Positions 1 through 64,000 of a DNA stretch of 64,000 nucleotides are shown here, piece after piece; positions within the stretch are counted from its first letter, which is position 1, and each line of letters starts with the position of its first letter. Location: contig OZ076409.1 of NCBI GenBank assembly GCA_964187785.1, forward strand, positions 66,652,001 through 66,716,000, read 5' to 3'. The stretch is from Amphiscolops sp. MND2022. Its lineage: Eukaryota. Made by a program: the position numbers and the translations under genes. Under the pieces are notes generated by a model. That model was given only the letters and a program-made list of their open reading frames with translations, did not search any database and was not told where the DNA came from.

Positions 1-1260
1 ACTGATAAAGGTACTGCATTTACTTCTACAATTATTGCGGAGGTTACGCAGATTTTGGGCATCACACTCAAATGTGCAACGACAAAACACCCGCAGACAA
101 TTGGGAAATTGGAGCGAACTCATGCCTCATTGAAAACAAATCTCAAAATGGCATGTGGGGAATATCGCCGACAGTGGCACAAATACTTGCCATTAGCAGT
201 ACTGAACCATAATACAAGCTATCACGCCAGCATCGGTTGTGAGCCAACGAGAGTATTTCATGGAAGAATTCCATTTAATATTTTGGATCACAAGCTTGGA
301 AATAATCCAAACGAGCAAATTAACCCCACAACCGAATTTGCTGAAGAGATCCAAAACCGGACAAAAATCCTGATTGACAAAACAAAGCAGAACATTATGC
401 AGTCGTATATCAAGTACAAAGAATATTACGACCGCAAAGCAAAAGCCGCTCCACTAAAGGAGAACGAATACTGTTTTGTCCTACAGCCGAAAGCGGACAA
501 TCAGGGATCAAAAATTCCATTCCGCGATTACCGTTGGGTTGGACCATTTGTAGTCCAAAAGGTTTTGCCAAATGAAAACTATATAGTAAGACGGATCAAT
601 ACGAACAAAACCCAAATTTTGCATCGCATTCGTCCTAAAAAGTTTGTCCCTAATCAGCCTCTTGAGGACAATTTCCAAGAACAACAGTTGCAGCCAGACG
701 AAGAAATTGTCATTCCGCAAGATGATTTATACGTCATAACGTGGGAAACCGACTTTGGCGAGCAGCTAGTTACACGAGGCAACGAGACTATTCCGACCAG
801 CATGCCGAATGGCGAACGACCGAATGCGGCAGAAACGAATACAAATGACGTAGCCGAGAATGAAGCGGATTACATAATCACGAGTGACAAAACAAACTAC
901 GCTGACCACGCGGCGCGGAACCGGAATGAAAGATTAAATCATGACGTCACAAAAAGGAATGAAGCTAGTGAAGCGACTAGCAACAGCAAATCTGATTGGC
1001 CGAATCCGGCCGTTTACCCCAAAGGACGAGAAAAAACTTTACCGAATACGGATAAAAGACCAAAAAATGATGAAATTCTCCCAGAAAGAAATTTGACGAA
1101 TGAAAATGACGCACAAAATTCTCCGAAAAGGGGGGATGATATTATCGTGCCCGAAATATCCGAAAACGATGCTAGAAATGAAAGTCTGAGCCCTAGAGGA
1201 GGGAAATATAATCTCAGGCCTAACCCTAACCCAACATACTCAGAAGACTTTAGATACTAG
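1..1260 (+). CDS. pol: Gypsy pol polyprotein C-terminus (integrase core, GPY/F-type region, disordered tail); 5'-partial
   Basis: Frame open from base 1: TDKGTAFTS...HPQTIGKLERTHASLK (D,D35E core), WVGPFVVQKV motif, terminal GKYNLRPNP motif; no stops. Confidence 0.95.
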   Translation, partial: TDKGTAFTSTIIAEVTQILGITLKCATTKHPQTIGKLERTHASLKTNLKMACGEYRRQWHKYLPLAVLNHNTSYHASIGCEPTRVFHGRIPFNILDHKLGNNPNEQINPTTEFAEEIQNRTKILIDKTKQNIMQSYIKYKEYYDRKAKAAPLKENEYCFVLQPKADNQGSKIPFRDYRWVGPFVVQKVLPNENYIVRRINTNKTQILHRIRPKKFVPNQPLEDNFQEQQLQPDEEIVIPQDDLYVITWETDFGEQLVTRGNETIPTSMPNGERPNAAETNTNDVAENEADYIITSDKTNYADHAARNRNERLNHDVTKRNEASEATSNSKSDWPNPAVYPKGREKTLPNTDKRPKNDEILPERNLTNENDAQNSPKRGDDIIVPEISENDARNESLSPRGGKYNLRPNPNPTYSEDFRY

Positions 1261-1503
1261 AAAAGATTGAATTTTGGCCAGGAGACAAGCCTTGGACCTA
1301 TTCCTTTTCTTCTATCATTTCATTTCTTTTATTTTTTCAGTCCCATGCAACATGGTATTTTTTGAATAAATAATGGGACAACCGAAGAACCCCTTTCAGG
1401 TAAATAAATACAGAGGCATTGCAACAAATGGAGATACAAAAGACAACAAAACAGAAAAATAACAAAGTTTACAGTTCATAAGTACATAAATACATATGTA
1501 CAA

Positions 1504-4500
1504 TTAGTCCTTAGAACAACCGGCAGGAGATTCTCTGACGACGGACGAGGCTCTCGAGCGGGATCTGCTCCTCTCCATGCGCTTCCGTTTGCGGTCACCG
1601 GGCGGGACTACTGCAGGCATATCTCCAACGCTGGAAGACGTTGTCTCATCGAGGCCCACTTCACCTAATCCAGAAAGGGCGGAACGATATGACGTAAGAA
1701 GGGACTTGTAAATTCTATTCCTACCAAACTCGTCAACGGAAGTCCAGGGGTCGTATGAGGCAGATGAGACAGTTTGACTGAAGGAGGCAGAAAGCAGAGA
1801 AAACTTAGCCAAACTAGAGTCACTGATACAGAAGGCAGTGGAGTCCGGAACCCCTGACAGATAACTCTGGACGGGTAAAACCACGTCTGTGAGTCTGTTC
1901 TGATGTTTTGTAGTGTTGGCAGTTCCAATACGTACTGTTGGGTATTGAGGACTTTCAGACGTAATGCATAAACAACTCAACTTGAATAGATATAACAGAC
2001 GACTATGCTCCTGCATAAAGTCAAGATTGACAAGGAAATCAATAAGATCCGGTGATCCCTGGCTAACATCGAATGAAGGAAGAGATGAAGCCTTGAGATG
2101 GTCCAATAGCTCCACGTACTCGTCCCGGCAGGTGGACTCATTTGCTAGACTGACCCAAGACCTGAGCTGAAAGGTCCGATATAATAAGTCGAAGTGACGT
2201 AGCGCTACTTCAGTGGGCCTTTTTACCAATTTATAAGGGTCAAAAGCAGCAAGGCCACGAACAAGATTAGAGCAGAGTCCGGCCTGGTGAAGAACACCCC
2301 CTATCAGGAACTGGATGAAATTTTGGCAGTCTCGGACGAAATCATTCTTGATGGTTTCTGCGGTCTTCTGCACTGCGGACCTGTCAGATTTCTTCCCAGA
2401 ATGGATGCCTTCTGATTTTTGCCTACTAGCTTTAGCAACTTTGTTCTTCATATTCAGTCGAGTGAGGAACTCATCAACTGGGAGGAATGCCCCCTCACTG
2501 GTTTGGAAGTTTAGAAGCAAGAACCACGAATTTTCGAGAGGGATGGTATCAGGAGCATAACACCGGAAGCACAGTCTGTAGACGTAACGGGCAACTTCCC
2601 CGCAAAGATAGAAGCAGGAATCACGTCCCTTATGCAAGTTGGAGGAGAAACTAGAGTCGTCTAAAACACAAGATACTTAGGTGTATTGGTCCAAAAGGAA
2701 AATCCTAGACTATCAAAACAGACTAACAATCACTAATGAGGTGATAGAAGAATTCCAACTTCACTGGAAAGAACTCATCACAGATGAGTGACCATTCAAA
2801 GCTCTGAACCTGCAACAAAAGGTTTACGGTGCGACTTCAAGACTTCCCCGTTTAATAGGAAAAGACGAAACCTGAGTTGAGACACTTACTCTAGTTCTGA
2901 CTCCTTGGCCCAGTTGTTTGGGAGAGTGCTCGGTAAGGAAAGAGACCACGGACTTCCACTCGTCCATGAGTTCTTGACACAAGAAAGGCAGTGTAGACAG
3001 GTCTAGATCGCTCTTGGAAATAGCCTAAAGAAAAGGCGGAGCCACTGCAATAACCCGTCTAGAAACCCTTAGGAGTGCGAGTTAGTGCTACAATATGATA
3101 CGAGCGCCCACTTACTTTGGCCAGTTCGGGACTGCGCTGTATCCAGTCCTCATCGGTCAACCCGCCCAGGGAGATGACCAAGCCGCGTAGCACTGAGAAG
3201 AAGTCTATGTGGCCGAAGACACTGTAGTTCTTCTTGTGCATCAACTTGGACAGATTGAGCTGGTTGAACCTGAAGCAGCTCTGAACAGCCCGCACTGAAG
3301 TTGGGAGCTCATCTATGGTCCGGATTAGGTCGGCCGGACACCCAGAACAGGCCACTACGTCTGCCTTTGTTGAAATTGCAGACAAGAGTCGCGCCATGGA
3401 ACCTAACTCTCCAGTGAGGTCGGTGGTGGGTAGCCTACTGCGACAAGCGATGACCTTGCAAAGATATTGACCCTTCCAGAACCTCACGGACATGAAGCGG
3501 TTGGGCCCCTGGTCTTCAAATTCCAAGGCAAAGCATTGCAGACTGGAAATTTGGTCAGCGACGTCACTCATGGCGCAGTTGAAGAAATGCTGGAATATTG
3601 CCTAAAATGGACACAGACCAAATATTAATAACCCAGAAAGGGAAAAGTCCTGTGAGAAGGGAAAGCAAATAACACTTACAGTCATCCTCTCTTCTCCCCA
3701 GTCGAAGTCGCAAAGGGAAGCTTGATGGTCAGTAATGGAACTGACTTTGGCCCACATGCTCCGGAGGATGGTGATGTCGCCATAGCTCTGGATGAAATCA
3801 GCTACCATGCTTAGCTGAGTTCTTGCTCGGGACTCGGGAGTAACCAAGGGAGTAGTCCTACCTCGAACGAAATCCTCGTAGAAAGGAAAACGTTCTCCAA
3901 TATCCACTAACTCCACATGGATAAACTTGGGGAGCTCCTTGGCCAGTTCTATCTTGCTCAAGATCTTCCCATTTCTGCCTCGGACTCGGTGTTGGGTCTT
4001 GAGCGTAATTGGATCGGTACTTTTCAGATACTCGTACCTCCACCTCTGGTCCCGTCTAAGATGTTTCTCAGTTCTGTGGTGCCTGAGTATCTCCATTGTC
4101 CCTTTACTTCTAATGGAGAAATTCTTCTTACAAAGGTGACACCAGACCATGAAGGGGTTGTGGATCGGATCCGCTGGCCCAGAGATAAACGACCGGGTCC
4201 AACCGATTTTTGCGAAGAACTCCTCTCGCATTGGGACTCCACGTTGAGGTAGTCTCTTGCCCTTCGGGGTCTTCTTACTCGGCAACTTGGTCGTAGACCG
4301 CAGTGACTGTTCTCTCACCTCAGATAAAGTGATATCCTGACTGCTTCGGTCAGTTTCTTGACTACCAGTCTGCATAACTCCTGGCTGCTCTGTAGGTGAA
4401 ACAATCGGGACGTCTGTGGTTTTGACTGAAGTTTCAAAAGAGGCCGAAATCAAGGCCATTTCGCCAGCACTGTCGCTTTCTCCGAATGAGGAAGAGTCGC

Positions 4501-5629
4501 CAAGTGTGCCCCGGTCTATGGTGTCATGTCCCTCTGAATCCGTAGTTGACAAGTCACCGGTCCCGGCGTCGCTGGAATCGCTATCAACTTGCCTGTAAGG
4601 AGTCTGTGCTCTGGTCCTTGATTTGAAATGGTCAGTGCGTGATGGGGCGATTGTAGGACTGCCCCGGACTGCATCCAGGATCATTCTTTCCATAGTAGAA
4701 TGTGACATCCGAAGCGTTTCGTCAGTTAAGATGCGTAACAGGTGATACACCTGAGACTCTGTGAAGGCAACTGCTGTTTGTCCTGGTGGGAACCGAAAGG
4801 CATGTGTCTCATCGAAATAAGTTTTCAGTATGGCTCGTGCCCTTCCAGAAAGTTCAGGAGGCTGGACGTCAAAGCCTTGAGAAGTGGATGCCTGTGGGTC
4901 GGTCTGGTGCTGCCTGAAGACGGTAGTGTCAGGGCATTCACTGGTCTCTCTTCCAGATTCAGACATTCCAGGAATATCTCCATAGAGTGAAGGACATTCG
5001 GTACTGCTCGCCTCCCCGGTTGTCTTCTCAGCCTCACTCAAGTCGGTCAAGAACCGGACTTTGTGTTCCTGGGTGGGCAGCATAGGAACTTCATATACAG
5101 AAGATTCGCCATACTCGTCATCCAAGGTCCTCCTAACTGGCGGAACAACGGTCTCCGCTTCAGTGGCAGGAAGGAGCTCAGGTAATTGGGATCCAGGGTT
5201 GTTTACAACTGTTAGACCTGCCTCTAATGTGTGCAAGCTAGCTTGGGATATTCCAGCAGTCTCCACCGGTATTGGGGTGCTAGACCGAACGGGGACTAAA
5301 CTCTGGGGAACATAGTCATTAGTGGAAGCCTCAGGATTGGCCGTCATCAAATTGGGATCACTGGTAGGTGATCGTTCGTGTACTTGGCTCTGCTCGACCT
5401 CCATTTCTTGCACTTTAGCTTCTGCATAGGCATTCACGTCTACCTCACTTTCGACGCCTTGAGGAGAAATCACAGATCTGGCGATGTACGCCACACTTGG
5501 AACTGTACCTTCATTGGAAATTGTTTGCGGCAGCCCAGAAGGGCTTGATGCGTTCTCAATCTCAGAAGCCTGATTATCTAAACGAAAAGAGATAAAGTTT
5601 AGCGGTATGCTTCCTTGAAAAGTGTCCAT
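1504..5629 (-). CDS. 5-exon antisense gene, 1269 aa: disordered N-terminus + BED-like Zn finger + hAT-transposase-like domain. Exons 5629-3680, 3601-3116, 3024-2890, 2809-2728, 2660-1504
   Basis: Four short GT-AG introns (78, 91, 80, 67 nt; donors GTAAGT x3, GTTAGT; acceptors TTTAG x3, TGCAG) join three ORF-track ORFs and two small exons in frame (phases 0,0,0,1; 3810 nt). Finger WCHLCKKNFSIRSKGTMEILRHHRTEKH at ~4147-4061. Confidence 0.85.
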
Positions 5630-6683
5630 TTTACCGCGTTGGAAATCTTCCGGAAGTGTCTTGAAAATTGAATGAAGCGTGCTTTCACGCGTCTAGTTGA
5701 TGGAAACAGGAAGCGTCATGTGAACAATGTTTAGCCTTGATCAAGCTAAGCTTGTTTGAAAGAAAGAGAAAATCAAACCAACCTGGATTGGAAGACATGT
5801 TGCCGTAATGTTACTCGTACAGTAAATGCTCTCGTCGGGCGAAAGAAGCTGAGGGAAATGGCCGTGGGTGGACTGAAGTTAGAGGCCCTAGTGCTGCAGA
5901 GAGGGGATCGACAGCAGAGTTAGAGACAAAGGGAAGATGAATATCAGCTAGGAGAATCCCAGTAAGGGAAACAATTGATATATAAATAGAATTCGAATGG
6001 AATTAAAGATGAATAAAGGAATTGGAAAGTTGGAGTTCGTGGCTGAAGAAATTACCAGACTAATATTATATAGTTATTTACATATTTATAATAGTGCATG
6101 GAGTCTGCCAGCGAAATGCACAGAACAACCTCACCTTTCTACAGATTATCCAATTAATGGCCGGTTAAGGCCATTCGCCTTATTTTATTCTGCCGGGTTG
6201 TCCCATTACCCTAATTATCTCCACGCGAAATTATCGCCATTTGGAATTATTCGGGATTATTATTTTCCGCCATTTTATTATTCAATTTTACAATTTATCA
6301 AAGCTCAATTCTGATTGGCTGAAGCCCATTTTGAGAAAACTTTGCGACGCATGCCGTTAATTGCTTACAAGCGACCCGTTAATTACCCACTTGAGACTGG
6401 TGTAGTTGATATTAAAAATTCAAGCGTCATTCACACCTCTCATAGTGATGACGCCGATGAGGGGTAAACACTGAAATATCAAAGGGTGCCGATTAGTTAT
6501 GGAATTCCATTCAGGAAAGTTTACGACGGATCAGGACGACTAACCGATGTTTTAACCGCCAAATTGGAAACTTCGGAAAAGCCTTACTGGGCTAAATTCT
6601 TGAATCGGATAAATTCATTCTACCTAAAACTTCACCTCAAATCAGTTGCCTTATCAGCTTCAAAAATCGCTAAAAAACTAATA

Positions 6684-7466
6684 ATGAGTAAGTTCAACCT
6701 CTCAAGAAAGTTGTTTGACTTTGAGGAATATGAATCCGATGATTCTAGCAAATCAGTAATCTACATATCCAGTAGTGAAGAAGAATCCTCAGACTGGGAG
6801 ACCGATTGTTCGACAGATACCGAGCAGCTAATTGCCCGGATTGAAAGGGAAGTTACTTCCAGTCCCGTGCTAATCGGGGGCAGGATAATGACCATGGATG
6901 AGCCTGAAGATGAAGCGAGAGCAGGGCCAAGTACGTCTCATGTAGAAGAAGGAACGACACCGAAACTGGGCATTAAATATTTTGACAGGGAAATGTGTTA
7001 TGCCCCGCCAAGGAGAATTGAAAAGAAACGCATAGAGCTCTGTAACACAATAATACCCGTCCTAGAATCGCCAATGTCACCTCCGGAACACGAGAGAGGG
7101 CCAAGCTTGGACACTCCCCTTGCACAGTCAATCACGAGTAACTTCCATGCGTCCTACCATGTGCAAAACACAGTGCCCTATCAAAATGTCAGTGCGGTGC
7201 CTTATACGGGATGCATGGTTTGCGGCCGTTCAGTGGACTCGATCAAGAACGAGAAGGTGGAATGGTACATGCAGCGATCCACACCCAGAGATGAGCCTGA
7301 GCACATCACCAGGCTTAGGAAGGAAGCGTACGAGAACGGACTTAACGCCGGCTGTTTTCTTTTTATTACTCCCGCAGTGTCGCAGGCTGCCGCCTGTGAC
7401 GGTACGAGTGTGACAACGTCGGCAACTGGACAAGAATTCGTACCCGGAACATTACCCATTTATTAA
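6684..7466 (+). CDS. Retroelement accessory ORF3 (~260 aa from first ATG): acidic/Ser-rich N-terminus, CxxC, C-terminus inside the LTR
   Basis: ORF track 6486-7466 (GTG start); first ATG at 6684. VIYISSSEEE and GCMVCG motifs; the SxAAACDG-like peptide recurs at the start of all four LTRs. Confidence 0.7.
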   Translation: MSKFNLSRKLFDFEEYESDDSSKSVIYISSSEEESSDWETDCSTDTEQLIARIEREVTSSPVLIGGRIMTMDEPEDEARAGPSTSHVEEGTTPKLGIKYFDREMCYAPPRRIEKKRIELCNTIIPVLESPMSPPEHERGPSLDTPLAQSITSNFHASYHVQNTVPYQNVSAVPYTGCMVCGRSVDSIKNEKVEWYMQRSTPRDEPEHITRLRKEAYENGLNAGCFLFITPAVSQAAACDGTSVTTSATGQEFVPGTLPIY

Positions 7467-9235
7467 TTGGGATAATTTACAAACTTAGAACTTTCATACT
7501 GTTTTGTTATTCAATACGTAATATGTTTGTTGATGTTGTTAGCTTCGATATATATGTACTTGCACATGTAAAATTAGTCTGTTAAAAGTCACATTTGAAG
7601 ATTCAAATAGTGTATTTGTAACTTCAAAAGATTGAAAGGCGCTTTGCTATTGTAAACGTAATACGTGACAATGTAGCTGTACAGTAGAAAGGAAACGAGT
7701 TCAAGTGAACGAAACTCCTATTCCGGAGACGTCACTTGAGCTCAACTCCTTAGCCAATCACGTTGCTCCTTTTCTATAAGTAATACCACTTTGATTATGT
7801 AATGGCCGAGTATGGCCAATTGACTCAATAATTGTGCCTTTTAGTCAAACGGCCGGTACCGGCCACTTCGTTGGAATAGCCTGTATGTGTGTTAATTGGG
7901 TGTACTAATCGTAAATTACTGTAAATGTACTCTTAATAATGAATGAAAGCCCCAATGCCGCGCAATGAGCTTAATAAACCTAGTACTCACTCAAAAGCCG
8001 AATAAGGCTTTTTCCCTCTTTTATTACAGTGCTGAAATAATAAACCGGATTTGTCCATCTTCGGCATTGTCAGAAAGTGTGTTATTTTAATAATGCTGTA
8101 TTATTTTAAGCAGAACTGATCATGTAATATTTAATCTAGTTCCTACTCACGTTGAATAATAGGCGCGTGGTAACGCGTGTCACAAGCACATTCCGAAGAG
8201 ATGCCTTTTGCATTCCTTCAATAGACATTGGTATTTGTTGACAGGATGATGTTGATGATGTTTATAAACACGACACTTGAAGGTGCTGCTTGTGTACCCT
8301 GTTAAATATCATTCTTTTGATGTTGAATTCCTAAGGACTACCCTGAAACTAGGAATTTTCCCAATCGGGACATCACCCTAAAATATCTGCTTTGAAGTGT
8401 TGAACACCCTACCCGATGCTGTAATAACACTTGTCACATGACCCGTTGAGGCCATAGTCATATGATGTTTTCTTGATCAAAGAATTTGTGGAATGTGAGT
8501 GTGATCTTTTTAGGAGTATATATAGCTATATTTCTGTAAAAAAGGACACAAATCCCATACCTTTACTTTGATAAAGATTGAATTAATACAACGACTTTTG
8601 TCAGTTTTCCGGTTTTGATAATTGAATTATTCAACCGGGTTCTGTCTTAATGCCTACCACTAGAAAGCAAAAGAAAGCGAGAAAGTCTAGGGGACTTGAG
8701 ATGTTATCAGATATTGAAAATCTGGATATCATGTTAGGCGAAAACCATTTTGGTGCACGAGAAAGAGAAGGTAGCCTGAATAGCAATTTACCTAGGAGGT
8801 CTAGGAGTTTTGCTAGTAATGAGTCTGACAATGGGGACGGGAACGGAAGTAGACCCAGGGGAAATATTGAACCTAGGATGAGTGCCGAGTGTGATCGCAA
8901 TTCTATCACAGGTGATTCTAGCGCTGAAATAAACAGATTGTCTAGCGAACTGAACTCTCGTATTTCACGGGAAATGGATGAGATGATGAATTCCGTAAGT
9001 GTCCAAATACAGAGAGCCATAAACGACGCGATAAGTACTCAAGTACTTCCTCAAATCCAAAATGTTATAATGGCCGAACCAGGACACAGGATCAGAAAGG
9101 GATGGGACGTTCCGGCCGAGAGACCGGAACCAAATTCCGAAGTTCAGCGAGACCTTAACGCAAAGAGTAGCTTAAGAAACGAACAATATGTGAATCAATT
9201 GAACGGTGATTACCCTGACCTAAATGTTCATGACA
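7378..9235 (+). repeat. 3' LTR (1858 bp) of the cargo-bearing Gypsy element
   Basis: Starts TGTCGCAGG like the solo LTRs, ends CATGACA; contains a TATA-like box (~8516) and the MPTTRKQKK ORF. Confidence 0.9.
8650..9235 (+). CDS. LTR-encoded N-terminal ~195 codons of a putative gag ORF (open through the LTR end)
   Basis: MPTTRKQKKARKSR...LSDIENLDIMLG...RISREMDEMMNSVSVQIQRAI...VLPQIQ has homologues in all four LTRs; the frame is open across the terminal CA. The gag identity is inferred from position only. Confidence 0.6.
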
Positions 9236-9299
9236 CTAATTTTTTTAAAGCTTCTATTACAACACTTTTGGAGTATTAATAATTAAACGCTTAGTTTTT

Positions 9300-9900
9300 A
9301 TAAGCCATCAAGAAACTTCTAGAAGTAAAAAAGGCGCGTATATTGTTTTAATTCCTTTAAAATTAAAAATTCCATATTGTTTTAATTCCATTGCGCGTTA
9401 ATTACCATCAAGTGCTGATAAAAACTATGAGTTTTATTTTATGTACCAATTACGTAAAAATTGGAAAACGTGGGTGCCCAAATGTAAAAGAAAAATCAAC
9501 AGAACTCGGATCTTCGGGGACATCAGAAAATTTTTGGCACAATAGTTAAAAATCTCATTTTGGGTCCTAAAATCTTCGTGGTGTCGTTTGGCTAAAATAG
9601 TCTCTCGAAAAAATTGAAAGCAGAACACAAAAATGATGACAACGCGTTCAGTGTAACAAACGAAACATGAAACCCTAACCCGAAGCGTTTCAGCATCTTG
9701 TAATCAGAGCAAACCAAGATACACATGTTATGGTTGACAAAAGAAATGTGAAGATTGTCATTCGCGATGAAAATTGACTCAAGAAATTACATCCAAGAAA
9801 GTTGGCCAGACTTCAGATTCTGTTCTCAGTTCCAAAAAACTGATATACCATCAAAAACGCAAAGAAGTTCGAAGAAAAGAAAGCTGTGATTAATCTTAGC
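9300..9900 (-). pseudogene. Degenerate paralogue of the GPCR at 18015-19205 (TM4-TM7 remnant)
   Basis: FFRETILAKRHHEDF..QNEIFNYCAKNF vs LFRETAMAKRHHEG..QSEFLYQCAKSF; CILVCSDYKMLKRFGL vs CVLGCTDFKFLKYIGL; frameshifts and stops. Ends approximate. Confidence 0.8.
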
Positions 9901-12900
9901 CCATTTTAAAGGAAGCACCTAATTCATTATTTCTGCGATAGCAGGCCACTTTTTGTTTTCTCGGCACTATGCGACTTACTGAGAAAAGAGAAATATTTCA
10001 ATAAAATTTTTGAAAATAATTTTTGAAAAACATTTTTCGCAATTTTTAGTTTTTGAGGTTTCCTGTGAAGGAAAGGAGATTCCCGAGTCTTGAGGGTGAC
10101 TTCTTTGTTATTTTTGATCATATGGAACTGACGAGGTTTCTTATTGATTGTGAAAACTACCTCATATCAATTTTTTTGACTCTCTGCGTCTTTCAAAAAC
10201 TTTAATTTGGTCAAAGAGTACTTCTTGCTTTCATAGCTGATTTCAGCTTGAGAAAAGTAGTTTTGCGAGATGAAACGTGTGTCACCATCATAGAACATTA
10301 CCGGAAAAAATCAAAAAATGGGATTTTTTGGATTCCTGTTGGGAAAAATGTGGTTTCCTAGTCTGAGGCGTGTTTCTTGGGAGTCTTTTCGGCACTCAGA
10401 AATTGACAGAAACTTGAAACTAGGGTCCTTTGCAAGTTTAAAAATTTTGAGCGCGGCGTCAACTTGGGCTGGTCCCGACTTGTTTTTTTTGCACATAGTT
10501 TTCACCAGAAGTGTTAAAAATCAAAAATAGTTTTGACAACTTTGAGGTTAATTTGAAGAACTTTTCTAACATGAATCTACAGATGTCTCTTCAAAATTAG
10601 GCCTACGGGACACTGAGTTTAGCTGTTGTTGATTGTTTACACCATTCAACCCACAGAGTAGGTCGAAACATCTTCCTTTGGAAGGTGTACTCCATATCTA
10701 GTGACTTTGCTGGGAATTTTTTGAATATTAAATTTTGGATAAATGAGGTCGAAATCTACGTTTTCAAGCAAAGTTTTTGAAAGTTGGGCCAATAAATTCG
10801 TCTGATATCTTTTCGACAAACTATCACTTCGATGAACTTCATCCCACTTAATCCCCATTTGCGTTTCGAATACTTTTTGTGTCAACGCTCAGGTCATTGG
10901 AAGTACTAATCTTTAAAAACTTTCTTGAATTGTACAAAAATTGAGATTAGCTTGTCAAACAATGTGATTTTTTTGTCGCTTCATGGATGTTTGGGCATTT
11001 TTGAGCCAATTCCAACAAAGAATGCAGTTATTATTTCAAAGTTGCCTACTGGAGATACCCTGATAAGTCCTTGCTGACTTTAAAAACCATTTAATGCGAG
11101 CAAGTAGCTCAAACATTGTACAAAAAACTGCCTAAATTTGTAAAAAAAACATGAAACTGCTCAGTTTTTCCAATATTTGTGTCTCTCTGAGGAAACTTTC
11201 GAGCACAAAATAGGCATTTTTTTTAAGAAAAAAAAACGTGCTTCTTCGGACCTAGATTCATCATCTTATGCTTGTGGAAGCTTTTTAAACCGAGGTTTTC
11301 AACCTCAAATGAAAGTTCACAGAAAATGCAATTTTCGACATTTTGCTGTCAATTACGAGCCATTTCAAACCGAAGTCTGCAAATATTCCTTTGAAGGCCT
11401 ACTGGAGTGAGAGTTCAGTCTTTGTTGAACGTTTGCAAACATTCTGACTCCAAAACAAATCAAAAAGAACACAAGTTGTACATAAACGACAATGTTGAAT
11501 TTTTTCGACTCCTTGGGAGTCATTCTGAAGAGATTTTGAAGCAAAACGCTGCAACGTTCTCTTAAAAATAATGTAATGCACAGGTCGTTCTTTCTTTGTT
11601 AAGTTGATTGTGCTGGAACTTAGAACAACATCTCTCGCAAAATTTACAGAAATTACTTCAAAAACAACAAAAACTTAAACTTTTTTTCAGTTCATGGTCA
11701 ATTTGAGGCTTATTTCATTTACAAATTGATCTTATCTCGTGAAAAAAGCACACGGAAGCAACAAGTTAGCCCATGATTTAGGTGTTTTAACATTTTAGTC
11801 CGCAAAGTCTATCGATATTTTGACAAAAAGTGAACAAAAATAATGAAAATCGTAAAACTTTCGAAATTATGACTTTTTCGATGTCAATTCCGGACAATTT
11901 CCGTATGAAAAACGGCATTTGTCTCTTTTCTACGGGACAACACATCCTTTCCTTGTTGACCCGTTTCAACGTTACGAAGGATGAAGTCTGTCGAAAATTT
12001 GGGAAAATTTGCATAAAATCTTTGAAAATTGGAGAAATTTTGGGATTTTGTCATTTCGGTGTCATTTTCAGACTTTTTCATTCTGAGCATTGCTAATATC
12101 TCTTCATTAAAGACTACTCGAGAACCCACATTTTCCTTGGTGAGACTTTAAAATGTTCCAATCTACGAAAACTCTTGAAACTTTAACAAAAATGCATAAA
12201 AGTTTTTAAAAATGGAAAATTTTGTGTTTTTTGTCGTTTTCGTTGTCAATTTGAGACATTTTCACTTAAAAAACTGCAATAAACTCTTCCGGAAAGCCTC
12301 CTGGACAACGATGTAGTACCATTTTGAGCGTTTTCCGCATTCTATTTCACGAAGTTTATCGAAAATTTGACAAAAATTGCATAAAAACTTGAAAAATTGG
12401 AAATTTTCTCTTTTATGAGTCAATTTTGTGTCATTCTGGGGTCCTTCGAATCAACTAAAAAAGTCCAGAAATCTCTACGAATACAAATCGCACGAAGCTA
12501 AAATTATGTGAGTTGAATTTTACGGGTAACACCCTTAAAGTTAAATATAAATTTGGCGCTTGGCAAAGTTTTAAAAAAAACCGTTTGATATAAATGTTTT
12601 TTCCCATATGAAATATGGGCGGAAAGTAGAAATTAAGAGCCTAGTACTTGAGTTAAGATTTTGATTCAATGAGATTAGCTTTCGATCATTGAAATGAAAT
12701 GTAAATTTGCAGAATCTTTAACAGAAAAGCATCTAGTATGTCATGAGATTTAATTTATTTTAAATTACATTTTTCGAAGCATTTACTTTGTCAAAAACTT
12801 GCAATCGATATCTTTGGGTGCAGTAATCATTTCTGAGAGGACCCCAATGACTTTTATTTGTCAAAATCAGAAATTTCATCAGGATACAAACTTCATCAAA

Positions 12901-14637
12901 AGGAGCACAACCTAGAGCTAGACTGGTATCTTAGACGCCTAGACAAGACACTGTCTCCTAAACTATCCAAGAAATTAGTTTTTGCCGGGAAAAGGTAAAA
13001 GTGAGTACATTTGCGAGACCAGCTCTTAATAAGTTAGAAAATGGCGGCTAGATGCCCTCGGATTTAGATTAACAGCCTAAACAACCTCGGGTATCTAACA
13101 ATCATACAGTAAATGCTACTTGTTTGTTGGTGTAGGGATTACTTTGGGCTACTTCGAGCAAATAATTGACTTTTGGTCATTTGATTATTCAGATAGTTCT
13201 ACTTTTTTTCGGTTGAGGTCGACAAAAACTTGGGACCTGGTCTGTCAATCTAGCGATTGATTCGACATTTTATTACTAAGCCGGAGCTGTTCCCCGTTTG
13301 AAGCTAAGAAAAGGAACAAATTTTTCCAAAGATGCTGACAGGTGGTTTTTCGGAACGTTCAAGAAAGTATCACAGTGCCAAAAAGTCAACAGGAGGCACA
13401 TTCGGCTTCATTTTGGACTTGCATTTTAAATGAAATAATGAAAGAGCGACTGTTTGGATGCGATGTAGATTTACAGCGGGAATGCGCTTTGAGAAAGGAC
13501 TTTTCACTGGAGGATAAAGGTGAAATACCCGTCCTGCTGAAAAAACGTGTAATTTCTTCAGAAATGTCGAATCAAAATTTAATGTTTTAAGTCTATAGTT
13601 CGATGCAATTCAAGCATTTGATTCTTTAATCAGCGCTTTTTTCTTTTCACGACGAAGCCAAGTGTTTTTTTAAGACAAGCGAGCTGACATGTTTAAGGAT
13701 TCTATAGTTTTCTCTTTCGTTGTTACTTAGTGCTGATGTCCTTGCATGGTGACAATGGCTTGAAATCCGAAGTTCAGGGTTAATACCCGCGCTGGTCTAA
13801 AACTTTTTTACGTTAAGAAAACTAGACTAAGTCAAAGGGTTCCTTTGGGTATTTTCAGCACTGTGCGACTTTTTTTAAGGATAAATTTCGTTTCGCCAAA
13901 GACTCTTCCTATGCATTTACTGGTTTTCAACTACGAAAAACCGTTTTGAGAGTCTAAAGGGTCCTTCTTTGGGTTTCTCGGTATCGTGCAGCTTTTTAAA
14001 TTAAAAATGGAATAGAGCGAGGTGTTTCTGACTTGGGCCGTTTCAGGCTTGTTTAAATCTTAACTTTCATGGAATACTAGGGTTATAATAAAGTATTATT
14101 CTACTAATATTAAAGTACATTTTCGACTCTCTCTCACTCCCCTTGTCGTGACCAAATAGTTTCGGTGGGGATCTTGAAGGAGTCTAAAGCGCGGAAAGAA
14201 CTTTTCTTGTAGCTATTACGTTTGTCTCGACTCTCGACAATACGAAATTGCATGAGACCAAAGGATCCATCCATGGCTTGAAGATGTTTTTTCCTTCATC
14301 AGATGTTTTTTTTTCGTATTTCCGTTCAAAATTGTTTATCAGGTTTTTTTTCGTATTTCCGTTCAAAATTGTTTATCAGTTCAGTGCGGTCCTCCGTTTG
14401 ATATTGTTCTCTGCACCAAAAAACGTTTGCAATTCATCTATATAGAAATAACTCGTGAACTAAGATGAAACTTTTTGCGGCGTTTCAACCTTACGCCGGA
14501 CACTGACGCAAGACGTTCACGTTTTTTAACGTTTTTTAAAAACTTGCCATTGATACGGGTAATAACAGTTTTGTTCTCATATCAAGTACGCAGTTGACTC
14601 TTCCTGGGCGTGAAGTCTGAAACCACAGAAGTCTGTA

Positions 14638-16353
14638 TGTCGTGTGTACAATCTGCACTTTCCTCATGCAGACAAGTAAGGCTCACTCCTTGAACAACTC
14701 CTGATTTTCAGACTAGGATTATCTTCGGAGTTACGTTCCGGTTTCTCGGCCGAGACGTTCCATCCTTTCTGTGTCATTTGTCCAGAACCGGCCCTGAGGG
14801 AGTTCTGAATATGGGGCAAAACTTGATTGCTTTTTGCATCGTTAATAGCCCTTTGGATTTGAACACTGACACTGTTCATCACTTCATCCATATCTCTCGA
14901 GATCCTCAAATTAAGCACGCCTGATAACCTATTAAACTATGCACTAGAGTCTGTGCCAGCTGAGTTGTGGCCATAATTGGCACTGTTACTCTATCTATTT
15001 TCCCTAGAATTAGGGTAACTGTCCTCTTCGTTAGTTTCTGGTGCATTGATATTTGGACTACCAGGTCTCCTAATGGAGTCACCAAACTCACTTCCTTCCC
15101 TTTCCAGATGATTGCCTCCCAACATAATATCTAGATTTTCTATGTCTGATAACATTTCTACTCTTCTAGAATTTCCAGCTTTCTTCTGTTTTCTAGTAGT
15201 AGGCATCAAGAAATCCTGATTGTAATATTTTATTAGGAAATCAGGTTTGGATATTTTAAGCGTGTGAATAGTCGTAGAACCAAACAAATTGTGTCCCTCC
15301 CAGGAGAAGTAGGGGTATATAAATATATCCCTGAGAGATTGACTCTAACAATTTTACATGAACTGTATAATTAAAATAACATTCCAATCGCGTTTTGTTG
15401 AACAGAGTTTTACATAGTTCTAGTAGGTAAATTCCATAAAAGGCATGTGATCAGCATCTTGATACTGCACTTGGGTACATAGATCGACCCACTCAAGATT
15501 TTGACCTATCGGGGACTGAACATATTTGAAACAGTTAATAGCATAGGTTGTAAACAATCACGAACATCAAAGTTTTAGCACCTAAATGTCGGAAATATGC
15601 AACAACGAATTCTTGTACACGGAATTAAGTTAGCATCCGGTTAAATACATTGATATACATGATCTCATAAAGGCACTGAGTTGACCTAAATCAGCCATTG
15701 TACATAAACTAGGCAATATTGTCCTGCTTTGATCGGTTCAGATATTGGTTTTTATTAATGTCAGCAACGATTAAAACATTTAACAACTCTTCAATTAACA
15801 CCGTTTATTCACAGTATTCGACATTTCAAGACAGTTTTAAGTACTTCTCAGGGAAATACACAGCACTACTAGTTGAATAAAGCAGCCAATCTGATAAAAG
15901 TGAAACACGCGGAATCCGGCCATTTAACTAGCGTCCCTGTGAGTGGTGGCCCAATTAAGTCAATTAGCCGCATCCAGCGAAATAATGTACTGCTCTGAAA
16001 TGATATTATTAATACTGCACTGTGTTTGGTCAGCTATAAGCCAACAAGTTACGACGCCGAGAAAGGACATTTTAGCACTCGAACACGTTTCCTTTGCATC
16101 GCACATTATTCAATTTACTTCTTGCATTTCAACTTTACATTGCTCCAAACTACCAAATCAGCTCTTTGAACAACAGTTAACAGACTAATACAAAACAAGT
16201 CTACGAGAATATTTAAACAAACTAAGTACTAGTTTTATGAGAGAGATTGTTTTTAGTTTCAATATCAGAAAGTATGGTGTGTTCCAGGTGCAGTGTTTTG
16301 TCCATTTGCGGTTGTCGTGATCGCTGTGCCATCACAGGCGGCATCCTGCGACA
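14638..16353 (-). mobile_element. Solo LTR (1716 bp) of the cargo-bearing Gypsy family
   Basis: TG...CA ends, 5-bp TSD CTGTA (14633-14637 / 16354-16358), frameshifted MPTTRKQKK ORF (ATG 15206). Confidence 0.92.
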
Positions 16354-16399
16354 CTGTACCCTCGAAGTGACCCAAGTAAAGAATATAAAATCTTGATCT

Positions 16400-17255
16400 G
16401 ACAATACCAGAACTGAATAGAGACAAATGTCACGAAAACCTTTAACCTAACAAAAGACTCAGTGGGACTTCGATTTTTTTGTTCACTGTTACAAGAATGC
16501 CTTTAATGGAATACGGACACCATTGCCAAGATTCAAAGGAACCAAGTTTTTAATTTCGCAGAGAAAAACTATTGTGAAAATTTTATCAAAATTTGCAATG
16601 CCAAAAAATACCCGAATATTCCATTTGGAAACAACAAAAACCAATTTCTCTAAATATAATTTTTTCGAAACTTCTTCTCCGGAAAAAAGTCTCACAGTGC
16701 CGAAAAAGGAGCCTCAAGCTCAGAAATCTCTTTTTAAAGCCAAAAATGTTATTAAATATGCAGGAGGTACCCTTTGAGCAATTGAAAAACTTACCGAAAA
16801 AAAGTCGCACTAACGTTTGAGAAAACACTCATCAGCTCCACAAGAAAAAATGATCGAAGGGGTGATGTTTAGAACTTAGAAGAATGTTTTCCTCACCTCC
16901 TTGAATTGTTTTTCATATTTAAAAAAAATCTTCGGTAAGTCGCATAGTGCCAAAAAAACTCTACGGTGGACCTCCACGCTCACAGAACGCTTTGTTTCTG
17001 CTAGAAATTAGAGAGGGGCACTTCAATTGAATACCCAAAGGGGCCCTTTGTTTTCCCCTCTACTTTTGCAAGCATAAAAATTTCTATTTGGCGCGAGACT
17101 CAAAAAATCCGGGTTAAACTTCATGCCAAGTGGCAGTTACTATGCCTCTGTGCTTATAGAGCTTATATTTGCTTATAGAAATCTTTCAGTTTGCTGGTCT
17201 TAAAAAAGCCACTGTTATAGTCGGGTCTTCTCTTCGAAAAGCGATGACTGAAAAA
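16400..17255 (-). mobile_element. Degenerate Helentron-like non-autonomous element (family 1)
   Basis: Family 5' end (AGCCACTGTTATAGTCGGG...GAAAAGCG..GACT) at 17205-17255; left boundary uncertain. Confidence 0.45.
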
Positions 17256-17359
17256 TATGACACACAAAGGTATTGTGTAACCTCTTCATGCGATCTTTTG
17301 AATATGAATGAATGCATGATCTAACATTCTATATACTTGAGCAGCCTCGAATACTTGTT

Positions 17360-17465
17360 GGGCGGTTATGACAGGGGCGCTTATGACAAGGGCGCTTATG
17401 ACAGGGGCGCTTATGACAGGGGCGCTTATGAAAGGGGCGCTTCTGACTGTAATCTGGGCGCTTTT
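17360..17465. repeat. 15-bp tandem repeat (TTATGACAGGGGCGC)n, ~5-6 units
   Basis: Directly visible; produces spurious APVIS/KRPCH repeat ORFs. Confidence 0.85.
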
Positions 17466-18014
17466 GTCGGGTAACTCCTGCAAATACGTGTATAAAAATT
17501 GATACAAGACACCCTGGAAGACACATGGGGTTCGATGCATTTGCTTTGCTTTGCATTCAAAATTCAAATGAGGAAGACATCTGCTGCAAGTTAACAAGAA
17601 CAAGTTAACCCAGTAAACTACATATTTGCTAGTTGCTTACTTGGCTTCATTTCAGCTCCCTGATTTGTTAAAAATATCATGAGCGTTTTTTTTCTCTTCA
17701 TTCCGTGACTGGGCCGTCTTCGAAAACTGTCAAAAATAAAATCAGTACCTGCTTGTTCATGAGCACAAATTTTGGTTTTTGCGAATCTCTTTTTTAAGCA
17801 AATCTCTTTTCTAGAAATGTTTGAGGCTTCTGCAGTAATTTCTTTTTTTGAATTTATTTGGTAACATGTACGTAACAAAGTTGCAACTAAAAAGGAGAAA
17901 TGTGTAACTAAAACTATATACCCAGAGTGACTGACGCGTCAGAATGTAGAAATGTTCGATGGAATTTTACTGTGAGCAAAAATTAACAACTGGTAGAGTT
18001 ATTACTTGGGTCGT

Positions 18015-19205
18015 TCAATCCGAAATATCATCAAAAGATGGTAATGTGCTGGTCCTGGTTGCTTCGTAGTTGGAATCTCTGTTATTAGGAGCATAGGAAA
18101 TTTGGTTATTGTATTCATTTTGATTACGCTGATTATAGAGAACATTTCGCGCCGTAGCTGGGCGTTTTTTCCAAAGACATGGGCATATTCTCTTTAACTT
18201 GGGAACAACGATTCCTCGAAACTCGAACCATGTCCATGCATAGAGAAACGGATTCAGGGCGCAATTAACCAGAGGTGTAAGTTGGACCACTTGATCGAAC
18301 CAATGCTGCATAAGTTTTTCTTCTAGTTTGATATTAGCATTGCCGATTACGTAAACATACCAGAAGATTTGGTTCGGGACCCAAGCGAGAATGTAAAAGG
18401 TCACTATCAAGGTCAACCGGATGCAAAGTGACCTCATAAACGATTTCGCACATTGATATAGAAACTCAGACTGAGGGTCAAAGTCTCTGCGACCTTCATG
18501 GTGTCGTTTCGCCATTGCAGTTTCTCGGAACAATTTGAAGTAGCAGACAAAAACAATTATCAAGGGGATTATCATCACCAATGAAATCTGCAAGACCAAA
18601 CCTATGTATTTAAGAAATTTGAAATCAGTGCAACCGAGAACACACTGGACTTCGCCATCTCGTTTCCGAATGTAGAAATTAAAGGGGCTGTCGTTAAGAA
18701 TAACCAAACCGAGAACCCAGCTGAAAACAAGCAGACAACGGATGCGACATTTAGTCCCAAACAGAAAGGTGTACCATTTGGGTTTCAAGTCACCCTTAGA
18801 TGCACCCAAAAGTTCCATGGTAAGAAAGACAACCAACCACGAGGATGCGCATGTTAGGGTCAAGACGAGGAAGTTTGAAAGGTAGATTCTGCATATTATT
18901 TGACCGCCTATGCCGTCTGGGATTCCTGCTTTTGCTGGGTAACATATTTGGGCAATCATGCCTAGATTTTGAAGCATGTCCGTGAAAGCTAAGTTTTTCA
19001 ACACTCTGAGGTGATTGGTGAGGTTCGATGTTGAAAAAAGAACAAAATAAATGAAAGCGTTCATGATGATACCAAAAACACCGCCGGCCAGCATGCACCA
19101 AAAAAATCCATCGTGGGGATCGTATTTTCCATAAATAACCAAAGCATCATCGTCATCATCAGTTGTCTGTCTTTCAAAGTGGAATAAACCTGATTGAAGT
19201 ATCAT
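18015..19205 (-). CDS. Intronless class A (rhodopsin-like) orphan GPCR, 396 aa
   Basis: Seven hydrophobic segments; TM2 NLAFTD, TM3 Cys and ECL2 Cys, TM6 FYILAWVP, TM7 NCALNPFLY; the DRY position reads ELL. Confidence 0.92.
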   Translation of the reverse strand: MILQSGLFHFERQTTDDDDDALVIYGKYDPHDGFFWCMLAGGVFGIIMNAFIYFVLFSTSNLTNHLRVLKNLAFTDMLQNLGMIAQICYPAKAGIPDGIGGQIICRIYLSNFLVLTLTCASSWLVVFLTMELLGASKGDLKPKWYTFLFGTKCRIRCLLVFSWVLGLVILNDSPFNFYIRKRDGEVQCVLGCTDFKFLKYIGLVLQISLVMIIPLIIVFVCYFKLFRETAMAKRHHEGRRDFDPQSEFLYQCAKSFMRSLCIRLTLIVTFYILAWVPNQIFWYVYVIGNANIKLEEKLMQHWFDQVVQLTPLVNCALNPFLYAWTWFEFRGIVVPKLKRICPCLWKKRPATARNVLYNQRNQNEYNNQISYAPNNRDSNYEATRTSTLPSFDDISD

Positions 19206-20876
19206 TGTTGAATCGTAAAAAGCAAAACAAGGACTCTACCAGTCGAAGGAGATGATAGCCGCTGAGAAATATAAATGTACAATCCGATATTTGATTAAAA
19301 TCGGAATTTCAGAAAATATAGAATTGTGAAAGAATCATTCAACTGGCAAAACAGGTGCCGAAGTTCTTGAACAAAACATTTTTGACGTTCGTATGAATCG
19401 AATGAGCAAATAGAGAGGGTTGAACATTCTTGAATGACCCGAATGAGCAATTAGATGTGGACTGAAGCTATCTTAGTTCAACTCTTTTGCTTGGTTTGTT
19501 AGTGAATTTATCAAACGACAAGATTCGAACGAAACCATCCCAGCGTCGATTCTCATTTGGTGACGCCATAGCCACTGAATGTATTCAAGAAACTCGTTTG
19601 TCAGCAATTTCATTGATTCGAAAGTTGGTTTTACTTAATAGCATAAAATATGCATGACGTGTAACGGAAGAATGAAGATATTAACGACACAAGGCTTCAT
19701 TCTCAAAAGGAGAATCATTCAAATTGTTCAGCCGTATAATGCTTCCATTGTTATTTGTCATTCGTCGTACGCGTCTTTGCACTTAATATTCAAAATGTAA
19801 CCAGATTTTTCCACAGAGGAACCCTCCAAAAACTCGATTGACTCTCTGTTCAAACCCGGAAATATTGTGGAAGACCATATGAAAATGCGAGAGGCGATGA
19901 GGCATTTTTGGCATTTTTGAAACATTAAGGATATTGATTTTAACTAAACTAATTCTCACTTTTGAGTGTGGAATATATATTTTTGCAAAAGTGGACTGAA
20001 TTATTTTCATTGGGCAACCTTTTGGGCAGGCAGAAAGAGCCACAAGTAAAATCATCAAATCAAAGAAATTCGCTCACAGCGCAAAAATTTTTGAATCTCA
20101 AGTTATAGAGATTCAGTAACAAAAGGTTCTAATATAACCAAAACGTGAGAAACCTAAACAATATGCAACCTACATTTAAATGTTTCTTAAAGGGCTTTGT
20201 TGCTTGACTCCATAAAATTTCATGAAGGTTTTTGGAAAAAAACTAATGAAATCGAAAGTAAGTATGAATTCTTTAATGTTAAAAACATCTAGTTTCAAGT
20301 AGCTCTATAAATGAGTTTTCAATCCTCAGAAGTCACTCAAAACAACGTCATATTTAATGTATTTTAGTTAAATTGGTTTTCTTGGACCTCACAAGTTTGT
20401 GAGAACACCCAGGAGAAGTAGAAATTGTTTTTTAAGTGCTTGGATGACGTATCCGGACTTGGAGTGTGCCGGTTACTCGTCCCGGAGCTCTTAAATGAAC
20501 TCATGCAAAACAACGGGAAAAATAACATTAGATTTAAGAAAACTATTGAATTGACAACCTTTATTAACAGGCTGAAAGCTGATTTTCTACCTGGTATTCA
20601 GTTGTTAAACATATGAAAGTTTGAGTTCTTTGCTTAGTGAATAAAGTCGAAAAATTACAAAGAGTTTAAGTTCCAAATTATGTATCTGATACTAAAAAGT
20701 TTCAATTCTTAGTAAGTCTTGATCTGATCAACTTCGAAGCTTCCGTGGATGAAATACTTGCAACCGAACAGGTTGTCACTGTGTATCGATCGTATGTTTC
20801 TCACTTCGCTTCTCGAACACTATCTCGATCATGTTGATCACGTCATACAGCTATCATGACGTCACTGTTGATTACG

Positions 20877-23800
20877 TCATCTTCCCAAATTGAACGAAGG
20901 AACTGGTAGCTGTTTGGTCTTGAAAGCCGGCACTAAGCCCTTCGGACGACCAGAAGCTTCGTCTCTGGTAACCTAAAATGATCAAATGTTGAAGGTGAGT
21001 TAAATCTGGATTTCCCGACAGACCGATTATATTCAAGACCATAAACGGCTATCCAAATCATTAAAAAAGTCAATGCTCTTCTTACTACCTGCGTATGATA
21101 AACCTGGAATCATGTATCTTCCTGTAACCATAGGCCATTAACACGCATGCCCATTATTGTCAACCTGTCCACCATTTATATGTATGATCATGCTATGCTT
21201 GGAATCTGTTGTAGCTTGGAATCATACTTTTTTAATTATTGCAGGCTATGGTAAGCCTGTTCTTGTATGGGGGGCAAACCCTGGCGGTTAAACAAAGTTT
21301 CTTCCACTATAACAGATTTTCTGTAGACTTCATTAAAATACTGAACAGATTATGCATGCCATGGCTAATTCTGGCGTCTGAAGATAGCTGACAATATGAG
21401 GTTCTTAAAAAGTTAAATGCTAATCAAAATGTTGCTATTGAAAACCTTCTAATATACCAATCAAAAAATATATTTTTTTTAGCTGTTGGCTCTTGCGGCA
21501 TGACGTCACTTCATGCAATACTTTACATGTATACTATAAATAGTAGAGTGACAATTCAGTACCTGTCAGCAACGCTACGACTCAACATTGTGCTGACCTA
21601 TTCATTAACCTTTGAATACTCTTATTGAACAGAATAGATTCTACAGCACTACCCTTGTTTTCTTATCTTATTCCCAAGATGCAACACGGTGCAGTAGCAA
21701 GATGGACCATCAAAAAGCAACAGAGAGCGCAGGCTCTTCAAGCAGAGAAATCTCCGACAGAACAAACTTAAAAACCGAAAAGACACACCAAAAGATCACG
21801 TTAGAAACATTTGAAAAACGCGGTATACAGGGGGCGAAGTCATGGTGGAGACGATCCACGCAGTACATTAGAATGACCCAAAATGTCGATCTCAACGAAA
21901 TGACAACAGATCGCGAAATAATACGAAACTACAGGGACGATCTGGAACACCGGATCAAAGATTTGTTCATTTGGGCACTGGACGAGTGAGCAATAACGGA
22001 GATGACAAGAACCGTTAGGGACAACGACCCACATCGAATGGACATTAACCAATTATATTCGCTGTTCCGGTTACATTTTATATCGGATCGAAACAAATTC
22101 CATAATAGAGAGGACTTCTTTGAGATAACAAGAGAAAAACATGAAACAGCAGAAGACGTATGGGCAAGAATACTAAAGGTGGAAAAAAACTGCGAATTCG
22201 AAAACGTAACACCAGCAGAATTGATAGCATCAGAGTTCCTGTCTGTAATAGGCAAATCAACAAGCGATTACGAATTACAGAAGAAAATTCGAAAAAAGCT
22301 ATTCGACGATCGAAACAATAACAGCCTTGACACAGGAACACATCTACGACCGATTAAATGATTCAAACAATTCGAACGACGGAAGGGAAATAAAACTCGT
22401 ACAAGAACGACCATACAAACGAAAATGGACAGACAAATTCGATGCGGACAGAACAAAGACATTACAGGAATATCAAAAGCAAAAGCCAAAAGATAACCGA
22501 CGTGGACAGTGGGGGCACCAAATTGGTCGAGACAGCACATCTGCCCAGCAGAAACGGCAAAATGTAGAAAATGCAAAAGAAGAGGCCATTACGAAAAGGT
22601 GTGCAGATCAATGAAACGAGTAAAATACATTGATAGAACATTATCATTGGCAGAAGAAGATAAACTGGGAATACGATAGAATTCCGAGATTAGATAACAT
22701 AAAACAGAAGAAAAGCTTTTACAGTGCCACACTATTGGTTAACAACGTACCAATCAAACTCATCTTCTACAGCGGCTCACCAGTTACACTCTTTCCGGAA
22801 TGCAAAATTACACCAATTGAATCTTTCATGACCACGTATAAAGATGTAAACAATCAAAAGATTAACTTCGTAGGCCAGACGAATTCTACGGTCAAAACAA
22901 ACTAAGAAACAATCGAACTACCATTATTAATTTACAAAAGCACAAACGGCGCCGCTAATGGGACTGGACTGGATGCAACGGCTGAAAATCAACTTGAGTT
23001 CAAGCAACGACGCAATTCAAATTCACAACATAAAACTGGACAACACGGAAAGAAGGATTATAAAACTCCACAACGACTTCAAAGATCTATTTTACAACAA
23101 AAAAGATAAAAAATCTCTCGGTCAAAAGAAATCTAAAGCCGGAGCACAAATAATACAACACAAAGGACGACCAATCCCAACACATTCACAAGACCAAGTG
23201 ACACAAGAATTAAAACGCCTAATAAAACACGGTTATGTGCAACAGAAATTACCGAAGATTGCATTGTAAGCCCCGCAGTAATAACAGTGAAAGACAAGTT
23301 GGTAAAAAATGCCCTCGCTTCTTCCAAAAAACTAAACAAGATCACAGTGAAGCACAAATGCCAAATTTGGAAGAATTGATATCACAAATTTCGAGAAAAG
23401 TCTCTGGAGGATCAGACGGTGAAATAATAGCAACAGAACTCGATTTCGATTATGCATACGGGCAATTCAAGCTCAATGAAAATACAAAAAACATATGGAT
23501 GTTTACCGTAACGGGAGGAGATTTTACAGGATATTACCGTTTCCTGAAAGGCATTTACGGACTGGCCGATATTCCAACAAAGTTCCAAGAACGGATAGAC
23601 ACAACACTGGAGGCCGGCCTGGCTAGATGACATAATAATAGTCACCAAAGGAAACAGGGACAAACACGAAGCGGAAATAAGAGAAACAATGACCAAACTG
23701 GCGAGGTACAGATTAAACCCCAAGAAGTGTGAAATCTTCAAAAAAGAAATTGAATGGGTGGGGCCTAAAAAAGCTCAACAAGACATCAGACCACTCCAAG

Positions 23801-26800
23801 ACAAATTGGAAGCAATTAGCAAAATCCACATACCAAAAACTGAAAAAGAATTAATATCATTCCTGGGAGCTATCCAATACCTATCAAAATACATGCAAAA
23901 CTTGTCAGCAAACACCGATATTCTGAGAAAATTGCTGAAGAAACAAAACGATTGGATATGGACGGACAAACACACCGAAGCATTAAACAAATTAAAAGAA
24001 GGTATTACAAAAATACCATGCTTAGCACACTAATCCCCTCAGAGTGAAAACATAATTACAACAAACGCCAGCACGGAAGGATTGGGAGCAACTCTTTGGC
24101 AGAAACAAAAAACTGGCGAATTAAAACTGATCTGATTCGCAAGTCGATTTTTATCCAATACGGAGAAGAAGTACAAAATAAACGAACTGGAACTGCTAGC
24201 AGTACTCTGGGGACTGGAACACTTCAGACTACATATTTACAGAAAACCAATCGAGATATTAACAGATCACCAAGCGCTGGAACCACTCATTAAAAGAAAC
24301 ATGTCAAAAAAACCTACAGCGCAAAACTAACAATATGGTTAGATCGTTTGGCTCATTTCGATTTAAATATCAAACACATCACCGGAAAACATTTGAAGCT
24401 AACAGACTATTTGAGCAGAAATACAATATCAAAGCCAGAGCCTATTGAAAGATACGACGAAGAGTGCGTAATTAATTGCATACTACCATTACTTGAGTTC
24501 TTCAGTAATTACGGCAACATCACCGGTAAGTTGAATTCAGAAGCTAGAACGGACCAAATTAGGAAGTGTGAACAGAAATTCAACCAATCAGCATCAAGCA
24601 AAATGAACGAACCGAAGTATGTAGCAAACAAAACAAACAAGCGCAGTTCGTTGCTACCTCAACTTAATACAGTCAATCAAAGCACAATTAACATCTTGCA
24701 AACCAACCACGAAACAACAATGGTCATTCTCATATGCTGCATTGAACAAAATGAAACAGATGATCCATCGGAAGGAACAACTAACAAACCGTTGGAAAGA
24801 AGTGGTAGAACCCGGAGAATAAAGAACGTCTAATGGAGTCTGGAAAAAGTACAATCCGCAAAACATCACGGAGCGGAAATAAAACGAATCGAAATGATGT
24901 TAAATCAAAGAAGAAATAGACTGCTCTGGGACTGCATGGAAGAACAAGATGAAGAACCGGAGGAAGACACCACACGAAGACAAGAGCTAAACAGGGTGAT
25001 AGAAAAAATTAGAAGCATGCCGCAAAAACAAGAAGGAGAATAACCAGGAACAAACGACGGCACGTAAGAGACAATTGAGACAGAATCAACAAGTTCATAT
25101 GAATCATTTGGCGTCCCAGCAGTCAACTTCAGGAAACACCTCGGGACAACCAGTGTGGGGTATATTCAGATGGCACAGGCCAGTCACATCCAAAATGAAG
25201 ATAGATGGGACCTGGAGTAGAGTATCAGGCAAGTGGAGCAACAATTAACTTCAGACCTGAAAACCATTGCCACAGAAACAAATAATGGCGAAAAGTTACT
25301 GAAAACACTGGAATGCTTGGAGAAAAGAACGTTGGAACAAATACCTGACGAATACGAGCCATACCAGAAACAGTTGTCAACGAGATTCGTCGTGGTATTT
25401 TTTGATGACCAAATTTTAATCCCGAAGGATCTGAGAACAACTATAATTATGTTCCTACACAAAGGAAACGCGGCCATCAACAAGATGACGGCAGTGGCGA
25501 AACCATGCTGGTGGCCACGGATAACACGAGACACACAGCAAAATGCGATGAATGCGTTTCGTGTAAAATGGCAGGTAAGAACATTAAACCACAATTGCCG
25601 AAGACCGAAATTAACTACTAACCACCGGTAGATAAAATATACTGAGAAATCTAATTGGATTTCATTGGACCAATAAGAGTTAAGCACAATAGATTTTACA
25701 TATTACTTTCAATAAACAGGTACAGCAGATGACCGGGTGCATGCTATTGTGAAGCACCGACAGAACGAACAGCAAAAAAAATTTTGAAACAAGATGTTAC
25801 ACTGAATAGCGTACCACAAACCATTACAACAGATAAAGGCACTGCCTTCACTGGAAAAGAATTGAGAACTCTGTAAATATCTAAACATTAATTTAATCTA
25901 TGGAACACCATATCTACACACACCAACCGGACTGATGGAATGGGGTATTAGAACACTAAAGGGATACCTCCGAACGAACCTAGAGGAAGGACACAACATG
26001 AACGACGCATTAGGTCGTTCACTAAATGTAATGAGAACAACGGTCTATTCTAGCCTAACGGAACCACCGTTCGAACGTCATTACGGCAGAAAACGACGAA
26101 CGGAATTCCATAATTGTTTAAATGTGTCACCCAATAAACATTACAATGTTTCAGCGAGACCAGAGACGCTACAAGTCTATTCCTTTACCAATAGAAACGG
26201 AGCATACGAATAACTCGTAATGAAAGCCTCGAGAAAACTAAAGGAAGACGTAAGTAATAAAATCCATGCTTATTCCTCCAAAAAAACGCAACAGAGATAA
26301 ATTTGAAAGTGTGTACGAATACAAACCACAAACCGAGGTAGCGGGAACGAAACACACAATAGTAACGGATACAAACAAAATAATACATAGAAAACGAATA
26401 AGCAAACCTTTGAACTCAAAATTTCAGAACCCTCTTATCACGACGAGGGGGAAACCCGAGGGGGAAAAATTGGAGATTTGTACAGCCGGAACAATTAGAA
26501 GACAATGACATAACAGCAGAACACTCGGAGAGAAGCAGTACACCGGTGCTAGAAGAAAGTGTGCTGGATAATACACCGGAAATAGAGAACACAACAATCA
26601 GTACAGTGTAGGGCAGAAGCCGAAAAAAACTAAATAGGGACAGAAGCACCACTACAACACCAAAACCCGGACCGGAAATCAACGCAAGACCAACCACGGA
26701 GGACAACCCGAACGTGATCACTGTGGTGGATCAAAACGGTATCACCGATTTAATAAAAACTGAAAACATAGAACAAACTGATAACCAGAACGAACAAAAT

Positions 26801-29800
26801 ATCCGAAAATCAACTAGACTAAGATCAGCAAATCCAACAAATAGATACGGTAACCCAATCACATTCTGCCTATTAGAGGTAACACTGTTAATAATTGGAG
26901 CAACCACGATCGCCAGTAGAAAACCCATGATGCAACGACCGGAAGAATTGGAGAATAAAAACCCAGAAAAGGAAGAAGAAGAGGACTATACGGTAGAAAC
27001 CGTATATAAAATATTGCTAAATAATCGAATCATTCGGTCCAACTATTATCGTTTGAAATTTGAGTTTTTTTTTGTAATAACTCTTTATAGTTATAATTAT
27101 ACATGTAGTTACTTCCTAAAGAAGGGGAATGTGGCATGACGTCACTTCATGCAATACTTTACATGTATACTATAAACAGTAGCTGTGACAATTTAGTACC
27201 TGTCAACAACGCTACGACTCAACATTGTGCTGACCAATTCATTAACTTTTCAATACTCCTATTGAACAGAATAGATTCTACAGCACTACCCTTGTTTTCC
27301 TATCGTGTTCCTAAGATACAACCATTGACTTGTTGTTCATTAAAAGACTGAACAGATCATGCATGCCATGACTAATTCTGGCGATTTTACATATTACTTC
27401 CAATAAATTGGTACAACAGATGGCCGAATGCGTGCTATTGTGAAGCACCGACAGGAAGAACAGCAAAAAAATTGGAACAAACTGTTACACTGAATGGCGT
27501 ACCACAAACCATTAGAACAGATAAAGGCACTGCCTTTACTGGAAACGAATTGATAACTCTTTAAATCTCTAAACATTAATTGATTCTATGGAACACCACA
27601 TCTACACACACCAAACGGACTGGTGGAAAGGGGTATTAGAACACTAAAAGTATACCTCCGAACGAACCTAGAGGAATGACACAACATAAACGACGCATTA
27701 GGCCGTTCACTAAAATGTTATGACAACAACGGTCTATTCTAGGATAAAAGAACCACCGTTCGAACGTCATTACGGCAGAAAACGCCAAACGGAATCCCAT
27801 ATATATTTAAATGTGTCACCCAATAAACATTACAATGTTTCAGCGAGACCAGAGACGCTACAAGTCTATTCCTTTACCAATTGAAACGGAGCATACGAAC
27901 AACTCGTAATGAAAGCCCCGAGAAAACTAAAAAAGACTTAAGTAATAAATTTCCATACTTATTCCTTGAAAATAAACGCAACATAGATAACTTTGAAAGT
28001 GTGTACGAAAACAAACCACAAACCGCGGTAGCGGGAACGAAACACTCTATAGTAACGGATACAAACAAAATAATAAACAGAAAACGAACAAGCAAACCTT
28101 TGAACTCAATATTTCAGTTCCCCTTATCACGACGAAGGGGAAACCCGAGGGGAAAATGGGAGATTTGCACACCGGAACAATTAGAAGACAATGGTACAAC
28201 AGCAGAACACTCGGAGAGATGCAGTACACCGGTGCTAGAAGAAAGTGTGCTGGATAATACACCGGAAATAGAGAACACAACAATCAGTCCAGTGTACGGC
28301 AGAAGCCGAAGAAAACTAACCAGGGACAGAAGCACCACTACAACACCAACACCCGGACCGAAAATCATCACAAGACGAACCACGGAAGACAACCGAACGT
28401 GATCACTGTGGTGGATCAAAACGTTAACACCGATTTAGTAAAAACTCAAAACATAGAACAAACCGATAACCAGAACAAACAAAATATCGTTACAGGTAAC
28501 TTCGTTAAAAAATGGAGCAACCACGATCTCCAGTAGAAAGTAGAAAACCCATGATGCAACGACCGGAAGAATTGGAGAATGAAAACCCAGAAAAGGAAGA
28601 AGAAGAGGACTATACGGTAGAAACCGTAGATAAATTATTGCTAAATATTCGAATCATTCGGTCCTACTATTATCGTTTGAAATTTGAGTTTATTATTGTG
28701 ATACTTCTTTATAGTTATGAATCTACATGTAGTTACTTCCTGAAGAACGGGGATTGTGGCATGACGTCACTTCATGCAATACTTTACATGTATACTATAA
28801 ACAGTAGCTGTGACAATTTAGTACCTGTCAACAACGCTACGACTCAACATTGTGCTGACCTCTTCATTAACCTTTGAATACTCTTATTGAACAGAATAGA
28901 TTCTACAGCAATACCCTTGTTTTCTTATCGTATTCCTAAGATACAACCAAAGACTTGTTGGTCATTAAAAGACTGAACAGATTATGCATGCCTTGACTAG
29001 TTCTGGCGTCTGAAGATAGCTGACAATATGAGGTTTTACAAAAGTTAAATGCTAATCAAAATATTGGTATTGAAAACTTTCTAATCTGCCATTTGAAAAA
29101 TATTTTTTAGCTGTTGGCTCTTTTTCGATCATTCCGAAATTAACTTTTTTTTCTTGAAATTTTCTTCATTCATCGCTTCATTTAAGAGTTCCAATACTTA
29201 CTAATTAACTAGACTAAATTTGTAAACGTATTGAAAAAATAGAGTTTGAAATTCTAGCTTGAAGGAAATTTTAAGTCTATCCATCTATCCATTTGCTTGA
29301 GCCTATATAGACGACGATATCGAAAACTAGTCATTTTCGTTCTCGTTTTCATCCACCATGAAAAAAATGTCAAGTCAAATTCTGTTACCTTTGAATACCC
29401 ATCCCAGTGGTTACCATGTACTCTGAGTCGCTCTCCCTTTCGCAGAGGAATTTCCCCTTTGGATGCATTGAACAGGGTGTGGTCACTGGTGGCATGCCAG
29501 AATCGGGCACCTTGGCCAGCGTAATAGTAGAGGTCATCCAGAGACTGGTAACGCCATCCTGCGTCTTCCGTTCTTCTGTACACCTAAATTGTAATGATGG
29601 CTGATGAGGAAAAGAGAACAACAAAAAATTATTCAGTTTTTAAGCTGGACGATAAAAATGCATTCCTTGCAAGAATCTTGCAAGATCCTTGCAAATCACA
29701 CACGTTTTTCCTTGCAAGGAAATTAATTGGAAGAATCTTGCAAGAACCTTTCAAATAATCTATTTTCAAACCAAAAACCCAATCCCAGTCAAAAAAGATC

Positions 29801-32800
29801 ATACATCCCCATTCACAATTCAATAGGTAAAATCTAAACATCATGAACGCAAGTTCTTCAAAAAGTTGAGAAATTTCAGAGCCAGTTGAAAGTTGGATTC
29901 AGTTGAAAGCATCTGAAAAAGGAATCGGATCCTCACATAAACAAATGACTCATGAATCAACTTGAAACATTGTGAGTCATCTTCGAAAACAAATTTTGTG
30001 AAACTACAGTTTGAAGTGATCCTATAAAATAATGAACGTTGAATGTAATTTTTCAATATCTATCTGAAAAACAAATTAGCCTTTTCAATTCCTCGTTTTG
30101 AACGTCTGATATACGAATGAAGATCGGCACTTTAAAATTTATTTGGTCCTCACAATTTTCTAAAAAATACTTGAGCATCTGTAGAAACAACAATGTCTGG
30201 GTAAAAATACCGCCTTATCTGCCAAACAGTGCAGAGAAAGTAAAATTATAAGGAAAGATAGTGCGGATTTTTTTTGGCACCAGCACGTAAAGGTAGCAAA
30301 TAAAGAACATTTTAGTTTAATCACTTTCTCCCACGCTGAAATACTTCAGGCAAGCAAATTTAAAATATTTCTGGCAGATTTCTGAGCATTAGGGAAACTG
30401 AAAAATTGTTTCCAATGTACTCCAAAACTGCAATCAATGGGAAGCTATCATCGACTCAAATGAAAACAGATCATGAGATGTGTGAACCAACAGGTGAAAA
30501 GCGTGTCACTTCATCCTAGAAAAACCTCCGTCACCAAGATTGAATAAAACCAATTTTTGAACAAAGTTGATTATTTGGAGGCTTCCCAGCTGTGACCAAT
30601 ATGAGTAATCGAGCCGGAAATAAACGTTAGTAGTTTCCCATCACACCAATTTAACCACTCTCTTAATCAATGAACCGAAACGTCAGGTTATTCATAAGTG
30701 GAGCTGGAAGGCTTACAGATGCTGGGAAACCCAGGGTCTTTTCTGTGTTCGCCCACCGCCAAAATTTTTGGAATGAAACTTTCAAAATTATTCCCATTCG
30801 CTTTTCAATAATGGTTTTTTTATTACAGGAAATTAACTCCAATTGGAATAGTCTCATAGTTCGAACAAAAAATTTTCACACGTTTGGACTCGCTTTGGAT
30901 TACGCTTGAATTAACTGTTCTTTGTGACTCAAAATTTGAAGCTGTTGATTTTGTGAACAAAGTCCTCGTAAGGGGAAACAAAAAGACGGAATATTTCTTC
31001 AGACCCTAAATTCTCACCCTAGAAAAAAATATAAAAGTAAAGCTTTCATGGTTTGAGATCAAATTCCAGTGGTAATTTCATTTTTCTCCCAAAAAAACTC
31101 ATGTTAGTTGAGGGGCGGGAAAGAGATAAAACTCCTTCGAGAAAACGTTTCATCAAATTAGCTGGAACAGCTAAAAATATTCAAAATAATTTGTACCAAT
31201 GTAACGACAAGCTAGTGGCGTACATACTAGAACTGGCATAATGCCTAAGTTGCCTTACCAGGAGAGCATGGTCTTAATACAACTCTGGACATACAACTCT
31301 CCTAGGGGACTTTTCTTACGTTGAGGATCCTCATTTAGAGCTCTGTGGCGACGTGCCGGCACACTGAAAGCCGGACACTTCCCACAAGCGCGTAAAAACG
31401 AATCCTAAAGTTCCTGCGACTTCCTACATACTCCAAACTTCTGATGTCCATAAAGGGTATTCAGATAGAGTACTTTCTATTAGTAGTAGTAAAGATGTAC
31501 ATGTGCAAAAAGTCAGAGAGGTAATGAACATGTTAGACAAAGCGATTTTGCAATTGAAAGTAGATAAAAGTAATGTAGCTTGTAAAAAAGATTGACTGGC
31601 TTGGGTTTGAATTGTCGGGGAGTCGCATTGCCCCAGTAAACGGCAAAGTCCAGGGAATTAGTGAAAAACTACGACCAACCGAAATAAAGGAACTTAGATT
31701 GTTTCTAGGAGCAGTAAACCAATTAAACAAATTTGTAGCAGACCTTGCCAGTATTTACTTTCCTTTTAGATCAATTCTGAAGAAAGAAATTCCGTGGATT
31801 TGGACGGAACAGCATGATGCGGCGTTTTTAAAAGTTAACCAACAATTGAAGAAAATTACAGGAATGACACATTTTAAAAGAGATAGACCAATTAGAACAA
31901 TTTGCGATGCAAGCGAAAAAGCGTATGGAGCAGTACTTCAGCAACAGCAAAGTTACCAAGATTGGGAACCTGTGTCATTTGGATCTAGATGTTTAACTGA
32001 GTTCAAGTCCAAGTATTCAATCAGTGAGTTAGAATTGTTGGCCGTCGTGTGGGCCAGTGAACACTTCAAAAACGATGTGTATTTCAAGTCATTTCAGAGG
32101 ATAAAGCGTTGTCATCGGTGTTGAAAACAAATAGGGGTAATAAAACGATTTCCAGCCGGCTAACGAGATCGACCGCATATTACCGTTCGAATTCGAAGTA
32201 ACCCACGGCCTCGGACGAGTGTTAGGCTTTGCCGATTACCTGTCAAGGCACCCCAGTGAAAAAAAGGGAGCAACGATCTAAGCGAAGAAGCTGTGGAAAG
32301 ACTGGTTCACCGTAAACGTCCTTTCTACTTTTACTAATTTCAAGGGTTACGGCCAAATCGAGGGCGACGCAGAAAGAGAAAATATTGACACGCGCAAAAG
32401 ATTCAGTATTGAAAGTTGAATGTGAGAAAGGCAGCGGAGCAACGGCAAGCAATGAGAAGCACGATATGCGACAGCCAATCAAATCGAAGAACGGTCGAGT
32501 TAAGAACAACGCGATAGAAATTAGTGGTACGTATAATCCTGTGAATAGAAAAGAAAACAAATCGAGCATGAATGCGGCAATTGATATAAATAAATGAAGC
32601 GTTCTTACTGGCTAGTTACGAGGCCAAACAATTGCAGAAATCTATAAATTCGATACAAACCCGGGAAGGGGGAAAAATTTCTAGACTACCGTAGCCTTGG
32701 AGAGAAAAGTTCAATTCTCTGATTCTGGATAATCGCAATTTCCTTCACATGGACAATCGTCTTGTAAATCCGTTAAATCTTCGCGCGTTTATAATGAGCG

Positions 32801-35800
32801 CCATATATTACGGCCATCCCGGAAAGAAAACAACGCTCAGAGGAATAGCTGACGTTTGGTGGCCAAAATCTACCGCGAGGCCATCAATACCGATTCTGCG
32901 AAGACAGCAGCCAGGCAGGTAAGAGCATTGAAGTACTTCAAAAACCAATCGAATACGGAAAATTTTCACCGTCATAGGAACCGAATGAAGAGATCGCCAT
33001 AGATTTCGCCGGTCCGTTTTAGAATGCCAATTACGGAAAATATATTTGCTAGTGTTGTTAAGTATCTTTTCAGCTTGGCCGGACGCAATGTTATTACACG
33101 AACCAACAACTGAAAAAATGATCGATTTTTTTTAAAAATACATGGCACAGTACGGGATTCCAAATAGGATAAAGTCGGACCCCGGGACGATCTTTATGAG
33201 CGAACAATTCAAACAATTTTGCCAGCGGTTTTGCATAAAACACGTAACATATCCGGTGAGAGATCACCGAGTGAATGATAAGATCGAAATGCTGACCAGG
33301 ACCATAAAAGATAGGGAAGAAGGCGAACGAGATATCCCCGTTCGAAAAACAACATGGAAGAGAGCCGAATACGGTCAAAAGTAATATTGTGAATCAATTG
33401 TTAGGGATGTCAAAGGGTGTTTTGGAACAGGACAGCAGAGCCACTTTTGCAGCCTCGGATTTCGAAGAAGATATTGACTCTACCATTTTGGTGAGAGAGA
33501 TAGCTCGAAGCAGCAAATTGGAACCGGCATTTTCCAAGAAAAGCGGAGGGGTACTCGAAGAGACAGAGCACACAATCACCTTCCTACCGCAAGCGAAAAG
33601 GAAGGCTTCCAAATCAGCCGAAGGAGATATGGCGAAGGCCATTAGCCCCCCAAAGGAGTTGGAAGAAGGGAAGAGAAAGAAGGTGGCGAAGGTCAGTGAG
33701 ACGCCGAGAGAAGTGACAATAATGAAGGAAATGTTGGACGATGAAATGTCAGTTCCAACGTCTGACAAATTAAGCGAAATAACTCCATTTGAAACAAATT
33801 TGGAATCAGATAAAGAAACATCCTCGGAAGAGGAAAACAACAAAAGTGAAGATGAGCCGTGATGTTCAAAGACAACATTGGTGGAAGAGATCCCAATTCA
33901 AGGCTTGGTGGCGAAACCTGAGAAAGTGGCAAAACAGAAGAAGTCCACATGTGCTGTCGAGAAAGCCAACTCCGCGGGAGCAACCTAACAGAAGGAGGGG
34001 AGCCATCCAGCGGTATGGCCTTGATGTGATAATGGCTAGAAGACCAAGAGAAAATTCCTAAAAAGGTAAAAATTTAATCAGTCATGAACGAACACCTTAA
34101 CATAAAACAGTACATTGAAGTTGTTAATCGAATACATTTGATATTTAGAGTACATTTACTTTCAATACCTGAAGCTACCTTACTATAACATTAAAACTTT
34201 AACATACAAAGTGCAGTGATTAACATCTTACAGTACCCTGTAAACCTAACATTGTTGTAATTTATTTATTGAACCATCATTGGAAGTTACCCTTGTCATT
34301 GTTAATTAAAAGGGGAGTGTTCTAGAGTGTGAACAGTGCAAAAACAGACATATTTAGAAACATGTTAGTATTAGATGTCAAGAGAACTATAGACCATTAT
34401 TCATTCTTTTGAAAAATTGCTGTTGCCATTTACATTACAATTACATTTCGACATTCTACACATTGCATCAATCTTGATACATTCTTTAAATAATCAACGT
34501 TTTCATCCTCGAGACGAACTTCAACAAGTGAAAACAAGGGATCTAGCAAATCCAAACCTCATCGTACACCTGCTACTAAGTATTATTCAATCACAGAGAA
34601 TGCCAATACAAACATCTGTTAAAGTCTCAAAGAGTTTTCGATTATGCGGAACAGTACGTGGCAACGTTGCACCTTCCTTTTCGGCTCCGGGCGTGTCCGC
34701 AAGTCTGCCAAACTCTCGGACGTAATATTTTGGAAGAAATGGGCGTAACACTGGGTATTCTAGGGCTTTTTGGGTATTCCGGGGGTACTCTGTCCATATG
34801 TTTTGGCTTTCGGGGTGTTCTCTCTCTCTCTCTCCTTCGCTCGTGCATCGTCTTCTGAATTGGTTCTGAGCTACCTGCCAGATCGGCCATGTCAATATTC
34901 GAATTTTTGATTTGTTTTTAAAAAAAGGTCCCCTGTCACAAGGCTGCTGGACGTTACACAATTTGCCCTACGAGTTTTAGGTTTCAGATGAAATAAAATG
35001 ATACCTTTATTACGCTACCAGCATTACATTCAACAGAGTGTCACCATGTTTTTTCTGTATGCTTTCAGAAGCTGAAAACGAGGACTTAATTGTCCATCAG
35101 GAATGGGAAAGGATACAACCTTTCATCGGATCGCATATTTACTTCTCCTTGGAACGGAAGCTAAACTACCTACTGCAACTCAAAGTGCATAAAAGATCTC
35201 AACCATACAAAAATCTTTTCAATCCTCTGGACCCTAACTTTGAAGCCCTTCTTAAATGCAATAGAAGTTTTGCTGACAGTGAACAAACCATTGATAAAAA
35301 CTGGTTCTATGGGAGTATATTCTCAGTTGCAAACGGTTGGTTTCCTTTGCAAAAGGGGAAACTAATTTTCGTGAACTACCAGGAGAGAGTTAGTTTTAGC
35401 AACCAAGCTCCGAACCTTGTTTACGCTCCTTCTGGTGCATATATCCAGGGCTACAGGGGCAAAATTTGGTTCGCACCCGAAGGTTACTTCGTCGACAGGG
35501 GTACTCTGGAATCACCGAATTTTCCAGATTTATTCAGCAATGAAGTCAGGGGTGTTATGAAAGTTACTCATAGGAGAAATGGGAGCATTTTAAAATTTAA
35601 AATGAGGAAAGTGAGAAAAAAAATGAATTACTGTAAAAACAAAATTATATTAAATCATTCTCTAATTCCTAACGAAAGCTCTACGAATTGAAAGTACCGA
35701 AAACTTAAGTGAATGAATAAATGTTTTTTAAATCCACATTTTAAGATTGATCTACGAACAAATATTCAAGTTTTTATGCGAATAAATTCATGGAGAAATT

Positions 35801-38800
35801 TTCGAACTGACTCATTTGTTTAGTAGCGGAGGTTTCCAGACTTAAGTTTACAACACCTAACTATTTTTCTAGTCGGCGCTTTCATATAATAAAAGAGCCC
35901 GAGTATTACAGTCACTCGTTTTTTCGTCACGTTATATTCGAACAGTATATTCCATGACGTCCAACGCATATTCTAGAAACTGCGCTTTTTGAGCATTAGA
36001 TATAGCGCCGACTATAGACGTTCCCGTCTTGTTCTATATTTATAAACAAACCTTCGTAATATCTAAAACATAGGACGTGTATTCATATGCAAAATTCATG
36101 GAAGAAAACAGATCAAGATAAGTTTACGACTTTGTTCCCACAAAATTTTCAGTGTCGACGAGTAATACTTGCATCTTCAACAAGACACCAACCGGGCGAC
36201 GGGATATTTTTTTGCGCCATACTTCATTAGCGGTGACATATTCTTGAGGCTCGAGCATAGTCAAAAACTGCAAAATTTGTACAAAAGATCGAAAATGTTA
36301 AAAAATTTACTTTTTTGACGTTTTAATATTTTTGCGAGAAAATGCAAGTCTTTGTGTGCAAAAAGCTAACTGTCTTAATGAATGTGGAATTCTGTGGATA
36401 CTCATTCCCACGCACAAAAAAATCAAAAACACAAAATTTCATGAAACGGTCAAAAACAAAAAAAATATGAAACATTTTATTTCATTTTGAGCATCTTATT
36501 CGTAAAAATCCGAATTTTGTCTTTATCATGGAATATGCAGTGTAGTCTAAAGTTCTGTTGTTAATTTTTAAATATACTCATACAGAGGTACAAAAATTGT
36601 ACAAAAATTTCTAAAACGGTAACAAATGGAACAATGTTTGGCTTTTTAACCTTTTTTTCCGAATCTTAATGAGTCTTAATGAAGCGTGCTGCGTAAATTT
36701 CGATATTCAACCCAGAATTTCTAACCCATTTAAGAGTACAGCTAAGGCATGGAAAGCCACAATTCGAAACGTTTGACATTTTCGAGGGCATTTTGGTACA
36801 TTCTGGCGCGTACGGCGACAATTCAAAGTCAGTCGAAAAATAGACATTTCATATCAATCAAAATTCTCATCAAAACACTTTAGAATATGATTTTATTTTA
36901 AACATTAGTGCCTTGGATAATGAATTCATTATCACACCCGGATCAAAAAGATTGTAGAGAAAATATTCTTTGTAGAAAGAATTCAATGTGAAATGATTCC
37001 AAATAAGTTTTAGATAATGTAATGGCAATTAATTATAAAATGTTCAGAAGTATCTTTAGGAATTGTACTACCTATCGACAAACCTGATACGAGTTGTCGC
37101 GTTTTTAGTCCGCTCGTTCCGTGCCCGACTTTTACAGTGGGTAGTTTTTTTTCAGTTCCCCCTGAATGGTCCACTTTTTTGTTCACTTGTTCAAACATTT
37201 TCAAAGTTCGGATATAACGTTTTCAACTTCGGATGTAACGCTTTCAAGTTCGGATGTAATGTTTTCAGAGTTCGGATATAACGTTTCCAATGTTCGGACT
37301 TAACGTTTTAAAAGTTCGGATAAAACGTTTTCAAAGTTCGTATGTAACGTTTTCAAAGTTCGAATGTAACGTTTTCAAGATCGGATGTAACGTTTTCAAG
37401 TTCGGATGTAACGCTTTCAAGTTCGGATGTAATGTTTTCAGAGTTCGGATATAACGTTTTCAAAGTTCGGATATACCGTTTTCAAAGTTCGGATTTAACA
37501 TCTTAAAAGTTCGGATATAACGTTTTCGAAGTTCGTATGAAACGTTTTCAAAGTTCGGATGTACCGTTTTCAAGTTCGGATGTAACGTTTTCAAGTTCGG
37601 ATGTAACGCTTTCAAGTTAGGATGTAATGTTGTCAGAGTTCGGATATAACGTTTTAAAAGTTCGGATATAACGTTTTCAAAGTTCCTATGTAACGTTTTC
37701 AAAGTTCGGATGTAACGTTTTCAAGTTCGGATGTAACGTTTCCAAGTTCGGATGTAACGCTTTCAAGTTCGGATGTAATGTTTTCAAAGTTCGGATATAA
37801 CGTTTTCGAAGTTCGGATATAACGTTTTCAAAGTTCGGATTTAACATTTTAAAAGTTCGGATATAACGTTTTCAAAGTTCGTATGTAACGTTTTCAAAGT
37901 TCGGATGTAACGTTTTCAAGTTCGGATGTAACGTTTTCAAGTTCGGATATAACGTTTTCAAAGTTCGGATTTAAAGTTTTAAAAGTTCGGATATAACGTT
38001 TTCAAAGTTCGTATGTAACGTTTTGAAAGTTCGGATGTAACGTTTTCAAGTTCGGATGTAACGTTTTCAAGTTCGGATGTAACGCTTTCAAGTTCGGATG
38101 TAATGTTTTCAGAGTTCGGATATAACGTTTTAAAAGTTCGGATAAAACGTTTTCAAAATTCGTATGTACCGTTTTCAAAGTTCGGATGTAACGTTTTCAA
38201 GATCGGATATAACGTTTTCAAGTTCCGATGTAGCGCTTTCAAGTTCGGATGAAATGTTTTCAGAGTTCGGATATAACGTTTCCAATGTTCGGATATAACG
38301 TTTTCAGAGTTCGGATATAACGTTTCCAATGTTCAGATTTAACGTTTTAAAAGTTCGGATATAACGTTTCCAAAGTTCGTATGTAACGTTTTCAAAGTTC
38401 GGATGTAACGTTTTCAAGTTCGGATGTAACGTTTTCAAGTTCGGATGTAACGCTTTCAAGTTCGGATGTAATGTTTTCAGAGTTCGGATATAACGTTTTA
38501 AAAGTTCGGATAAAACGTTTTCAAAATTCGTATGTAACGTTTTCAAAGTTCGGATGTAACGTTTTCAAGATCGGATGTAACGTTTTCAAGTTCGGATGTA
38601 GCGCTTTCAAGTTCGGATGTAATGTTTTCAGAGTTCGGATATAACGTTTCCAATGTTCGGATATAACGTTTTCAGAGTTCGGATATAACGTTTCCAATGT
38701 TCAGATTTAACGTTTTAAAAGTTCGGATATAACGTTTTCAAAGTTCGTATGTAACGTTTTCAAAGTTCGGATGTAACGTTTTCAAGTTCGGATGTAACGT

Positions 38801-41800
38801 TTTCAAGTTCGGATGTAACGCTTTCAAGTTCGGATGTAATGTTTTCAGAGTTCGGATATAACGTTTTAAAAGTTCGGATAAAACGTTTTCAAAATTCGTA
38901 TGTAACGTTTTCAAAGTTCGGATGTAACGTTTTCAAGATCGGATGTAACGTTTTCAAGTTCGGATGTAGCGCTTTCAAGTTCGGATGTAATGTTTTCAGA
39001 GTTCGGATATAACGTTTTCAAAGTTCGGATTTAACATTTTAAAAGTTCGGATCTAACGTTTTCGAAGTTCGTATGTAACGTTTTCGAAGTTCGGATGTAA
39101 CGTTTTAAAGTTCGGATGTAACGTTTTCAAGTTCGAATGTAACGCTTTCAAGTTCGGATGTAATGTTGTCAGAGTTCGGATATAACGTTTTAAAAGTTCG
39201 GATATAACGTTTTCAAAGTTCCTATGTAACGTTTTCAAAGTTCGGATGTAACGTTTTCAAGTTCGGATGTAACGTTTTCAAGTTCGGATGTAACGCTTTC
39301 AAGTTCGGATGTAATGTTTTCAGAGTTCGGATATAACGCTTTCGAAGTTCGGATATAACATTTTAAAAGTTCGGATATAACGTTTTCAAAGTTCGTATGT
39401 AACGTTTTCAAAGTTCGGATGTAACGTTTTCAAGTTCGGATGTAACGTTTTCAAGTTCGGATATAACGTTTTCAAAGTTCGGATTTAAAGTTTTAAAAGT
39501 TCGGATATAACGTTCTCAAAGTTCGTATGTAACGTTTTCAAAGTTCGGATGTAACGTTTTCATGTTGGAATGTAACGTTTTCAAGTTCGGATGTAACGCT
39601 TTCAAGTTCGGATGTAATGTTTTCAGAGTTCGGATATAACGTTTCCAATGTTCGGATATAACGTTTTCAAAGTTTGTATTCAACGTTTTCAAAGTTCGGA
39701 TGTAACGTTTTGAAGTTCGGATGTAACGTTTTAAGTTCGGATGTAACGTTTTCAAGTTCGGATGTAACGCTTTCAAGTTCGGATGTAATGTTTTCAGAGT
39801 TCGGATATAACGTTTTCAAAGTTCGTATTTAACGTTTTCAAAGTTCGGATGTAACGTTTTCAAGTTCGGATGTAACGTTTTCAAGTTCGGATGTAACGCT
39901 TTCAAGTTCGGATGTAATGTTTTCAGAGTTCGGATATAACGTTTTCAAAGTTCGGATTTAACGTTTCAAAAGTTCGGATATAACGTTTTCAAAGTTCGGA
40001 TGTAACGTTTTCAAGTTCGGATGTAACGTTTTCAAGTTCGGATATAACGTTTTCAAAGTTCGGATTTAAAGTTTTAAAAGTTCGGATATAACGTTTTCAA
40101 AGTTCGTATGTAACGTTTTGAAAGTTCGGATGTAACGTTTTCAAGTTCGGATGTAACGTTTTCAAGTTCGGATGTAACGCTTTCAAGTTCGGATGTAATT
40201 TTTTCAGAGTTCGGATATAACGTTTTCAATGTTCGGATATAACGTTTTCAAAGTTCGGATTTAACGTTTCAAAAGTTCGGATATAACGTTTTCAAAGTTC
40301 GTATGTAACGTTTTCAAAGTTCGGATGTAGCGTTTTGAAGTTCGGTTGTAACGTTTTCAACTTCGGATGTAACGCTTTCAAGTTCGGATGTAATGTTTTC
40401 AGAGTTCGGATATAACGTTTTCAAAGTTCGTATGTAATGTTTTTAAAGTTTATGTAACGTTTTCAAAGTTCGGATGTCACGTTTTCCAAGTTCGAATGTA
40501 GAGTTTTCAAAGTTCGAATATAACGTTTTCAAAGTTCGGAAATAACGTTTTCTTGACACTCTGAAGTCGTTTTGCTATTTTTGAGACTTAGATATGGCCT
40601 TGACTTGGGCAATTCCCGGCTTGTTCTAATTGATGTGTTATTTTTTAGTCGGCGCTTTGATTAATAAAAGAGCCCGACTATTACAGTCACTCGTTTTTTT
40701 ATTTAAGACAGACTCGAAGCGACGAACGTTAAAATTAACGTTCAACTACTAAATACAGTACTAAACTACTGTACCGGCAAAGGCAAACGGGGAGCGCATT
40801 TAGCATAGTGCAAAGGGTCCCCCCTTTCAGTTACTCCATTTTTATTGTAAGATACAAAACAGGACGAGACTATAGGGTTTGAGTTTTTTTCGGCAATGTG
40901 CGACTTTTTTTCGAAATTTTTTTTGTCTCCAAAGGGTCCCCCCTTCAAGTTTTTTGATATTTTACAGCAAATTGAAGTTTCCAAAAGCCCAAAGGGTCTC
41001 CCCTTTTACAATTTCAAAAAGTTTGAGTTTTTTGAGCTTTAGATATGGCGCCGACTTTAGACGTTCCCGTCTTGTTGATATGAGTTTTCGCTTTTAATTT
41101 TCTTCCGCCCATTTTCCCTATGGGGAAAATATTTCAATCTGTCGCATTTTTACTCCAAAAGTGGCCATTTCGTTTCATAAATTTCGTTTCATGCAATTTG
41201 TATTTGTAGTTTTAGACTTTTTGGGTATGACCAAAATGACCCAATAATGACCCAGAGATTACCCCAAAAATGGCAAAATATGCAAGATTTTCCAATTTTC
41301 AACAAGTTTGTACAATTTTGATCAGACAGACTCCGTGGCTTAGAATGTTAAAGACGTTCAAAATACACTTGCAACTTGAGGGGAAAATGTTGCCCTGGAG
41401 GCTCATCGGAAGACATAAATGACAATTTTCAATAGAAAAATGCCTCAAATTGACTCCGATGTCGAAAAATCTAAAAATTTCCCTAAATTAAAAAATCTTG
41501 AAAAAATTTTAAAAATAAAATCGCTTTTTGTAATTTTTGTCAAATTTTCAATAGACTTTGTGGATTAGAATTTTGAAAACGTTCAACAAGGAAAGAATTC
41601 GTTGTACAAAAAGTTTTTCTTAAGAGATAAATGCAGTTGTGATTACAACGATAAATTCCCCGCTGGTCAATAGGCGCCTTGTTTCATATTGTATGAGTTA
41701 TTGCTGATATGAGTTTCGAAATTTTTTGACAATTGAAAAGCTGAAATATCTTCACAAGTACAGATAAAACATACCAAATTTTATGATAGCTGGATTCCGT

Positions 41801-44800
41801 GGAACAACATTTGTCTTTTTGGCATGAAATTGGAATATTGGTAAAATGAGAAAAACACGGCTCAGCTAATAATTTTTTTTCTAAAATAGAAATTTGGGTG
41901 AAAACTTATTCAGTTTCCCTGTTTCATTAAATATCAATTTTTCATGAAATGTCAAATTGCTTTAATTCTTTCACATGACAAGTGTACTTTTGGGAGCAAA
42001 TCTTTTTATTGTATTGTTGTGAAGATAGTAAAGATTTATGGACATATGGGCCAAAAATATTTGAAAGTAATTTAATCACCCCTGTGAAAGGTAGATAACG
42101 ATTTTCTATTTCGAATTTGGCAAGAAAATGCCTGGGATGTATTCACCTGTATCAGTAAAAATTACAGCTCCCTGCCGGATATTATGCAATATGCGACAGA
42201 AGTTGACACCCAACCGTGTGTGGAGAGGAGAAACGATAAGACACCGACAGGGGGATATTTCATTCCTCTGACGTCATTAGAAGAAGATGACCCTGGTTGA
42301 AGAAAAATTGCAAGCCTTGCAAGTATACATCAAAGAGCTTTTCTTAAGATGCATTTTTCAAAAGATGTTGCCAGTAAATATCTTTCACGGAAGAATCTTG
42401 AAAAAATGAATACAGATCCAACGAAAATTGGGCTTATTTCAATCATTGCGAGATCATTCAAATGAATGCGCCTTTCCTTTTGGGAGGCGGAAATTTCGTC
42501 GCAAGAAATTTCGTCGTCGGAAATTTCGTCGTAGGAAATTTCGTCGTATTAGCAAATACAGAAATTTCGTCGTCAGAAATTTCGTCGTATTGATAAAATT
42601 CAACAGCGTTCGGGAAAATTGAAATTAAATTCAATTATTTAATTATTAAAACGAGATTTTAACAACTTTCATTTTGACACCAAAACTGAGTCAAAAAGTT
42701 AATTGCATCCAATCAATTCATCAAGAACTACGTATTTTACCGGTGTATTCACACCATACTAGCCAAAAGTTTGCTTGGACCATGTCATCTATTCCCCCAA
42801 ACGGCGGCGGGGGAAATAAGACAAAAGGTTCAAATAACATTATGTCGACATTGTTTGCGTTGAAATGTTGGTCCAATAAAATAATATTTCGGTCCAATTC
42901 ATATAATATTTTCTTATTAGAGAAATATTTTTATTCAAGAACAAAATGTGCTTTAGTGCAGGGAAAATTCGGAGCTTTACTATACAATTTAGGTTTGTTC
43001 TGGAGGTGAATTTTTGCTTTTTTTTCAAACTTTTTCTGGTAAAATCATCTCTAAAAGTAGTCAATAATAGCAATAATTGTACAATTACCGATAATTGTCA
43101 AGACGCGGTGAATTTTAAGACATCAATAATATTAGACAATTCCTAATAGCTTAGATAAAATGCGACGTTTTATAGAACGTAATTTCCGACGACGAAATTT
43201 CTGACGACGAAATTTCTGACGACGAAATTTCTGACGACGAAATTTCTGACGACGAAATTTCCGATGACGAAATTTCCGACGTCGAAATTTCTGGCGACGA
43301 AGTTTCTGACGACGAAATTTCTGGTAATCCTCCTTTTCTATTTGCTCACATGTTTTTTGCAAAATTCCTTCCAGTCTTTCAATTATTATGCAATACTTTG
43401 CTCCATCTTGGAAGATTCTTACAAACCACTTGCAAGGAAAGTGTTCTTCTCGACCAGGGGCGATTCAAATTTACAGCATGCCTTTTGGAGACCTGACGGA
43501 CGAGACCGATAGAGCTGATGAATGCAGAGGTATCCAGACTAAAGTTGTTGTCCAGTTGGCATGTAAAACTCATCAATTGCGTAATTGTATGCCAGTTAAA
43601 ATGGGGCGTGAACTCAGTTCCGCGCTGAGAATTCATTCAATACCATCGGTGGTCATCGCAATTTTGTTCTGAAAGGCTCTGATGGAGTTTTAAAAATGAC
43701 ACGTTGTGACCCTTAAATAATCATTTGTGACTTCTTTTTCTATTATTTTCAAATCAATTTCATCAGAAAAGTTCACCAGGTTTGAGATATTTTTCCAAAT
43801 CACATCTTTTTAATTACAGAAATGCTCAAAAAGTTATTTGATTAGAAGTATCAATGCCAGCGTCTGAACTAAGAACCATGAATATTTACGTCTTGGGTTA
43901 ACTCCACCTATAATGCATGGTAACCAAACCGTTTGCTATAATCTACCCAGTGATCAAAGGCGAGAAACACCAAGATCTTGCCATTATCTTGAAATATTTT
44001 GATCTTTCCGGATCCAACTCCACATGCGATTCCTTGCAATTCCATGCACGGAGCCTTACGATAAATTCAAGCCGTTTCCATGCATAGAATTGAATGAAAC
44101 CATATGATTCCAAAGCATGGAATTGTATTGATCATATGGTCCCATGTATGGAATCGCATGGAAGCCCCATGAATTCAGATCGATTCAGATCCATGGTTGT
44201 CAAGGTTTTCTATGTCTTCGAATGCAGGGTAGCTATGGTTGTCAATGGAATTCTCCAACATCTCAAACAAGATATGCTGGTTCTAATCTTTATTTTTAAA
44301 AAAGTTAATTCTCACATATGTTCAAACATATTAAAAAATGTATCTAATTTTTTCTCTCTCGTCAAATGCAATTGATGATAACGGCTCAGATGAATCACCA
44401 GTAGTGTACTTCTTGCCAAATTGTTATTTCAGAGAATTTGGAGGTCCTTGGGTTTCGCTGGATAAAGGATACATGCTCATTTGGAATAAAATTACTCCAT
44501 CGCCTGGATCTAAACCCACTTTTGAGGGTTGCTGGGATGCTCTGGCTAATGAAATCGTCAGAACTTGTTGCGAGTACTACCCTCCACTGTTTCAAAAGAA
44601 CTACACCATTCACGCTTTCTTAGCAACTCATTCGTCGCTTCTTTTTAACATTGTAGCAAGTTTATGTGCTCTAAGGTTCATTGCTGAAGATGAAATTCCA
44701 GAAAATTTCCGAAAAATTCCCGAAATGGTCGTCAAACCCGAAACGGATGTTAATACAGAGAACTTGAGATGGCTGATTGACTGGCTATTGAATAACTCCA

Positions 44801-47800
44801 ACAGTTGTTTCAACGTTTCCTTTTATGTACTTCAGAACTATTTGAGCAATAAACTACGAACGATGGACTACGGCAAGCTGAGATTTTTTTCACGAGAAGG
44901 CGCTTCCATTGAAGAAAAACGATTTGAAATGGTGAGAAATATCTTGATCATAGAACCGGATGTTTTGAATCTCTGTCTTGATTTGATCAAAAATTTCCCA
45001 ATGCAAAATGTTTCTGAATTATCTGACCAGTTTGAAGGTAACATTTTGGAAGATGTCACTTCTGGAAACCCAAATTATACTTATTTTTATCAAACTTTAA
45101 TGGAAATTGGGGTTATGTACCTATTCGACGAGGCCATTGAAATTGAAAAAGACAAAACAAAATCGCAGATTCATCTATACATCCAAAAATGTGCTTGGAA
45201 ACGGAAGAAGTTCAGCACAAGGAAGGTTCAACCGCAGCTTCGGGAGAAAATGCTAGCTGCAAGTTTGTTGTGTGCTGAGACTAGGTTACTACAATTGGCT
45301 GTGAAATTTAAGCACTTACAAGGCTCGGCCGTTCCACGTATTCTAGAAAAACAGCCAGTAGAAAAAAAATCTAAAAAAGATTTGATTCCAGCTCTATTAT
45401 GGCTAATTGAAGACGAAGATCTAGAACTAGAGAATGAGATCCTCGATTTCGCATTGAATAGAATCAAAACAAGCCAACGTTTGAGCTCAAAAGTTTCTTT
45501 TGAGGGAGAGAACTGGGAAAAACAAATGGTGGAAAATGTGAATTGTTTGACCACAGGCAAATGGCCAGAATTGAACATGGAAACTCTGAAGGGTGATGTC
45601 AAAAAAGCGCAAGCTTCTCAAAAGATGCAAAATGAACCAGAGAACAAAGTACAGCAACAATTAACGAACCAAACAGAAGAAAATTGCGATGACAGAGTAG
45701 CTTCTGGAGCCAAAGGTGCCGAAACAATTGAAAAAACGCCAGGCCAAAAAAGAGCGGTAAGTAAAAGTAAAAAATGGAAAACTCCCGAGGAGGAAAATGG
45801 CGAAACACCTCAAGAACAACGTCAGAACGGCGATCAAATGACATCTAGATCCGAAACTCTAGAGAAACCCGAATGTGAGAGACCCTCGTCAGGTCGAAAA
45901 AAGGCAACAGGGAAAAGTAGGGAGAGAAAAAAGCCGACTGATCAGAAACGGACGCTATCTCCGCAAACAGCATCTAGATCTAAGACTCCAGAAATGCCTG
46001 AAAATATTTTGGTTTCTTCGAGTAGAAAAAGCTCAGCAGAGAAAAGCAAGAGAAAGAAAAGCCCCAAAAACCAAGTTGACGCAGCAATTCGGGAACCAGA
46101 AACGAATGATGACCACTCGGAGTCTGGAAACAAAAGCAAAAAATCATCCGGAAAAAATTTCGATCCTCTTGCTGAATCCAACCAAAACAACCCTCGTAAT
46201 AAAGGTGGGAGGAACAAAAGACCCGAAAAACAGGTGAAACAAGCAAGCGAACAGTCGGGTGGGAAAATTGATTCAAAAAAATACGGCGGCAATCAAGAGC
46301 CGAAACAGCCACGACTCTCATCCTTATCGTCTGTTTCTTCTGCTGGAAGCGATCTGGTTTGTCGCGAACTTCAGACAAGACTGGCAACACTTCGGGAGCA
46401 AAGTGGGGATCATGTTTCAAAGGTGCCGAAAGTGAAGCAAAATAAAAAACTTATGAGTCAAAAAGATTGGGAAAGGGCTCGAAAAGAAGCAACCTTGAAA
46501 CGAAGACTTACACCGGATGAAAAATTTGAATTGCAAATAATGGATGCTGAACTACAATCTCAGCTGGATGGTATAAACATGTAGTTCAAGAGTAAAACAT
46601 TGTTCATTAATGGTTGAATAAAATGATGAAAGAACTTTTAATGAGGAATTCGACGTCTAGTTGTTAATCAAGCGAAGATTTTGACTAGAGGAATACTCCA
46701 CAGGCTTGATTGAAATGTTTTAGTAACTAATGTTGCTTTTCTTGAGAATTATTAGTTATCCATCACCGCTTTGTATCGGGCCTGAAATTTTGAGTCAGTC
46801 AAACGAGCAGTTTTCATCTTGAAAGTGTGACAGGATCACTTGAAAAACTTATTGACAAAAAAATCATTCTAAAGTACTGAGAGTTGTACATTCAAAACAG
46901 TGAAGCTACTTTCAACCCTTTTTGGTCAATTTCTCCTATCGAAAATTCAAAAATTTGCAAAAGTTCCGTAGTCGATGAAACAGACGTTCTTCTTTTTTGA
47001 GCTCTTAAAAGGACTTTTTGAGTCCATACTGCAGAGCTGTGGGTTACTATCTGCTTTTCTGTGAGTTATGTTATTTTTCTGACGTTGTTTTGAACTTGAA
47101 AACTGAAACAATTGTCACAATTTGTCAATTATGTAATTGTGTCTTTCACCATAAGCTAACAATTCATGCTGAGATTTTTAGCTTTTCAATCAATTCTTAT
47201 CGAGAACGTAAATTTACTTTCAATTTTTACAGCTATGTTCATTTTTTTTGAAATTACTGTCCGGGATATCCAAAATGCAATAGTTGGAAAGCCGAAAAAA
47301 ATTTTATAGTAGAATTTCGGAAGTTTTTGGAAGTACGTACATCTTACTAGATGAAGTTTCCACCGAAGAACAATATGAAAAACTTCGCTTTATGTACATC
47401 GAAGCGAAAGTAGATTTTCTTCTTTTCCTTTTTAAAAACCTGGGGAACTTACATGTCAAACTTCAAGTCTATAAAACTGAAGAAAATTGAAACTGAAAAA
47501 AACTGGCGATCGGTTATGAAAATTTCTTGCTCCAAGTAACTTTCAATATCAAATTTTCGAAAACGTCTTTTCTGTGTGTATATTTCAGATGTATATTTGC
47601 TTCACAAACATTTTAGAACCATTTCCGTTCAAGAAGCCCCTTAACCACCGAGATAGTTTCAGCTTTTTTGCCACAAACATTCAGAAGAGAGTCAAAATTT
47701 GAATAACTTTTGAAAAATGCCCAAAAAGATAGCTGTAAGAGCCACGTCCCGCGGTGTCTCTCAAATCACCAACGGACCGTGAGTCCTTTTTCAATATTTT

Positions 47801-50800
47801 TGTTTTCAAGCCAGATGAGTTTTCCCTATTCTCTTGACTACTAGGGGACAAACAGGCCTCAGTGTCCCCGTTCCCTGAAGATGACATTGAACTCACAATG
47901 TTTTGGATTTCTGGGATCACCCTTTCTGATATAGCAGTGCTAATTGCTCTGTTTATCTGGTTATGGACCATGGACATCATGGAATCCATTTCTTGAGACA
48001 ATCTGAGGTTGAATTTATTTGTAAAAGTCTCAAAGGACTGTCTAACTTCGTTGCGCCCCATTGGCTCATTTTCTTGTACAGAGCTATAATTGTTCCTTTA
48101 GTACTCATTTCCTTCGTAGTCTCCCTGGACAGAGGACTGTTTGATTGCATCTGCTAATTCTCTCTCAACAGGATTTTCACTCCCATTACCTAACATTACG
48201 GGCACGTTATCTATATCGGACATCATGTCCATTTCTCTAGACTTTCTTGTCTTAGCTTTCTGTCTTCTTGTGGAAAACATAAATGATTGTACTAGAGGTA
48301 ATATTTAAATTATTCTAGTAATCAGTTATTAACAACGAAACGGTTAATAATTTGTATCTGAGTATTATCAAATTTGGTGAACTGATAATAATATCGCTTG
48401 TCGAATTGTGTCCCTGAGGACAGCTAGTCCTTGGTATTTATAGTTAGGGCGGGGGTGATGATCTAAATTCAGAGTGTCATGCATCTCTTTTTAGAATATA
48501 AAGGCTAAAAATAGCACCGTGACATCATCATCGCGCTAAATATATACATCAAAGAGCTAGCGGTAGTTGAATATTTAAATGGCCTCCATGGCTACAATGA
48601 CAATGACAGCCAAGAATTACATATGTTTACATGTAAAGGCAACAATTCGTGCATCATACTCTATAACATGTCTTTTCTAGCCGTTTTAGACTAAAAGCAA
48701 CATAAAATGGTATCTAAAATAATAAGCAACAACATTCTAATTTTGTAATTTCAGAGTACAAGAAGGATCAAGTATCCACTTCGTCTTATTACAGCAACTA
48801 GTAGAGCAGCTTTCAATCATTTAAAAGAATAGCATCGTCGGCTTGCGTCAAAATAGACACGCTGTCCTTTATTTATTTGCAAGCTGCAAGTGTGAAAGCC
48901 AAACATGGCGCTCGCACAAGAATAGCCATAGCTGTTTGGTTGTAATAATAATGTACTGCACTGTGATTAGTTAAAATCAATTTGGACTGCTTGGCAGCAA
49001 CGACAGGAGAGGAAATATTTGAACTCGTTTCCTCTACCTGTACGCCTTGGTGTCCAATTTCTCAATTACCTTATACATTTACATATTGAAATAATCAAAT
49101 GTATGTTTTACATAACAATTCCTGAATAATTATTGCAAAACATTTCAGATTTAATATCGTAAAGGCCATAAGTAGAGTGTTATATATGTAAAATCAATTA
49201 TAATGAAACAAGTTTGTAGTTTAACTTTCATGGCTTTTGGACTAGCAGTCTTTCCTTCAGTTTATTGGGAGAGTACCTGGAAGTTCTTGATAGCAGCTGT
49301 AACTTATGGTATAGTAGTTTCCATCGCAGGCGGCAGCCCGCGACAATAGCTAATTGTATATTCGAAAAAGGCAATTGTGCCCTCATTGAGACAGCAATAA
49401 TTAAAAAGAAGTGACGAGACATATATAAATTTGAAAAGAAGACCCATAATTGTGATGAGCTAGGGTGAATAAATCAAGTTCCATCATTCAGAAATGGGAG
49501 AAAAAAAGTGTTGACTAGAGGTAATTCAATTCTCCACGTAAAGTTTTTATTCGACCCATTTTTGTTCTTTCGTTTTTTGAAAACTGTGGTAATTGAAAGT
49601 GTGCAATTGTTTGATGAGGTGACTAACTTGCATCAACTCGTAGCAGGCGCGGCAGATCTGAGACGAAAAGGTGCACACGAGGTATTGTGATTTGGCCAAG
49701 AATTGCATATCCGTGAGCAGCCAGAGAATGTTTCCAGCGGCGTACCTGTTGGATCCAGACCCAGCCTTCTTAGCTACTCCTGAGTCCCCAAAAAACTTGA
49801 AGTCAGAGAAGTTTTTGGCTTCTTTCTCCAAAACAGAAGGCTCGTCAGTGGCTGAATAAAATCATCATGCAAATATTAAACTTCGAAGGAGGAATATTTA
49901 AATTAGGCCTTGAAGCTAAATCCTTTAAAAATATTGATTTTAAAGTTTTATCAACCTTGTATGCCCTGGGGCTTCTTTTGAAATTGATAATCCTCCTAAC
50001 ACATCTAAAGCATAGGTAGAGCATTGATGTCAAATACACTTTTGTCACGTTTTCAAAGTCCCCCCCCCCGATATTTTTCTTAAAAATCTTGTCTACAAAC
50101 GTGATTTTTAGGATTTTGAACAGAATAATGAGACATTGTGTCCCTCTGGTGTCATTTCGAGATGTACTAACCAAGGTAGATATGGTTATCAATATGGTAT
50201 ATGGTACCGTTGAGCCGGTGTCTAACTGGCTTCACAAATTCCATGTACTCCCACAAATCATGGAATTTAGCCTCGCTCCTTTTATCAGACCTTCGCACGT
50301 GCAGTCCAAAATATGAGTCAGAGATGTTGTATCGTGTTTTTAGTTGGTCCACGTGATTCTGCAGACAGGGATTACCAAGACATAAAGAAAATCGACTTTC
50401 AAGATGTTCACATGTTTTGAGAAATCCCCTTTGTCGTTTCAAACCATTTCTTTTATCCAAAATGGACTAAAATACATTGAATCCAAATTTAAACGTTTGA
50501 TTGGTGATCCCTGAAGTTTTCCATTCGGTCTGGTGTTGTAGTAAGTGAAGTGACCCGCGTACCAAACAGAGGGTGCGGAGTGGCACTGATAGATTTTGCT
50601 TGCCCACTTGGAGGGGATGCTTGGCAGGTGTTGGGGTGGCACAGGCGCCCTGGATACCAACGAGGCTGCCATGGGGATATGTATAACGCGGTCATTGGAT
50701 AGGTACGGGTCAGATCCTATGCCTGAAAAACATGAAAATTTAGACAGGCAGAATTTGATACGAATGCCATAATCCTGATGAGATTTACACTAATTATTTT

Positions 50801-53800
50801 GGCTTTATTACCTGAATTACCGATTGATAAAACCATAATAATTAATTTGAATTCTTTTCTCCTTTTTCATATAGACAAGAAGATTGAATGTATATTCTAA
50901 CAGTCTGAGAAATTTTTTGCGTCATTTGTTTGTTGTTAAATTGCTCTAAAACTCCTGTCTGATTTTTTTCTGAGGAAATATGAAACACTTTGATTCGTAC
51001 CGTTGTAACAGAAAATATAGGCTATTTCCAATGTGGCAGTATTATAAGACAGTGTTGGCACTCCATCAAAAGGTTAGAGATTATTAGGTGTATTTGTTAC
51101 ATTTCCTTAAGTGGTGGTAATTTAGAACAAACTGTTGCTTTCAAAATGTATAACATTTTCTGACAGTACCTGATATGGTGTCGGCTTGAGCTGACTTTAT
51201 ACTGCTATAACTACATTTAGACAATGGCTTGAAGAGCTCGTCCCAACCCTTACTGCTGTAACTCCACCCTGAGTCATCTAGTACCATGGTCCGGTTGTGG
51301 CCGAAACTGAATATCAAGCACCATGTTATGTGATGAAGTTGGCACCCAAATCCACACGGCTGTTGCAGCTTGCAGATTGATAACCTATTCTTTTCATCAT
51401 TGCAGTCTCGTTCGTGTTGAAGCTAAACGTACGTTGTGCAAACTGTGATCGCTAAAAATTTAATTTTTGATTGAAAAAAATACTTACATGGTTATTCGTT
51501 GCTTGATTACTTTTGAAAAAATTCGGGTCTAGCTCAGCTGGACGACCAATCAACTGGTGAACTTCCAAAGCATAGCTCCGAAATCACCATTTTTGGTCTC
51601 ATAGCTCAAAAAACTTATTCTGGAGTAAGTATCCATAAAGGCAGCCGTGGTGGAACATACAATCTTTCAAGTCTATTTCGCAATCCGGTTTCAATTTTGA
51701 TTAGCTATGAAGTCTTTTTTAGTTTCCAGAGCTATGGGACTAGACTACGGGAACTATCAGTTGTAACTGAATGGTGCAATTGACCGACCATAACGAAGTG
51801 AAAATAGCGGAGCGTGCAGTGAGATTATTTAATCGTTTTACAAGTATGAAAATTTGATTCCAAAAAAAATGAAATCTATCCAAAAGGTGTCAATCGACTT
51901 TTTTGCATCTTCTTCAGCGAAGCAAAATTAAACGTCTCCATTATTGGCTGATTGTATTCATTGTATACAGATCAAATTTTCGATTCGATGGTAATTATTG
52001 TTACATAACAGAAGTGAAAAAAGCTTAACCAATTTGTAAATATTTTCCATCGCGTGGGCCAATTGCACGGTCACCGTCCAAGTGCACGGTTCTCAGACTA
52101 CTACATAATAGTTTCATCATTCATTACTCGTTTTGATGTCGTTCCACGTTACCATCTGAGTCGGCGCTTTATGCAATAAAAGCGACTAATATTGTGGCTT
52201 TTCGTCGTGTTTTTCATTCCGCGCCTTTTCCTTCAAAAAAGAAAAAAGCCCGACTATTACAATGACTAGTTTTTTTTCATCAGACAACAGAATGTATACG
52301 TAGTGGACACTTTTTCTAAAGAACTACTAAACTACTAGACCGGCAAGCGGAAACGCATCTAAGTTAGTGCTAAGGGTCCCCCTTTCGTGTACTCAATTTT
52401 AAACGTAAGATACAAAACCGGACGGGACTATAGGGCCCCCCCTTTCAATTTTTTCGGCACTGTGCGACTTATCTTCAATTTTTTGTCTCCAAAGGACCCC
52501 CTTCAATTTTTTTTGATATTTTACAGCAAACTGAAGTTTCAAAAAGCCCAAAGGGGTATCCCCTTTTGAATTTTTTGGCAGTATGAGACTTTCTTATTTT
52601 ACGTTTTTATCGAAATTTTTTTATTGTCTCTAAACCGGATCATTCATTTTTTGTGATATTTTGCAACAAACTGGACATTCAAAAGGCCCAAAGAGCCCCC
52701 TTGTACAATTTTAAAATACTTTTATAGCGCCGACTCAGACGTTTCGGTCTCGTTCTTTTTTATGAAAAACAAGACGCCCGCTGACCAGCAGGATATTTTC
52801 CGTCCCAACTCTTCTAGCAATGACATATTTTTGAGGCTCAAGAGTAGCCATTGCACTAAGAAATCGCTAGAGGTTTGATGAAAAAAGGTTTGACACTTTT
52901 CGAATAATGTCGCGCCATTTCAGAAGGGAACACTTCGAGAAGACACCAAACACCTATTTGGCTTTTCGTCAAATTGTGTGTATTCCAAAACATAACCAAT
53001 TGAATTTTTCTTTAAATTTGCACGAACTCGCCAAAAATGTCAAATTTTCTACATTTATGTGCTTCTTCGACAACTTTGCGGTCATTTGAGGAACTTTTAT
53101 AAAAAACTGTAGATGTCTTTCTAAAAACGCCGATTGGATAACGGGTCCAGTCGTTCTTGAATAACAAAATTGCTCGAAACGTTTACACAAAAGTATATCA
53201 ACATTTCAAAAACAAAAAATTGATTTTCCTTAAATTTCAAGTTGTTCTGGCGAACTTTTTGCATACACAACTGTAGATTTCTTTTTTAAAAATTCTGCAT
53301 GCCTACTCCAAAAGGTTAGGCTTCTAGACTATTAAGAACTGTCGGTAACTTTTATTAGAAATTCACTAATTTCTGGAACAACTGCCGAAACTTGTTTTTT
53401 TTTCAACTATTTTGGGATCATTTTGAGGCTCTTTTCTAACGTGAAACTGCAATTCACCTTCAAAAAACCTACTGAATAACCCACTTGTTCACTGTTGAGG
53501 GTTTTCTTTCTTCCAACGATGAATACTTCTCAAAAAATTCAGAACTTCGCATAAGGTTGAATTTAGACTTTCTATTTCCGACTCAACAGGGTCACTTTTG
53601 AAGTACTTTTGAAGCAAAATACTGCAACTTTCTTCTGCATAGAGTACTGCACAACTAACTATTTCGTTTTCGAGTGTTTTGGACTTTCAAAACTTTTAAA
53701 ATTTGAACAGAAACTGCAGGAAAAACTACGAATTTGATGTATTTCTGATGTAAAGCACTGTAATTTTCTCATCAAGAAGAAAAACTACATACATGATTCT

Positions 53801-56800
53801 ATCGCCTTTGATTGTTTTGAACCATCTAACTCAACAAATTCTTGAAAACTGTACTCAAATAACAAGAATAACCTACATAAATTGGAAATTTTTGGAGTGT
53901 TCGACAATTTTTGAGTCAAATTAAAGCACGTTTTTTTTTTTTCAGAAATTGGCATTTATCCCATCAAAAAGCCCACCGGACAACGCTTTCAGTTGTTGTT
54001 GAATCGTTTTAGAGTTCTAATCTATGAAAAGGTTGATACTTTTACAAAAAAATTGCGTTGTAAATTACAAAAATGTAAAAAAAACAAAAGATTTTTTGAC
54101 TAGTTTGGGGTCTTTGTGGCAATTTTTTTTACAAAACTGCATTTATCTCCGCAAACAACCCTATTGGACAACGAAATCATTCGTATTTGAAGGTATGTTA
54201 CGTTCCTATCCATGAAATTTTTAGAAACTTGACAAAAGTTGCATGAAAACGTGAAAAATTGGTACATTTGAAAGTTTTTGACATTTTCGGTCGCAAATTG
54301 TGCGTTTTTTCATTACAAAACTTCGTTTCTTTCCTAAAAAAGCCTTCGTGACAAACAAATTGTTCCTTGTTGAACTTCTTTGAAATTCGAAGTGTAAGAC
54401 CCTTCGAGAGATTCGAAGTGTAAGAGAGGTCCTGCGGTGTCTCTCAAATCACAAGCGGACCTTTAGTCATTTTTTGTATTTTTAGTTCTCAACCCGGATG
54501 TATTTTCCCTATTTCCCTGACTCCCTGGGGACAAACTTGTCTCAGTGTCCCTGTTCCCTGAAGATGACATTGAACTCACAATGTTTTGAATTTCCGGAAT
54601 AACTCTTTCGGATATAGCAGTACTTATAGCCCTCTTTATCTGATTGTGAACCATGGACATCAATGAGTCCATTTCTTGAGACAATCTAAGATTAAATTCA
54701 ATCGAAAAGGTTTCAAAAGGTTGTCTAACGTCATTTTGCCCGAGTGGATTATTTTCGTAGTCAAATTCTCTATATTCTTTTCTTTGGCGTATATCGTCTT
54801 CGGTGTCACCCTGAACTGAAGATTGCTCAATAGCGCTTGCTAGCACCCTCTCTATGGGATTATCATTTCCGTTTCCTAGCATTATGTCTAAATTGTCCAA
54901 ATCGGACATCTTGTCCATTTCTCTTAATTTTCTAACTTTCGCTTTCTGTCTTCGTTTAGAAGGCATAAATGTTTCTATTGCGGAAATGTTTGAAATATCC
55001 CAATAATTTTATCAACAAAAGAGCTGATAGAGGTTGTTTCTAGAGTATAAATGCACAAATAAGTGTAGTTGGTGGAGTCTCATTATTTTTGTCCTCAAGA
55101 CAATTGCGTCCCCCTTATTTATACTCATCACAGCATGACAGTCTAAATTTAGGGCGTCATGAAGCTATTTTTAGAATTAGAAAGCTAAAATTAGCATCGA
55201 GTCATCACACTTGTTCTAAAAATAGACTACAAAGCCTATCGGCAAGAATTGATTACATGGACAGGTAATCCATAACATCATTTCATCATGATAACATTAC
55301 ATATATTTTCATGCATGTTCAATTCTACATGTATTTTAACTAGTAACATGACACTAAGCCTCACAGGCTGAAGGTGTACAAAATGGCAACAATTCATGAT
55401 TTTTTGAAACATAGTACAAAACGTCCACGCTGTCTATTTGGCTAGCTTAGCCTGACGAGTTAGCACAGTAAAGGCAGCGCATGGCAAAGTGGACATATTG
55501 TCCTTCAATTTACTCTTGAATAAATACACCGATGAAAGCTGAGTACGGCGTTAGCACAAGATTAGCCATACCGGCCTAGCTAAATTAATAATGTACTGCA
55601 ACGTGATTGGTCAATATTTGAAATGGACCGATTGTCCTCAGCTACAGGCGAGGAAACACTTTGAACGCGTTTCCTCTACCTGTACGCTTCGGTGTCCAAT
55701 TAGTAGCACATCTAATTATATTTACATGTTTTAAAATATAACTAACAAACAATACGGCAACTAACTGTATGCAGCTACATGTTATAACATAAAACAGTAA
55801 TACAAAACAGTTTTATTGTAAAAGTTTCAATTATGTCTGCTTTGGACTTCTTGGACTTCTTGGCTCGATTGTCAGCGATTCCTCAATCTAGTGGAAATGT
55901 TCCGGGTAAAGCCCTGCAATAACCATATGCGACCGTGTACCAGTTGCCATCGCAGGCGGCCGCCTGCGACACGAAGCCACCAAGGTTTTCCAAAATTACA
56001 CAAAAAATGCATAAAAGTTTCAAAAATCTAAATTTTCAAGTGTTTTGTCAATTTCGGTTCGAATTTGATGCATTTTTTCAACACAAATCGCTTTTATCTC
56101 TTCAAGGAAGCCTCCCGGACAACGAATCTTTTCCTTGTTTAACGTTTTTGACATTCTAAGCCACCAAGTTTTTCGAAAAACAGACAAAAATTGCATAAAA
56201 TTTTCAAAATTCTGAATTTTCGAGTACTTTTGTCATTTTGGGTATGGATTTGAGGCAAGATTTCTTTGAAAATTGCATTTACATCTTTCAAAAAGCCTCT
56301 TGGATAACATTTGTTTCCTCTTTGGATTGTTTTCAATATTCAAAGCAAGGGAATTTATCGATAATTTGACAAAAATTGCCCAAAATTGAAAATTTTGCAG
56401 TTTTTTTAAACTATTTTTGGGGTCATTTTGGGTCATTCTGGGGTCTTTGAGGTCAACCAAAAAAGTCCAAAAATCTCGACAACCACATACCGCATGATTC
56501 TAATTTTACATCAGTTGAATTCTATTGGTGAAACTCTTTAGCTAGGATATAAATTTCATTCTGGGCAAGTTTTGTAAAAAAAACCGTTTGATTCAAATAT
56601 TTTCCTTTTCCATGTAAAATATGGACGGGAAATAGAAACAAGCCGGGAACGGCCCAAGTCGGTGCCATATCTAAGGCTCAAAAAACTCGAAAACCACTTT
56701 TTCTACAACTGGAGACAACAAAAGCTCTCAAAAAACTAAAAATTGAGAAAAAAAAATCCGAATTTTTTTGAATTTTTTTTCGAAGTTTCCGGTAAGTCGC

Positions 56801-58012
56801 ATAGTGCCAAAAATGTAAAAGGGGGGACGTTTTTTCTCATGGTAGACGCTTTGGATGCGTTGAAAATGAAATATTAAGTACATATGGTAAAAGTTGGTAA
56901 ATGTGCATTAATTGGATTAATGCACAAAAAGTGGACGTTACGCGTTGAACTGACGAAAAAAAACTAGCCACTGTAAGAGTCGGGATTTTCTTCGAAAACG
57001 CCGACTAAAAAACAAAACCGAAGTGACCATTTCGTGCCGAATGCCAAAAGTCTACAAAACTAAAATCTATAAATTGGGGCAAATTGGTTGGACGCGTCTT
57101 CCCTTTCATATTACGACAAAACTGTTAGACTTTTTCTCGGGGAAAATTAATCTTCATAAAAGCGTTTTCCCTTTGTTTTTTGGAAGTTTTTCTTGGGCCA
57201 CTTTCGGAAGTTTTTCTTTAAAAAAACACTTTCAAGCCCAAAACATTGAGTTTTTCGGCACTGTGAGACTGATTTTTTTTACAATGCGATTGAGAAATAT
57301 TGACAAAGTGTTCCCAGAAGCACTGAAGTTCTTTGCGCATTTTGAGCCTTAAGCGGGGCGCCGACTTATGCAGTTCCGGGCTTGTTATCTGATATAATGT
57401 TTTTCTGCATTATGACTGTTCGAATACACTCCATATCGCCGTTTTTATAAGAATATCGTTCGTTACCTTGTAGATTTCTTTCGAGACTTCATCCGAAATC
57501 TTCAGAAGTGAGTCGGCACAATAACTTTTTGTCAACTTATCTCTCGAATCTTCCGCTTGAAACCACAGATGCTTCACAAGTTCGTCCATGAAACCTCGCT
57601 CAGATTGACTCCAACCGCTTCTTCTCCGACTTAAAAAATATTGAATTTCAATGACGTCATTTCGCAAATTCATCAAATCCAGAGACAACTTTTCTAGCAA
57701 CTCATTTGAAACCAGGCTTCCATGAGAACCTCTTAATGTGAAGTTCGATTGTTGGCTTAGAGAGTTCGTATGATCGGGTAAAGTTTTATTGTTTCTGTTA
57801 ATCTTTCGGTCGTTTTCCGAACTCGACACTTCTTTCAACGAATTTCTCAAATTGTCGTTCTCGAGACGCATACTTGTGTGTTCCTCGTTTAGTGTTTGCA
57901 ACTGCATATTTAACTGTTCTGTTGTGATAAGTTGGTTGTTGATTCTCAGTAATGTGAGGATCCAGCCAAGAGATGTTAGGACTAGTAAATGTTTGGTCAA
58001 GTTCCTCCGCAT
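20877..58012 (-). CDS. FUT8: Alpha-(1,6)-fucosyltransferase, 7 coding exons: 58012-57467, 51422-51170, 50722-50511, 50358-50172, 49851-49628, 29583-29389, 20972-20877 (~570 aa)
   Basis: N-terminal TM + coiled coil; CGFGCQLHH, HVRRSDK..EAKFH, YLATDEP, LVCTFSSQICR, SLDDLYYY, SH3 GNHWDGYSK...GLVPAFK in FUT8 order. Intron phases are consistent; all introns GT-AG except intron 3 (GG-AG in the best model). Confidence 0.93.
21494..28948 (+). mobile_element. Degenerate Mag-like Ty3/Gypsy element with three ~193-bp LTRs (21494-21686, 27130-27323, 28755-28948), in FUT8 intron 6
   Basis: Gag with two decayed CCHC knuckles, protease, RT (WLDDII), RNase H (INELELLAVLWG) and integrase (TDKGTAF) with many stops/frameshifts; PPT AAAGAAGGGGAA before LTR2. 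Confidence 0.92.
27383..29008 (+). repeat. Tandem duplicate of 25692-27382 (integrase end + LTR + flank)
   Basis: After LTR2 and ~60 bp of flank the sequence restarts at GATTTTACATATTACT (=25692); the second copy has a small deletion near 28490. Confidence 0.9.
31533..34530 (+). mobile_element. 5'-truncated degenerate Gypsy (Mag-like) element: RT end, RNase H, integrase, PPT, 3' LTR from 34318
   Basis: ICDAS..GAVLQQ..YSISELELLAVVWASEHFK; IAIDFAGP; GIPNRIKSDPGT; PPT AAAAGGGGAG then TGTT at 34318. LTR end uncertain. Confidence 0.85.
35038..35691 (+). CDS. Unknown ORF/terminal exon (217 codons) nested antisense in FUT8 intron 5
   Basis: Long open frame in AT-rich context, acceptor-like TTTCAG at ~35068, AATAAA ~25 nt after the stop; GTLESPNFP resembles a CUB-domain motif. 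Confidence 0.45.
   Translation: MSPCFFCMLSEAENEDLIVHQEWERIQPFIGSHIYFSLERKLNYLLQLKVHKRSQPYKNLFNPLDPNFEALLKCNRSFADSEQTIDKNWFYGSIFSVANGWFPLQKGKLIFVNYQERVSFSNQAPNLVYAPSGAYIQGYRGKIWFAPEGYFVDRGTLESPNFPDLFSNEVRGVMKVTHRRNGSILKFKMRKVRKKMNYCKNKIILNHSLIPNESSTN
35866..36033 (+). mobile_element. Short Helentron-like non-autonomous element (family 1)
   Basis: 5' AGTCGGCGCTTT...AAAGAGCCCGA; 3' GCGCCGACT subterminal inverted repeat + AGACG-TTCC-CGTCT hairpin + TGTT. Confidence 0.7.
37102..40625 (+). mobile_element. Helentron-like non-autonomous element (family 1) containing the satellite array
   Basis: Degenerate family 5' end TTTTTAGTCCGCT..GCCCGACT at 37102 and 3' end TTAGATATGGCC.TGACTTGGGCAATTCCCGGCTTGTT at 40588-40625. 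Confidence 0.65.
37195..40552. repeat. Satellite array of 21/22-bp monomers (consensus ~AAAGTTCGGATGTAACGTTTTC), roughly 155 units, with higher-order structure
   Basis: Directly visible; the rare variant AAAATTCGTA recurs at 38155, 38523 and 38891 (368-bp period). Confidence 0.97.
40641..41076 (+). mobile_element. Helentron-like non-autonomous element (family 1)
   Basis: TTTTTAGTCGGCGCTTT...AAAAGAGCCCGACTA at the 5' end; GGCGCCGACT + AGACGTTCCCGTCT hairpin + TGTT at the 3' end. Confidence 0.8.
41095..41683 (+). mobile_element. Helentron-like non-autonomous element (family 2)
   Basis: 5' TTCCGCCCAT..., 3' CCCCGCTGGTCAATAGGCGCCTTGTT; body resembles the reverse complement of ~56000-56636 and ~12150-12630. 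Confidence 0.5.
42291..43459. mobile_element. MITE with CCCTGG...CCAGGG TIRs and TTGCAAG subterminal repeats, hosting a nested foldback element
   Basis: CCCTGGTTGAAGAA at 42291; TTCTTCTCGACCAGGG ending 43459; related fragment at ~29645-29750. Confidence 0.7.
42483..43333. mobile_element. Foldback-type element with inverted arrays of a 15-bp unit (GAAATTTCGTCGTCG)
   Basis: Array at 42489-42590 and its reverse complement at 43180-43323; GGAGG/CCTCC termini. Confidence 0.8.
44338..46584 (+). CDS. Orphan 748-codon ORF (helical-looking N-half, K/S/E-rich disordered C-half) nested antisense in FUT8 intron 5
   Basis: 2.2-kb uninterrupted frame, AATAAA at 46617; no family recognised; true start uncertain. 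Confidence 0.65.
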   Translation: MYLIFSLSSNAIDDNGSDESPVVYFLPNCYFREFGGPWVSLDKGYMLIWNKITPSPGSKPTFEGCWDALANEIVRTCCEYYPPLFQKNYTIHAFLATHSSLLFNIVASLCALRFIAEDEIPENFRKIPEMVVKPETDVNTENLRWLIDWLLNNSNSCFNVSFYVLQNYLSNKLRTMDYGKLRFFSREGASIEEKRFEMVRNILIIEPDVLNLCLDLIKNFPMQNVSELSDQFEGNILEDVTSGNPNYTYFYQTLMEIGVMYLFDEAIEIEKDKTKSQIHLYIQKCAWKRKKFSTRKVQPQLREKMLAASLLCAETRLLQLAVKFKHLQGSAVPRILEKQPVEKKSKKDLIPALLWLIEDEDLELENEILDFALNRIKTSQRLSSKVSFEGENWEKQMVENVNCLTTGKWPELNMETLKGDVKKAQASQKMQNEPENKVQQQLTNQTEENCDDRVASGAKGAETIEKTPGQKRAVSKSKKWKTPEEENGETPQEQRQNGDQMTSRSETLEKPECERPSSGRKKATGKSRERKKPTDQKRTLSPQTASRSKTPEMPENILVSSSRKSSAEKSKRKKSPKNQVDAAIREPETNDDHSESGNKSKKSSGKNFDPLAESNQNNPRNKGGRNKRPEKQVKQASEQSGGKIDSKKYGGNQEPKQPRLSSLSSVSSAGSDLVCRELQTRLATLREQSGDHVSKVPKVKQNKKLMSQKDWERARKEATLKRRLTPDEKFELQIMDAELQSQLDGINM
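47734..49345 (-). mobile_element. Solo LTR (1612 bp) of the cargo-bearing Gypsy family, in FUT8 intron 5
   Basis: TG...CA ends, TSD ATAGC (47729-47733 / 49346-49350), broken MFSTRRQKAK...RLSQEMDSMM ORF. Confidence 0.92.
52159..52754 (+). mobile_element. Helentron-like non-autonomous element (family 1)
   Basis: AGTCGGCGCTTT 5' end; GCGCCGACT + AGAC..GTCT hairpin 3' end; body similar to 40641-41076. Confidence 0.7.
52767..56636 (-). mobile_element. Long Helentron-like non-autonomous element (family 2) interrupted by a solo LTR
   Basis: Left end AACAAGACGCCCGCTGACCAGCAGGATATTTTCCGTCC, right end ATGGACGGGAAATAG (short subterminal inverted repeat); right part similar to ~12150-12630. Confidence 0.5.
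54419..55971 (-). mobile_element. Solo LTR (1553 bp) of the cargo-bearing Gypsy family, in FUT8 intron 1
   Basis: TG...CA ends, TSD CGAAG (54414-54418 / 55972-55976), 167-codon MPSKRRQKAK ORF (54966-54463). Confidence 0.92.
56637..57012 (-). mobile_element. Helentron-like non-autonomous element (family 1)
   Basis: AACAAGCCGGGAACGGCCCAAGTCGGTGCC (3' end, reverse complement) ... GAAAACGCCGACTAAAAA (5' end, reverse complement). Confidence 0.75.
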
Positions 58013-58803
58013 TTTGCTGAAATAAAAACACCAAATTGAATTTTTGATGGAGTTAGTCTACACTGAGGGTTGCAAAAGAGAATGAATTCTTTTATATATT
58101 CTAAAAATATCAAATTTTCTAAACAAAAAACGAACTTCAGTGTGATTCTTTTGAACGACGTTTTGTCACACGAACGTTTTTTTCGATAAGCAACGTACTG
58201 AAGAAGATCAAGACATAAAAAGTGATATGAGTGAACTCAATTAATTAAGAATCACATGACTGAAGGACTCGCGTTTCTTCCACCAAATTCGACAACATCT
58301 CTAGTATCATTTCCTCCAGAAGTCCTTCTCTATTTGACCTCAACGTCCATACTTGCTCGTTGCTCTTGTTGATTTAACTGATCAGTCATATTATCAAATT
58401 TCTATTCCATTCATTCAAGTGATATGATGTAACGAAAGCCTCTGGGATACATTTGAAAAACTCGATGAACAACTGATGCTACCATCCTGTTGAGCATGAC
58501 AGATTGGCTAAACCCGCCATTTCGAAAGAGAACACGGAGCGAGCAAGACGAAGTACCGAGAACACCGGAGTGCGTAAAGAAAAACTCTATCACTCACAAA
58601 TTGACTCAAATTAGCTAATGCAACACGCACCCAAATACAGTACGGTGTACTGTTACTATAGTTTGGTTATACCTTAGCAAGACAATACCGTATGCAGCTA
58701 AAACTATAAGAAGGAGTCTTAAAGCTGAAAGAGCTTTCTTCGCTACACGGAGCCCCAGCTTCTGAGCTGTGTGGCCAGCCATGGGGTGCTTTGATACTGA
58801 TTA

Positions 58804-59314
58804 CACGGGTTTGACCCTCCATGGATATCTTATTAATATCTTGGCAAAATCTTGGAAAGGTCTTGTCACAAGCTTGCCATGGTATTCATTTTGTCATGGT
58901 GAGATCTTATCAAGAGAGCCATGTTCACAAGAAAAATTTCTGTTAAAATCCTATTTGGCTAGAAAAAATCTGAAAGAAAGTCAACAAAAATCAACATCTA
59001 TGCAGATTTACATTGTTAGACATGGCAATTTTCTGTTAGCAAGGTATATAATTTGATTGAAGAGTCCTGATGCTGTTTATTTAGGGAGTTGTTGGGTTAA
59101 ATGAGCCTTTAGATTGAGTCTCGGCTGCTTGTACCGAAGGTATAGTGTTTTTTTATAATCTTAGAATTTTGTCCATCGTGATATGATACGATCTTGGAAT
59201 AATGTATTATCTTAGTAAGATCTTAATAGGAATCTTGACATGGGATCCACGGTTGCCAATTTGGCAAGATCTTGCCAAGACAGCCAAGATGCCAAGTAGG
59301 AGGGTCAACCCGGA
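58804..59314. mobile_element. MITE with ~17-bp TIRs and CAAGAT-rich internal repeats
   Basis: CACGGGTTTGACCCTCC ... GGAGGGTCAACCCGG. Confidence 0.7.
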
Positions 59315-60116
59315 CTAATATTCCGAAAACGGTTGGTATCCTATTTCATTTTTGATTGTTGCACGTACCATCATTCCCTAGTGATCTCATTTGCTGGTCT
59401 TGGAAATTGAACTATTTTCTTGAGAAACCGCCTACCCTTTAGGTTTTTCCAGTTCACAATGGCAAGGTACGCGGCATCTTGTCGTGATATGAGATTCAGA
59501 TGATTTTCACGTTCGCTGTTTCTTTGTTTTGGTGGAACGTTTTCTCAGATGAACTCTTTATCCAATATTTCAATCATTGACGTTGGAGCAAAATCATGTA
59601 AAAGAAATATTTTACTGGCTACTTTTTTTCCTTTTTACTCATTTTCCACCTTTTTCACATTCATTCCAACTAGGAGCCCTTGATTTACTTAGCCTAATGA
59701 CAATCCGCTTTTGACTATGTTTTCGTTTTAAGCAAACGGATATTCTTTTTTCGCAGTTTCAGTTTACGAGTCCAAAAAAGCGGACACTATTCAAACCATA
59801 TGAAGCGAGGATCACTAAAGAATATCATGCCGAAAACTCGACCAAATCAACTCGTCAAATTTTATGGGCGAAAACTGTCGAAGTTTATTTTGTAGAATAA
59901 CTTGACGAATGATTATAGAATACCAGTTAGTTACTGCTGAAACTTGTCTCAACAATGAGAGGTTTAAGAAATAACGGTCAGTTGTGTCAGCTATCGAACC
60001 AAACAATGAAGTGAAAGCACGACACCTTCGTTTGTACGTGTGAGGTACGATAGACTAATAGGTACGAAAGTGTGAGGGTTGTGACATTTGGGAATTACAG
60101 TTCGCTTTAGATGCTG

Positions 60117-60599
60117 AACAAGACAGGAACGTCTAAGGTCGGCGCTATATCTAAGGCTCAAACAGCACAAAGTTTTCAAGAGCTGAAAAAAATTTTTTGG
60201 AAAAAAAATAATCACTCAGAAAAATCTCACAGAGCCGAAATTTGTAAAAGGGGGTCCATTTGGGCTTCTTGAAAATCCAGTTTGTTACACAATGTTTAAA
60301 AAACTGAAGGGGGACCCTTTGGAGACATTAGAAAATTTTCGAAAAAAAAGTCGCACAGTGCCAAAAAAAATCGAAAGGGGGGACCCTTTAGTCCCGTCCG
60401 CTTTTGTAGATTACGTTTAAAAAATTAAAAACCAAAGGGGGGACCCTTTGGAATAGCTTAGATGCGGTTCCCGGGTATCCGTTTAGTTTCCTTTAGTTGA
60501 ACATACTGAAAGTTAATGCTTATCGCTTCCAGTCTGTCCTAAAAAAACGAGTGACTGTAATAGTCGGGCTCTTTTATCAATAAAAGCGCCGACGAAAAA
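60117..60599 (-). mobile_element. Helentron-like non-autonomous element (family 1)
   Basis: AACAAGACAGGAACGTCTAAGGTCGGCGC ... TAGTCGGGCTCTTTT..AAAAGCGCCGAC; close to the reverse complement of 40641-41076. Confidence 0.8.
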
Positions 60600-61070
60600 C
60601 GTTAATACATGCCTACATCATACCGCTTTTATCTCAGATAACAGTTAAATAAGTTGGCGCCATTATTATTGAAGTTTGTTTCGAATTTTTAATTGACAGA
60701 CAGTAAATGCGTCCAGTGGTTTTGTTTCAGAATTTCTGTTTCATTCTTAGATTGGTGGTTATCTACAATAAATCAGAGTAATCGCTTTTCCAGAACGTAT
60801 AATTGATAATAAAGATGGTATTCGTTTTTTTGCTGGTTTATAGTTTTCGTTATTTTTTTCCGACCCCACAAATATATTTGGCGGACGAAAATCATGATCT
60901 GTGATGCGTCTTTTTTTTCGAAATTCTGCCAAAATTCTACTTGACTATTTCCATCCACCTGACTATCTCCAATGGAGATAGTGAAGTGGATGGATCTTTC
61001 CCATCCACTTGACTATTATACTTGACTATTTTTATAGTTAATATGGTCCAGTTGAAAGATGACTATTTTA

Positions 61071-61195
61071 GTCACAATGACTCAGTTGGTAGTGCATCCG
61101 CCTATCAAGCAATAGTGAGCGGGTTCGAATCTCGCCTTCTCCAGACTTTTTTGAGAAGTTGGCAATTATCCCGGTGCTTAGCGGGCGTCTTGTAT
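61071..61195 (+). mobile_element. tRNA-derived (SINE-like) head with Pol III A and B boxes
   Basis: A box TGACTCAGTTGG (61078-61089), B box GGTTCGAATCTC (61122-61133); acceptor stem does not pair. Confidence 0.55.
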
Positions 61196-61379
61196 TGAAC
61201 AACCAACTGTGATCGGTCGATCACAATTAGTGTGAACATTTTCGGTATGCGACTTCGATTGGGCCTATAAAATCCAACTGGATGCTTGGATCCGTTTATC
61301 TACCAATGGTGAGTAGTTATTTCCAGAAATAGTTAACTGTGGTCTAATAATCTTACTTGGTTCCACTCTTGCTTGTGTG

Positions 61380-63700
61380 TCCCCTCGCTTTCAACGCTGC
61401 TTCTGCCATTTTTGCCGTATGATTTCCTCGATTTATTACGCTTCCATTGTGCTCTACAGTGTCCTAGTGATGTTTTTTCAATTTTTCGACACGAAATCTA
61501 GTAGTAATTCATGGCTTTGTCAGCTTTCCCGGCCTATTATTGAAGTCTAGGGTCTCATCGGATGGATCTTCCCTATCTATATGTTCCACTGCTGTAATGT
61601 CGGTTCCACACTGTGGGTTTTAAATTTGTTGTTTACTATGAATTAACGTCGAACTAACTTACTTTTGGTTAAGTAGCAACGAACTGTGTTGATTTAGTTT
61701 ACCCTCGTCGGTTCGTTTTGTAACTGTTTCTTAATTGATGGATCCCATAGGTGTGCGTATTGCTTCAATCCTATCACTTGTATTTCATTGACTGGTTGAT
61801 CGTATGATAGTTCGATCGTTCTTCCGTATATATACAATCGAAAAATCACAAGTCTCCTAGACTATTGAGAGTATTTCCAGCTCATTAATTTCGTATTTCT
61901 TTTCAGGGTTCATTGAAAAAGCACTTGTAAAACCAATCAGTTTCAAATCTCCAACTTCCTGACTGTGGCACAAAGTCGCGCCCAATTTTTTTGTACTGGC
62001 ATTTCTAATTTGGATTTTGTTCGCTGATGTATAAAGCGCGAAAAATGGTATTTTCGTAGTTCTTTTAAGTTTTCGAAAGCTTCGGTTGGTTCCTCCGTCT
62101 GAAACCATTTGTTGTGTTTTTACAGTATATTTTGCAGGTTTTTTTAAAGGAATTTGAAAGAATGTTGTATAGCCCCCAAGAACGATTTCCGCTTTTTTCG
62201 TCATTGGATTTTATTCTATTTTCCGATTAAAGCGTCCAGGTTGTTCCGTATTCTTTTTGATTGATTTTGTGTCACATATATTCGACTTAGTTTATCAAAC
62301 TTTCGCGTTTCTTTGGGTTCAATCTGTAAGCTGTTTAGTTTTTATCGTACTTCTCATCCATGTGTCTCAATGACACCTTCTGGTCACTAATATAATATCG
62401 TTCAACCAAGCCGAATGTTTAATGTTTGTATTCTAAATTAGGGTTTATTCGCTCCTGAAACATTGTAGTGATTCCGTAAAAGTCTTTTTTGCCAAAATAT
62501 ACATGTTTTTATGCCTGATTTATGTCCAATTTGTCCATGTGCGTATTCGATTGCTAGTTTCGTTCATGGGTTTTCTCACTCAGTGTCGTCCGACACTTTT
62601 TGTGATATTAGGGCTATAAATTCGTCCATATTTGGCTTTGAGGTTTTCTTTACTGTGTTTACTCGATTCTAGCGTCTAGGGCATTTTTACTCCCTTCATT
62701 GTGATAACTGCGGGGCTTTAAATGCAACCTTCGGTTATTAGAGTAGCCCGATTCATTTGGCGGTTTTCTATCAAGCGATTTAATTCACCCACCAATTGGT
62801 CAAGTAAACGGACCGGAAATGAAGTTAAAGTATACTTGTGCTTCTCTTCAAGGTACTTTTATGAAAAGTCTTGAGAATCGTTTTCAGCTCTTAAATTTAC
62901 CCCTGTCGTCTTGTTTTGTGTTGTTTATTGTCATGTTTTCGATCCGAGTGCGTAGTTTTTTTCCAAGCTGTTGAAACTAATGTAGTTCATTCGACAGTGG
63001 TGTTCTTGACTTTGTAATGAAAACCGTAGTTAAATTGCCTTTTCGTTCATTTCAACGGTTGCTTTTGTTCCGCAACTTCAGTTTATTTGCTAACAACCCT
63101 GTAATTTGCCTTGAGTGGTCAAACTTTGAATACTTCGTTGTAATTCTTATGGTCTTTTACTGGTGATGATTTTGCTTTCCCTTATGTCTCAAATTAGTAA
63201 TCTCCCCTTTTCTGCAGTTTTCTGATTGGCAGATTATGCTGAACAATTAGGTTGTCTTAGCCAATTTGATGCGCCCTAATGACCACAGCGGTTGTTTCTG
63301 TTTTTTGTTTTTCGGCTTACCGGTCGTTTTTTGTTCTCACGTAATTGGTTCTGCCTGACCATCGTCGTACTTTTAGCGTCTCTTGTACGTGCTTGACCGT
63401 ATTCATGTGTCAGTTCAGTTATCGCCTAAATTAACATGTTCTTTGTTCTTAACTTTTTCTCCAATTCGTAATCTCAGGTTTATTAGCTGCCTTGTATTTT
63501 GAAGCAGTAAGTTTGGCGGGTGTTACGGAGGGTTTGGAGCAGTTGTTGTTGACGCGTTTTCGTAGCATCAAGTCTACAATCGACTCGTCATCTCCAGCAC
63601 AAATTGATAGTGGAAGACATTAATGCTGTGTAAGTTATAAATTCTAACATTCTGGATGTTGAGTCCAAACGTCTTTAATAATTTTAAAAGACTTGTTTTA
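61380..63700 (-). mobile_element. Highly degenerate Gypsy (Mag-like) gag-pol remnant
   Basis: RT remnant AWLNDIILVT (~62412-62383), RNase H KKYEINELEILSIV (in ORF 61857-62204); boundaries approximate. Confidence 0.75.
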
Positions 63701-64000
63701 AGTCGTCATCATTTGTGGACACATAGAGTAATGAGAGACCTTCAAAATTGGAGATTCGAAAAATACGGTCCCATTTGTACCAGCCCGCTATAATGTAATT
63801 TTTGACGTTATATCGGAAGTGAATTGTGTTTTTCTAAAGAGGAAGCATAGGTTCGAAAGAATTGCGCTATATCCGAATTTTGACGTTACATCCGAAGTAG
63901 TTTGCGTTTTGCCAAGGAGGTAAATTTTCGATTAAGCGTTTATTGTTTTTATTGTTAGTCAATTGAAGGCGGAAAATATCCCGGTGCGTAGCGGGCGTCT

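Follow-up and report, generated by a model that had tools for sequence, protein, structure and literature searches.

A Gypsy retrotransposon clade carrying a spliced antisense gene that looks derived from a hAT transposase

Between integrase and 3' LTR, a Ty3/Gypsy retrotransposon of Amphiscolops sp. MND2022 carries two additional genes, a multi-exon antisense gene and a sense ORF (ORF3), and this cassette marks a whole deep Gypsy clade, not a single family. Judging from predicted folds, the antisense gene probably descends from a hAT transposase. Our joint reading, which we place a little on the favourable side of even, is that an animal Gypsy clade keeps an intron-bearing dead hAT transposase as a trans-acting regulator, with modular alleles that pass between elements, and alongside it an accessory gene with a non-AUG start. 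An earlier sequence-only reading had proposed a composite Gypsy family with this cargo, which is borne out below; its suggestion that the cargo encodes regulatory or anti-silencing proteins is kept as a hypothesis. The clade-wide occurrence of the cassette and the apparent hAT ancestry of the antisense gene go beyond it.

The element totals 16,164 bp. Its 3' half lies inside the window, that is, the whole 64,000-nt stretch of contig OZ076409.1 that was analysed, and the remainder lies upstream (Table 1). It belongs to Ty3/Gypsy by its pol order, paired LTRs and primer site: Pfam domains run gag-asp_proteas, RVT_1, RT_RNaseH, Integrase_H2C2, rve, which is the Gypsy order, and at the primer-binding site after the 5' LTR 12 nt can pair with the 3' terminus of host tRNA-Leu(CAG) once CCA is added (one of three loci being called as a tRNA). 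The integrase end, described earlier as intact, is indeed open throughout, and gives a weak Pfam match to Integrase_p58_C. The element is young, as had been supposed, with LTRs 1,858 bp long and 99.3% identical; the 5' LTR predicted upstream was found at L001 3072-4929, directly preceded by CTAAT. The claim that all frames are intact holds inside the window but fails upstream, where gag has a single in-frame stop (L001 5343-5345).

Junctions were read in 16 full-length copies: 14 have an exact 5-bp target duplication, one has a mismatch and one has none. The spacing of LTR pairs is 14.26-14.36 kb in 16 of 17 pairs. A polypurine tract is typical of Ty3/Gypsy without defining the superfamily; before the 3' LTR it was absent in 16/16 near copies of this subfamily, and a short GGGGA tract stands at 11/11 3' junctions of distant families. 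The part of gag encoded within the LTR has a dN/dS of 0.08-0.26 where measurable.

Table 1. Coordinates of the features discussed, in window positions
Feature	Position	Strand	Remark
pol 3' end: integrase core end, GPY/F-type module, acidic tail	1..1260	+	ORF, continuous with upstream pol frame
Gap between converging pol and antisense stops	1261..1503	.	two sense-strand AATAAA, 1365 and 1403
Antisense last exon, helical domain	1504..2660	-	predicted match to Hermes insertion and C-terminal part
Antisense short internal exon	2734..2809	-	sole frame-keeping model with consensus sites
Antisense internal exon	2890..3024	-	found in 11/12 distant loci
Antisense exon, RNase H-fold core	3116..3601	-	predicted fold; catalytic acids not conserved
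Antisense large exon	3680..5629	-	ATG at 5629 (MDxFxGS) conserved
Antisense zinc finger, C-x2-C-x16-H-H-x4-H	4144-4061	-	in large exon
Alternative first coding exon, 16 nt (ATG + 13 nt)	5783..5798	-	splices to 5577 (acceptor 5578)
Divergent non-coding spacer, ~1 kb	5799..6665	.	separates the two starts; has indels and keeps no reading frame between lineages
8-mer AGCCACGA	6037..6044	-	upstream of antisense starts; candidate site
ORF3, 266 aa	6666..7466	+	probable non-AUG (ATH) start, first ATG 6684
3' LTR	7378..9235	+	TG...CA; starts within ORF3
gag codons 1-195, within LTR	8650..9235	+	frame runs on into gag from 5' LTR
Target-site duplication CTAAT	9236..9240	+	identical five bases precede 5' LTR
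Solo LTR, related family	16353-14638	-	5-bp duplication TACAG
Solo LTR, related family	49345-47734	-	5-bp duplication GCTAT
Solo LTR, related family	55971-54419 (or 54393)	-	5-bp duplication CTTCG

Whether the cargo always lies between integrase and LTR had been posed as a check. It occupies the identical place in 20/20 integrase-anchored copies and in 12/12 loci of distant families (about 30% identity). Other Gypsy families of this genome, sampled at five loci with integrases 22-28% identical, lack the cassette there, and an integrase tree separates the cassette clade from the env-bearing families of that genome. Purifying selection acts on the antisense gene and on ORF3 alike, most dN/dS values being 0.03-0.24. 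The cassette thus belongs to the element as an integral component maintained by selection, and is no nested insertion; cargo-less copies of the element, terminal repeats or a target duplication of the cargo's own, and a missing 5' LTR were all not seen.

Five exons, the number given in the sequence-only reading, join into a single open frame of 1,267 aa that converges on pol. Splice donors and acceptors are conserved over 43 other copies, with intron lengths that differ between lineages; those of the short internal exon are conserved too, its donor being GT or GC depending on the lineage. The alternative 16-nt first exon retains its ATG, length and GTTGGT-type donor in 42/43 aligned copies, and is present in 7 of the 8 distant loci for which the landmark downstream could be placed. 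In the large exon, an acidic, low-complexity, Ser/Thr-rich region is followed by the zinc finger (dN/dS 0.03-0.23) and a helical linker, while the last exon (0.04-0.21 where dS was measurable) carries a basic KRKR stretch near 1580-1593. The protein has no transmembrane segment (top 19-residue hydropathy 1.44). The frame is open from start to stop in only 11/30 near copies, as is expected after insertion. AATAAA occurs between the converging stops in 28/32 scored copies (57 sites, where shuffled sequences predict 18.0), these copies not being independent and only 2/6 distant-family loci having it.

The link to hAT comes from structure prediction. Two antisense exons were modelled separately, and the models suggest, with modest scores, an RNase H core split by a large helical insertion, as in the hAT fold. 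The core exon (H-E-E-E-H-E-H, pLDDT 65.6) aligns with residues 153-269 of the Hermes transposase at Z 6.7 and rmsd 3.5, with 107 residues paired between stretches of 114 and 117; Foldseek gives it a probability of 0.93 at E 0.13. The last exon (pLDDT 78.9) aligns with Hermes 358-609 at Z 5.3 and rmsd 6.3 over 178 aligned residues, the sole long alignment among the matches listed. Among the matches listed, Hermes is the only structure to appear for both models; the two matches are colinear, in the right order and with the right spacing, and that of the core is nearly gapless. For the RNase H part the scores are middling, level with those of Argonaute (Z 7.1), Hsp70 and integrases, the Mutator-related ISCth4 transposase giving Z 5.0. 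Upstream of the predicted core stands a conserved C2H2 finger, as in hAT and ZBED proteins; it is BED-like in the placement of its aromatics. In the Atlas, look-alikes of the last exon carry PF05699, the C-terminal hATC (dimerisation) domain, at a score of 0.91 with 151 shared features, which is below the Atlas trust levels; a query with the core exon gave no hAT cluster.

Sequence comparisons did not recover this relationship, and Foldseek against PDB and viral structures gave no match at E < 0.001. A PDB sequence-profile search with the antisense protein was blank; hAT ORFs taken from 36 loci in this genome gave no match either, by profile or by profile-profile comparison, on shallow alignments. 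Pfam found no informative family in the cassette ORFs; in 52 aligned members of the antisense gene it found neither a hAT family nor PF05699 or PF04195, and the finger gave weak C2H2 or zinc-ribbon matches, not zf-BED. Longer, spliced relatives were sought with a word-based protein search, which found none, and the core exon retrieved 272 short unnamed ORFs. A metagenome scan gave a single weak match, rejected as lying on a bacterial-looking contig.

The antisense protein appears catalytically dead, the DDE and CxxH residues having apparently been lost. The catalytic residues of Hermes are D180, D248 and E572 (PMC2533014). Their counterparts here, assigned from motif context and not from residue-level superposition, are E, Q, A or G at the first position and S, L or T at the second; the E-R motif is not conserved, and F takes the H position of CxxH in 89/89 sequences. 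An inverted repeat of 13 bp, at 1371-1383 and 6196-6208, flanks the gene in this copy. As hAT ends it was dismissed as chance, being limited to five near-identical copies and elsewhere no longer than in shuffled controls; no duplication, of 8 bp or otherwise, flanks the gene.

The ~1-kb divergent spacer and the sense ORF3 of the earlier reading both stand, the latter being open to its end, 89 nt into the 3' LTR. ORF3 begins with ATT, ATC or ATA followed by G in 52/52 matches, 49 of them with A at -3, and no in-frame ATG lies upstream among the rows listed; it probably starts at this non-AUG codon. It has an acidic N-terminal half, a C-x2-C motif and a conserved C-terminal part, with a dN/dS of 0.05-0.14. 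Neither a Pfam match nor a transmembrane stretch was found in it (top 19-residue hydropathy 1.34); it does not look like the third ORF of an env-bearing, errantivirus-like Gypsy, which has a signal peptide and a transmembrane anchor. From its position, the spacer may be a two-way promoter. Its 8-mer AGCCACGA is present in 21/21 lineage representatives, whereas no shuffled 8-mer exceeded 0.36 of both groups; it may be a binding site or belong to the core promoter, and AGGAAACG in U3 is a second candidate for a clade-conserved site.

Over integrases at least 97% identical, the last antisense exon is only 52-85% identical: the antisense gene is inherited as an intact block, with many old alleles on near-identical integrases. 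Its alleles are unlinked to LTR or ORF3 type (Spearman 0.07-0.37), and hence nothing points to co-evolution with a target that varies. That the antisense gene and ORF3 form an allele-matched toxin-antidote pair was considered and dropped, because the two reassort freely.

We propose that the ancestor of the clade captured a hAT-type transposase gene, in reverse orientation, between pol and the 3' LTR. Being encoded antisense to the genomic RNA, the introns would survive reverse transcription, as LTR-element replication leads one to expect. The captured enzyme would then have lost its catalytic residues while retaining its zinc finger, fold and nuclear-localisation-like basic stretch. On the joint reading, the gene would have been kept long enough to diverge to ~30% identity. 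Transcribed from its own presumed promoter inside the spacer, the gene would yield a nuclear DNA-binding regulator serving the element, a specific proposal that we advance tentatively, as falling somewhat short of even. Given a hAT origin, an activating role seems reasonably likely: the regulator would maintain the activity of the provirus, or of the promoter inside it, via a clade-conserved site, for which AGCCACGA in the spacer and AGGAAACG are candidates. ORF3 would be a second accessory protein, expressed from the same spacer and inherited separately.

A dead hAT-derived protein might instead restrain its element, repressing or insulating it or shutting out rival copies, given that self-limiting elements survive. 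The anatomy is equally compatible with this, convergent transcription might itself damp pol, and the coexistence of many old alleles on nearly identical integrases is as with competing or balanced alleles. We nevertheless regard restraint as unlikely, for the clade is very successful (150/150 scored integrase matches at least 97% identical, 19,304 first-look candidates, LTR distances of 0.002-0.013 across 16 copies), and there is no allele-specific linkage to LTRs. Less likely still is a post-transcriptional role, in which the protein would bind the cDNA/integrase complex and aid nuclear entry or steer integration through its old capacities for DNA-end holding and oligomerisation. Nuclear entry has been suggested for plant antisense ORFs (PMC7264820), and such a role would suit the apparent retention of the entire transposase scaffold, not the zinc finger alone, and the odd ends of the subfamily, where the purine tract is absent and ORF3 and gag overlap the LTR; yet alleles are exchanged freely among integrase types (Spearman 0.19), and the target duplications of full-length copies are ordinary, 5 bp long and of varied sequence, not 8 bp.

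The origin may also lie outside hAT, in some other zinc-finger RNase H-fold protein (from a different DDE superfamily, Mutator for instance, or from a host nuclease-fold gene that was captured) directed against small-RNA or chromatin defence. Every sequence test for hAT being blank speaks for this, as do the Argonaute and ISCth4 scores of the core model, but Hermes alone turns up for both models, and we consider a non-hAT source improbable. Finally, the gene might be a mere passenger, either a DNA transposon nested in the element or a fragment captured by it, and of no benefit; the scarcity of fully open frames and the inverted repeat of this copy would agree with this. Strong purifying selection between lineages (with dS saturated), conserved splice sites, a cassette in every integrase-anchored copy tested and the restriction of the repeat to five copies speak against it so strongly that this very improbable reading is largely refuted.

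Antisense ORFs, as in this clade, are known from the plant Retand/Tat elements (gene23 of Grande, RIRE2, and TRP28/PF04195 of Retand). These occur in plants only, TRP28 is a small domain whose role is not established, and the main texts describing the plant ORFs do not mention introns, whereas the present gene is multi-exon and belongs to an animal element, an animal host being indicated also by a rhodopsin-family receptor ORF elsewhere in the window; PF04195, absent from the 52 aligned members, was not matched by the antisense protein either. Dead or domesticated hAT proteins work as transcription factors (ZBED), and regulatory reuse is common (PMC10027918). Unlike hAT and ZBED proteins, the one described here comes with no DDE, CxxH, terminal repeats or 8-bp duplication; ZBED genes were fixed as host genes, whereas this gene would have been domesticated by a retrotransposon and amplified alongside it. 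Among animals, bdelloid rotifers likewise have LTR elements whose extra ORFs are diverse, other than env, and common to several element types, captured ORF3s there being a GDSL esterase, a DEDDy exonuclease or env; the opening part of that report presents enzymes in ORF3 position and describes no transposase-derived or spliced antisense gene (PMC5408684). VANC of VANDAL and the Plant Mobile Domain are element-encoded accessory proteins with shown or proposed anti-silencing activity via DNA motifs (PMC6719617, PMC5418596, bioRxiv 10.1101/2024.09.27.615353). VANC is family-specific and bound to its own repeated motif, whereas the free reassortment of our alleles with LTR and ORF3 types argues against an allele-specific lock-and-key of this kind. 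The Plant Mobile Domain is likewise common to Gypsy and DNA transposons (MULE), but passed from host genes to MULEs, while here a transposase scaffold would have passed to Gypsy. HBZ of HTLV-1 is spliced; it is a retroviral bZIP gene driven by the 3' LTR, whereas an internal spacer would drive the present gene, whose predicted fold is different. Like the latter, HBZ is antisense and sits towards the 3' end of its retroelement; it acts as a nuclear regulatory gene (PMC11963269), as is proposed for the gene described here. In the literature searched (mostly without subscription journals, and without Repbase and Dfam), no animal Gypsy was found with an antisense gene that derives from a transposase.

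Transposase domestication is known as a host activity. If our joint reading is true, the domesticator was another mobile element, a class I element having tamed a class II enzyme, and the product was selected for the benefit of the element. It is mainly in plants that counter-defence proteins encoded by mobile elements are well established (PMC6719617). The clade offers a direct test of self-regulation or silencing resistance in animal LTR elements: its young copies number in the hundreds, alleles and deletion variants occur naturally, the former in large numbers, and one candidate site is invariant. It also breaks three textbook norms, with a gag start 195 codons inside the LTR, a spreading subfamily devoid of a purine tract and a probable non-AUG ORF.

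Farther along the window lie the three solo LTRs by which the LTR ends had originally been fixed, each with its 5-bp duplication.

The Gypsy element at the start of the window (G000:C1:66652001-66716000 in the 1.07-Gb host assembly) is a real composite element, in which a cassette made up of an antisense gene and ORF3 lies between integrase and 3' LTR. The sequence-only reading had called for a near-identical 5' LTR preceded by CTAAT; this LTR is present upstream of the window (3072-4929 of the fetched stretch L001), with 99.3% identity to the 3' LTR over 1,858 bp and CTAAT at the outer side of both. The primer site matches 12 nt of a host tRNA-Leu(CAG). The window's rhodopsin-family receptor ORF indicates an animal host, and acoel flatworms may have similar proteins. 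Since LTR-LTR distances within 16 full-length copies are low (0.002-0.013, K2P) and exact 5-bp target duplications persist in 14 of them, the family is young and spreading. All LTRs, solo copies included, contain the first 140-195 gag codons, which are under purifying selection, so that solo LTRs, of which there are thousands, can read into adjacent DNA.

That the cargo always sits between integrase and LTR, a point the same reading had left to be checked, is now confirmed for the copies sampled. The antisense gene was found at all 20 loci of an integrase-anchored sample (every seventh of 150 matches, 3 of the 20 being also in the cassette-anchored list), and the same layout at 12 of 12 loci of a second, distant group of cassette-bearing Gypsy families, to which the relative P0058 (29% identity) gave entry. 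Three cassette-anchored sets displayed the order integrase, antisense gene, ORF3, LTR in 9/9, 14/14 and 19/20 copies, the sole exception having lost the large exon. An LTR-anchored search yielded 17 LTR pairs among the 40 matches listed, 16 of them spaced 14.26-14.36 kb; the remaining pair, 12.8 kb apart, still encloses the last antisense exon. At the distant loci, the integrase core is 64-76% identical at 11, with only the integrase tail at one, and the integrase and last-exon trees both separate these families from the window's group. At five loci belonging to other Gypsy families, env-like genes are present and the cassette is absent. Two database relatives have no close match in the host assembly (best 42%; none at E 1e-60), and the gene therefore probably exists in other species, only the best candidates being scored. 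One distant-family copy, L069, has lost most of gag-pol and retains the whole cassette between its LTRs, possibly as a non-autonomous form. No polypurine tract precedes the 3' LTR (junction region 7368-7380) in any of the 16 young copies; the distant families keep a short GGGGA purine tract before theirs, at the same ORF3 codons.

The five-exon antisense gene proposed from sequence alone was upheld, as a single frame of 1,267 aa from the ATG at 5629. A 16-nt alternative first exon (5798-5783, joined to 5577) persists as far as the distant families, which suggests that the protein probably has two N-termini. We infer splicing from conservation: splice sites are kept while intron length varies (internal introns, 72-230 nt), one donor alternating between GT and GC. 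The antisense orientation allows the element to retain introns, as established in LTR biology. Pairwise dN/dS of the exons is 0.03-0.24 against nine lineages with measurable dS; against the near-identical copy L005 it is unstable (up to 1.9), with few changes. The frame is open from start to stop in 11 of 30 near copies. ORF3 has no Pfam family match and no transmembrane stretch, and is also constrained (dN/dS 0.05-0.14, three comparisons with measurable dS). Its conservation begins at an I-A-K-K motif, and it probably starts at a non-AUG codon (6666-6668), as suggested by a conserved ATT, ATC or ATA followed by G in 52/52 matches, with A at -3 in 49/52 (one match being a spurious duplicate), a strong initiation context seen throughout the clade. 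In all families the LTR begins inside ORF3.

Sequence methods (Pfam, PDB profile search, and profile or profile-profile comparison with same-genome hAT ORFs) assigned the antisense protein to no family. The predicted structure of its exon 3 (3601-3116) has an RNase H core fold and matches residues 153-269 of the hAT transposase Hermes (Z 6.7, rmsd 3.5, 107 aligned; further Hermes entries, Z 6.2-6.9; Foldseek probability 0.93, E 0.13). Scores on a par with Hermes go to Argonaute (Z 7.1, rmsd 6.7), Hsp70 and integrases, as expected of so common a fold. The last-exon model (pLDDT 78.9) matches Hermes residues 358-609 (Z 5.3, rmsd 6.3, 178 aligned), the only long alignment among the 50 rows listed, and the two matches are colinear, 118 residues apart in the gene and 89 in Hermes. 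In a language-model search, 24 of 30 last-exon matches fell into clusters shared with the hAT dimerisation family, at a score weak by the tool's own rating; the exon 3 query returned no hAT cluster. Upstream of the RNase H-fold exon lies a conserved C2H2 finger with spacing read as BED-like, without a Pfam zf-BED match. These lines are individually modest and mutually agreeing, and make a hAT origin likely. The gene is flanked by a 13-bp inverted repeat, which was considered as transposon ends and rejected as not conserved.

Across 43 copies, antisense exons are co-inherited (distance-matrix Spearman 0.96-0.97, and 0.90 for the first intron), yet nearly independent of integrase (0.19), ORF3 (0.07) and LTR parts (0.22-0.37); in copies whose integrase is at least 97% identical, the last exon shares only 52-83% identity with that of the window copy. 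Old antisense alleles are thus shuffled over a homogenised backbone. Such shuffling disfavours allele-matched pairing of the gene with ORF3 or a variable LTR site, and any site bound by the protein on its element should be clade-wide. AGCCACGA (6037-6044) is present in 21/21 lineage representatives, and the U3 word AGGAAACG in 19/21 (best shuffled word, 0.36 and 0.45, respectively); both could be sites for the antisense protein, or equally for a host factor.

Hermes requires D180, D248 and E572 (PMC2533014). At the matching motif positions of the antisense family, D180 is replaced by E, Q, A or G and D248 by S, L or T, with neither CxxH nor a conserved E-R motif, which makes DNA cutting very unlikely; the gene does not represent an active hAT transposon. 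Our leading reading, held at slightly less than even confidence, is that a dead hAT-derived nuclear protein would maintain the activity of its own element. The AATAAA signals on the sense strand downstream of pol might terminate a shorter gag-pol transcript ahead of the antisense gene. Unlikely beside the Hermes resemblance, though in keeping with the lack of a sequence-assigned family, is a counter-defence protein not derived from hAT. Self-restraint or exclusion of other copies is a shade less probable, in a family that is spreading, and a role in nuclear entry or targeting is more doubtful still. That a gene with such low dN/dS is a mere passenger is highly improbable.

Among known systems, the antisense ORFs of plant Retand elements are the analogue in how the gene would work, and VANC and ZBED proteins are perhaps similar to the regulatory protein that we favour; the element itself is a Gypsy, neither Retand nor env-bearing. 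Our literature search, whose scope lay outside Repbase, Dfam, supplements and most subscription journals, found no animal Gypsy whose antisense gene is both spliced and derived from a transposase, in the accessible parts of PMC7264820, PMC11963269, PMC6719617, PMC5418596, PMC10027918, PMC2533014, PMC3597677, PMC13486581, PMC9911081, bioRxiv 10.1101/2024.09.27.615353 and PMC5408684; a repeat library could contain the family without its hAT-derived reading.

Coordinates of the element and of other features (window positions unless a fetched locus is named)
Feature	Position	Strand
Integrase	1-1260 (3' end of pol)	
Antisense exons	5629-3680 (large), 3601-3116 (third in structure searches), 3024-2890, 2809-2734, 2660-1504 (last)	-
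ORF3	6666-7466	+
3' LTR	7378-9235	
Gag start within 3' LTR	8650-9235	
Solo LTRs	16353-14638, 49345-47734, 55971-54419	
Rhodopsin-family 7TM receptor ORF	18018-19235	-
Decayed Gypsy elements from a different clade (tandem duplication of ~1.65 kb in one)	21300-29100, 31500-34000	
Satellite, 22-bp units, higher-order spacing	37203-about 40500	
749-aa intronless ORF, no Pfam match, C-terminal half basic low-complexity	44335-46581	+
ORF after env, HPDK motif	L132 5016-6119, L133 4795-5985, L134 739-1860	
High-copy Gypsy family	L130 2329-5761	

An unrelated env-bearing Gypsy family has an extra ORF of ~370-400 aa after env, whose HPDK motif we take to be a J-domain (DnaJ) signature. The high-copy family encodes a pol of 1,610 aa and an env-like ORF, then a 282-aa ORF of no assigned kind. 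A large array of tandem tRNA-Leu-like ends, spaced mostly by ~296 bp, lies at G000:C8:35587799-35649192; the pattern has 818 matches genome-wide.

Follow-up and report, generated by a model that had tools for sequence, protein, structure and literature searches.

The window, a stretch of 64,000 nucleotides, opens inside a full-length LTR element of 16,164 bp that runs from window position -6928 to 9235 (contig positions 66645072-66661235). The two LTRs of this element, each 1858 bp long and 99.3% identical to one another, have TG...CA ends and are accompanied by a 5-bp target-site duplication, and the Pfam domains of pol follow the Ty3/gypsy order (protease, RVT_1, RT_RNaseH, Integrase_H2C2, rve), with a gag that carries a zinc knuckle. 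Judged by its repeats and domains, the element is a young Ty3/gypsy LTR retrotransposon, laid out as LTR, gag, pol, a gene on the antisense strand, a spacer of about 1 kb, a sense-strand frame (ORF3) and LTR. Its parts within the window, other than the antisense gene, are the following.

1-1260, plus strand: 3' end of pol (C-terminal part of the integrase), in an ORF of 1738 codons that begins upstream of the window
1340-1379, plus strand: short, conserved hairpin arms in the spacer between pol and the antisense gene, with AATAAA (1365) in the loop
1340-1410, plus strand: AATAAA words behind the pol stop, present in all 20 near-clade copies (20 of 20)
6031-6375, no strand assigned: blocks of conserved non-coding sequence in the interval from the antisense gene to ORF3, a candidate divergent promoter; blocks at 6031 and 6100, a word at 6080-6090 (minus strand) that we take to be TATA-like and one at 6312 that we take to be a CCAAT word
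6684-7466, plus strand: ORF3, 260 codons from its ATG, terminating within the 3' LTR
7378-9235, plus strand: 3' LTR, 1858 bp, with the initial 586 nt of gag (ATG 8650)
9236-9240, plus strand: target-site duplication, 5 bp

The pattern of the hairpin arms recurs in 32 of 40 copies of the element, with paired arm changes in some, as judged by a pattern search without folding. With AATAAA placed after pol, a gag-pol RNA could end ahead of the antisense gene. ORF3, a second accessory ORF that accompanies the antisense gene, has an acidic N-terminal part and a CxxC motif and is carried by relatives at 27-34% identity; we rejected it as an env gene because it has no Pfam match and no transmembrane stretch (maximum 19-residue hydropathy 1.34). 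Two copies (L116-L117 and L039-L040) have a terminal repeat enlarged to 2.8-3.4 kb that includes ORF3. In every clade examined, gag begins 586 nt before the end of the LTR (window 8650-9235; L002 4344 onward), so that the primer-binding site would lie inside the gag frame; a conserved stretch starting with TGG follows the 5' LTR. In the window clade no polypurine tract precedes the 3' LTR (7350-7377), its place being taken by a pyrimidine run ending in CAG, and distant clades have a short G-rich or purine run of 5-7 nt there. The gag of the window copy contains one in-frame stop (L002 5343-5345), and its pol is uninterrupted. Farther along, the window holds a related LTR remnant with a gag start (14991-16356, minus strand), an intronless-looking frame of a rhodopsin-family GPCR, the chief indication in the sequence of an animal host (18015-19235, minus strand; 7tm_1, E 2.5e-13), tandem duplications of about 1.6-1.7 kb within an A-rich stretch (25692-29108), and satellite arrays of 22-nt and 15-nt units (37203 onward and 43147-43338).

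Structure of the antisense gene

The gene itself is read from the minus strand and consists of the parts listed here, where copies are those of the 40 loci described below and proteins are library proteins.

5783-5798, minus strand: probable first coding exon, 16 nt, its ATG exactly 16 nt upstream of the donor
5578-5782, minus strand: probable fifth intron, 205 nt, phase 1, containing ATG 5629 and two 10-bp palindromes (5647-5656 and 5736-5745)
5629-3680, minus strand: exon 1, long, 1950 nt, starting at ATG 5629 or at acceptor 5577
4061-4141, minus strand: zinc finger C-x2-C-x16-H-x5-H (Cys497, Cys500, His517, His523)
3602-3679, minus strand: intron 1, 78 nt, phase 0, seen in 40 of 40 copies
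3601-3116, minus strand: exon 2, 486 nt
3025-3115, minus strand: intron 2, 91 nt, phase 0, exactly missing from 1 of 40 copies and from protein P0268
3024-2890, minus strand: exon 3, small, 135 nt, containing the invariant Trp835
2810-2889, minus strand: intron 3, 80 nt, phase 0, exactly missing from protein P0067
2809-2728, minus strand: exon 4, small, 82 nt, the best-conserved exon (dN/dS 0.00-0.02 where measurable)
2661-2727, minus strand: intron 4, 67 nt, phase 1, exactly missing from 3 of 40 copies and from proteins P0011 and P0090
2660-1504, minus strand: exon 5, the last, 1157 nt, stop codon 1506-1504

Exons 1 to 5 join into 3810 nt, enough for 1269 codons and the terminal stop, and in the phases given none of them contains a further stop. 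The donors read GTAAGT in three of the four introns and GTTAGT in the remaining one, the acceptors are all pyrimidine-rich and end in (T/C)AG, and retention of any of the four would bring in an in-frame stop. The word GT[AGT]AGT occurs five times on the minus strand of 1504-5629, and four of these occurrences are the proposed donors. The exon sums, the phases and the GT-AG borders thus agree with the original prediction, which had assembled three ORF fragments and two small exons through four canonical introns into a frame of 1269 amino acids.

As to the extent of the gene, that prediction holds for the four introns and probably not for the 5' end of the first exon, where it overlooked a probable fifth intron and a 16-nt exon. 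A TTAG acceptor, preceded by a pyrimidine run, lies 51 nt inside the exon that starts at 5629 in 30 of 30 copies, and sequence conservation drops directly past it. The donor at 5782 is GT in 29 of these 30 copies, and an ATG stands exactly 16 nt before it in all of them; joining 5783 to 5577 (phase 1) preserves the frame and gives 1257 codons. The same pattern of 16-nt exon and fifth intron is repeated in five of six additional copies. Another clade has no ATG at the 16-nt spacing: the three copies read there have an ATG directly after the acceptor, and one of them has an additional ATG 7 nt before the donor, again in phase 1. The 5' end of the 1269-codon model is thus probably incomplete, with the 16-nt exon and the 205-nt intron lying upstream. 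Since all 30 copies retain ATG 5629 too, 29 of them with an open frame, both starts may be usable and the antisense protein may have two N-termini. One of the two palindromes inside the probable fifth intron recurs in all 30 copies with no more than one mismatch. Farther upstream, the blocks at 6031-6375 are a candidate for a promoter common to the antisense gene and ORF3, in keeping with the original prediction's remark that the gene would need a promoter of its own.

Conservation and intron loss across the family

With the last exon as query, 7170 first-look candidates came up in the host genome, and the 136 scored among them match at 63-100%; distant library proteins used as queries led to further clades with 116, 109 and 77 matches, which are matches and not copy numbers. 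From these we picked 40 loci of about 20 kb each so as to cover the range of the family; their identity in the last exon goes as low as 27%. Every one of the 40 has the gene in antisense orientation, placed after pol and before ORF3 or the 3' LTR. Both LTRs are visible in 37, and the other three loci are rearranged, truncated or interrupted by an assembly gap. As the loci were found through the antisense gene, this count says nothing on the share of elements of the lineage that are without it. Two homologs, P0067 and P0090, have a best match of only about 45% and about 30% among the best host-genome candidates scored, so the gene family is probably present in another genome too.

The exons and introns of these copies behave as those of a gene should. 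Across the 40 copies, 306 of 312 splice sites are canonical GT or AG at identical codon positions, and each of the six non-canonical sites is limited to a single copy. Intron length varies between 63 and 250 nt, mostly by differences not divisible by three, and in the five most diverged copies of one compared set the introns are 34-63% identical to the window whereas the exons are 59-80% identical. Of 50 exon-copy pairs, 27 allow dS to be measured, and in these, both small exons included, dN/dS lies at 0.00-0.12; the remaining 23 are saturated. Third codon positions are most variable in the proposed frame alone, and shifted frames accumulate stops. The comparison with diverged relatives that had been suggested as a check on the gene was thus carried out, for exons against introns and for splice sites and frame in paralogous elements, and each part came out in favour of it. 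By these measures the gene is under purifying selection, with a coding conservation comparable to that of the other proteins of the element, and the antisense gene is real and well supported as a gene.

The strongest support short of RNA comes from copies in which single introns are absent with exact borders. One copy is without introns 2 and 4 and two more are without intron 4, while library proteins read through junction 2 (P0268), junction 3 (P0067) and junction 4 (P0011 and P0090). Such exact absences confirm three of the four junctions from DNA and protein sequences, without RNA. The intron-less cases are scattered on the exon trees, which were rooted at the midpoint with no formal test, and at least some of them fall within groups of intron-bearing copies, at support values of 0.97-0.99; no single root therefore renders all of the absences ancestral. 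Exact loss of this kind fits reverse transcription of spliced RNA back into the element.

The gene also appears to travel separately from its surroundings. One copy (L023-L024) differs from the window by a pS of only 0.02 in the integrase and of 0.69-0.72, near saturation, in the antisense exons, and reverse transcriptases that are 96% identical accompany antisense cores that are 70% identical. The copies are mosaics, which points to recombination between subfamilies, and since integrase and reverse transcriptase are near-identical while the antisense exons are strongly diverged, the cassette moves between subfamilies.

Resemblance of the protein to hAT transposases

The N-terminus encoded by the long exon is acidic, rich in Ser, Thr and Pro, disordered and weakly conserved; it is followed by a conserved island at about residues 255-335 and by a basic patch at about 445-465, ahead of the zinc finger. 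Each of the four zinc-finger residues is identical in at least 27 of 30 copies. By its spacing we take the finger to be BED-like; Pfam gives no zf-BED match, its only result for the finger being a zinc-ribbon at E 0.17. Exon 2 (3116-3601) is predicted to form three strands, a helix, a strand and a helix, which is the RNase H-like order, and the last exon is predicted to be all-helical, resembling the insertion domain and C-terminal part of hAT transposases, with the catalytic Glu motif absent from it.

When two separately folded parts of the protein were compared with 48,161 chains, the Hermes transposase (8edg) was the sole chain found in both top-50 lists, and no other chain aligned over a greater length in either list; its two matches follow one another colinearly, and the predicted resemblance is weak. 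An ESM search reached hAT-type clusters at 0.87, and the 10 best family-bearing matches all belong to the hAT clan. In hhalign the best local match places exon 2 on the first catalytic strand of ZMYM1-type hATs, and the profile comparison with hATs is not significant. Active hAT transposases have a catalytic DDE triad together with CxxH and RW motifs. Of these, the weak alignment with the antisense protein retains Glu677 (at the first catalytic position, in exon 2) and Trp835 alone, and it has no DxG Asp, CxxH His, Arg before the Trp, or ERxFS; exon 2 also has no second Asp. Pfam gives no match for any exon or for 59 aligned relatives, neither to the C-terminal dimerisation domain PF05699 nor to the Transposase_28 domain of TRP28 (PF04195).

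Taken together, these weak, predicted likenesses make a hAT ancestry of the antisense protein probable. One could also suppose that the gene is real and not derived from a transposase, being a captured host gene or a zinc-finger orphan whose likeness to Hermes is due to chance. We consider this improbable, given that the two parts match the same hAT chain in the correct order, that the hAT clan is common to all 10 of the best family-bearing ESM matches, that the order of finger, RNase H-like strands and helical region agrees with hATs, and that a search for a homologous host gene gave no match among proteins of 673-2000 residues.

It is hardly credible that the gene belongs to an ordinary nested insertion, that is, to an intact or recently dead hAT transposon lying inside the retrotransposon. 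The host genome is rich in hAT elements and a perfect 13-bp inverted repeat does surround the gene in the window copy (1371-1383 and 6196-6208); however, no more than four of the 40 copies have this repeat, and these four are near-identical; its left arm lies in the local hairpin seen in 32 of 40 copies, and neither terminal inverted repeats of the hAT kind nor an adjoining 8-bp target duplication were found around the gene. The unchanged position of the gene in all 40 relatives, even at 27% identity, the purifying selection and the missing catalytic motifs also speak against a recent insertion.

Proposed role and relation to known systems

Fixed position, selection and lost catalysis fit a domesticated gene, and the reading that we favour, somewhat above even chances, is a catalytically dead hAT-type transposase that was domesticated by a Ty3/gypsy lineage as a nuclear DNA-binding regulator. 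A hAT DNA transposase would have entered an ancestral element together with its introns; its terminal repeats and catalytic residues would since have disappeared, and its zinc finger and scaffold would have remained. A promoter inside the element, reading against gag-pol, would give a minus-strand RNA that is spliced by the host, and the product of about 1260 residues would act in the nucleus, where the finger would bind DNA and the acidic, disordered N-terminus would recruit host factors, regulating the element through activation or relief from silencing. Granting the rest, we regard the promoter, the expression and the regulatory role as about evenly balanced. Introns that lie antisense to the genomic RNA can survive retrotransposition. 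Because the gene is antisense to gag-pol, we infer that its introns stand reversed on the genomic RNA, would not be read there by the spliceosome and would pass through retrotransposition; the orientation found in this Ty3/gypsy element bears out the earlier proposal that its introns are tolerated for this reason. More tentatively, and with the chances somewhat against it, the former transposase could now be a sequence-specific regulator or anti-silencing factor that acts on the palindromes or the LTR of the element, encoded by a cassette that is swapped in the manner of alleles and whose spliced RNA is occasionally copied back.

DNA binding and oligomerisation are established for the Hermes transposase. 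A protein built on such a DNA-binding, oligomerising scaffold might also act after transcription, as a tether or guide of the integrase complex, in nuclear import (which has been proposed for plant antisense ORFs; PMC7264820, in its accessible text) or as a component of the particle. If the protein took part in the copying of the element, this would account for selection in every transposing lineage, and the evidence for selection is the same under both readings. We nevertheless think this reading rather unlikely, because the cassette is swapped among copies with nearly the same integrase (pS 0.02 against 0.69-0.72), a mild argument against tight pairing with the integrase, and because the 5-bp target sites of the copies, inspected by eye, share no obvious motif. 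Very improbable, in our judgement, is that the protein has targets beyond its own element, through broad anti-silencing in the host or interference with competing transposons, cassette diversity then reflecting conflict. Diversity of the cassette is indeed deep on a common pol background, and anti-silencing proteins encoded by transposable elements exist, as the VANC proteins of plant MuDR elements illustrate (PMC13547354, accessible part); yet no sign of positive selection was seen in the exons tested (averages only), and the conserved palindromes beside the gene are a nearer target.

The domesticated regulator that we favour can be compared with several known systems. With hAT transposases (Hermes; ZMYM1/FAM200/GTF2IRD2-type) and the host genes domesticated from them it would share a finger ahead of predicted RNase H-like strands and a helical region, and it has the weak, colinear structural match to Hermes. 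It differs from them in having no catalytic or signature motifs, no terminal repeats, a long acidic N-terminus, and another transposon, not the host, as its carrier. The brtn gene of Boty/BcGypsy1 was reportedly described by Zhao et al. 2011. It is, like the present gene, an antisense additional gene in a Ty3/gypsy element outside plants, namely in Botrytis (PMC8365987, as far as its text is accessible). Ours encodes a large protein with a CCHH finger and hAT-like parts in young animal elements.

Plant Ty3/gypsy elements are known to carry antisense ORFs in the stretch from pol to the 3' LTR, namely gene23 of maize Grande, rice RIRE2 and TRP28 of Retand (accessible portions of PMC7264820 and PMC11963269). 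According to these, gene23 of Grande is transcribed from an internal promoter of its own and yields a nuclear product, the products of such ORFs are nuclear or predicted DNA binders, and their origin and function are unknown, with no similarity to other transposable elements. Like them, the present gene has the same location and orientation, occurs in copy after copy of its family (all 40 loci, themselves found through the gene) and is conserved like the element proteins; unlike them, it has an animal host, four or five spliceosomal introns, a much longer protein, no TRP28 domain and a resemblance to DNA transposases. The word "intron" is absent from the accessible text of PMC11963269, and that of PMC7264820 merely asks to look for spliced transcripts.

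The HBZ transcript is spliced. HBZ and APH-2, the antisense genes of HTLV, and the VANC proteins are element-encoded nuclear regulators and would be functional analogues of the role proposed here (PMC11963269 and PMC13547354, in part). No sequence relation to either is expected; HBZ uses the promoter of the 3' LTR whereas the candidate promoter here is internal, and VANC is encoded in DNA transposons. The accessible text of PMC9911081, on an LTR-rich animal genome, holds no earlier description of such elements, and the literature covered, outside of which lie most subscription journals and the repeat databases, yielded no LTR element of an animal whose antisense gene is transposase-like and has several introns. 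The antisense layout is thus already known from plant and fungal elements, and the multi-intron, transposase-like version is new for an animal as far as this literature goes.

The finding extends the layout to an animal and offers a candidate origin, in a DNA transposase, for a class of accessory genes whose origin and function are without explanation in the accessible text of PMC7264820 and PMC11963269. Repeat masking and prokaryote-style gene calling fragment such a gene into anonymous pieces, as the protein matches show. The zinc finger near conserved palindromes is a testable domain, with young, intact-looking copies and hundreds of scored relatives at hand. Repeated exact intron losses in a setting rich in reverse transcriptase bear on the cDNA model of intron loss. 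If a regulator whose spliced RNA is copied back is the true reading, the family would provide, in many natural copies, a means of counting and dating exact intron losses, and the antisense orientation would be the only one in which introns ride through reverse transcription.

Follow-up and report, generated by a model that had tools for sequence, protein, structure and literature searches.

The window, by which we mean the whole 64,000-nucleotide stretch of DNA analysed, opens inside a gypsy-type LTR retrotransposon of 16,164 bp (16.2 kb). Upstream of the window (L021:3072-10000) come the 5' LTR, the gag gene and the remaining part of pol, and the domain order of pol is PR-RT-RH-IN, of gypsy type (Pfam). 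Between pol and the 3' LTR the element holds an antisense gene, here called the cargo gene, and a second accessory open reading frame (ORF) in sense orientation. Outside the cargo gene, the element has the following parts.

L021:3072-4929, upstream of the window: 5' LTR
L021:4344-4929 and window about 8650-9235: gag-coding part of the LTRs
1..1260, plus strand: 3' portion of pol, coding for the integrase core and a C-terminal tail, in an open frame with its stop at 1258-1260
1261..1503, no strand assigned: spacer separating the stop codons of the convergent pol and cargo genes
5799..6680, no strand assigned: region from the cargo to the sense ORF, with conserved blocks (DNA alignment of 8 elements)
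6468..7466, plus strand: second accessory ORF, rich in Pro and with a conserved CxxC; its last 89 nt lie in the 3' LTR
7378-9235, plus strand: 3' LTR, 1,858 bp, TG...CA

The two LTRs are 99.3% identical over 1,858 bp, with CTAAT as the 5-bp target duplication. Elsewhere in the family such a duplication was readable at 14 of 16 other LTR pairs, with no sequence common to the 14, and a candidate primer-binding site starting with TGG lies 3' of the 5' LTR in 15 of the 16 pairs. The gag frame of the window's element is broken by one stop codon; other copies keep 577-585 open codons there. Gag starts deep within the LTR (181-216 codons inside it in 15 of 16 pairs checked), which places the primer-binding site within gag.

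A purine tract is absent from the window's lineage, in which the 3' LTR is preceded by a pyrimidine run ending in CCCGCAG (window 7353-7377) instead of a polypurine tract; distant lineages have a short, G-rich tract at this place. Despite this absence, LTR pairs remain 98-99.8% identical. The start of the LTR (window 7378-7402) is the most widely common motif among 21 elements and holds a conserved, imperfect 9-bp palindrome, which also falls within the coding frame of the sense ORF. Further upstream, between protease and RT (L021:7100-7345), there is a weak dUTPase-like match (Pfam, E 0.13), a position at which dUTPase has been reported in rotifer LTR elements (PMC5408684).

Elsewhere in the window, a long tandem array (37200-40500) repeats a unit of 21-22 bp and shows a higher-order period of about 173-195 bp. 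An intronless ORF on the minus strand (18015-19235) matches the rhodopsin-family 7TM receptors (Pfam, E 2.7e-13), and a 749-codon open frame on the plus strand (44335-46584) has no Pfam match. By this receptor gene and by its spliceosomal introns, the genome was judged to be that of an animal. The region 21300-34000 resembles a decayed retroelement with an A-rich plus strand; its repeats are spaced about 1.6-1.7 kb and 5.6-7.6 kb apart, and it includes an RT-RNase H fragment (31579-32124).

The cargo gene runs on the minus strand from 5798 to 1504 in six exons (5798-5783, 5577-3680, 3601-3116, 3024-2890, 2809-2728 and 2660-1504) that together make 1,257 codons with matching phases.

5783..5798, minus strand: mini-exon 0, 16 nt with 5 codons, the first of them the likely start
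5578..5782, minus strand: putative intron 0, 205 nt, phase 1, with conserved donor and acceptor and matching phase
4247..5577, minus strand: N-terminal part of exon 1, acidic and rich in Ser/Thr; it contains a single small conserved block and, ahead of the finger, a basic patch
3680..4246, minus strand: conserved part of exon 1, with a C-x2-C...H-x5-H finger, a beta-hairpin insert and a helical region
about 4201-4061, minus strand: the C-x2-C...H-x5-H finger with its upstream W/F
3602..3679, minus strand: intron 1, 78 nt, phase 0
3116..3601, minus strand: exon 2, predicted long helix and RNase H-like core
3025..3115, minus strand: intron 2, 91 nt, phase 0, absent in copy L203
2890..3024, minus strand: exon 3, 45 codons
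2810..2889, minus strand: intron 3, 80 nt, phase 0
2728..2809, minus strand: exon 4, 82 nt, 72-100% identical across copies
2661..2727, minus strand: intron 4, 67 nt, phase 1, donor and acceptor conserved, absent in L203
1504..2660, minus strand: exon 5, with a helical region, the segment called hATC-like in a preliminary description of this DNA, a basic tail and the stop at 1506-1504

Splice signals are conserved in nearly all of the 58 locus rows compared, which correspond to 55 distinct copies, and intron lengths vary. Intron 1 (3679-3602) shows GT..AG in 57 of the 58 rows and measures 72-249 nt across copies; six homologues (P0128, P0185, P0212, P0217, P0238 and P0274) lack it and their reading frame runs straight on, so that WGEERMT/AIFQHFF, as the preliminary description gave it, is a real splice junction. 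Intron 3 is precisely missing from 33 of the 58 rows, and the pattern of mini-exon 0 (ATG, four codons and G/GTTGGT, strictly applied) occurs in 22 of 34 elements. Because splice signals are conserved, introns are precisely absent in some lineages and mini-exon 0 recurs, the exon structure predicted from these alignments is well supported. All motifs quoted in the preliminary description are present on the minus strand and in the order given there. The gene it placed at 1780..4147 is real, and its true extent is longer, from a five-codon first exon at 5798 to 1504. In the variable N-terminal region, the small conserved block (window about 4840-4690, minus strand) is kept in distant homologues.

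Of 34 spacers, 30 have AATAAA on the pol strand, shortly after the pol stop, and 4 have it on the cargo strand, counts that carry no shuffle or composition control and are not independent because the copies are related and the pol strand is also A-rich. The motif marks a possible internal poly(A) site. On the other side of the cargo, the region 5799..6680 is likely a bidirectional promoter, with blocks that presumably merit motif names such as CCAAT box. The sense accessory ORF was found in all 34 other copies and has no family match in Pfam; its dN/dS of 0.06-0.15 where computable indicates purifying selection, and its prolines and CxxC are conserved.

We searched the 1.07-Gb genome for further copies of the cargo gene. 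Queried with exon 5, it yielded 7,260 first-look candidates, of which 131 were scored as matches with 64-100% identity, and other cargo queries gave 6,180-10,868 first-look candidates; none of these figures is a copy number. A profile search returned 781 clusters at 50% identity (E up to 0.001), and none of the 20 clusters looked up had a name. Homologue P0212 reaches no more than 31-36% identity with its best matches in the host genome, which indicates that related cargo genes probably exist in another organism or in an unassembled family; relatives of P0217 were not found in metagenome contigs.

The 34 other copies examined closely were taken from high-scoring matches of several queries, which biases them toward intact copies. 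In all 34 the cargo lies antisense and adjoins the integrase, down to 24% identity, and no free-standing cargo was found among them. RT is present in 33 of the 34, as is a direct repeat pair. In distant lineages, exon 5 is 24-34% identical while RT is mostly 78-89% identical.

Selection on the cargo was estimated by comparison with the nearest four of the other subfamilies, at dS 1.1-3.3; comparisons reaching further are mostly saturated. The dN/dS is 0.02-0.03 for the finger region (two computable comparisons), 0.04-0.06 for exon 2, 0.04-0.07 for exon 5 and 0.09-0.24 for the N-terminal part of exon 1 where dS exceeds 1 and the ratio is computable. The finger and the dimerisation-type region (3680..4246) are the most conserved part of the cargo. 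The cargo is under purifying selection with an intact frame and without transposition signals.

Trees of 14 elements (C4a, which has no RT, was omitted) conflict between modules, which suggests that modules have been exchanged by recombination. Among the loci examined, L199, L201, L209 and L211, with internal stops, and the frameshifted L205 are not part of alignment A11. The tree of the sense ORF differs from both the cargo tree and the pol tree. Element C10b falls beside the window's element in the sense-ORF tree (99/99) and in the farthest cargo clade (100/100), and C13a has an integrase 99% identical to that of the window's element and an exon 5 protein that is 82% identical.

The preliminary description read the cargo as a hAT transposase, and structure prediction lends support to this for the N-terminal and catalytic half. 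A first, independent AlphaFold model, of a closer copy and built from 20 close sequences, was poor (pLDDT 42) and had no significant structural match, with Hermes ranked second (E 0.68). The second, a template-free model of homologue P0274 from 86 sequences, reached pLDDT 72.5, with 80-90 in the core. P0274 is about 40% identical to the near copies; its model is without the finger cysteines and stops at exon 2, so that the C-terminal half (exons 3-5) is outside it. The model consists of a long helix followed by three strands, a helix, a strand and a helix. Against 350,542 chains, Foldseek ranked Hermes structures 1-7 (E 6e-4 to 5.8e-3, with one match below 0.001), followed by RT, integrase, Argonaute and ISCth4 (rank 21, E 0.072), the last of which we take to be a Mutator-related transposase.

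Comparison with VIA placed model residues 141-259 on Hermes 143-265 (108 residues, Z 7.2, rmsd 3.0), a score at which unrelated RNase H-like folds tie with Hermes and none reaches 8. A second look with VIA placed 78-259 on Hermes 76-267 and 113-258 on 113-265 (rmsd about 5), with the helices before the core in register with the dimerisation region of Hermes (76-170; rmsd 5.0-5.1, Z 6.5-7.0). The same method laid ISCth4 over model 97-293 (168 residues, Z 6.3, rmsd 5.3). The regions that the preliminary description had assigned to the first and second Asp fall within the predicted RNase H-like sheet that matches Hermes. Taken together, the models well predict an RNase H-like fold for the N-terminal and catalytic half of the cargo, and a Hermes-type layout is the best structural match for this modelled half.

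Sequence comparison gave no corresponding signal. Pfam showed no hAT signal for single proteins or for alignment members (86 and 23), and sequence and profile searches of the PDB returned no hAT match for the cargo. Eight hhalign comparisons, against five hATs of the same genome and 60 ZMYM1/THAP12-like hATs, all gave probabilities below 1%; in two runs the best, non-significant local match fell on the motifs of the preliminary description and disappeared with deeper alignments. In local HMMER searches none of 125 hAT proteins exceeded 8 bits, as was also the case for reversed and shuffled controls. A DUF4371 search of the genome returned no match, an uninformative blank. The host genome does contain ordinary hAT elements with intact-looking DDE transposases (L101-L105, L110 and L160), none of which resembles the cargo in sequence.

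Individual motif assignments fared accordingly. The hATC profile (PF05699) has no match in the C-terminal region of the cargo, and neither hhalign, Pfam nor HMMER lends statistical support to the proposed hATC segment; the TK.RNRL said to be kept there is peculiar to the window's subfamily, other copies reading quite differently. The finger, described as BED-like, has near-invariant C2H2 ligands (its Cys/His positions are kept in 33, 34, 33 and 34 of the 34 other copies, with the W/F conserved), while zf-BED models in Pfam do not match it; 13 of 86 alignment members show a weak match to another C2H2 model (best E 5e-5).

Hermes activity is reported to require D180, D248 and E572, with E572 mutants described as supporting no step (PMC2533014). 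The corresponding positions of the cargo would be these.

Codon 3523-3521, minus strand: putative first-Asp site, Glu, exon 2
Codon 3346-3344, minus strand: putative second-Asp site, Ser, exon 2
From 3277, minus strand: CxxF where CxxH would be expected, exon 2
Codon 1944-1942, minus strand: putative third catalytic site, Tyr, exon 5

The first AlphaFold model places residue 238 on Hermes 177, and the Glu of LEFED (model 241) then falls on Hermes D180, provided that the strand continues without a gap. Across the 34 other copies the first site reads E33/D1, the second S27/T6/C1 and the third Y16/L9/F6/M2/C1, the second and third sites being assigned by motif register and not by residue-level structural output. 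The His of CxxH is replaced in all 34, by F, Y or I, and no copy retains more than the first Asp. The proposed loss of the putative catalytic residues thus extends to every copy read. If the cargo stems from a DDE transposase, it is very probably catalytically dead; the near-invariant Glu may serve some metal or nucleic-acid role.

We considered three other accounts of what the cargo is. An ordinary hAT element nested in the retrotransposon, or a decaying passenger, is hardly credible. hAT elements have TIRs and 8-bp target duplications (PMC4316626), and in the window's copy a perfect 13-bp inverted repeat does flank the cargo (1371-1383 and 6196-6208; p about 0.01). The repeat is present in only 2 of 34 elements tested, both of the window's subfamily and without an adjoining 8-bp duplication; no TIRs are common to the elements examined and no copy has a DDE triad, so we rejected a nested hAT or TIR relic. 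Strong purifying selection and the identical position in all lineages argue in the same direction. Stable carriage under such selection, without common TIRs, agrees instead with the proposal that the retrotransposon has domesticated the gene. Neither outcome that the preliminary description named as fatal to its reading was obtained: the predicted structure does match an RNase H/hAT fold, and an intact DDE triad with flanking TIRs is absent.

It is unlikely that the ancestor was a Mutator/IS256-type or other insertion-domain DDE transposase, with Hermes leading only as few such structures have been solved. The reach of the ISCth4 alignment and the absent hAT profile signal would fit such an origin, against which stand the Foldseek values (E 6e-4 for Hermes, 0.072 for ISCth4), a numbering that is nearly one-to-one with Hermes from the N-terminal helices onward, and an N-terminal W/F-CxxC-H-H finger that suits the hAT layout, as in the hATs of the same genome. 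An origin other than a transposase, from a host or viral gene that was captured and has an unrelated RNase H-like fold, is very improbable: the lack of sequence support for hAT and the VIA ties of Hermes with pantothenate kinase, actin-like and Hsp70 domains favour it, yet those matches span only model 171-263, whereas Hermes reaches the preceding helices and leads Foldseek. We conclude that the cargo probably descends from a DDE transposase and, with less assurance, that this ancestor was specifically a hAT.

We therefore propose, at a probability of roughly one half, that these gypsy elements carry a likely disarmed hAT-type transposase as a DNA-binding activator or anti-silencing factor for their own elements. 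A transposase gene would have been captured in reverse orientation long ago, and its introns would survive reverse transcription because the gene is antisense. Transcribed from an internal promoter as its own antisense transcript, it would yield a protein that enters the nucleus via its basic patches and uses the finger to bind element DNA, probably in dimeric form, while the acidic N-terminal region would keep cognate copies transcribed. We infer the activator role from the conserved finger, the acidic N-terminal region, the basic patches and transposase precedents: transposases can activate their own copies, TnpA being transposase-derived, and domesticated transposases are reported to lose DDE recurrently (10.64898/2026.08.24.746577). 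Granted a dead transposase, a transcriptional role is about an even prospect. Repeated binding-site arrays above shuffles were not found in 21 elements.

The same protein could act on DNA in another way. Transposase scaffolds bind and pair DNA ends, and the cargo might anchor the integration complex on selected DNA or chromatin, or pair the LTR ends, as the strong conservation of the finger and dimerisation-type region and the palindrome at the LTR start would allow. We regard this as unlikely, as cargo alleles have apparently been swapped between pol backbones without a matching change of integrase, the 14 target duplications have no sequence in common and the palindrome also lies within the sense-ORF coding frame. 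A role on RNA, for example read-through of the poly(A) signal after pol to give full-length genomic RNA, would draw on the strand difference in AATAAA and on the H-x5-H spacing, which also occurs in RNA-binding fingers; given the relatedness of the copies, the A-rich pol strand and the lack of a composition control, we consider it improbable.

Extending the proposal of a self-activating, disarmed transposase, we put forward as a tentative view that a whole, highly successful LTR radiation depends on a transcription or anti-silencing factor derived from a disarmed hAT transposase, a class II enzyme domesticated by a class I element. The module would be antisense, intron-bearing and swappable, and its alleles would diversify from one pol backbone to another. 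With so many natural alleles, binding specificity is open to direct test. If the cargo regulates its carrier, animals would offer a case of a self-activator that is encoded by a transposon and whose origin can be traced. Our results also suggest that antisense ORFs still unexplained in other LTR elements may be transposases too diverged to be recognised by sequence. In the literature searched, subscription journals and Repbase aside, neither this element nor a hAT-derived LTR-retrotransposon cargo is described, and we met no retrotransposon lineage there that retains an entire disarmed transposase.

Transposase domestication is already known for hosts and for DNA transposons themselves. The cargo is predicted to share with Hermes and other hATs, in register, an N-terminal finger, helices of dimerisation type, a long helix and an RNase H-like core; unlike them, it has E, S/T and hydrophobic residues at the putative catalytic sites, a replaced CxxH His, no TIRs, a long acidic N-terminal extension and no profile match. 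FAR1, MUG and Spm TnpA, with VANC as a functional analogue, are regulators that derive from transposases or are encoded by transposons; many have a broken DDE and evolve under purifying selection (10.64898/2026.08.24.746577). In contrast to FAR1, MUG, TnpA and VANC, the cargo is carried by a class I element with an RNA intermediate, and no motif arrays were found for it; the main text of that preprint does not contain the word "retrotransposon".

Among LTR elements, plant Retand conserves an ORF that runs antisense in the interval from pol to the 3' LTR and is proposed to encode a DNA-binding regulator; its TRP28 domain ("Transposase_28") has, despite its name, no similarity outside transposons reported in these sources (PMC11963269, PMC7264820). 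The cargo differs from it in its introns and in its predicted, near full-length transposase layout, and has no TRP28 match in Pfam. The plant mobile domain is common to Gypsy LTR and MULE elements and is linked to silencing; unlike the cargo it is not a transposase, and its proposed flow is from host gene to MULE (PMC5418596). LTR elements of bdelloid rotifers have captured a non-env ORF3 (DEDDy, GDSL) and dUTPase, ORFs that keep their catalytic residues, unlike the cargo, and the main text of that study does not contain the word "transposase" (PMC5408684). Finally, the accessory genes of viruses diversify much as we propose for the alleles of the cargo.

Follow-up and report, generated by a model that had tools for sequence, protein, structure and literature searches.

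Our results show that a young clade of Ty3/Gypsy retrotransposons in Amphiscolops sp. MND2022 sets the left end of its LTR exactly although the polypurine tract (PPT) expected before the 3' LTR is missing. We use C clade, or C-type, for the element whose 3' LTR begins at position 7378 of the window (the whole stretch of 64,000 nucleotides analysed here) together with its relatives with a CCCGCAG-type junction, and sister clade, or G-type, for families G, H and N, which have a purine run at that place. A preliminary description of the window had suggested that this family defines its U3 end without a PPT, and the exact ends of the C clade bear this out; because there is no PPT and the U3 end is nevertheless exact, the standard purine-tract rule does not apply to it. 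We lean towards the view that plus-strand priming in the C clade takes place where it usually does, from a short GC-rich piece of RNA that would survive RNase H behind a U-tract.

The window element is a Ty3/Gypsy member, with direct TG...CA LTRs, a 5-bp target site duplication (TSD), a PBS (primer binding site) and pol in the order PR-RT-RH-IN (Pfam: aspartyl protease, RVT_1, RT_RNaseH, Integrase_H2C2 and rve). Its total length is 16.2 kb and its TSD is CTAAT. The window does not reach its 5' LTR, PBS, gag and most of pol, which are situated further upstream; Table 1 lists the features inside the window. The three solo LTRs that had been used to place the LTR start at 7378 are all real and each has a 5-bp TSD, but since they belong to diverged subfamilies the boundary was fixed again with the cognate 5' LTR. 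This copy lies 14.3 kb upstream, outside the window, and its alignment starts exactly at 7378 and ends at 9235, with 13 differences in 1858 positions, so that the LTR does not begin further upstream beside a purine run. On the plus strand, a PBS of 12 nt comes after the 5' LTR with a spacer of 0 nt, and this rules out the opposite orientation, in which the PBS would be on the minus strand. In the genome, 767 sites match the T-arm/acceptor pattern complementary to the PBS, and a tRNA-Leu(CAG) was called by ARAGORN at one of the four PBS-matching loci checked. The start of gag lies about 590 nt into the LTR and its frame runs on through the LTR end and the PBS, so that both LTR boundaries are coding in this lineage.

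Table 1. Features of the window element and of related LTRs, in window coordinates
Feature	Position	Strand	Evidence or remark
End of pol (integrase C-terminal part)	1..1260	+	
Antisense, apparently intron-containing gene resembling hAT transposase	1504..5692	-	no conserved acidic residue in core exon
Sense 3' ORF, first ATG at 6684, 260 codons from it	6468..7466	+	no Pfam match
CTTAAC ("branch-point-like")	7341..7346	+	Leu-Asn codons, wobble positions free
U-rich, weakly pairing tract, -22 to -11, encoding F-L-F-I	7356..7367	+	putative U-box, by analogy (PMC5766924, PMC10085805)
Frozen block, -9 to -1, with GC clamp CCCGCAG (7371-7377)	7369..7377	+	conservation; putative plus-strand primer
3' LTR, 1858 bp, TGTCGC...TGACA	7378..9235	+	cognate 5' LTR 99.3% identical, same start base; TSD
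Predicted 10-bp hairpin, base at LTR nucleotide 1, favoured on plus strand	7378..7401	+	z -3.8
gag start inside LTR	8650..9235	+	in the 5' LTR the frame crosses LTR end and PBS
Right copy of 5-bp TSD, CTAAT	9236..9240	+	element flanked by CTAAT
Solo LTR of related subfamily	14638..16353	-	TSD TACAG
Solo LTR of related subfamily	47734..49345	-	TSD GCTAT
Solo LTR similar to sister clade	54419..55971	-	TSD CTTCG

Some further observations concern the element and its PBS. One C-type and one G-type copy (L189 and L203) have a longer PBS, complementary to about 18 nt of tRNA-Leu, which likely records plus-strand synthesis that had proceeded further into the tRNA. The PBS-matching tRNA-Leu 3' pattern also forms a long tandem array with a period of about 296 bp at G000:C8 from about 35.59 Mb. 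Between protease and RT (residues ~353-434 of L031:6044-10000) there is a weak dUTPase-like match with an E value of 0.13, below the cut-off.

The absence of a PPT in the C clade is real. The junction reads as previously given, with CTTAAC at 7341-7346, a T-rich tract, CCCGCAG at 7371-7377 and TGTCGC at 7378, and purine runs in the 20 nt before the LTR reach a length of 2 and no more in all 30 closest copies (the best 30 of 40 among the matches listed), of which 29 have CCCGCAG and one CCGGCAG. The last 12 nt contain 4-6 purines in the C clade, and purine content at C junctions falls at the 3rd-31st percentile of the upstream 800 nt, i.e., below background. The possibility that other intact copies have a PPT here therefore fails within the clade but is partly realized in the sister clade, where an 8-purine run ends at the LTR. 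Purine tracts are present at 27118-27129 and 34308-34317, as had been stated for other elements of the window. The tract at 1125-1136 was considered as a central PPT and rejected, since it occurs in only 11 of 20 C copies.

The C clade is young and recently active, with exact ends despite the missing PPT. For this analysis, 20 C-type and 20 purine-run junctions were hand-picked so as to cover varied motifs. They come from the first 100 listed among 1203 matches to a junction pattern that required G at -1 and several T, the listed matches all being on one contig; the window copy and its neighbour bring the C-type copies to 22. A 5' LTR was found within 16 kb in 19 of these 22, and all 19 start at the same base, without upstream homology. 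Among the 16 copies that could be scored for a TSD, 13 have a perfect 5-bp duplication and three agree in 4 of 5 positions. The LTR pairs of two C-type copies are identical, the C-type copies form one RT branch with full support, and the D-E-D-D acidic residues of RNase H are present in the five C rows of the alignment. A search for LTR-LTR junctions with a retained primer, which is a partial test, gave 13 matches, none of them with an LTR of the same family upstream. Four of the 13 have a 7-nt GC-rich spacer and were considered as retained primers, but they are ordinary 3' junctions whose codons mimic an LTR end.

Two side features of the C-type population were also seen. A frequent subfamily (L161 and L165) has a shortened internal region, with LTR starts 5.9 and 9.4 kb apart, and longer LTRs; it is possibly non-autonomous, and its hairpin is weakened, yet its TSDs are perfect. 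Junctions are repeated in tandem at 1.5-kb and 2.6-kb spacing, and two junctions stand one element-length apart (G000:C1:47790850-47797061, 32614815-32619965 and 63722079-63736455), which suggests arrays and tandems with shared LTRs.

The junction overlaps coding sequence. The sense 3' ORF reads ...GLNAGCFLFITPAVSQAAACDG... across the LTR boundary and continues 89 nt into U3; its 120 listed homologues are all unnamed and were left aside in judging polarity. We compared 15 C-type and 20 G-type representatives, less than 88% identical, drawn from 99 junctions that passed a frame filter. In the C codons from -30 to -3, second positions are 85% identical and third positions 41%, so silent sites are near saturation. 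Pairwise identity within the C clade is 0.22-0.45 at eight four-fold sites upstream, 1.0 at silent sites -5 and -2 and 0.86-1.0 at five silent sites inside the LTR, and it is down to 0.22-0.38 after +25. Constraint at the nucleotide level is thus confined to about -9 to +25 across 15 diverged subfamilies, and the frozen sites -5 and -2 among saturated neighbours indicate a cis-element in the ~9 nt before the LTR, at the position of a PPT. One old, diverged copy, with an LTR pair ~86% identical, has changes at both wobble positions.

The sister clade, in the same genome, shares with the C clade the PBS, the ORF frame, the U-tract, the AG and the hairpin, and its RT is ~84-87% identical, but it has GGGGGAG in place of CCCGCAG, in the same frame and behind the same T-rich codons. 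Its silent sites -8, -5 and -2 have majority values of 0.89-1.0, and since a similar interval is frozen in both clades, CCCGCAG and GGGGGAG occupy the same site. A pol tree was built from 20 rows with families S and T as its root, leaving out rows with broken pol (G16 may be recombinant). It groups C and G+H as sisters within the purine-run group (93.7/97), so the G-run was likely lost in the C clade. Junctions were also obtained from 18 of 20 more distant elements, taken from the first 100 listed of 4090 RT matches. The pre-LTR ends are GC(G/A)GGAC in K, GG(G/C)GCCC in T, G(C/T)GGCCC or TTGGCCC in S and CCCGGAG in V, and longer lists agree; the final dinucleotide is CC in 6 of 6 S/T copies and AC in 4 of 4 K copies. 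An 8-purine run that stops 3 nt short of the LTR is seen in some T copies, so family T is not PPT-less in the strict sense. Positions -4, -3 and -1 are G or C almost throughout the sampled families, -8 is mostly A or T, and the frozen block of S/T and K is shorter and largely explained by codons. By these ends, the deeper lineage is not bound to purines either.

What most of these families have in common with the canonical PPTs of the window is a step from weak to strong RNA:DNA pairing at the boundary. The step was calculated with the Biopython RNA:DNA nearest-neighbour table as weak steps from -22 to -10 against strong ones from -9 to -1, intervals that were chosen after the sequences had been seen, and it was compared with the 95th percentile of the upstream 800 nt. 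It reaches at least this threshold in all 20 distinct C junctions, all 23 of G/H/N, all 4 of K, both of T and the single one of V, as well as in the three canonical PPTs of the window, two of which are from one family; only 1 of 3 S junctions passes, in seven of eight interval choices. Over the eight choices the medians were similar and the result held, but the widest let only 12 of the 20 C junctions pass.

In the priming that we favour, the U/A-rich tract would hinder cuts just downstream and help to position RNase H, while the G:C clamp would stay annealed and favour a cut before the U at +1, which the hairpin starting at +1 may sharpen; RNase H could thus make a short GC-clamp primer without a need for purines. 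Since the 3' ORF is read through the site, such a primer must double as codons, which is likely why purines were dropped and pairing strength was kept. Findings on HIV-1, Ty3 and Ty1, in the passages of the cited papers that bear on this point, make a U-tract with a GC clamp workable as a purine-free primer site. The HIV-1 PPT is described there as showing no inherent RNase H resistance, with a U-tract that hinders downstream cleavage and a G-tract proposed to act via stronger pairing (PMC5766924), and the Ty3 RT as cleaving 10-12 bp downstream of weakened base pairs (PMC5371799). The U3 end is set by the 3' end of the PPT, and PPTs are said to lack a consensus (PMC3185511); the T/U-box upstream of the PPT matters in retroviruses and Ty1 (PMC10085805). 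C-rich tracts are not tolerated by every RT, since changes in the HIV-1 G-tract are reported to abolish priming or extend the U3 end (PMC13332604). The clamp, of 7-9 nt, is also shorter than the primers given for Ty3 (12 nt) and HIV-1 (15 nt). We infer its primer role from position and conservation, and the frozen bases could equally serve integrase or another factor instead.

The preliminary description had read the junction as a 3' splice site ending at the LTR, with a branch-point-like motif, a pyrimidine tract and CAG, and on this point our comparison disagrees. Of the 15 subfamily representatives only 5 have a yTnAy branch motif, and the positions of this motif vary freely. The T-rich tract consists of Phe-Leu-Phe/Leu codons that, like the AG, are common to the C clade and the purine-run sister; its free wobble positions are mostly A (10 of 15 at -11 and 13 of 15 at -8), with a pyrimidine at -17 in 11 of 15, and the window copy is more pyrimidine-rich here than most relatives. 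What looks like a splice site is for the most part protein-coding sequence. If CAG were a used acceptor, the 3' end of the released intron or the spliced RNA could fix the U3 start, and the freezing of CAG in the C clade, including its wobble A (14 of 15), the pyrimidine-rich last 20 nt (11-14 of 17) and a link between the debranching enzyme and Ty3 cDNA levels reported in PMC5371799 would agree with this. Splicing at 7378 would, however, cut the conserved 3' ORF, and no spliced-type join from a donor to the LTR was found among 102 LTR starts screened, a partial test on a set that includes ~9 true junctions. AG stands directly before the LTR in 21 of 22 C copies and, as GAG, in the purine-run clade, whereas K, S and T have CC or AC; since AG is not common to these PPT-less families, a splice acceptor is removed as a lineage-wide mechanism. 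As a mechanism in the C clade alone it is formally possible, and we regard it as very improbable.

The bases before 5' and solo LTRs were looked at separately. AG was considered there as a retained trace and rejected, since it precedes 18 of the 102 starts (including the ~9 true junctions) but AT and AC are also common. The frequency of all three fits a target-site preference for A at that position; A stands two bases before the 5' LTR in 49 of the 102 starts of the same set, and the family has an apparent preference of this kind.

The element also carries cargo that bears on how its cDNA ends might be processed. The antisense ORFs resemble hAT transposase by language-model features, and the predicted fold has Hermes as its first match with an E value of 0.002, above the tool's line of 0.001; a sequence search of their profiles against solved structures gave nothing significant. 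No Asp or Glu is invariant or near-invariant in the core exon across 27 rows, and the last antisense ORF has one near-invariant Asp. The hAT-like catalytic residues have apparently been lost, and as the core exon is without a conserved acidic residue, its product is unlikely to cut a cDNA end. The gene has GTAAGT donors at 3679, 3115 and 2889 and is kept in families K, S and T at ~20-25% identity. Elsewhere in the window there are a large degenerate tandem repeat array (37193-40552) and, on the minus strand at 18015-19235, a 406-codon frame that looks by eye like a seven-transmembrane receptor.

Other ways of setting the U3 end have to be weighed against priming at the clamp. The plus-strand hairpin at LTR base 1 might refold behind the polymerase, so that the hybrid ends at the boundary and is cut there by its shape, and the upstream bases would need only to stay paired. 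The hairpin (z -3.8) has its base exactly at the LTR start, and 23 distinct LTR starts taken together have 90% of cells paired, with 43 G.T against 6 A.C; both sides have changed at pairs 8-17 and 9-16 in family K, and some T and S copies form the stem in a register shifted by one codon. Against this, the sister clade with its purine run has that hairpin too, and the stem is weak in a subfamily of C that keeps exact ends and in several K, S and V copies (z -2.0 to +0.7). A structure derived from a set of sequences is bound to be favoured by slid controls on that set, the starts of LTRs are conserved in any case, being integrase sites, and PMC3601003, in the passages concerned, reports stem-loops close to PPTs in Sire elements and HIV. 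We think this unlikely for the C clade. A wider claim, to which we give slightly more credit but which is still doubtful, is that priming from a purine tract has been given up throughout the lineage (thousands of copies, with RTs 67-100% identical), the hairpin at LTR base 1 marking the RNA/cDNA cut and the primer site thereby becoming free coding sequence. If true, a left LTR end set by structure would amount to plus-strand initiation without a sequence-defined primer tract.

It is also conceivable, and we hold it decidedly unlikely, that priming occurs upstream, at a purine run near -61, at the tract 1125-1136 or at random fragments, and that integrase or another nuclease then trims the end to TG. 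Of the 22 C copies, 20 have a run of at least 8 purines near -61 (Arg-Lys-Glu codons); the end of pol contains a PPT-like tract in 11 of 20, and the element carries a gene with a transposase fold; but the -61 run follows codons and its wobble positions vary, the pol tract is absent in 9 of 20 copies, including one with identical LTRs, and the transposase-like core exon lacks a conserved Asp or Glu. Extended ends are reported to lower integrase processing in HIV-1 (PMC13332604, in the passages cited), and no left end with retained upstream sequence was found, whether of 6-20 nt (5 pattern matches) or of ~40-80 nt (4 pattern matches), all matches being ordinary junctions and each pattern catching part of such events. 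That the C clade is a passenger or decayed lineage, which lost its PPT after insertion or was copied by recombination, seems to us hardly credible. Some tandem arrays do share LTRs, but each dispersed copy has a TSD of its own and an LTR pair that is nearly identical, the clade forms a separate RT branch with full support, and the motif stays frozen beside saturated silent sites. The independent TSDs contradict the idea, which could come back only with systematic mis-assembly.

LTR retroelements are taken to require a PPT, and detection tools score it; annotation tools often fail to call one. The C clade suggests that PPT-based annotation may misjudge such families as defective. In the open literature, searched by title and the start of the abstract, no natural PPT-less LTR retrotransposon lineage was found. 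How RT chooses the PPT among potential primers is still debated, with purine geometry on one side and pairing strength and slippage on the other. The C clade and its sister, with ~85% identical RTs, G-to-C exchanges that remove purines and keep strong pairing, and recent copies in both, are a natural and directly testable pair for how RT selects a PPT.

The C clade shares with Ty3/Gypsy elements of the Metaviridae type, such as yeast Ty3, the TG...CA LTRs, the 5-bp TSD, the tRNA PBS, gag followed by PR-RT-RH-IN and the RNase H residues. The 3' PPT of HIV-1 overlaps the nef reading frame, and HIV-1 G-tract mutants resemble the C clade in losing a purine G-tract inside an overlapping reading frame. 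In the passages of the papers cited, Ty3 has a 12-nt all-purine primer tract (PMC5371799), whereas the C-clade site is poor in purines and protein-coding. With the U-box or T-box and G-tract of retroviral, Ty1 and Tf1 PPTs it shares a U-rich stretch upstream, strong G:C pairs by the cut and U or A at +1 (PMC5766924; PMC10085805); unlike them it has no A-tract, its strong pairs are mostly rC:dG, and its A at -2 departs from the G or C that HIV-1 is described as preferring. An inverted repeat at the 5' end of U3 beside the primer site recalls the PPT-containing stem-loops of Sire elements and HIV, but there the stem spans the PPT, with the PPT in the loop (PMC3601003), and the C-clade stem lies wholly inside U3. 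A search of the LTR, of the 400 nt that follow the PBS and of the 1.2 kb that precede the junction gave no long-range partner for the clamp at a position common to C copies. The HIV-1 G-tract mutants, as described in the relevant part of PMC13332604, lose priming and persist as 1-LTR circles without detectable integration, whereas the C clade integrates with exact ends. By its pol the C-clade element is an ordinary Ty3/Gypsy retrotransposon, and its PPT-less, coding primer site is the variant.

Follow-up and report, generated by a model that had tools for sequence, protein, structure and literature searches.

Why should a long terminal repeat (LTR) open with a hairpin that is also part of a coding frame? 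The question is raised by a stretch of 64,000 nucleotides from Amphiscolops sp. MND2022 (the window), in which the first-pass annotation had noticed a conserved GC-rich hairpin at the start of all four LTRs. All four sites were confirmed: a pattern scan allowing up to three mismatches gave five matches at four places, because the palindromic copy scored on both strands, and none in 100 shuffles. Copy 1 lies on the plus strand at 7379-7400, with a 9-bp stem (7379-7387 with 7392-7400) and a 4-nt loop (7388-7391). Copies 2 to 4 lie on the minus strand in solo LTRs with 5-bp duplications, at 16331-16352 (LTR 14638-16353), 49323-49344 (LTR 47734-49345) and 55949-55970 (LTR 54419-55971). Every hairpin starts one base past the first T of its LTR, the LTR starts being 7378 (+), 16353 (-), 49345 (-) and 55971 (-). 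Including that T, it makes up the first 23 LTR bases and overlaps the ORF3 codons V-S-Q-A-A-A-C-D. Copy 2 has one mutated stem base, a damaging change absent from most of its relatives; a Gln-to-Arg variant gives a G-U pair in copy 3, and copy 4 contains a perfect 20-bp palindrome (55950-55969). Solo LTR 4 carries its 3' end and target duplication twice, 26 nt apart (54393-54419, -). The rest of U3 is diverged, as had been stated: in a global alignment of these copies alone, the first 25 nt are 88-92% identical among the four, but identity falls to 48-63% across the 65 nt that follow and is 55-66% for nt 90-450. A search of 7000-9400 against Rfam, with E up to 1, found no family at the hairpin.

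We favor, with a probability of about 45%, the reading that the 22-nt inverted repeat is a selected cDNA hairpin with a GCGNNAGC-type cap that helps to set the plus-strand start. We infer this function from the position and conservation of the repeat.

The owner of copy 1 is a 14.2-kb Ty3/Gypsy retrotransposon whose translated pol has the order protease, reverse transcriptase (RT), RNase H and integrase, with the integrase end at 1-1260 (+). Its relatives match Pfam PF00078, PF17919, PF17917, PF17921 and PF00665, and one RT relative (P0330) has a dUTPase family hit (PF00692). The 3' LTR (7378-9235, +; 1858 bp, TGTC...GACA) is followed by a 5-bp target duplication and contains, as motifs only, a TATA-like sequence at 7775 and AATAAA at 7973 and 8039. 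The 5' LTR, which also has a 5-bp target duplication, lies upstream of the window (L032:3072-4929); the limits were set by aligning the 5' and 3' repeats of whole elements. LTRs in the clade are direct repeats of 1.5-1.86 kb with TG...CA ends, and 5-bp target duplications flank the pairs in 7/7 evaluable cases of one set and 9/10 of another. The primer binding site (PBS) after the 5' LTR has 12 nt complementary to genomic tRNA-Leu(CAG), exact in 8 of 10 pairs and with one change in the other two. The element thus resembles Ty3 and retroviruses in its tRNA PBS, its pol order, its LTR ends and a primer position just upstream of U3. Sequences like tRNA-Leu 3' ends also occur in a tandem array (G000:C8:35587099-35634473, one per 180-530 bp); this pattern has 999 matches genome-wide, 984 of them on one strand. 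The gag gene starts about 590 nt into the LTR and reads through the PBS (8650-9235, +, for its head inside the LTR of the window; L032:4344-5345), and in the copy-1 element it carries an internal stop. Three long antisense frames without a Pfam hit lie between integrase and ORF3 (1504-5692, -). One has a Cys/His motif that we take to be BED-finger-like, and homologues are also present in a more distant element.

ORF3 (6684-7466, +) encodes 260 amino acids; its last 28 or so codons are inside the LTR and its frame runs through the hairpin. A Pfam search gave no family, and the best protein-atlas score, 0.79, is a lead at most. All relatives are unnamed (231 in one search, the best 150 of 620 in another), and wherever these cover it the S-Q-A-A-A-C-D block is the same. 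Identity between the two main clades is 25-31%. The protein has a conserved CxxC, additional Cys and His residues, and an acidic motif, VIYISS(D/S)EE, which we presume to be akin to a SUMO-interaction motif. Three ORF3 copies are spaced 14.1 kb apart (G000:C5:3374023, 3388125 and 3402227), with similar pairs on C2, C4 and C8; this spacing suggests tandem elements with common LTRs.

Beyond the window, positions were numbered with the Ser codon TCG as 1-3, so that paired positions sum to 21 and the loop ends are 9 and 12. The peptide-only pattern S-x-A-A-A-C-D-G, to which all genome counts of the hairpin refer, matched 5,871 places in the 1.07-Gb genome and none in the reversed control. All 50 loci chosen by protein search alone have the hairpin, which begins at LTR base 2 in every lineage examined. 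Forty random 10-kb stretches contained three hairpin-like sites and two more distant elements, neither with a locatable LTR start. The silent-site set of 131 loci contains places fetched twice and reduces to 112 unique intact junctions; copies with a broken ORF3 were left out of the trees. One dead LTR fragment was multiplied with an identical flank (L285, L289, L290, L292, L299 and L300) and is probably carried by another repeat.

The third codon positions of the hairpin pair with one another (0-21, 3-18 and 6-15), and the loop ends 9 and 12 are also silent. On a tree of 39 ORF3 lineage representatives, calculated with the hairpin codons left out, parsimony gave 12-19 changes (mean 15.2) at each of 19 four-fold silent control sites outside the hairpin, versus 0, 1, 5, 1 and 4 changes at hairpin positions 0, 3, 9, 12 and 15. 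The Gly codon directly past the stem had 17 silent changes. The picture was unchanged with 49 copies. Variants at 6, 12 and 15 were over-represented in the sample, a bias opposed to the low-change result. The first-pass annotation had named coding constraint from ORF3 as a confounder, and as a full explanation this is contradicted by the contrast between frozen and free silent sites. It had also proposed that free breakage of pairing by synonymous changes would leave the peptide to explain the conservation; when we looked for this, the silent sites were frozen, one silent pair was compensatory and the hairpin survived. By this comparison the hairpin is under nucleotide-level constraint. The Cys codon is invariant in 156 proteins, and protein constraint therefore coexists with it.

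Across 25 lineages, 222 of 225 cells pair. Covariation as judged from these sequences is modest, because mismatched lineages exist. A double change was found only at pair 6-15, where both positions are silent, and its count was not above shuffles (439/500). The 5,871 matches include 329 with A-U and 195 with G-U at this pair; about 38 copies with A and T would be expected if the two positions were independent, by a hand calculation that treats related copies as separate. The partner of 6A is not T in 99 copies, and 152 copies, partly the same ones, have a purine at 15. Copies with A-U at 6-15 form one large group that has a G-C lineage within it or next to it, which suggests about two double changes, possibly via an A-C intermediate. 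Two observations argue against a strict need for pairing: 6A/15C lineages, with about ten elements that have both LTRs, have replicated, and position 15 is A in an old group. One old 15A group consists partly of the dead fragment described above (6/25 loci). Of 36 junctions with inner pairs that are not Watson-Crick, 33 have G-C at 3-18, versus 27 of the 76 others, a pattern that suggests a stability threshold from few independent events. The G-U tolerance first reported for the stem holds for the outer pairs, whereas the loop and some inner variants fit the minus DNA strand better.

The minus-strand core reads GCGGCAGC, which is the GCGNNAGC mini-hairpin (7386-7393 on the minus, or cDNA, strand; first loop G at 7391, last loop A at 7388). 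According to the available part of PMC13037366, this motif is extra-stable DNA of the form GC-GNNA-GC closed by a sheared G-A pair; in its melting-temperature table the first loop G is essential, the last A is preferred but replaceable and the middle is free. Position 12 is C in all but 151 of the 5,871 matches, in 38 of 39 lineages and in all 50 loci picked by protein, and position 9 is T or G. The minus-strand loops of the 112 unique intact junctions are GGCA (80), GGGA (19), GGCC (10), and GGAA, GACA and AGCA (one each); 101 fit GNNA, and GGCC and AGCA are the remainder. A young Ala-to-Pro lineage (25/50 protein-picked loci) changes only the free loop base 10, giving GGGA. The closing GC-GC is altered in an Ala-to-Thr lineage (3/50 loci), which, like the 6A/15C lineages, has minus-strand G-T wobbles. 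Which loop positions are frozen and which are free thus agrees, at the level of sequence, with the published rules read on the minus strand. This match was spotted after the fact and is one of 16 combinations of positions 9 and 12; GGCA, GGGA and GGCC are outside the table in the available part of PMC13037366, so the motif is matched here by sequence.

How could such a fold act? RNase H would nick the RNA over U3, and the freed minus-strand cDNA would fold and clear the first 22 nt of U3 of RNA fragments; the RNA itself could fold as well, with G-U tolerated. The RNA just upstream would stay annealed, with its 3' end at the stem foot, and would prime at TG. If structure rather than purine content marks the junction, a purine run of only 7-9 nt could suffice, and one derived clade could exchange it for CCCGC(A/T)G. 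At -34.5 kcal/mol the intact 22-bp hybrid is more stable than the two hairpins combined (about -24), so that nicking must precede folding. Among 11 elements, 17 of 24 nt are invariant at the U3 edge, versus 3 of 24 at the U5 edge. The 7 upstream nt are conserved too, and primer sequence therefore still matters. A point against the mechanism is that a stable template hairpin right behind the primer could hinder initiation. Self-priming by fold-back of the minus strand was rejected because the terminal base is unpaired and the first plus strand could not arise in this way.

It had been suggested that the hairpin replaces a missing polypurine tract (PPT). The plus-strand primer position of copy 1 (7371-7377, +) is CCCGCAG, not a purine tract, and its silent sites are conserved within the clade. 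A PPT is indeed absent for the families of copies 1 and 2, but those of copies 3 and 4 keep a short run of 7-9 purines ending in GGGGAG. Over the 112 unique junctions, a 7-9-purine run is present in 71, and CCCGC(A/T)G or a one-base variant in 41, including window copy 1; both types are conserved at silent sites, and protein hits suggest that further upstream variants exist. Between lineages with and without the run, RT is 86-89% identical, and both have the one invariant hairpin. In an RT tree that joined 11 elements with 40 database relatives of 71-76% identity (midpoint root; relatives known as proteins only), the three that lack the run were nested among the eight that keep it (support 100). 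Since the hairpin is equally conserved with the run and the clade without it is nested, the hairpin predates the loss of the tract. It did not arise as a replacement, given its presence in purine-run lineages, but it may have allowed one branch to lose its purine-rich primer. Two other readings of the upstream sequence were dropped: the pyrimidine run before copy 1 as a splice acceptor, because the run codes for Phe/Leu and is absent as such in other lineages, and primer sliding between the two CGCAG repeats of clade A, because one sub-lineage has CGCTG upstream.

The main rival is a protein-binding site in the double-stranded cDNA or provirus, contacted by integrase at the U3 end or by a dimer of ORF3 or an antisense-encoded protein on the palindrome. 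We regard it as possible, with perhaps half the weight of the cDNA hairpin. The hairpin lies within the terminal 25 bp said to be contacted by integrase (in the available part of PMC2829016), one lineage is a perfect palindrome, the frozen loop bases could be base contacts, and hairpin and ORF3 occur together in every 3' junction parsed. However, a symmetric integrase site explains three bases, as only TGT is invariant at both LTR ends; the remaining conserved bases of U3 are without a U5 equivalent, which departs from the short inverted repeats expected for integrase. The exchange of G-C for A-U and the apparent stability threshold indicate pairing, and none of the 39 lineages has the mirror-image loop (9G with 12A). 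In addition, the scanned stretch of one distant decayed element with antisense genes, whose LTR start was not located, contained neither an ORF3 hit nor such a hairpin.

A fold of the plus strand comes next and is somewhat less probable, counting its two forms jointly. An RNA stem-loop beside the primer could pause RT or shape RNase H cutting or packaging; alternatively, nascent plus DNA could form a hairpin at its 5' end that stops minus-strand extension at the LTR edge. G-U pairs at 0-21, 3-18 and 5-16, and at 6-15 in one lineage, fit RNA, and Copia elements provide a precedent for inverted repeats where PPT and LTR meet. The natural variants rank best as plus RNA: among 2,048 synonymous codings copy 1 is in the top 2.5% as plus RNA and the top 21% as minus DNA, ranks from a nearest-neighbor model without a mini-hairpin bonus, and over 61 nt the fold z is -3.1 for plus RNA and -0.57 for the minus strand. 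Nearest-neighbor folding does not capture mini-hairpin stability (PMC13037366, available part). Against a plus-strand fold, its signal disappears in a 150-nt context (z = -0.29), T at position 12 folds as well or better on that strand, so that the frozen silent base is left unexplained, and the A-C variants of replicating lineages are mismatches there.

A second tRNA-binding site in U3, like the bipartite PBS of Ty3 (PMC5371799, available part), is improbable. A 7-nt word of the 5' arm also occurs in the primer tRNA-Leu(CAG), which can therefore pair with the 3' arm, and positions 8-12 are complementary to the 5' end of this tRNA; yet the matches are 5-7 nt long, the 3' arm is locked in the stem, and the Pro and 9G lineages break the 5-nt match. 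Peptide conservation alone can be set aside almost entirely: S-Q-A-A-A-C-D fixes six of the nine pairs by chance of the code, through first and second codon positions only, and the block is nearly invariant in 156 ORF3 proteins that have further conserved Cys, but this leaves the frozen silent sites unaccounted for beside 19 free ones, and the non-conservative Ala-to-Pro and Ala-to-Thr changes are tolerated where the fold permits.

The cDNA hairpin has partial parallels in known systems. The inverted repeats described from Sireviruses and other Copia elements sit at the PPT/LTR junction, with the PPT in the loop (PMC2829016 and PMC3601003, available parts). As in those elements, the repeat described here is conserved, precisely positioned at the plus-strand priming junction and, as is sometimes the case there, over coding sequence. 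Their PPT lies between arms of 19-28 bp, of which the right one begins 18-28 bp into the LTR. Here, in contrast, both 9-bp arms lie within U3 from base 2 around a 4-nt loop, in a Gypsy element and with one clade lacking a purine tract; the Sirevirus arrangement, with a loop that contains PPT and LTR start and a left arm that precedes the PPT, was not found. Mini-hairpins of the GCGNNAGC type are known from the phage G4 origin, RSF1010 ssiA and N4 promoters, and the available part of PMC13037366 does not mention retroelements with them. The hairpin shares with these a transiently single-stranded strand, an adjacent priming site and the same pattern of essential and free loop bases, although they are read by primases or an RNA polymerase. 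Ty3 and HIV prime with 12-15 purines, compared with 7-9 purines or a pyrimidine-containing 7-mer here, and the available parts of PMC5371799 and PMC3185511 mention no hairpin at plus-strand priming for either; according to the latter, primer choice is explained chiefly through the geometry of the purine tract, and no common consensus is shared by the different elements. The available parts of PMC10085805 and PMC11801639 held nothing further bearing on the hairpin. In the literature searched, with subscription papers, Repbase and supplements outside its range, no description of the motif or clade was found.

A minus-strand template hairpin that steers the plus-strand start also has a counterpart in duck hepatitis B virus, where a small minus-strand DNA hairpin regulates plus-strand priming by suppressing priming in place. 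Hepadnaviruses translocate a capped RNA primer and have neither LTR nor integrase. From its conservation and placement, the hairpin is in our judgment a selected cis-signal and a new form of structured signal at the plus-strand junction. Doubtful, and held with less conviction than the favored reading, is the stronger proposal that the clade sets its plus-strand start by a phage-origin-like DNA mini-hairpin instead of a PPT, inside a coding frame. If it were true, one branch would replicate without any purine tract and structure would direct second-strand priming. The favored reading, if right, would itself be a second way of defining the LTR end and would tie mini-hairpin DNA to retroelement replication, and annotation based on the PPT would miss a large, recently active clade. 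The matched natural lineages with and without a purine run make primer choice by RT testable.

The window has other features. A 749-aa open frame without a Pfam hit lies at 44335-46584 (+), and tandem repeats with 22-nt and 15-nt units occupy 37203-40000 and 43147-43338. A single-frame gene for a rhodopsin-family receptor (PF00001) is located at 18015-19235 (-).
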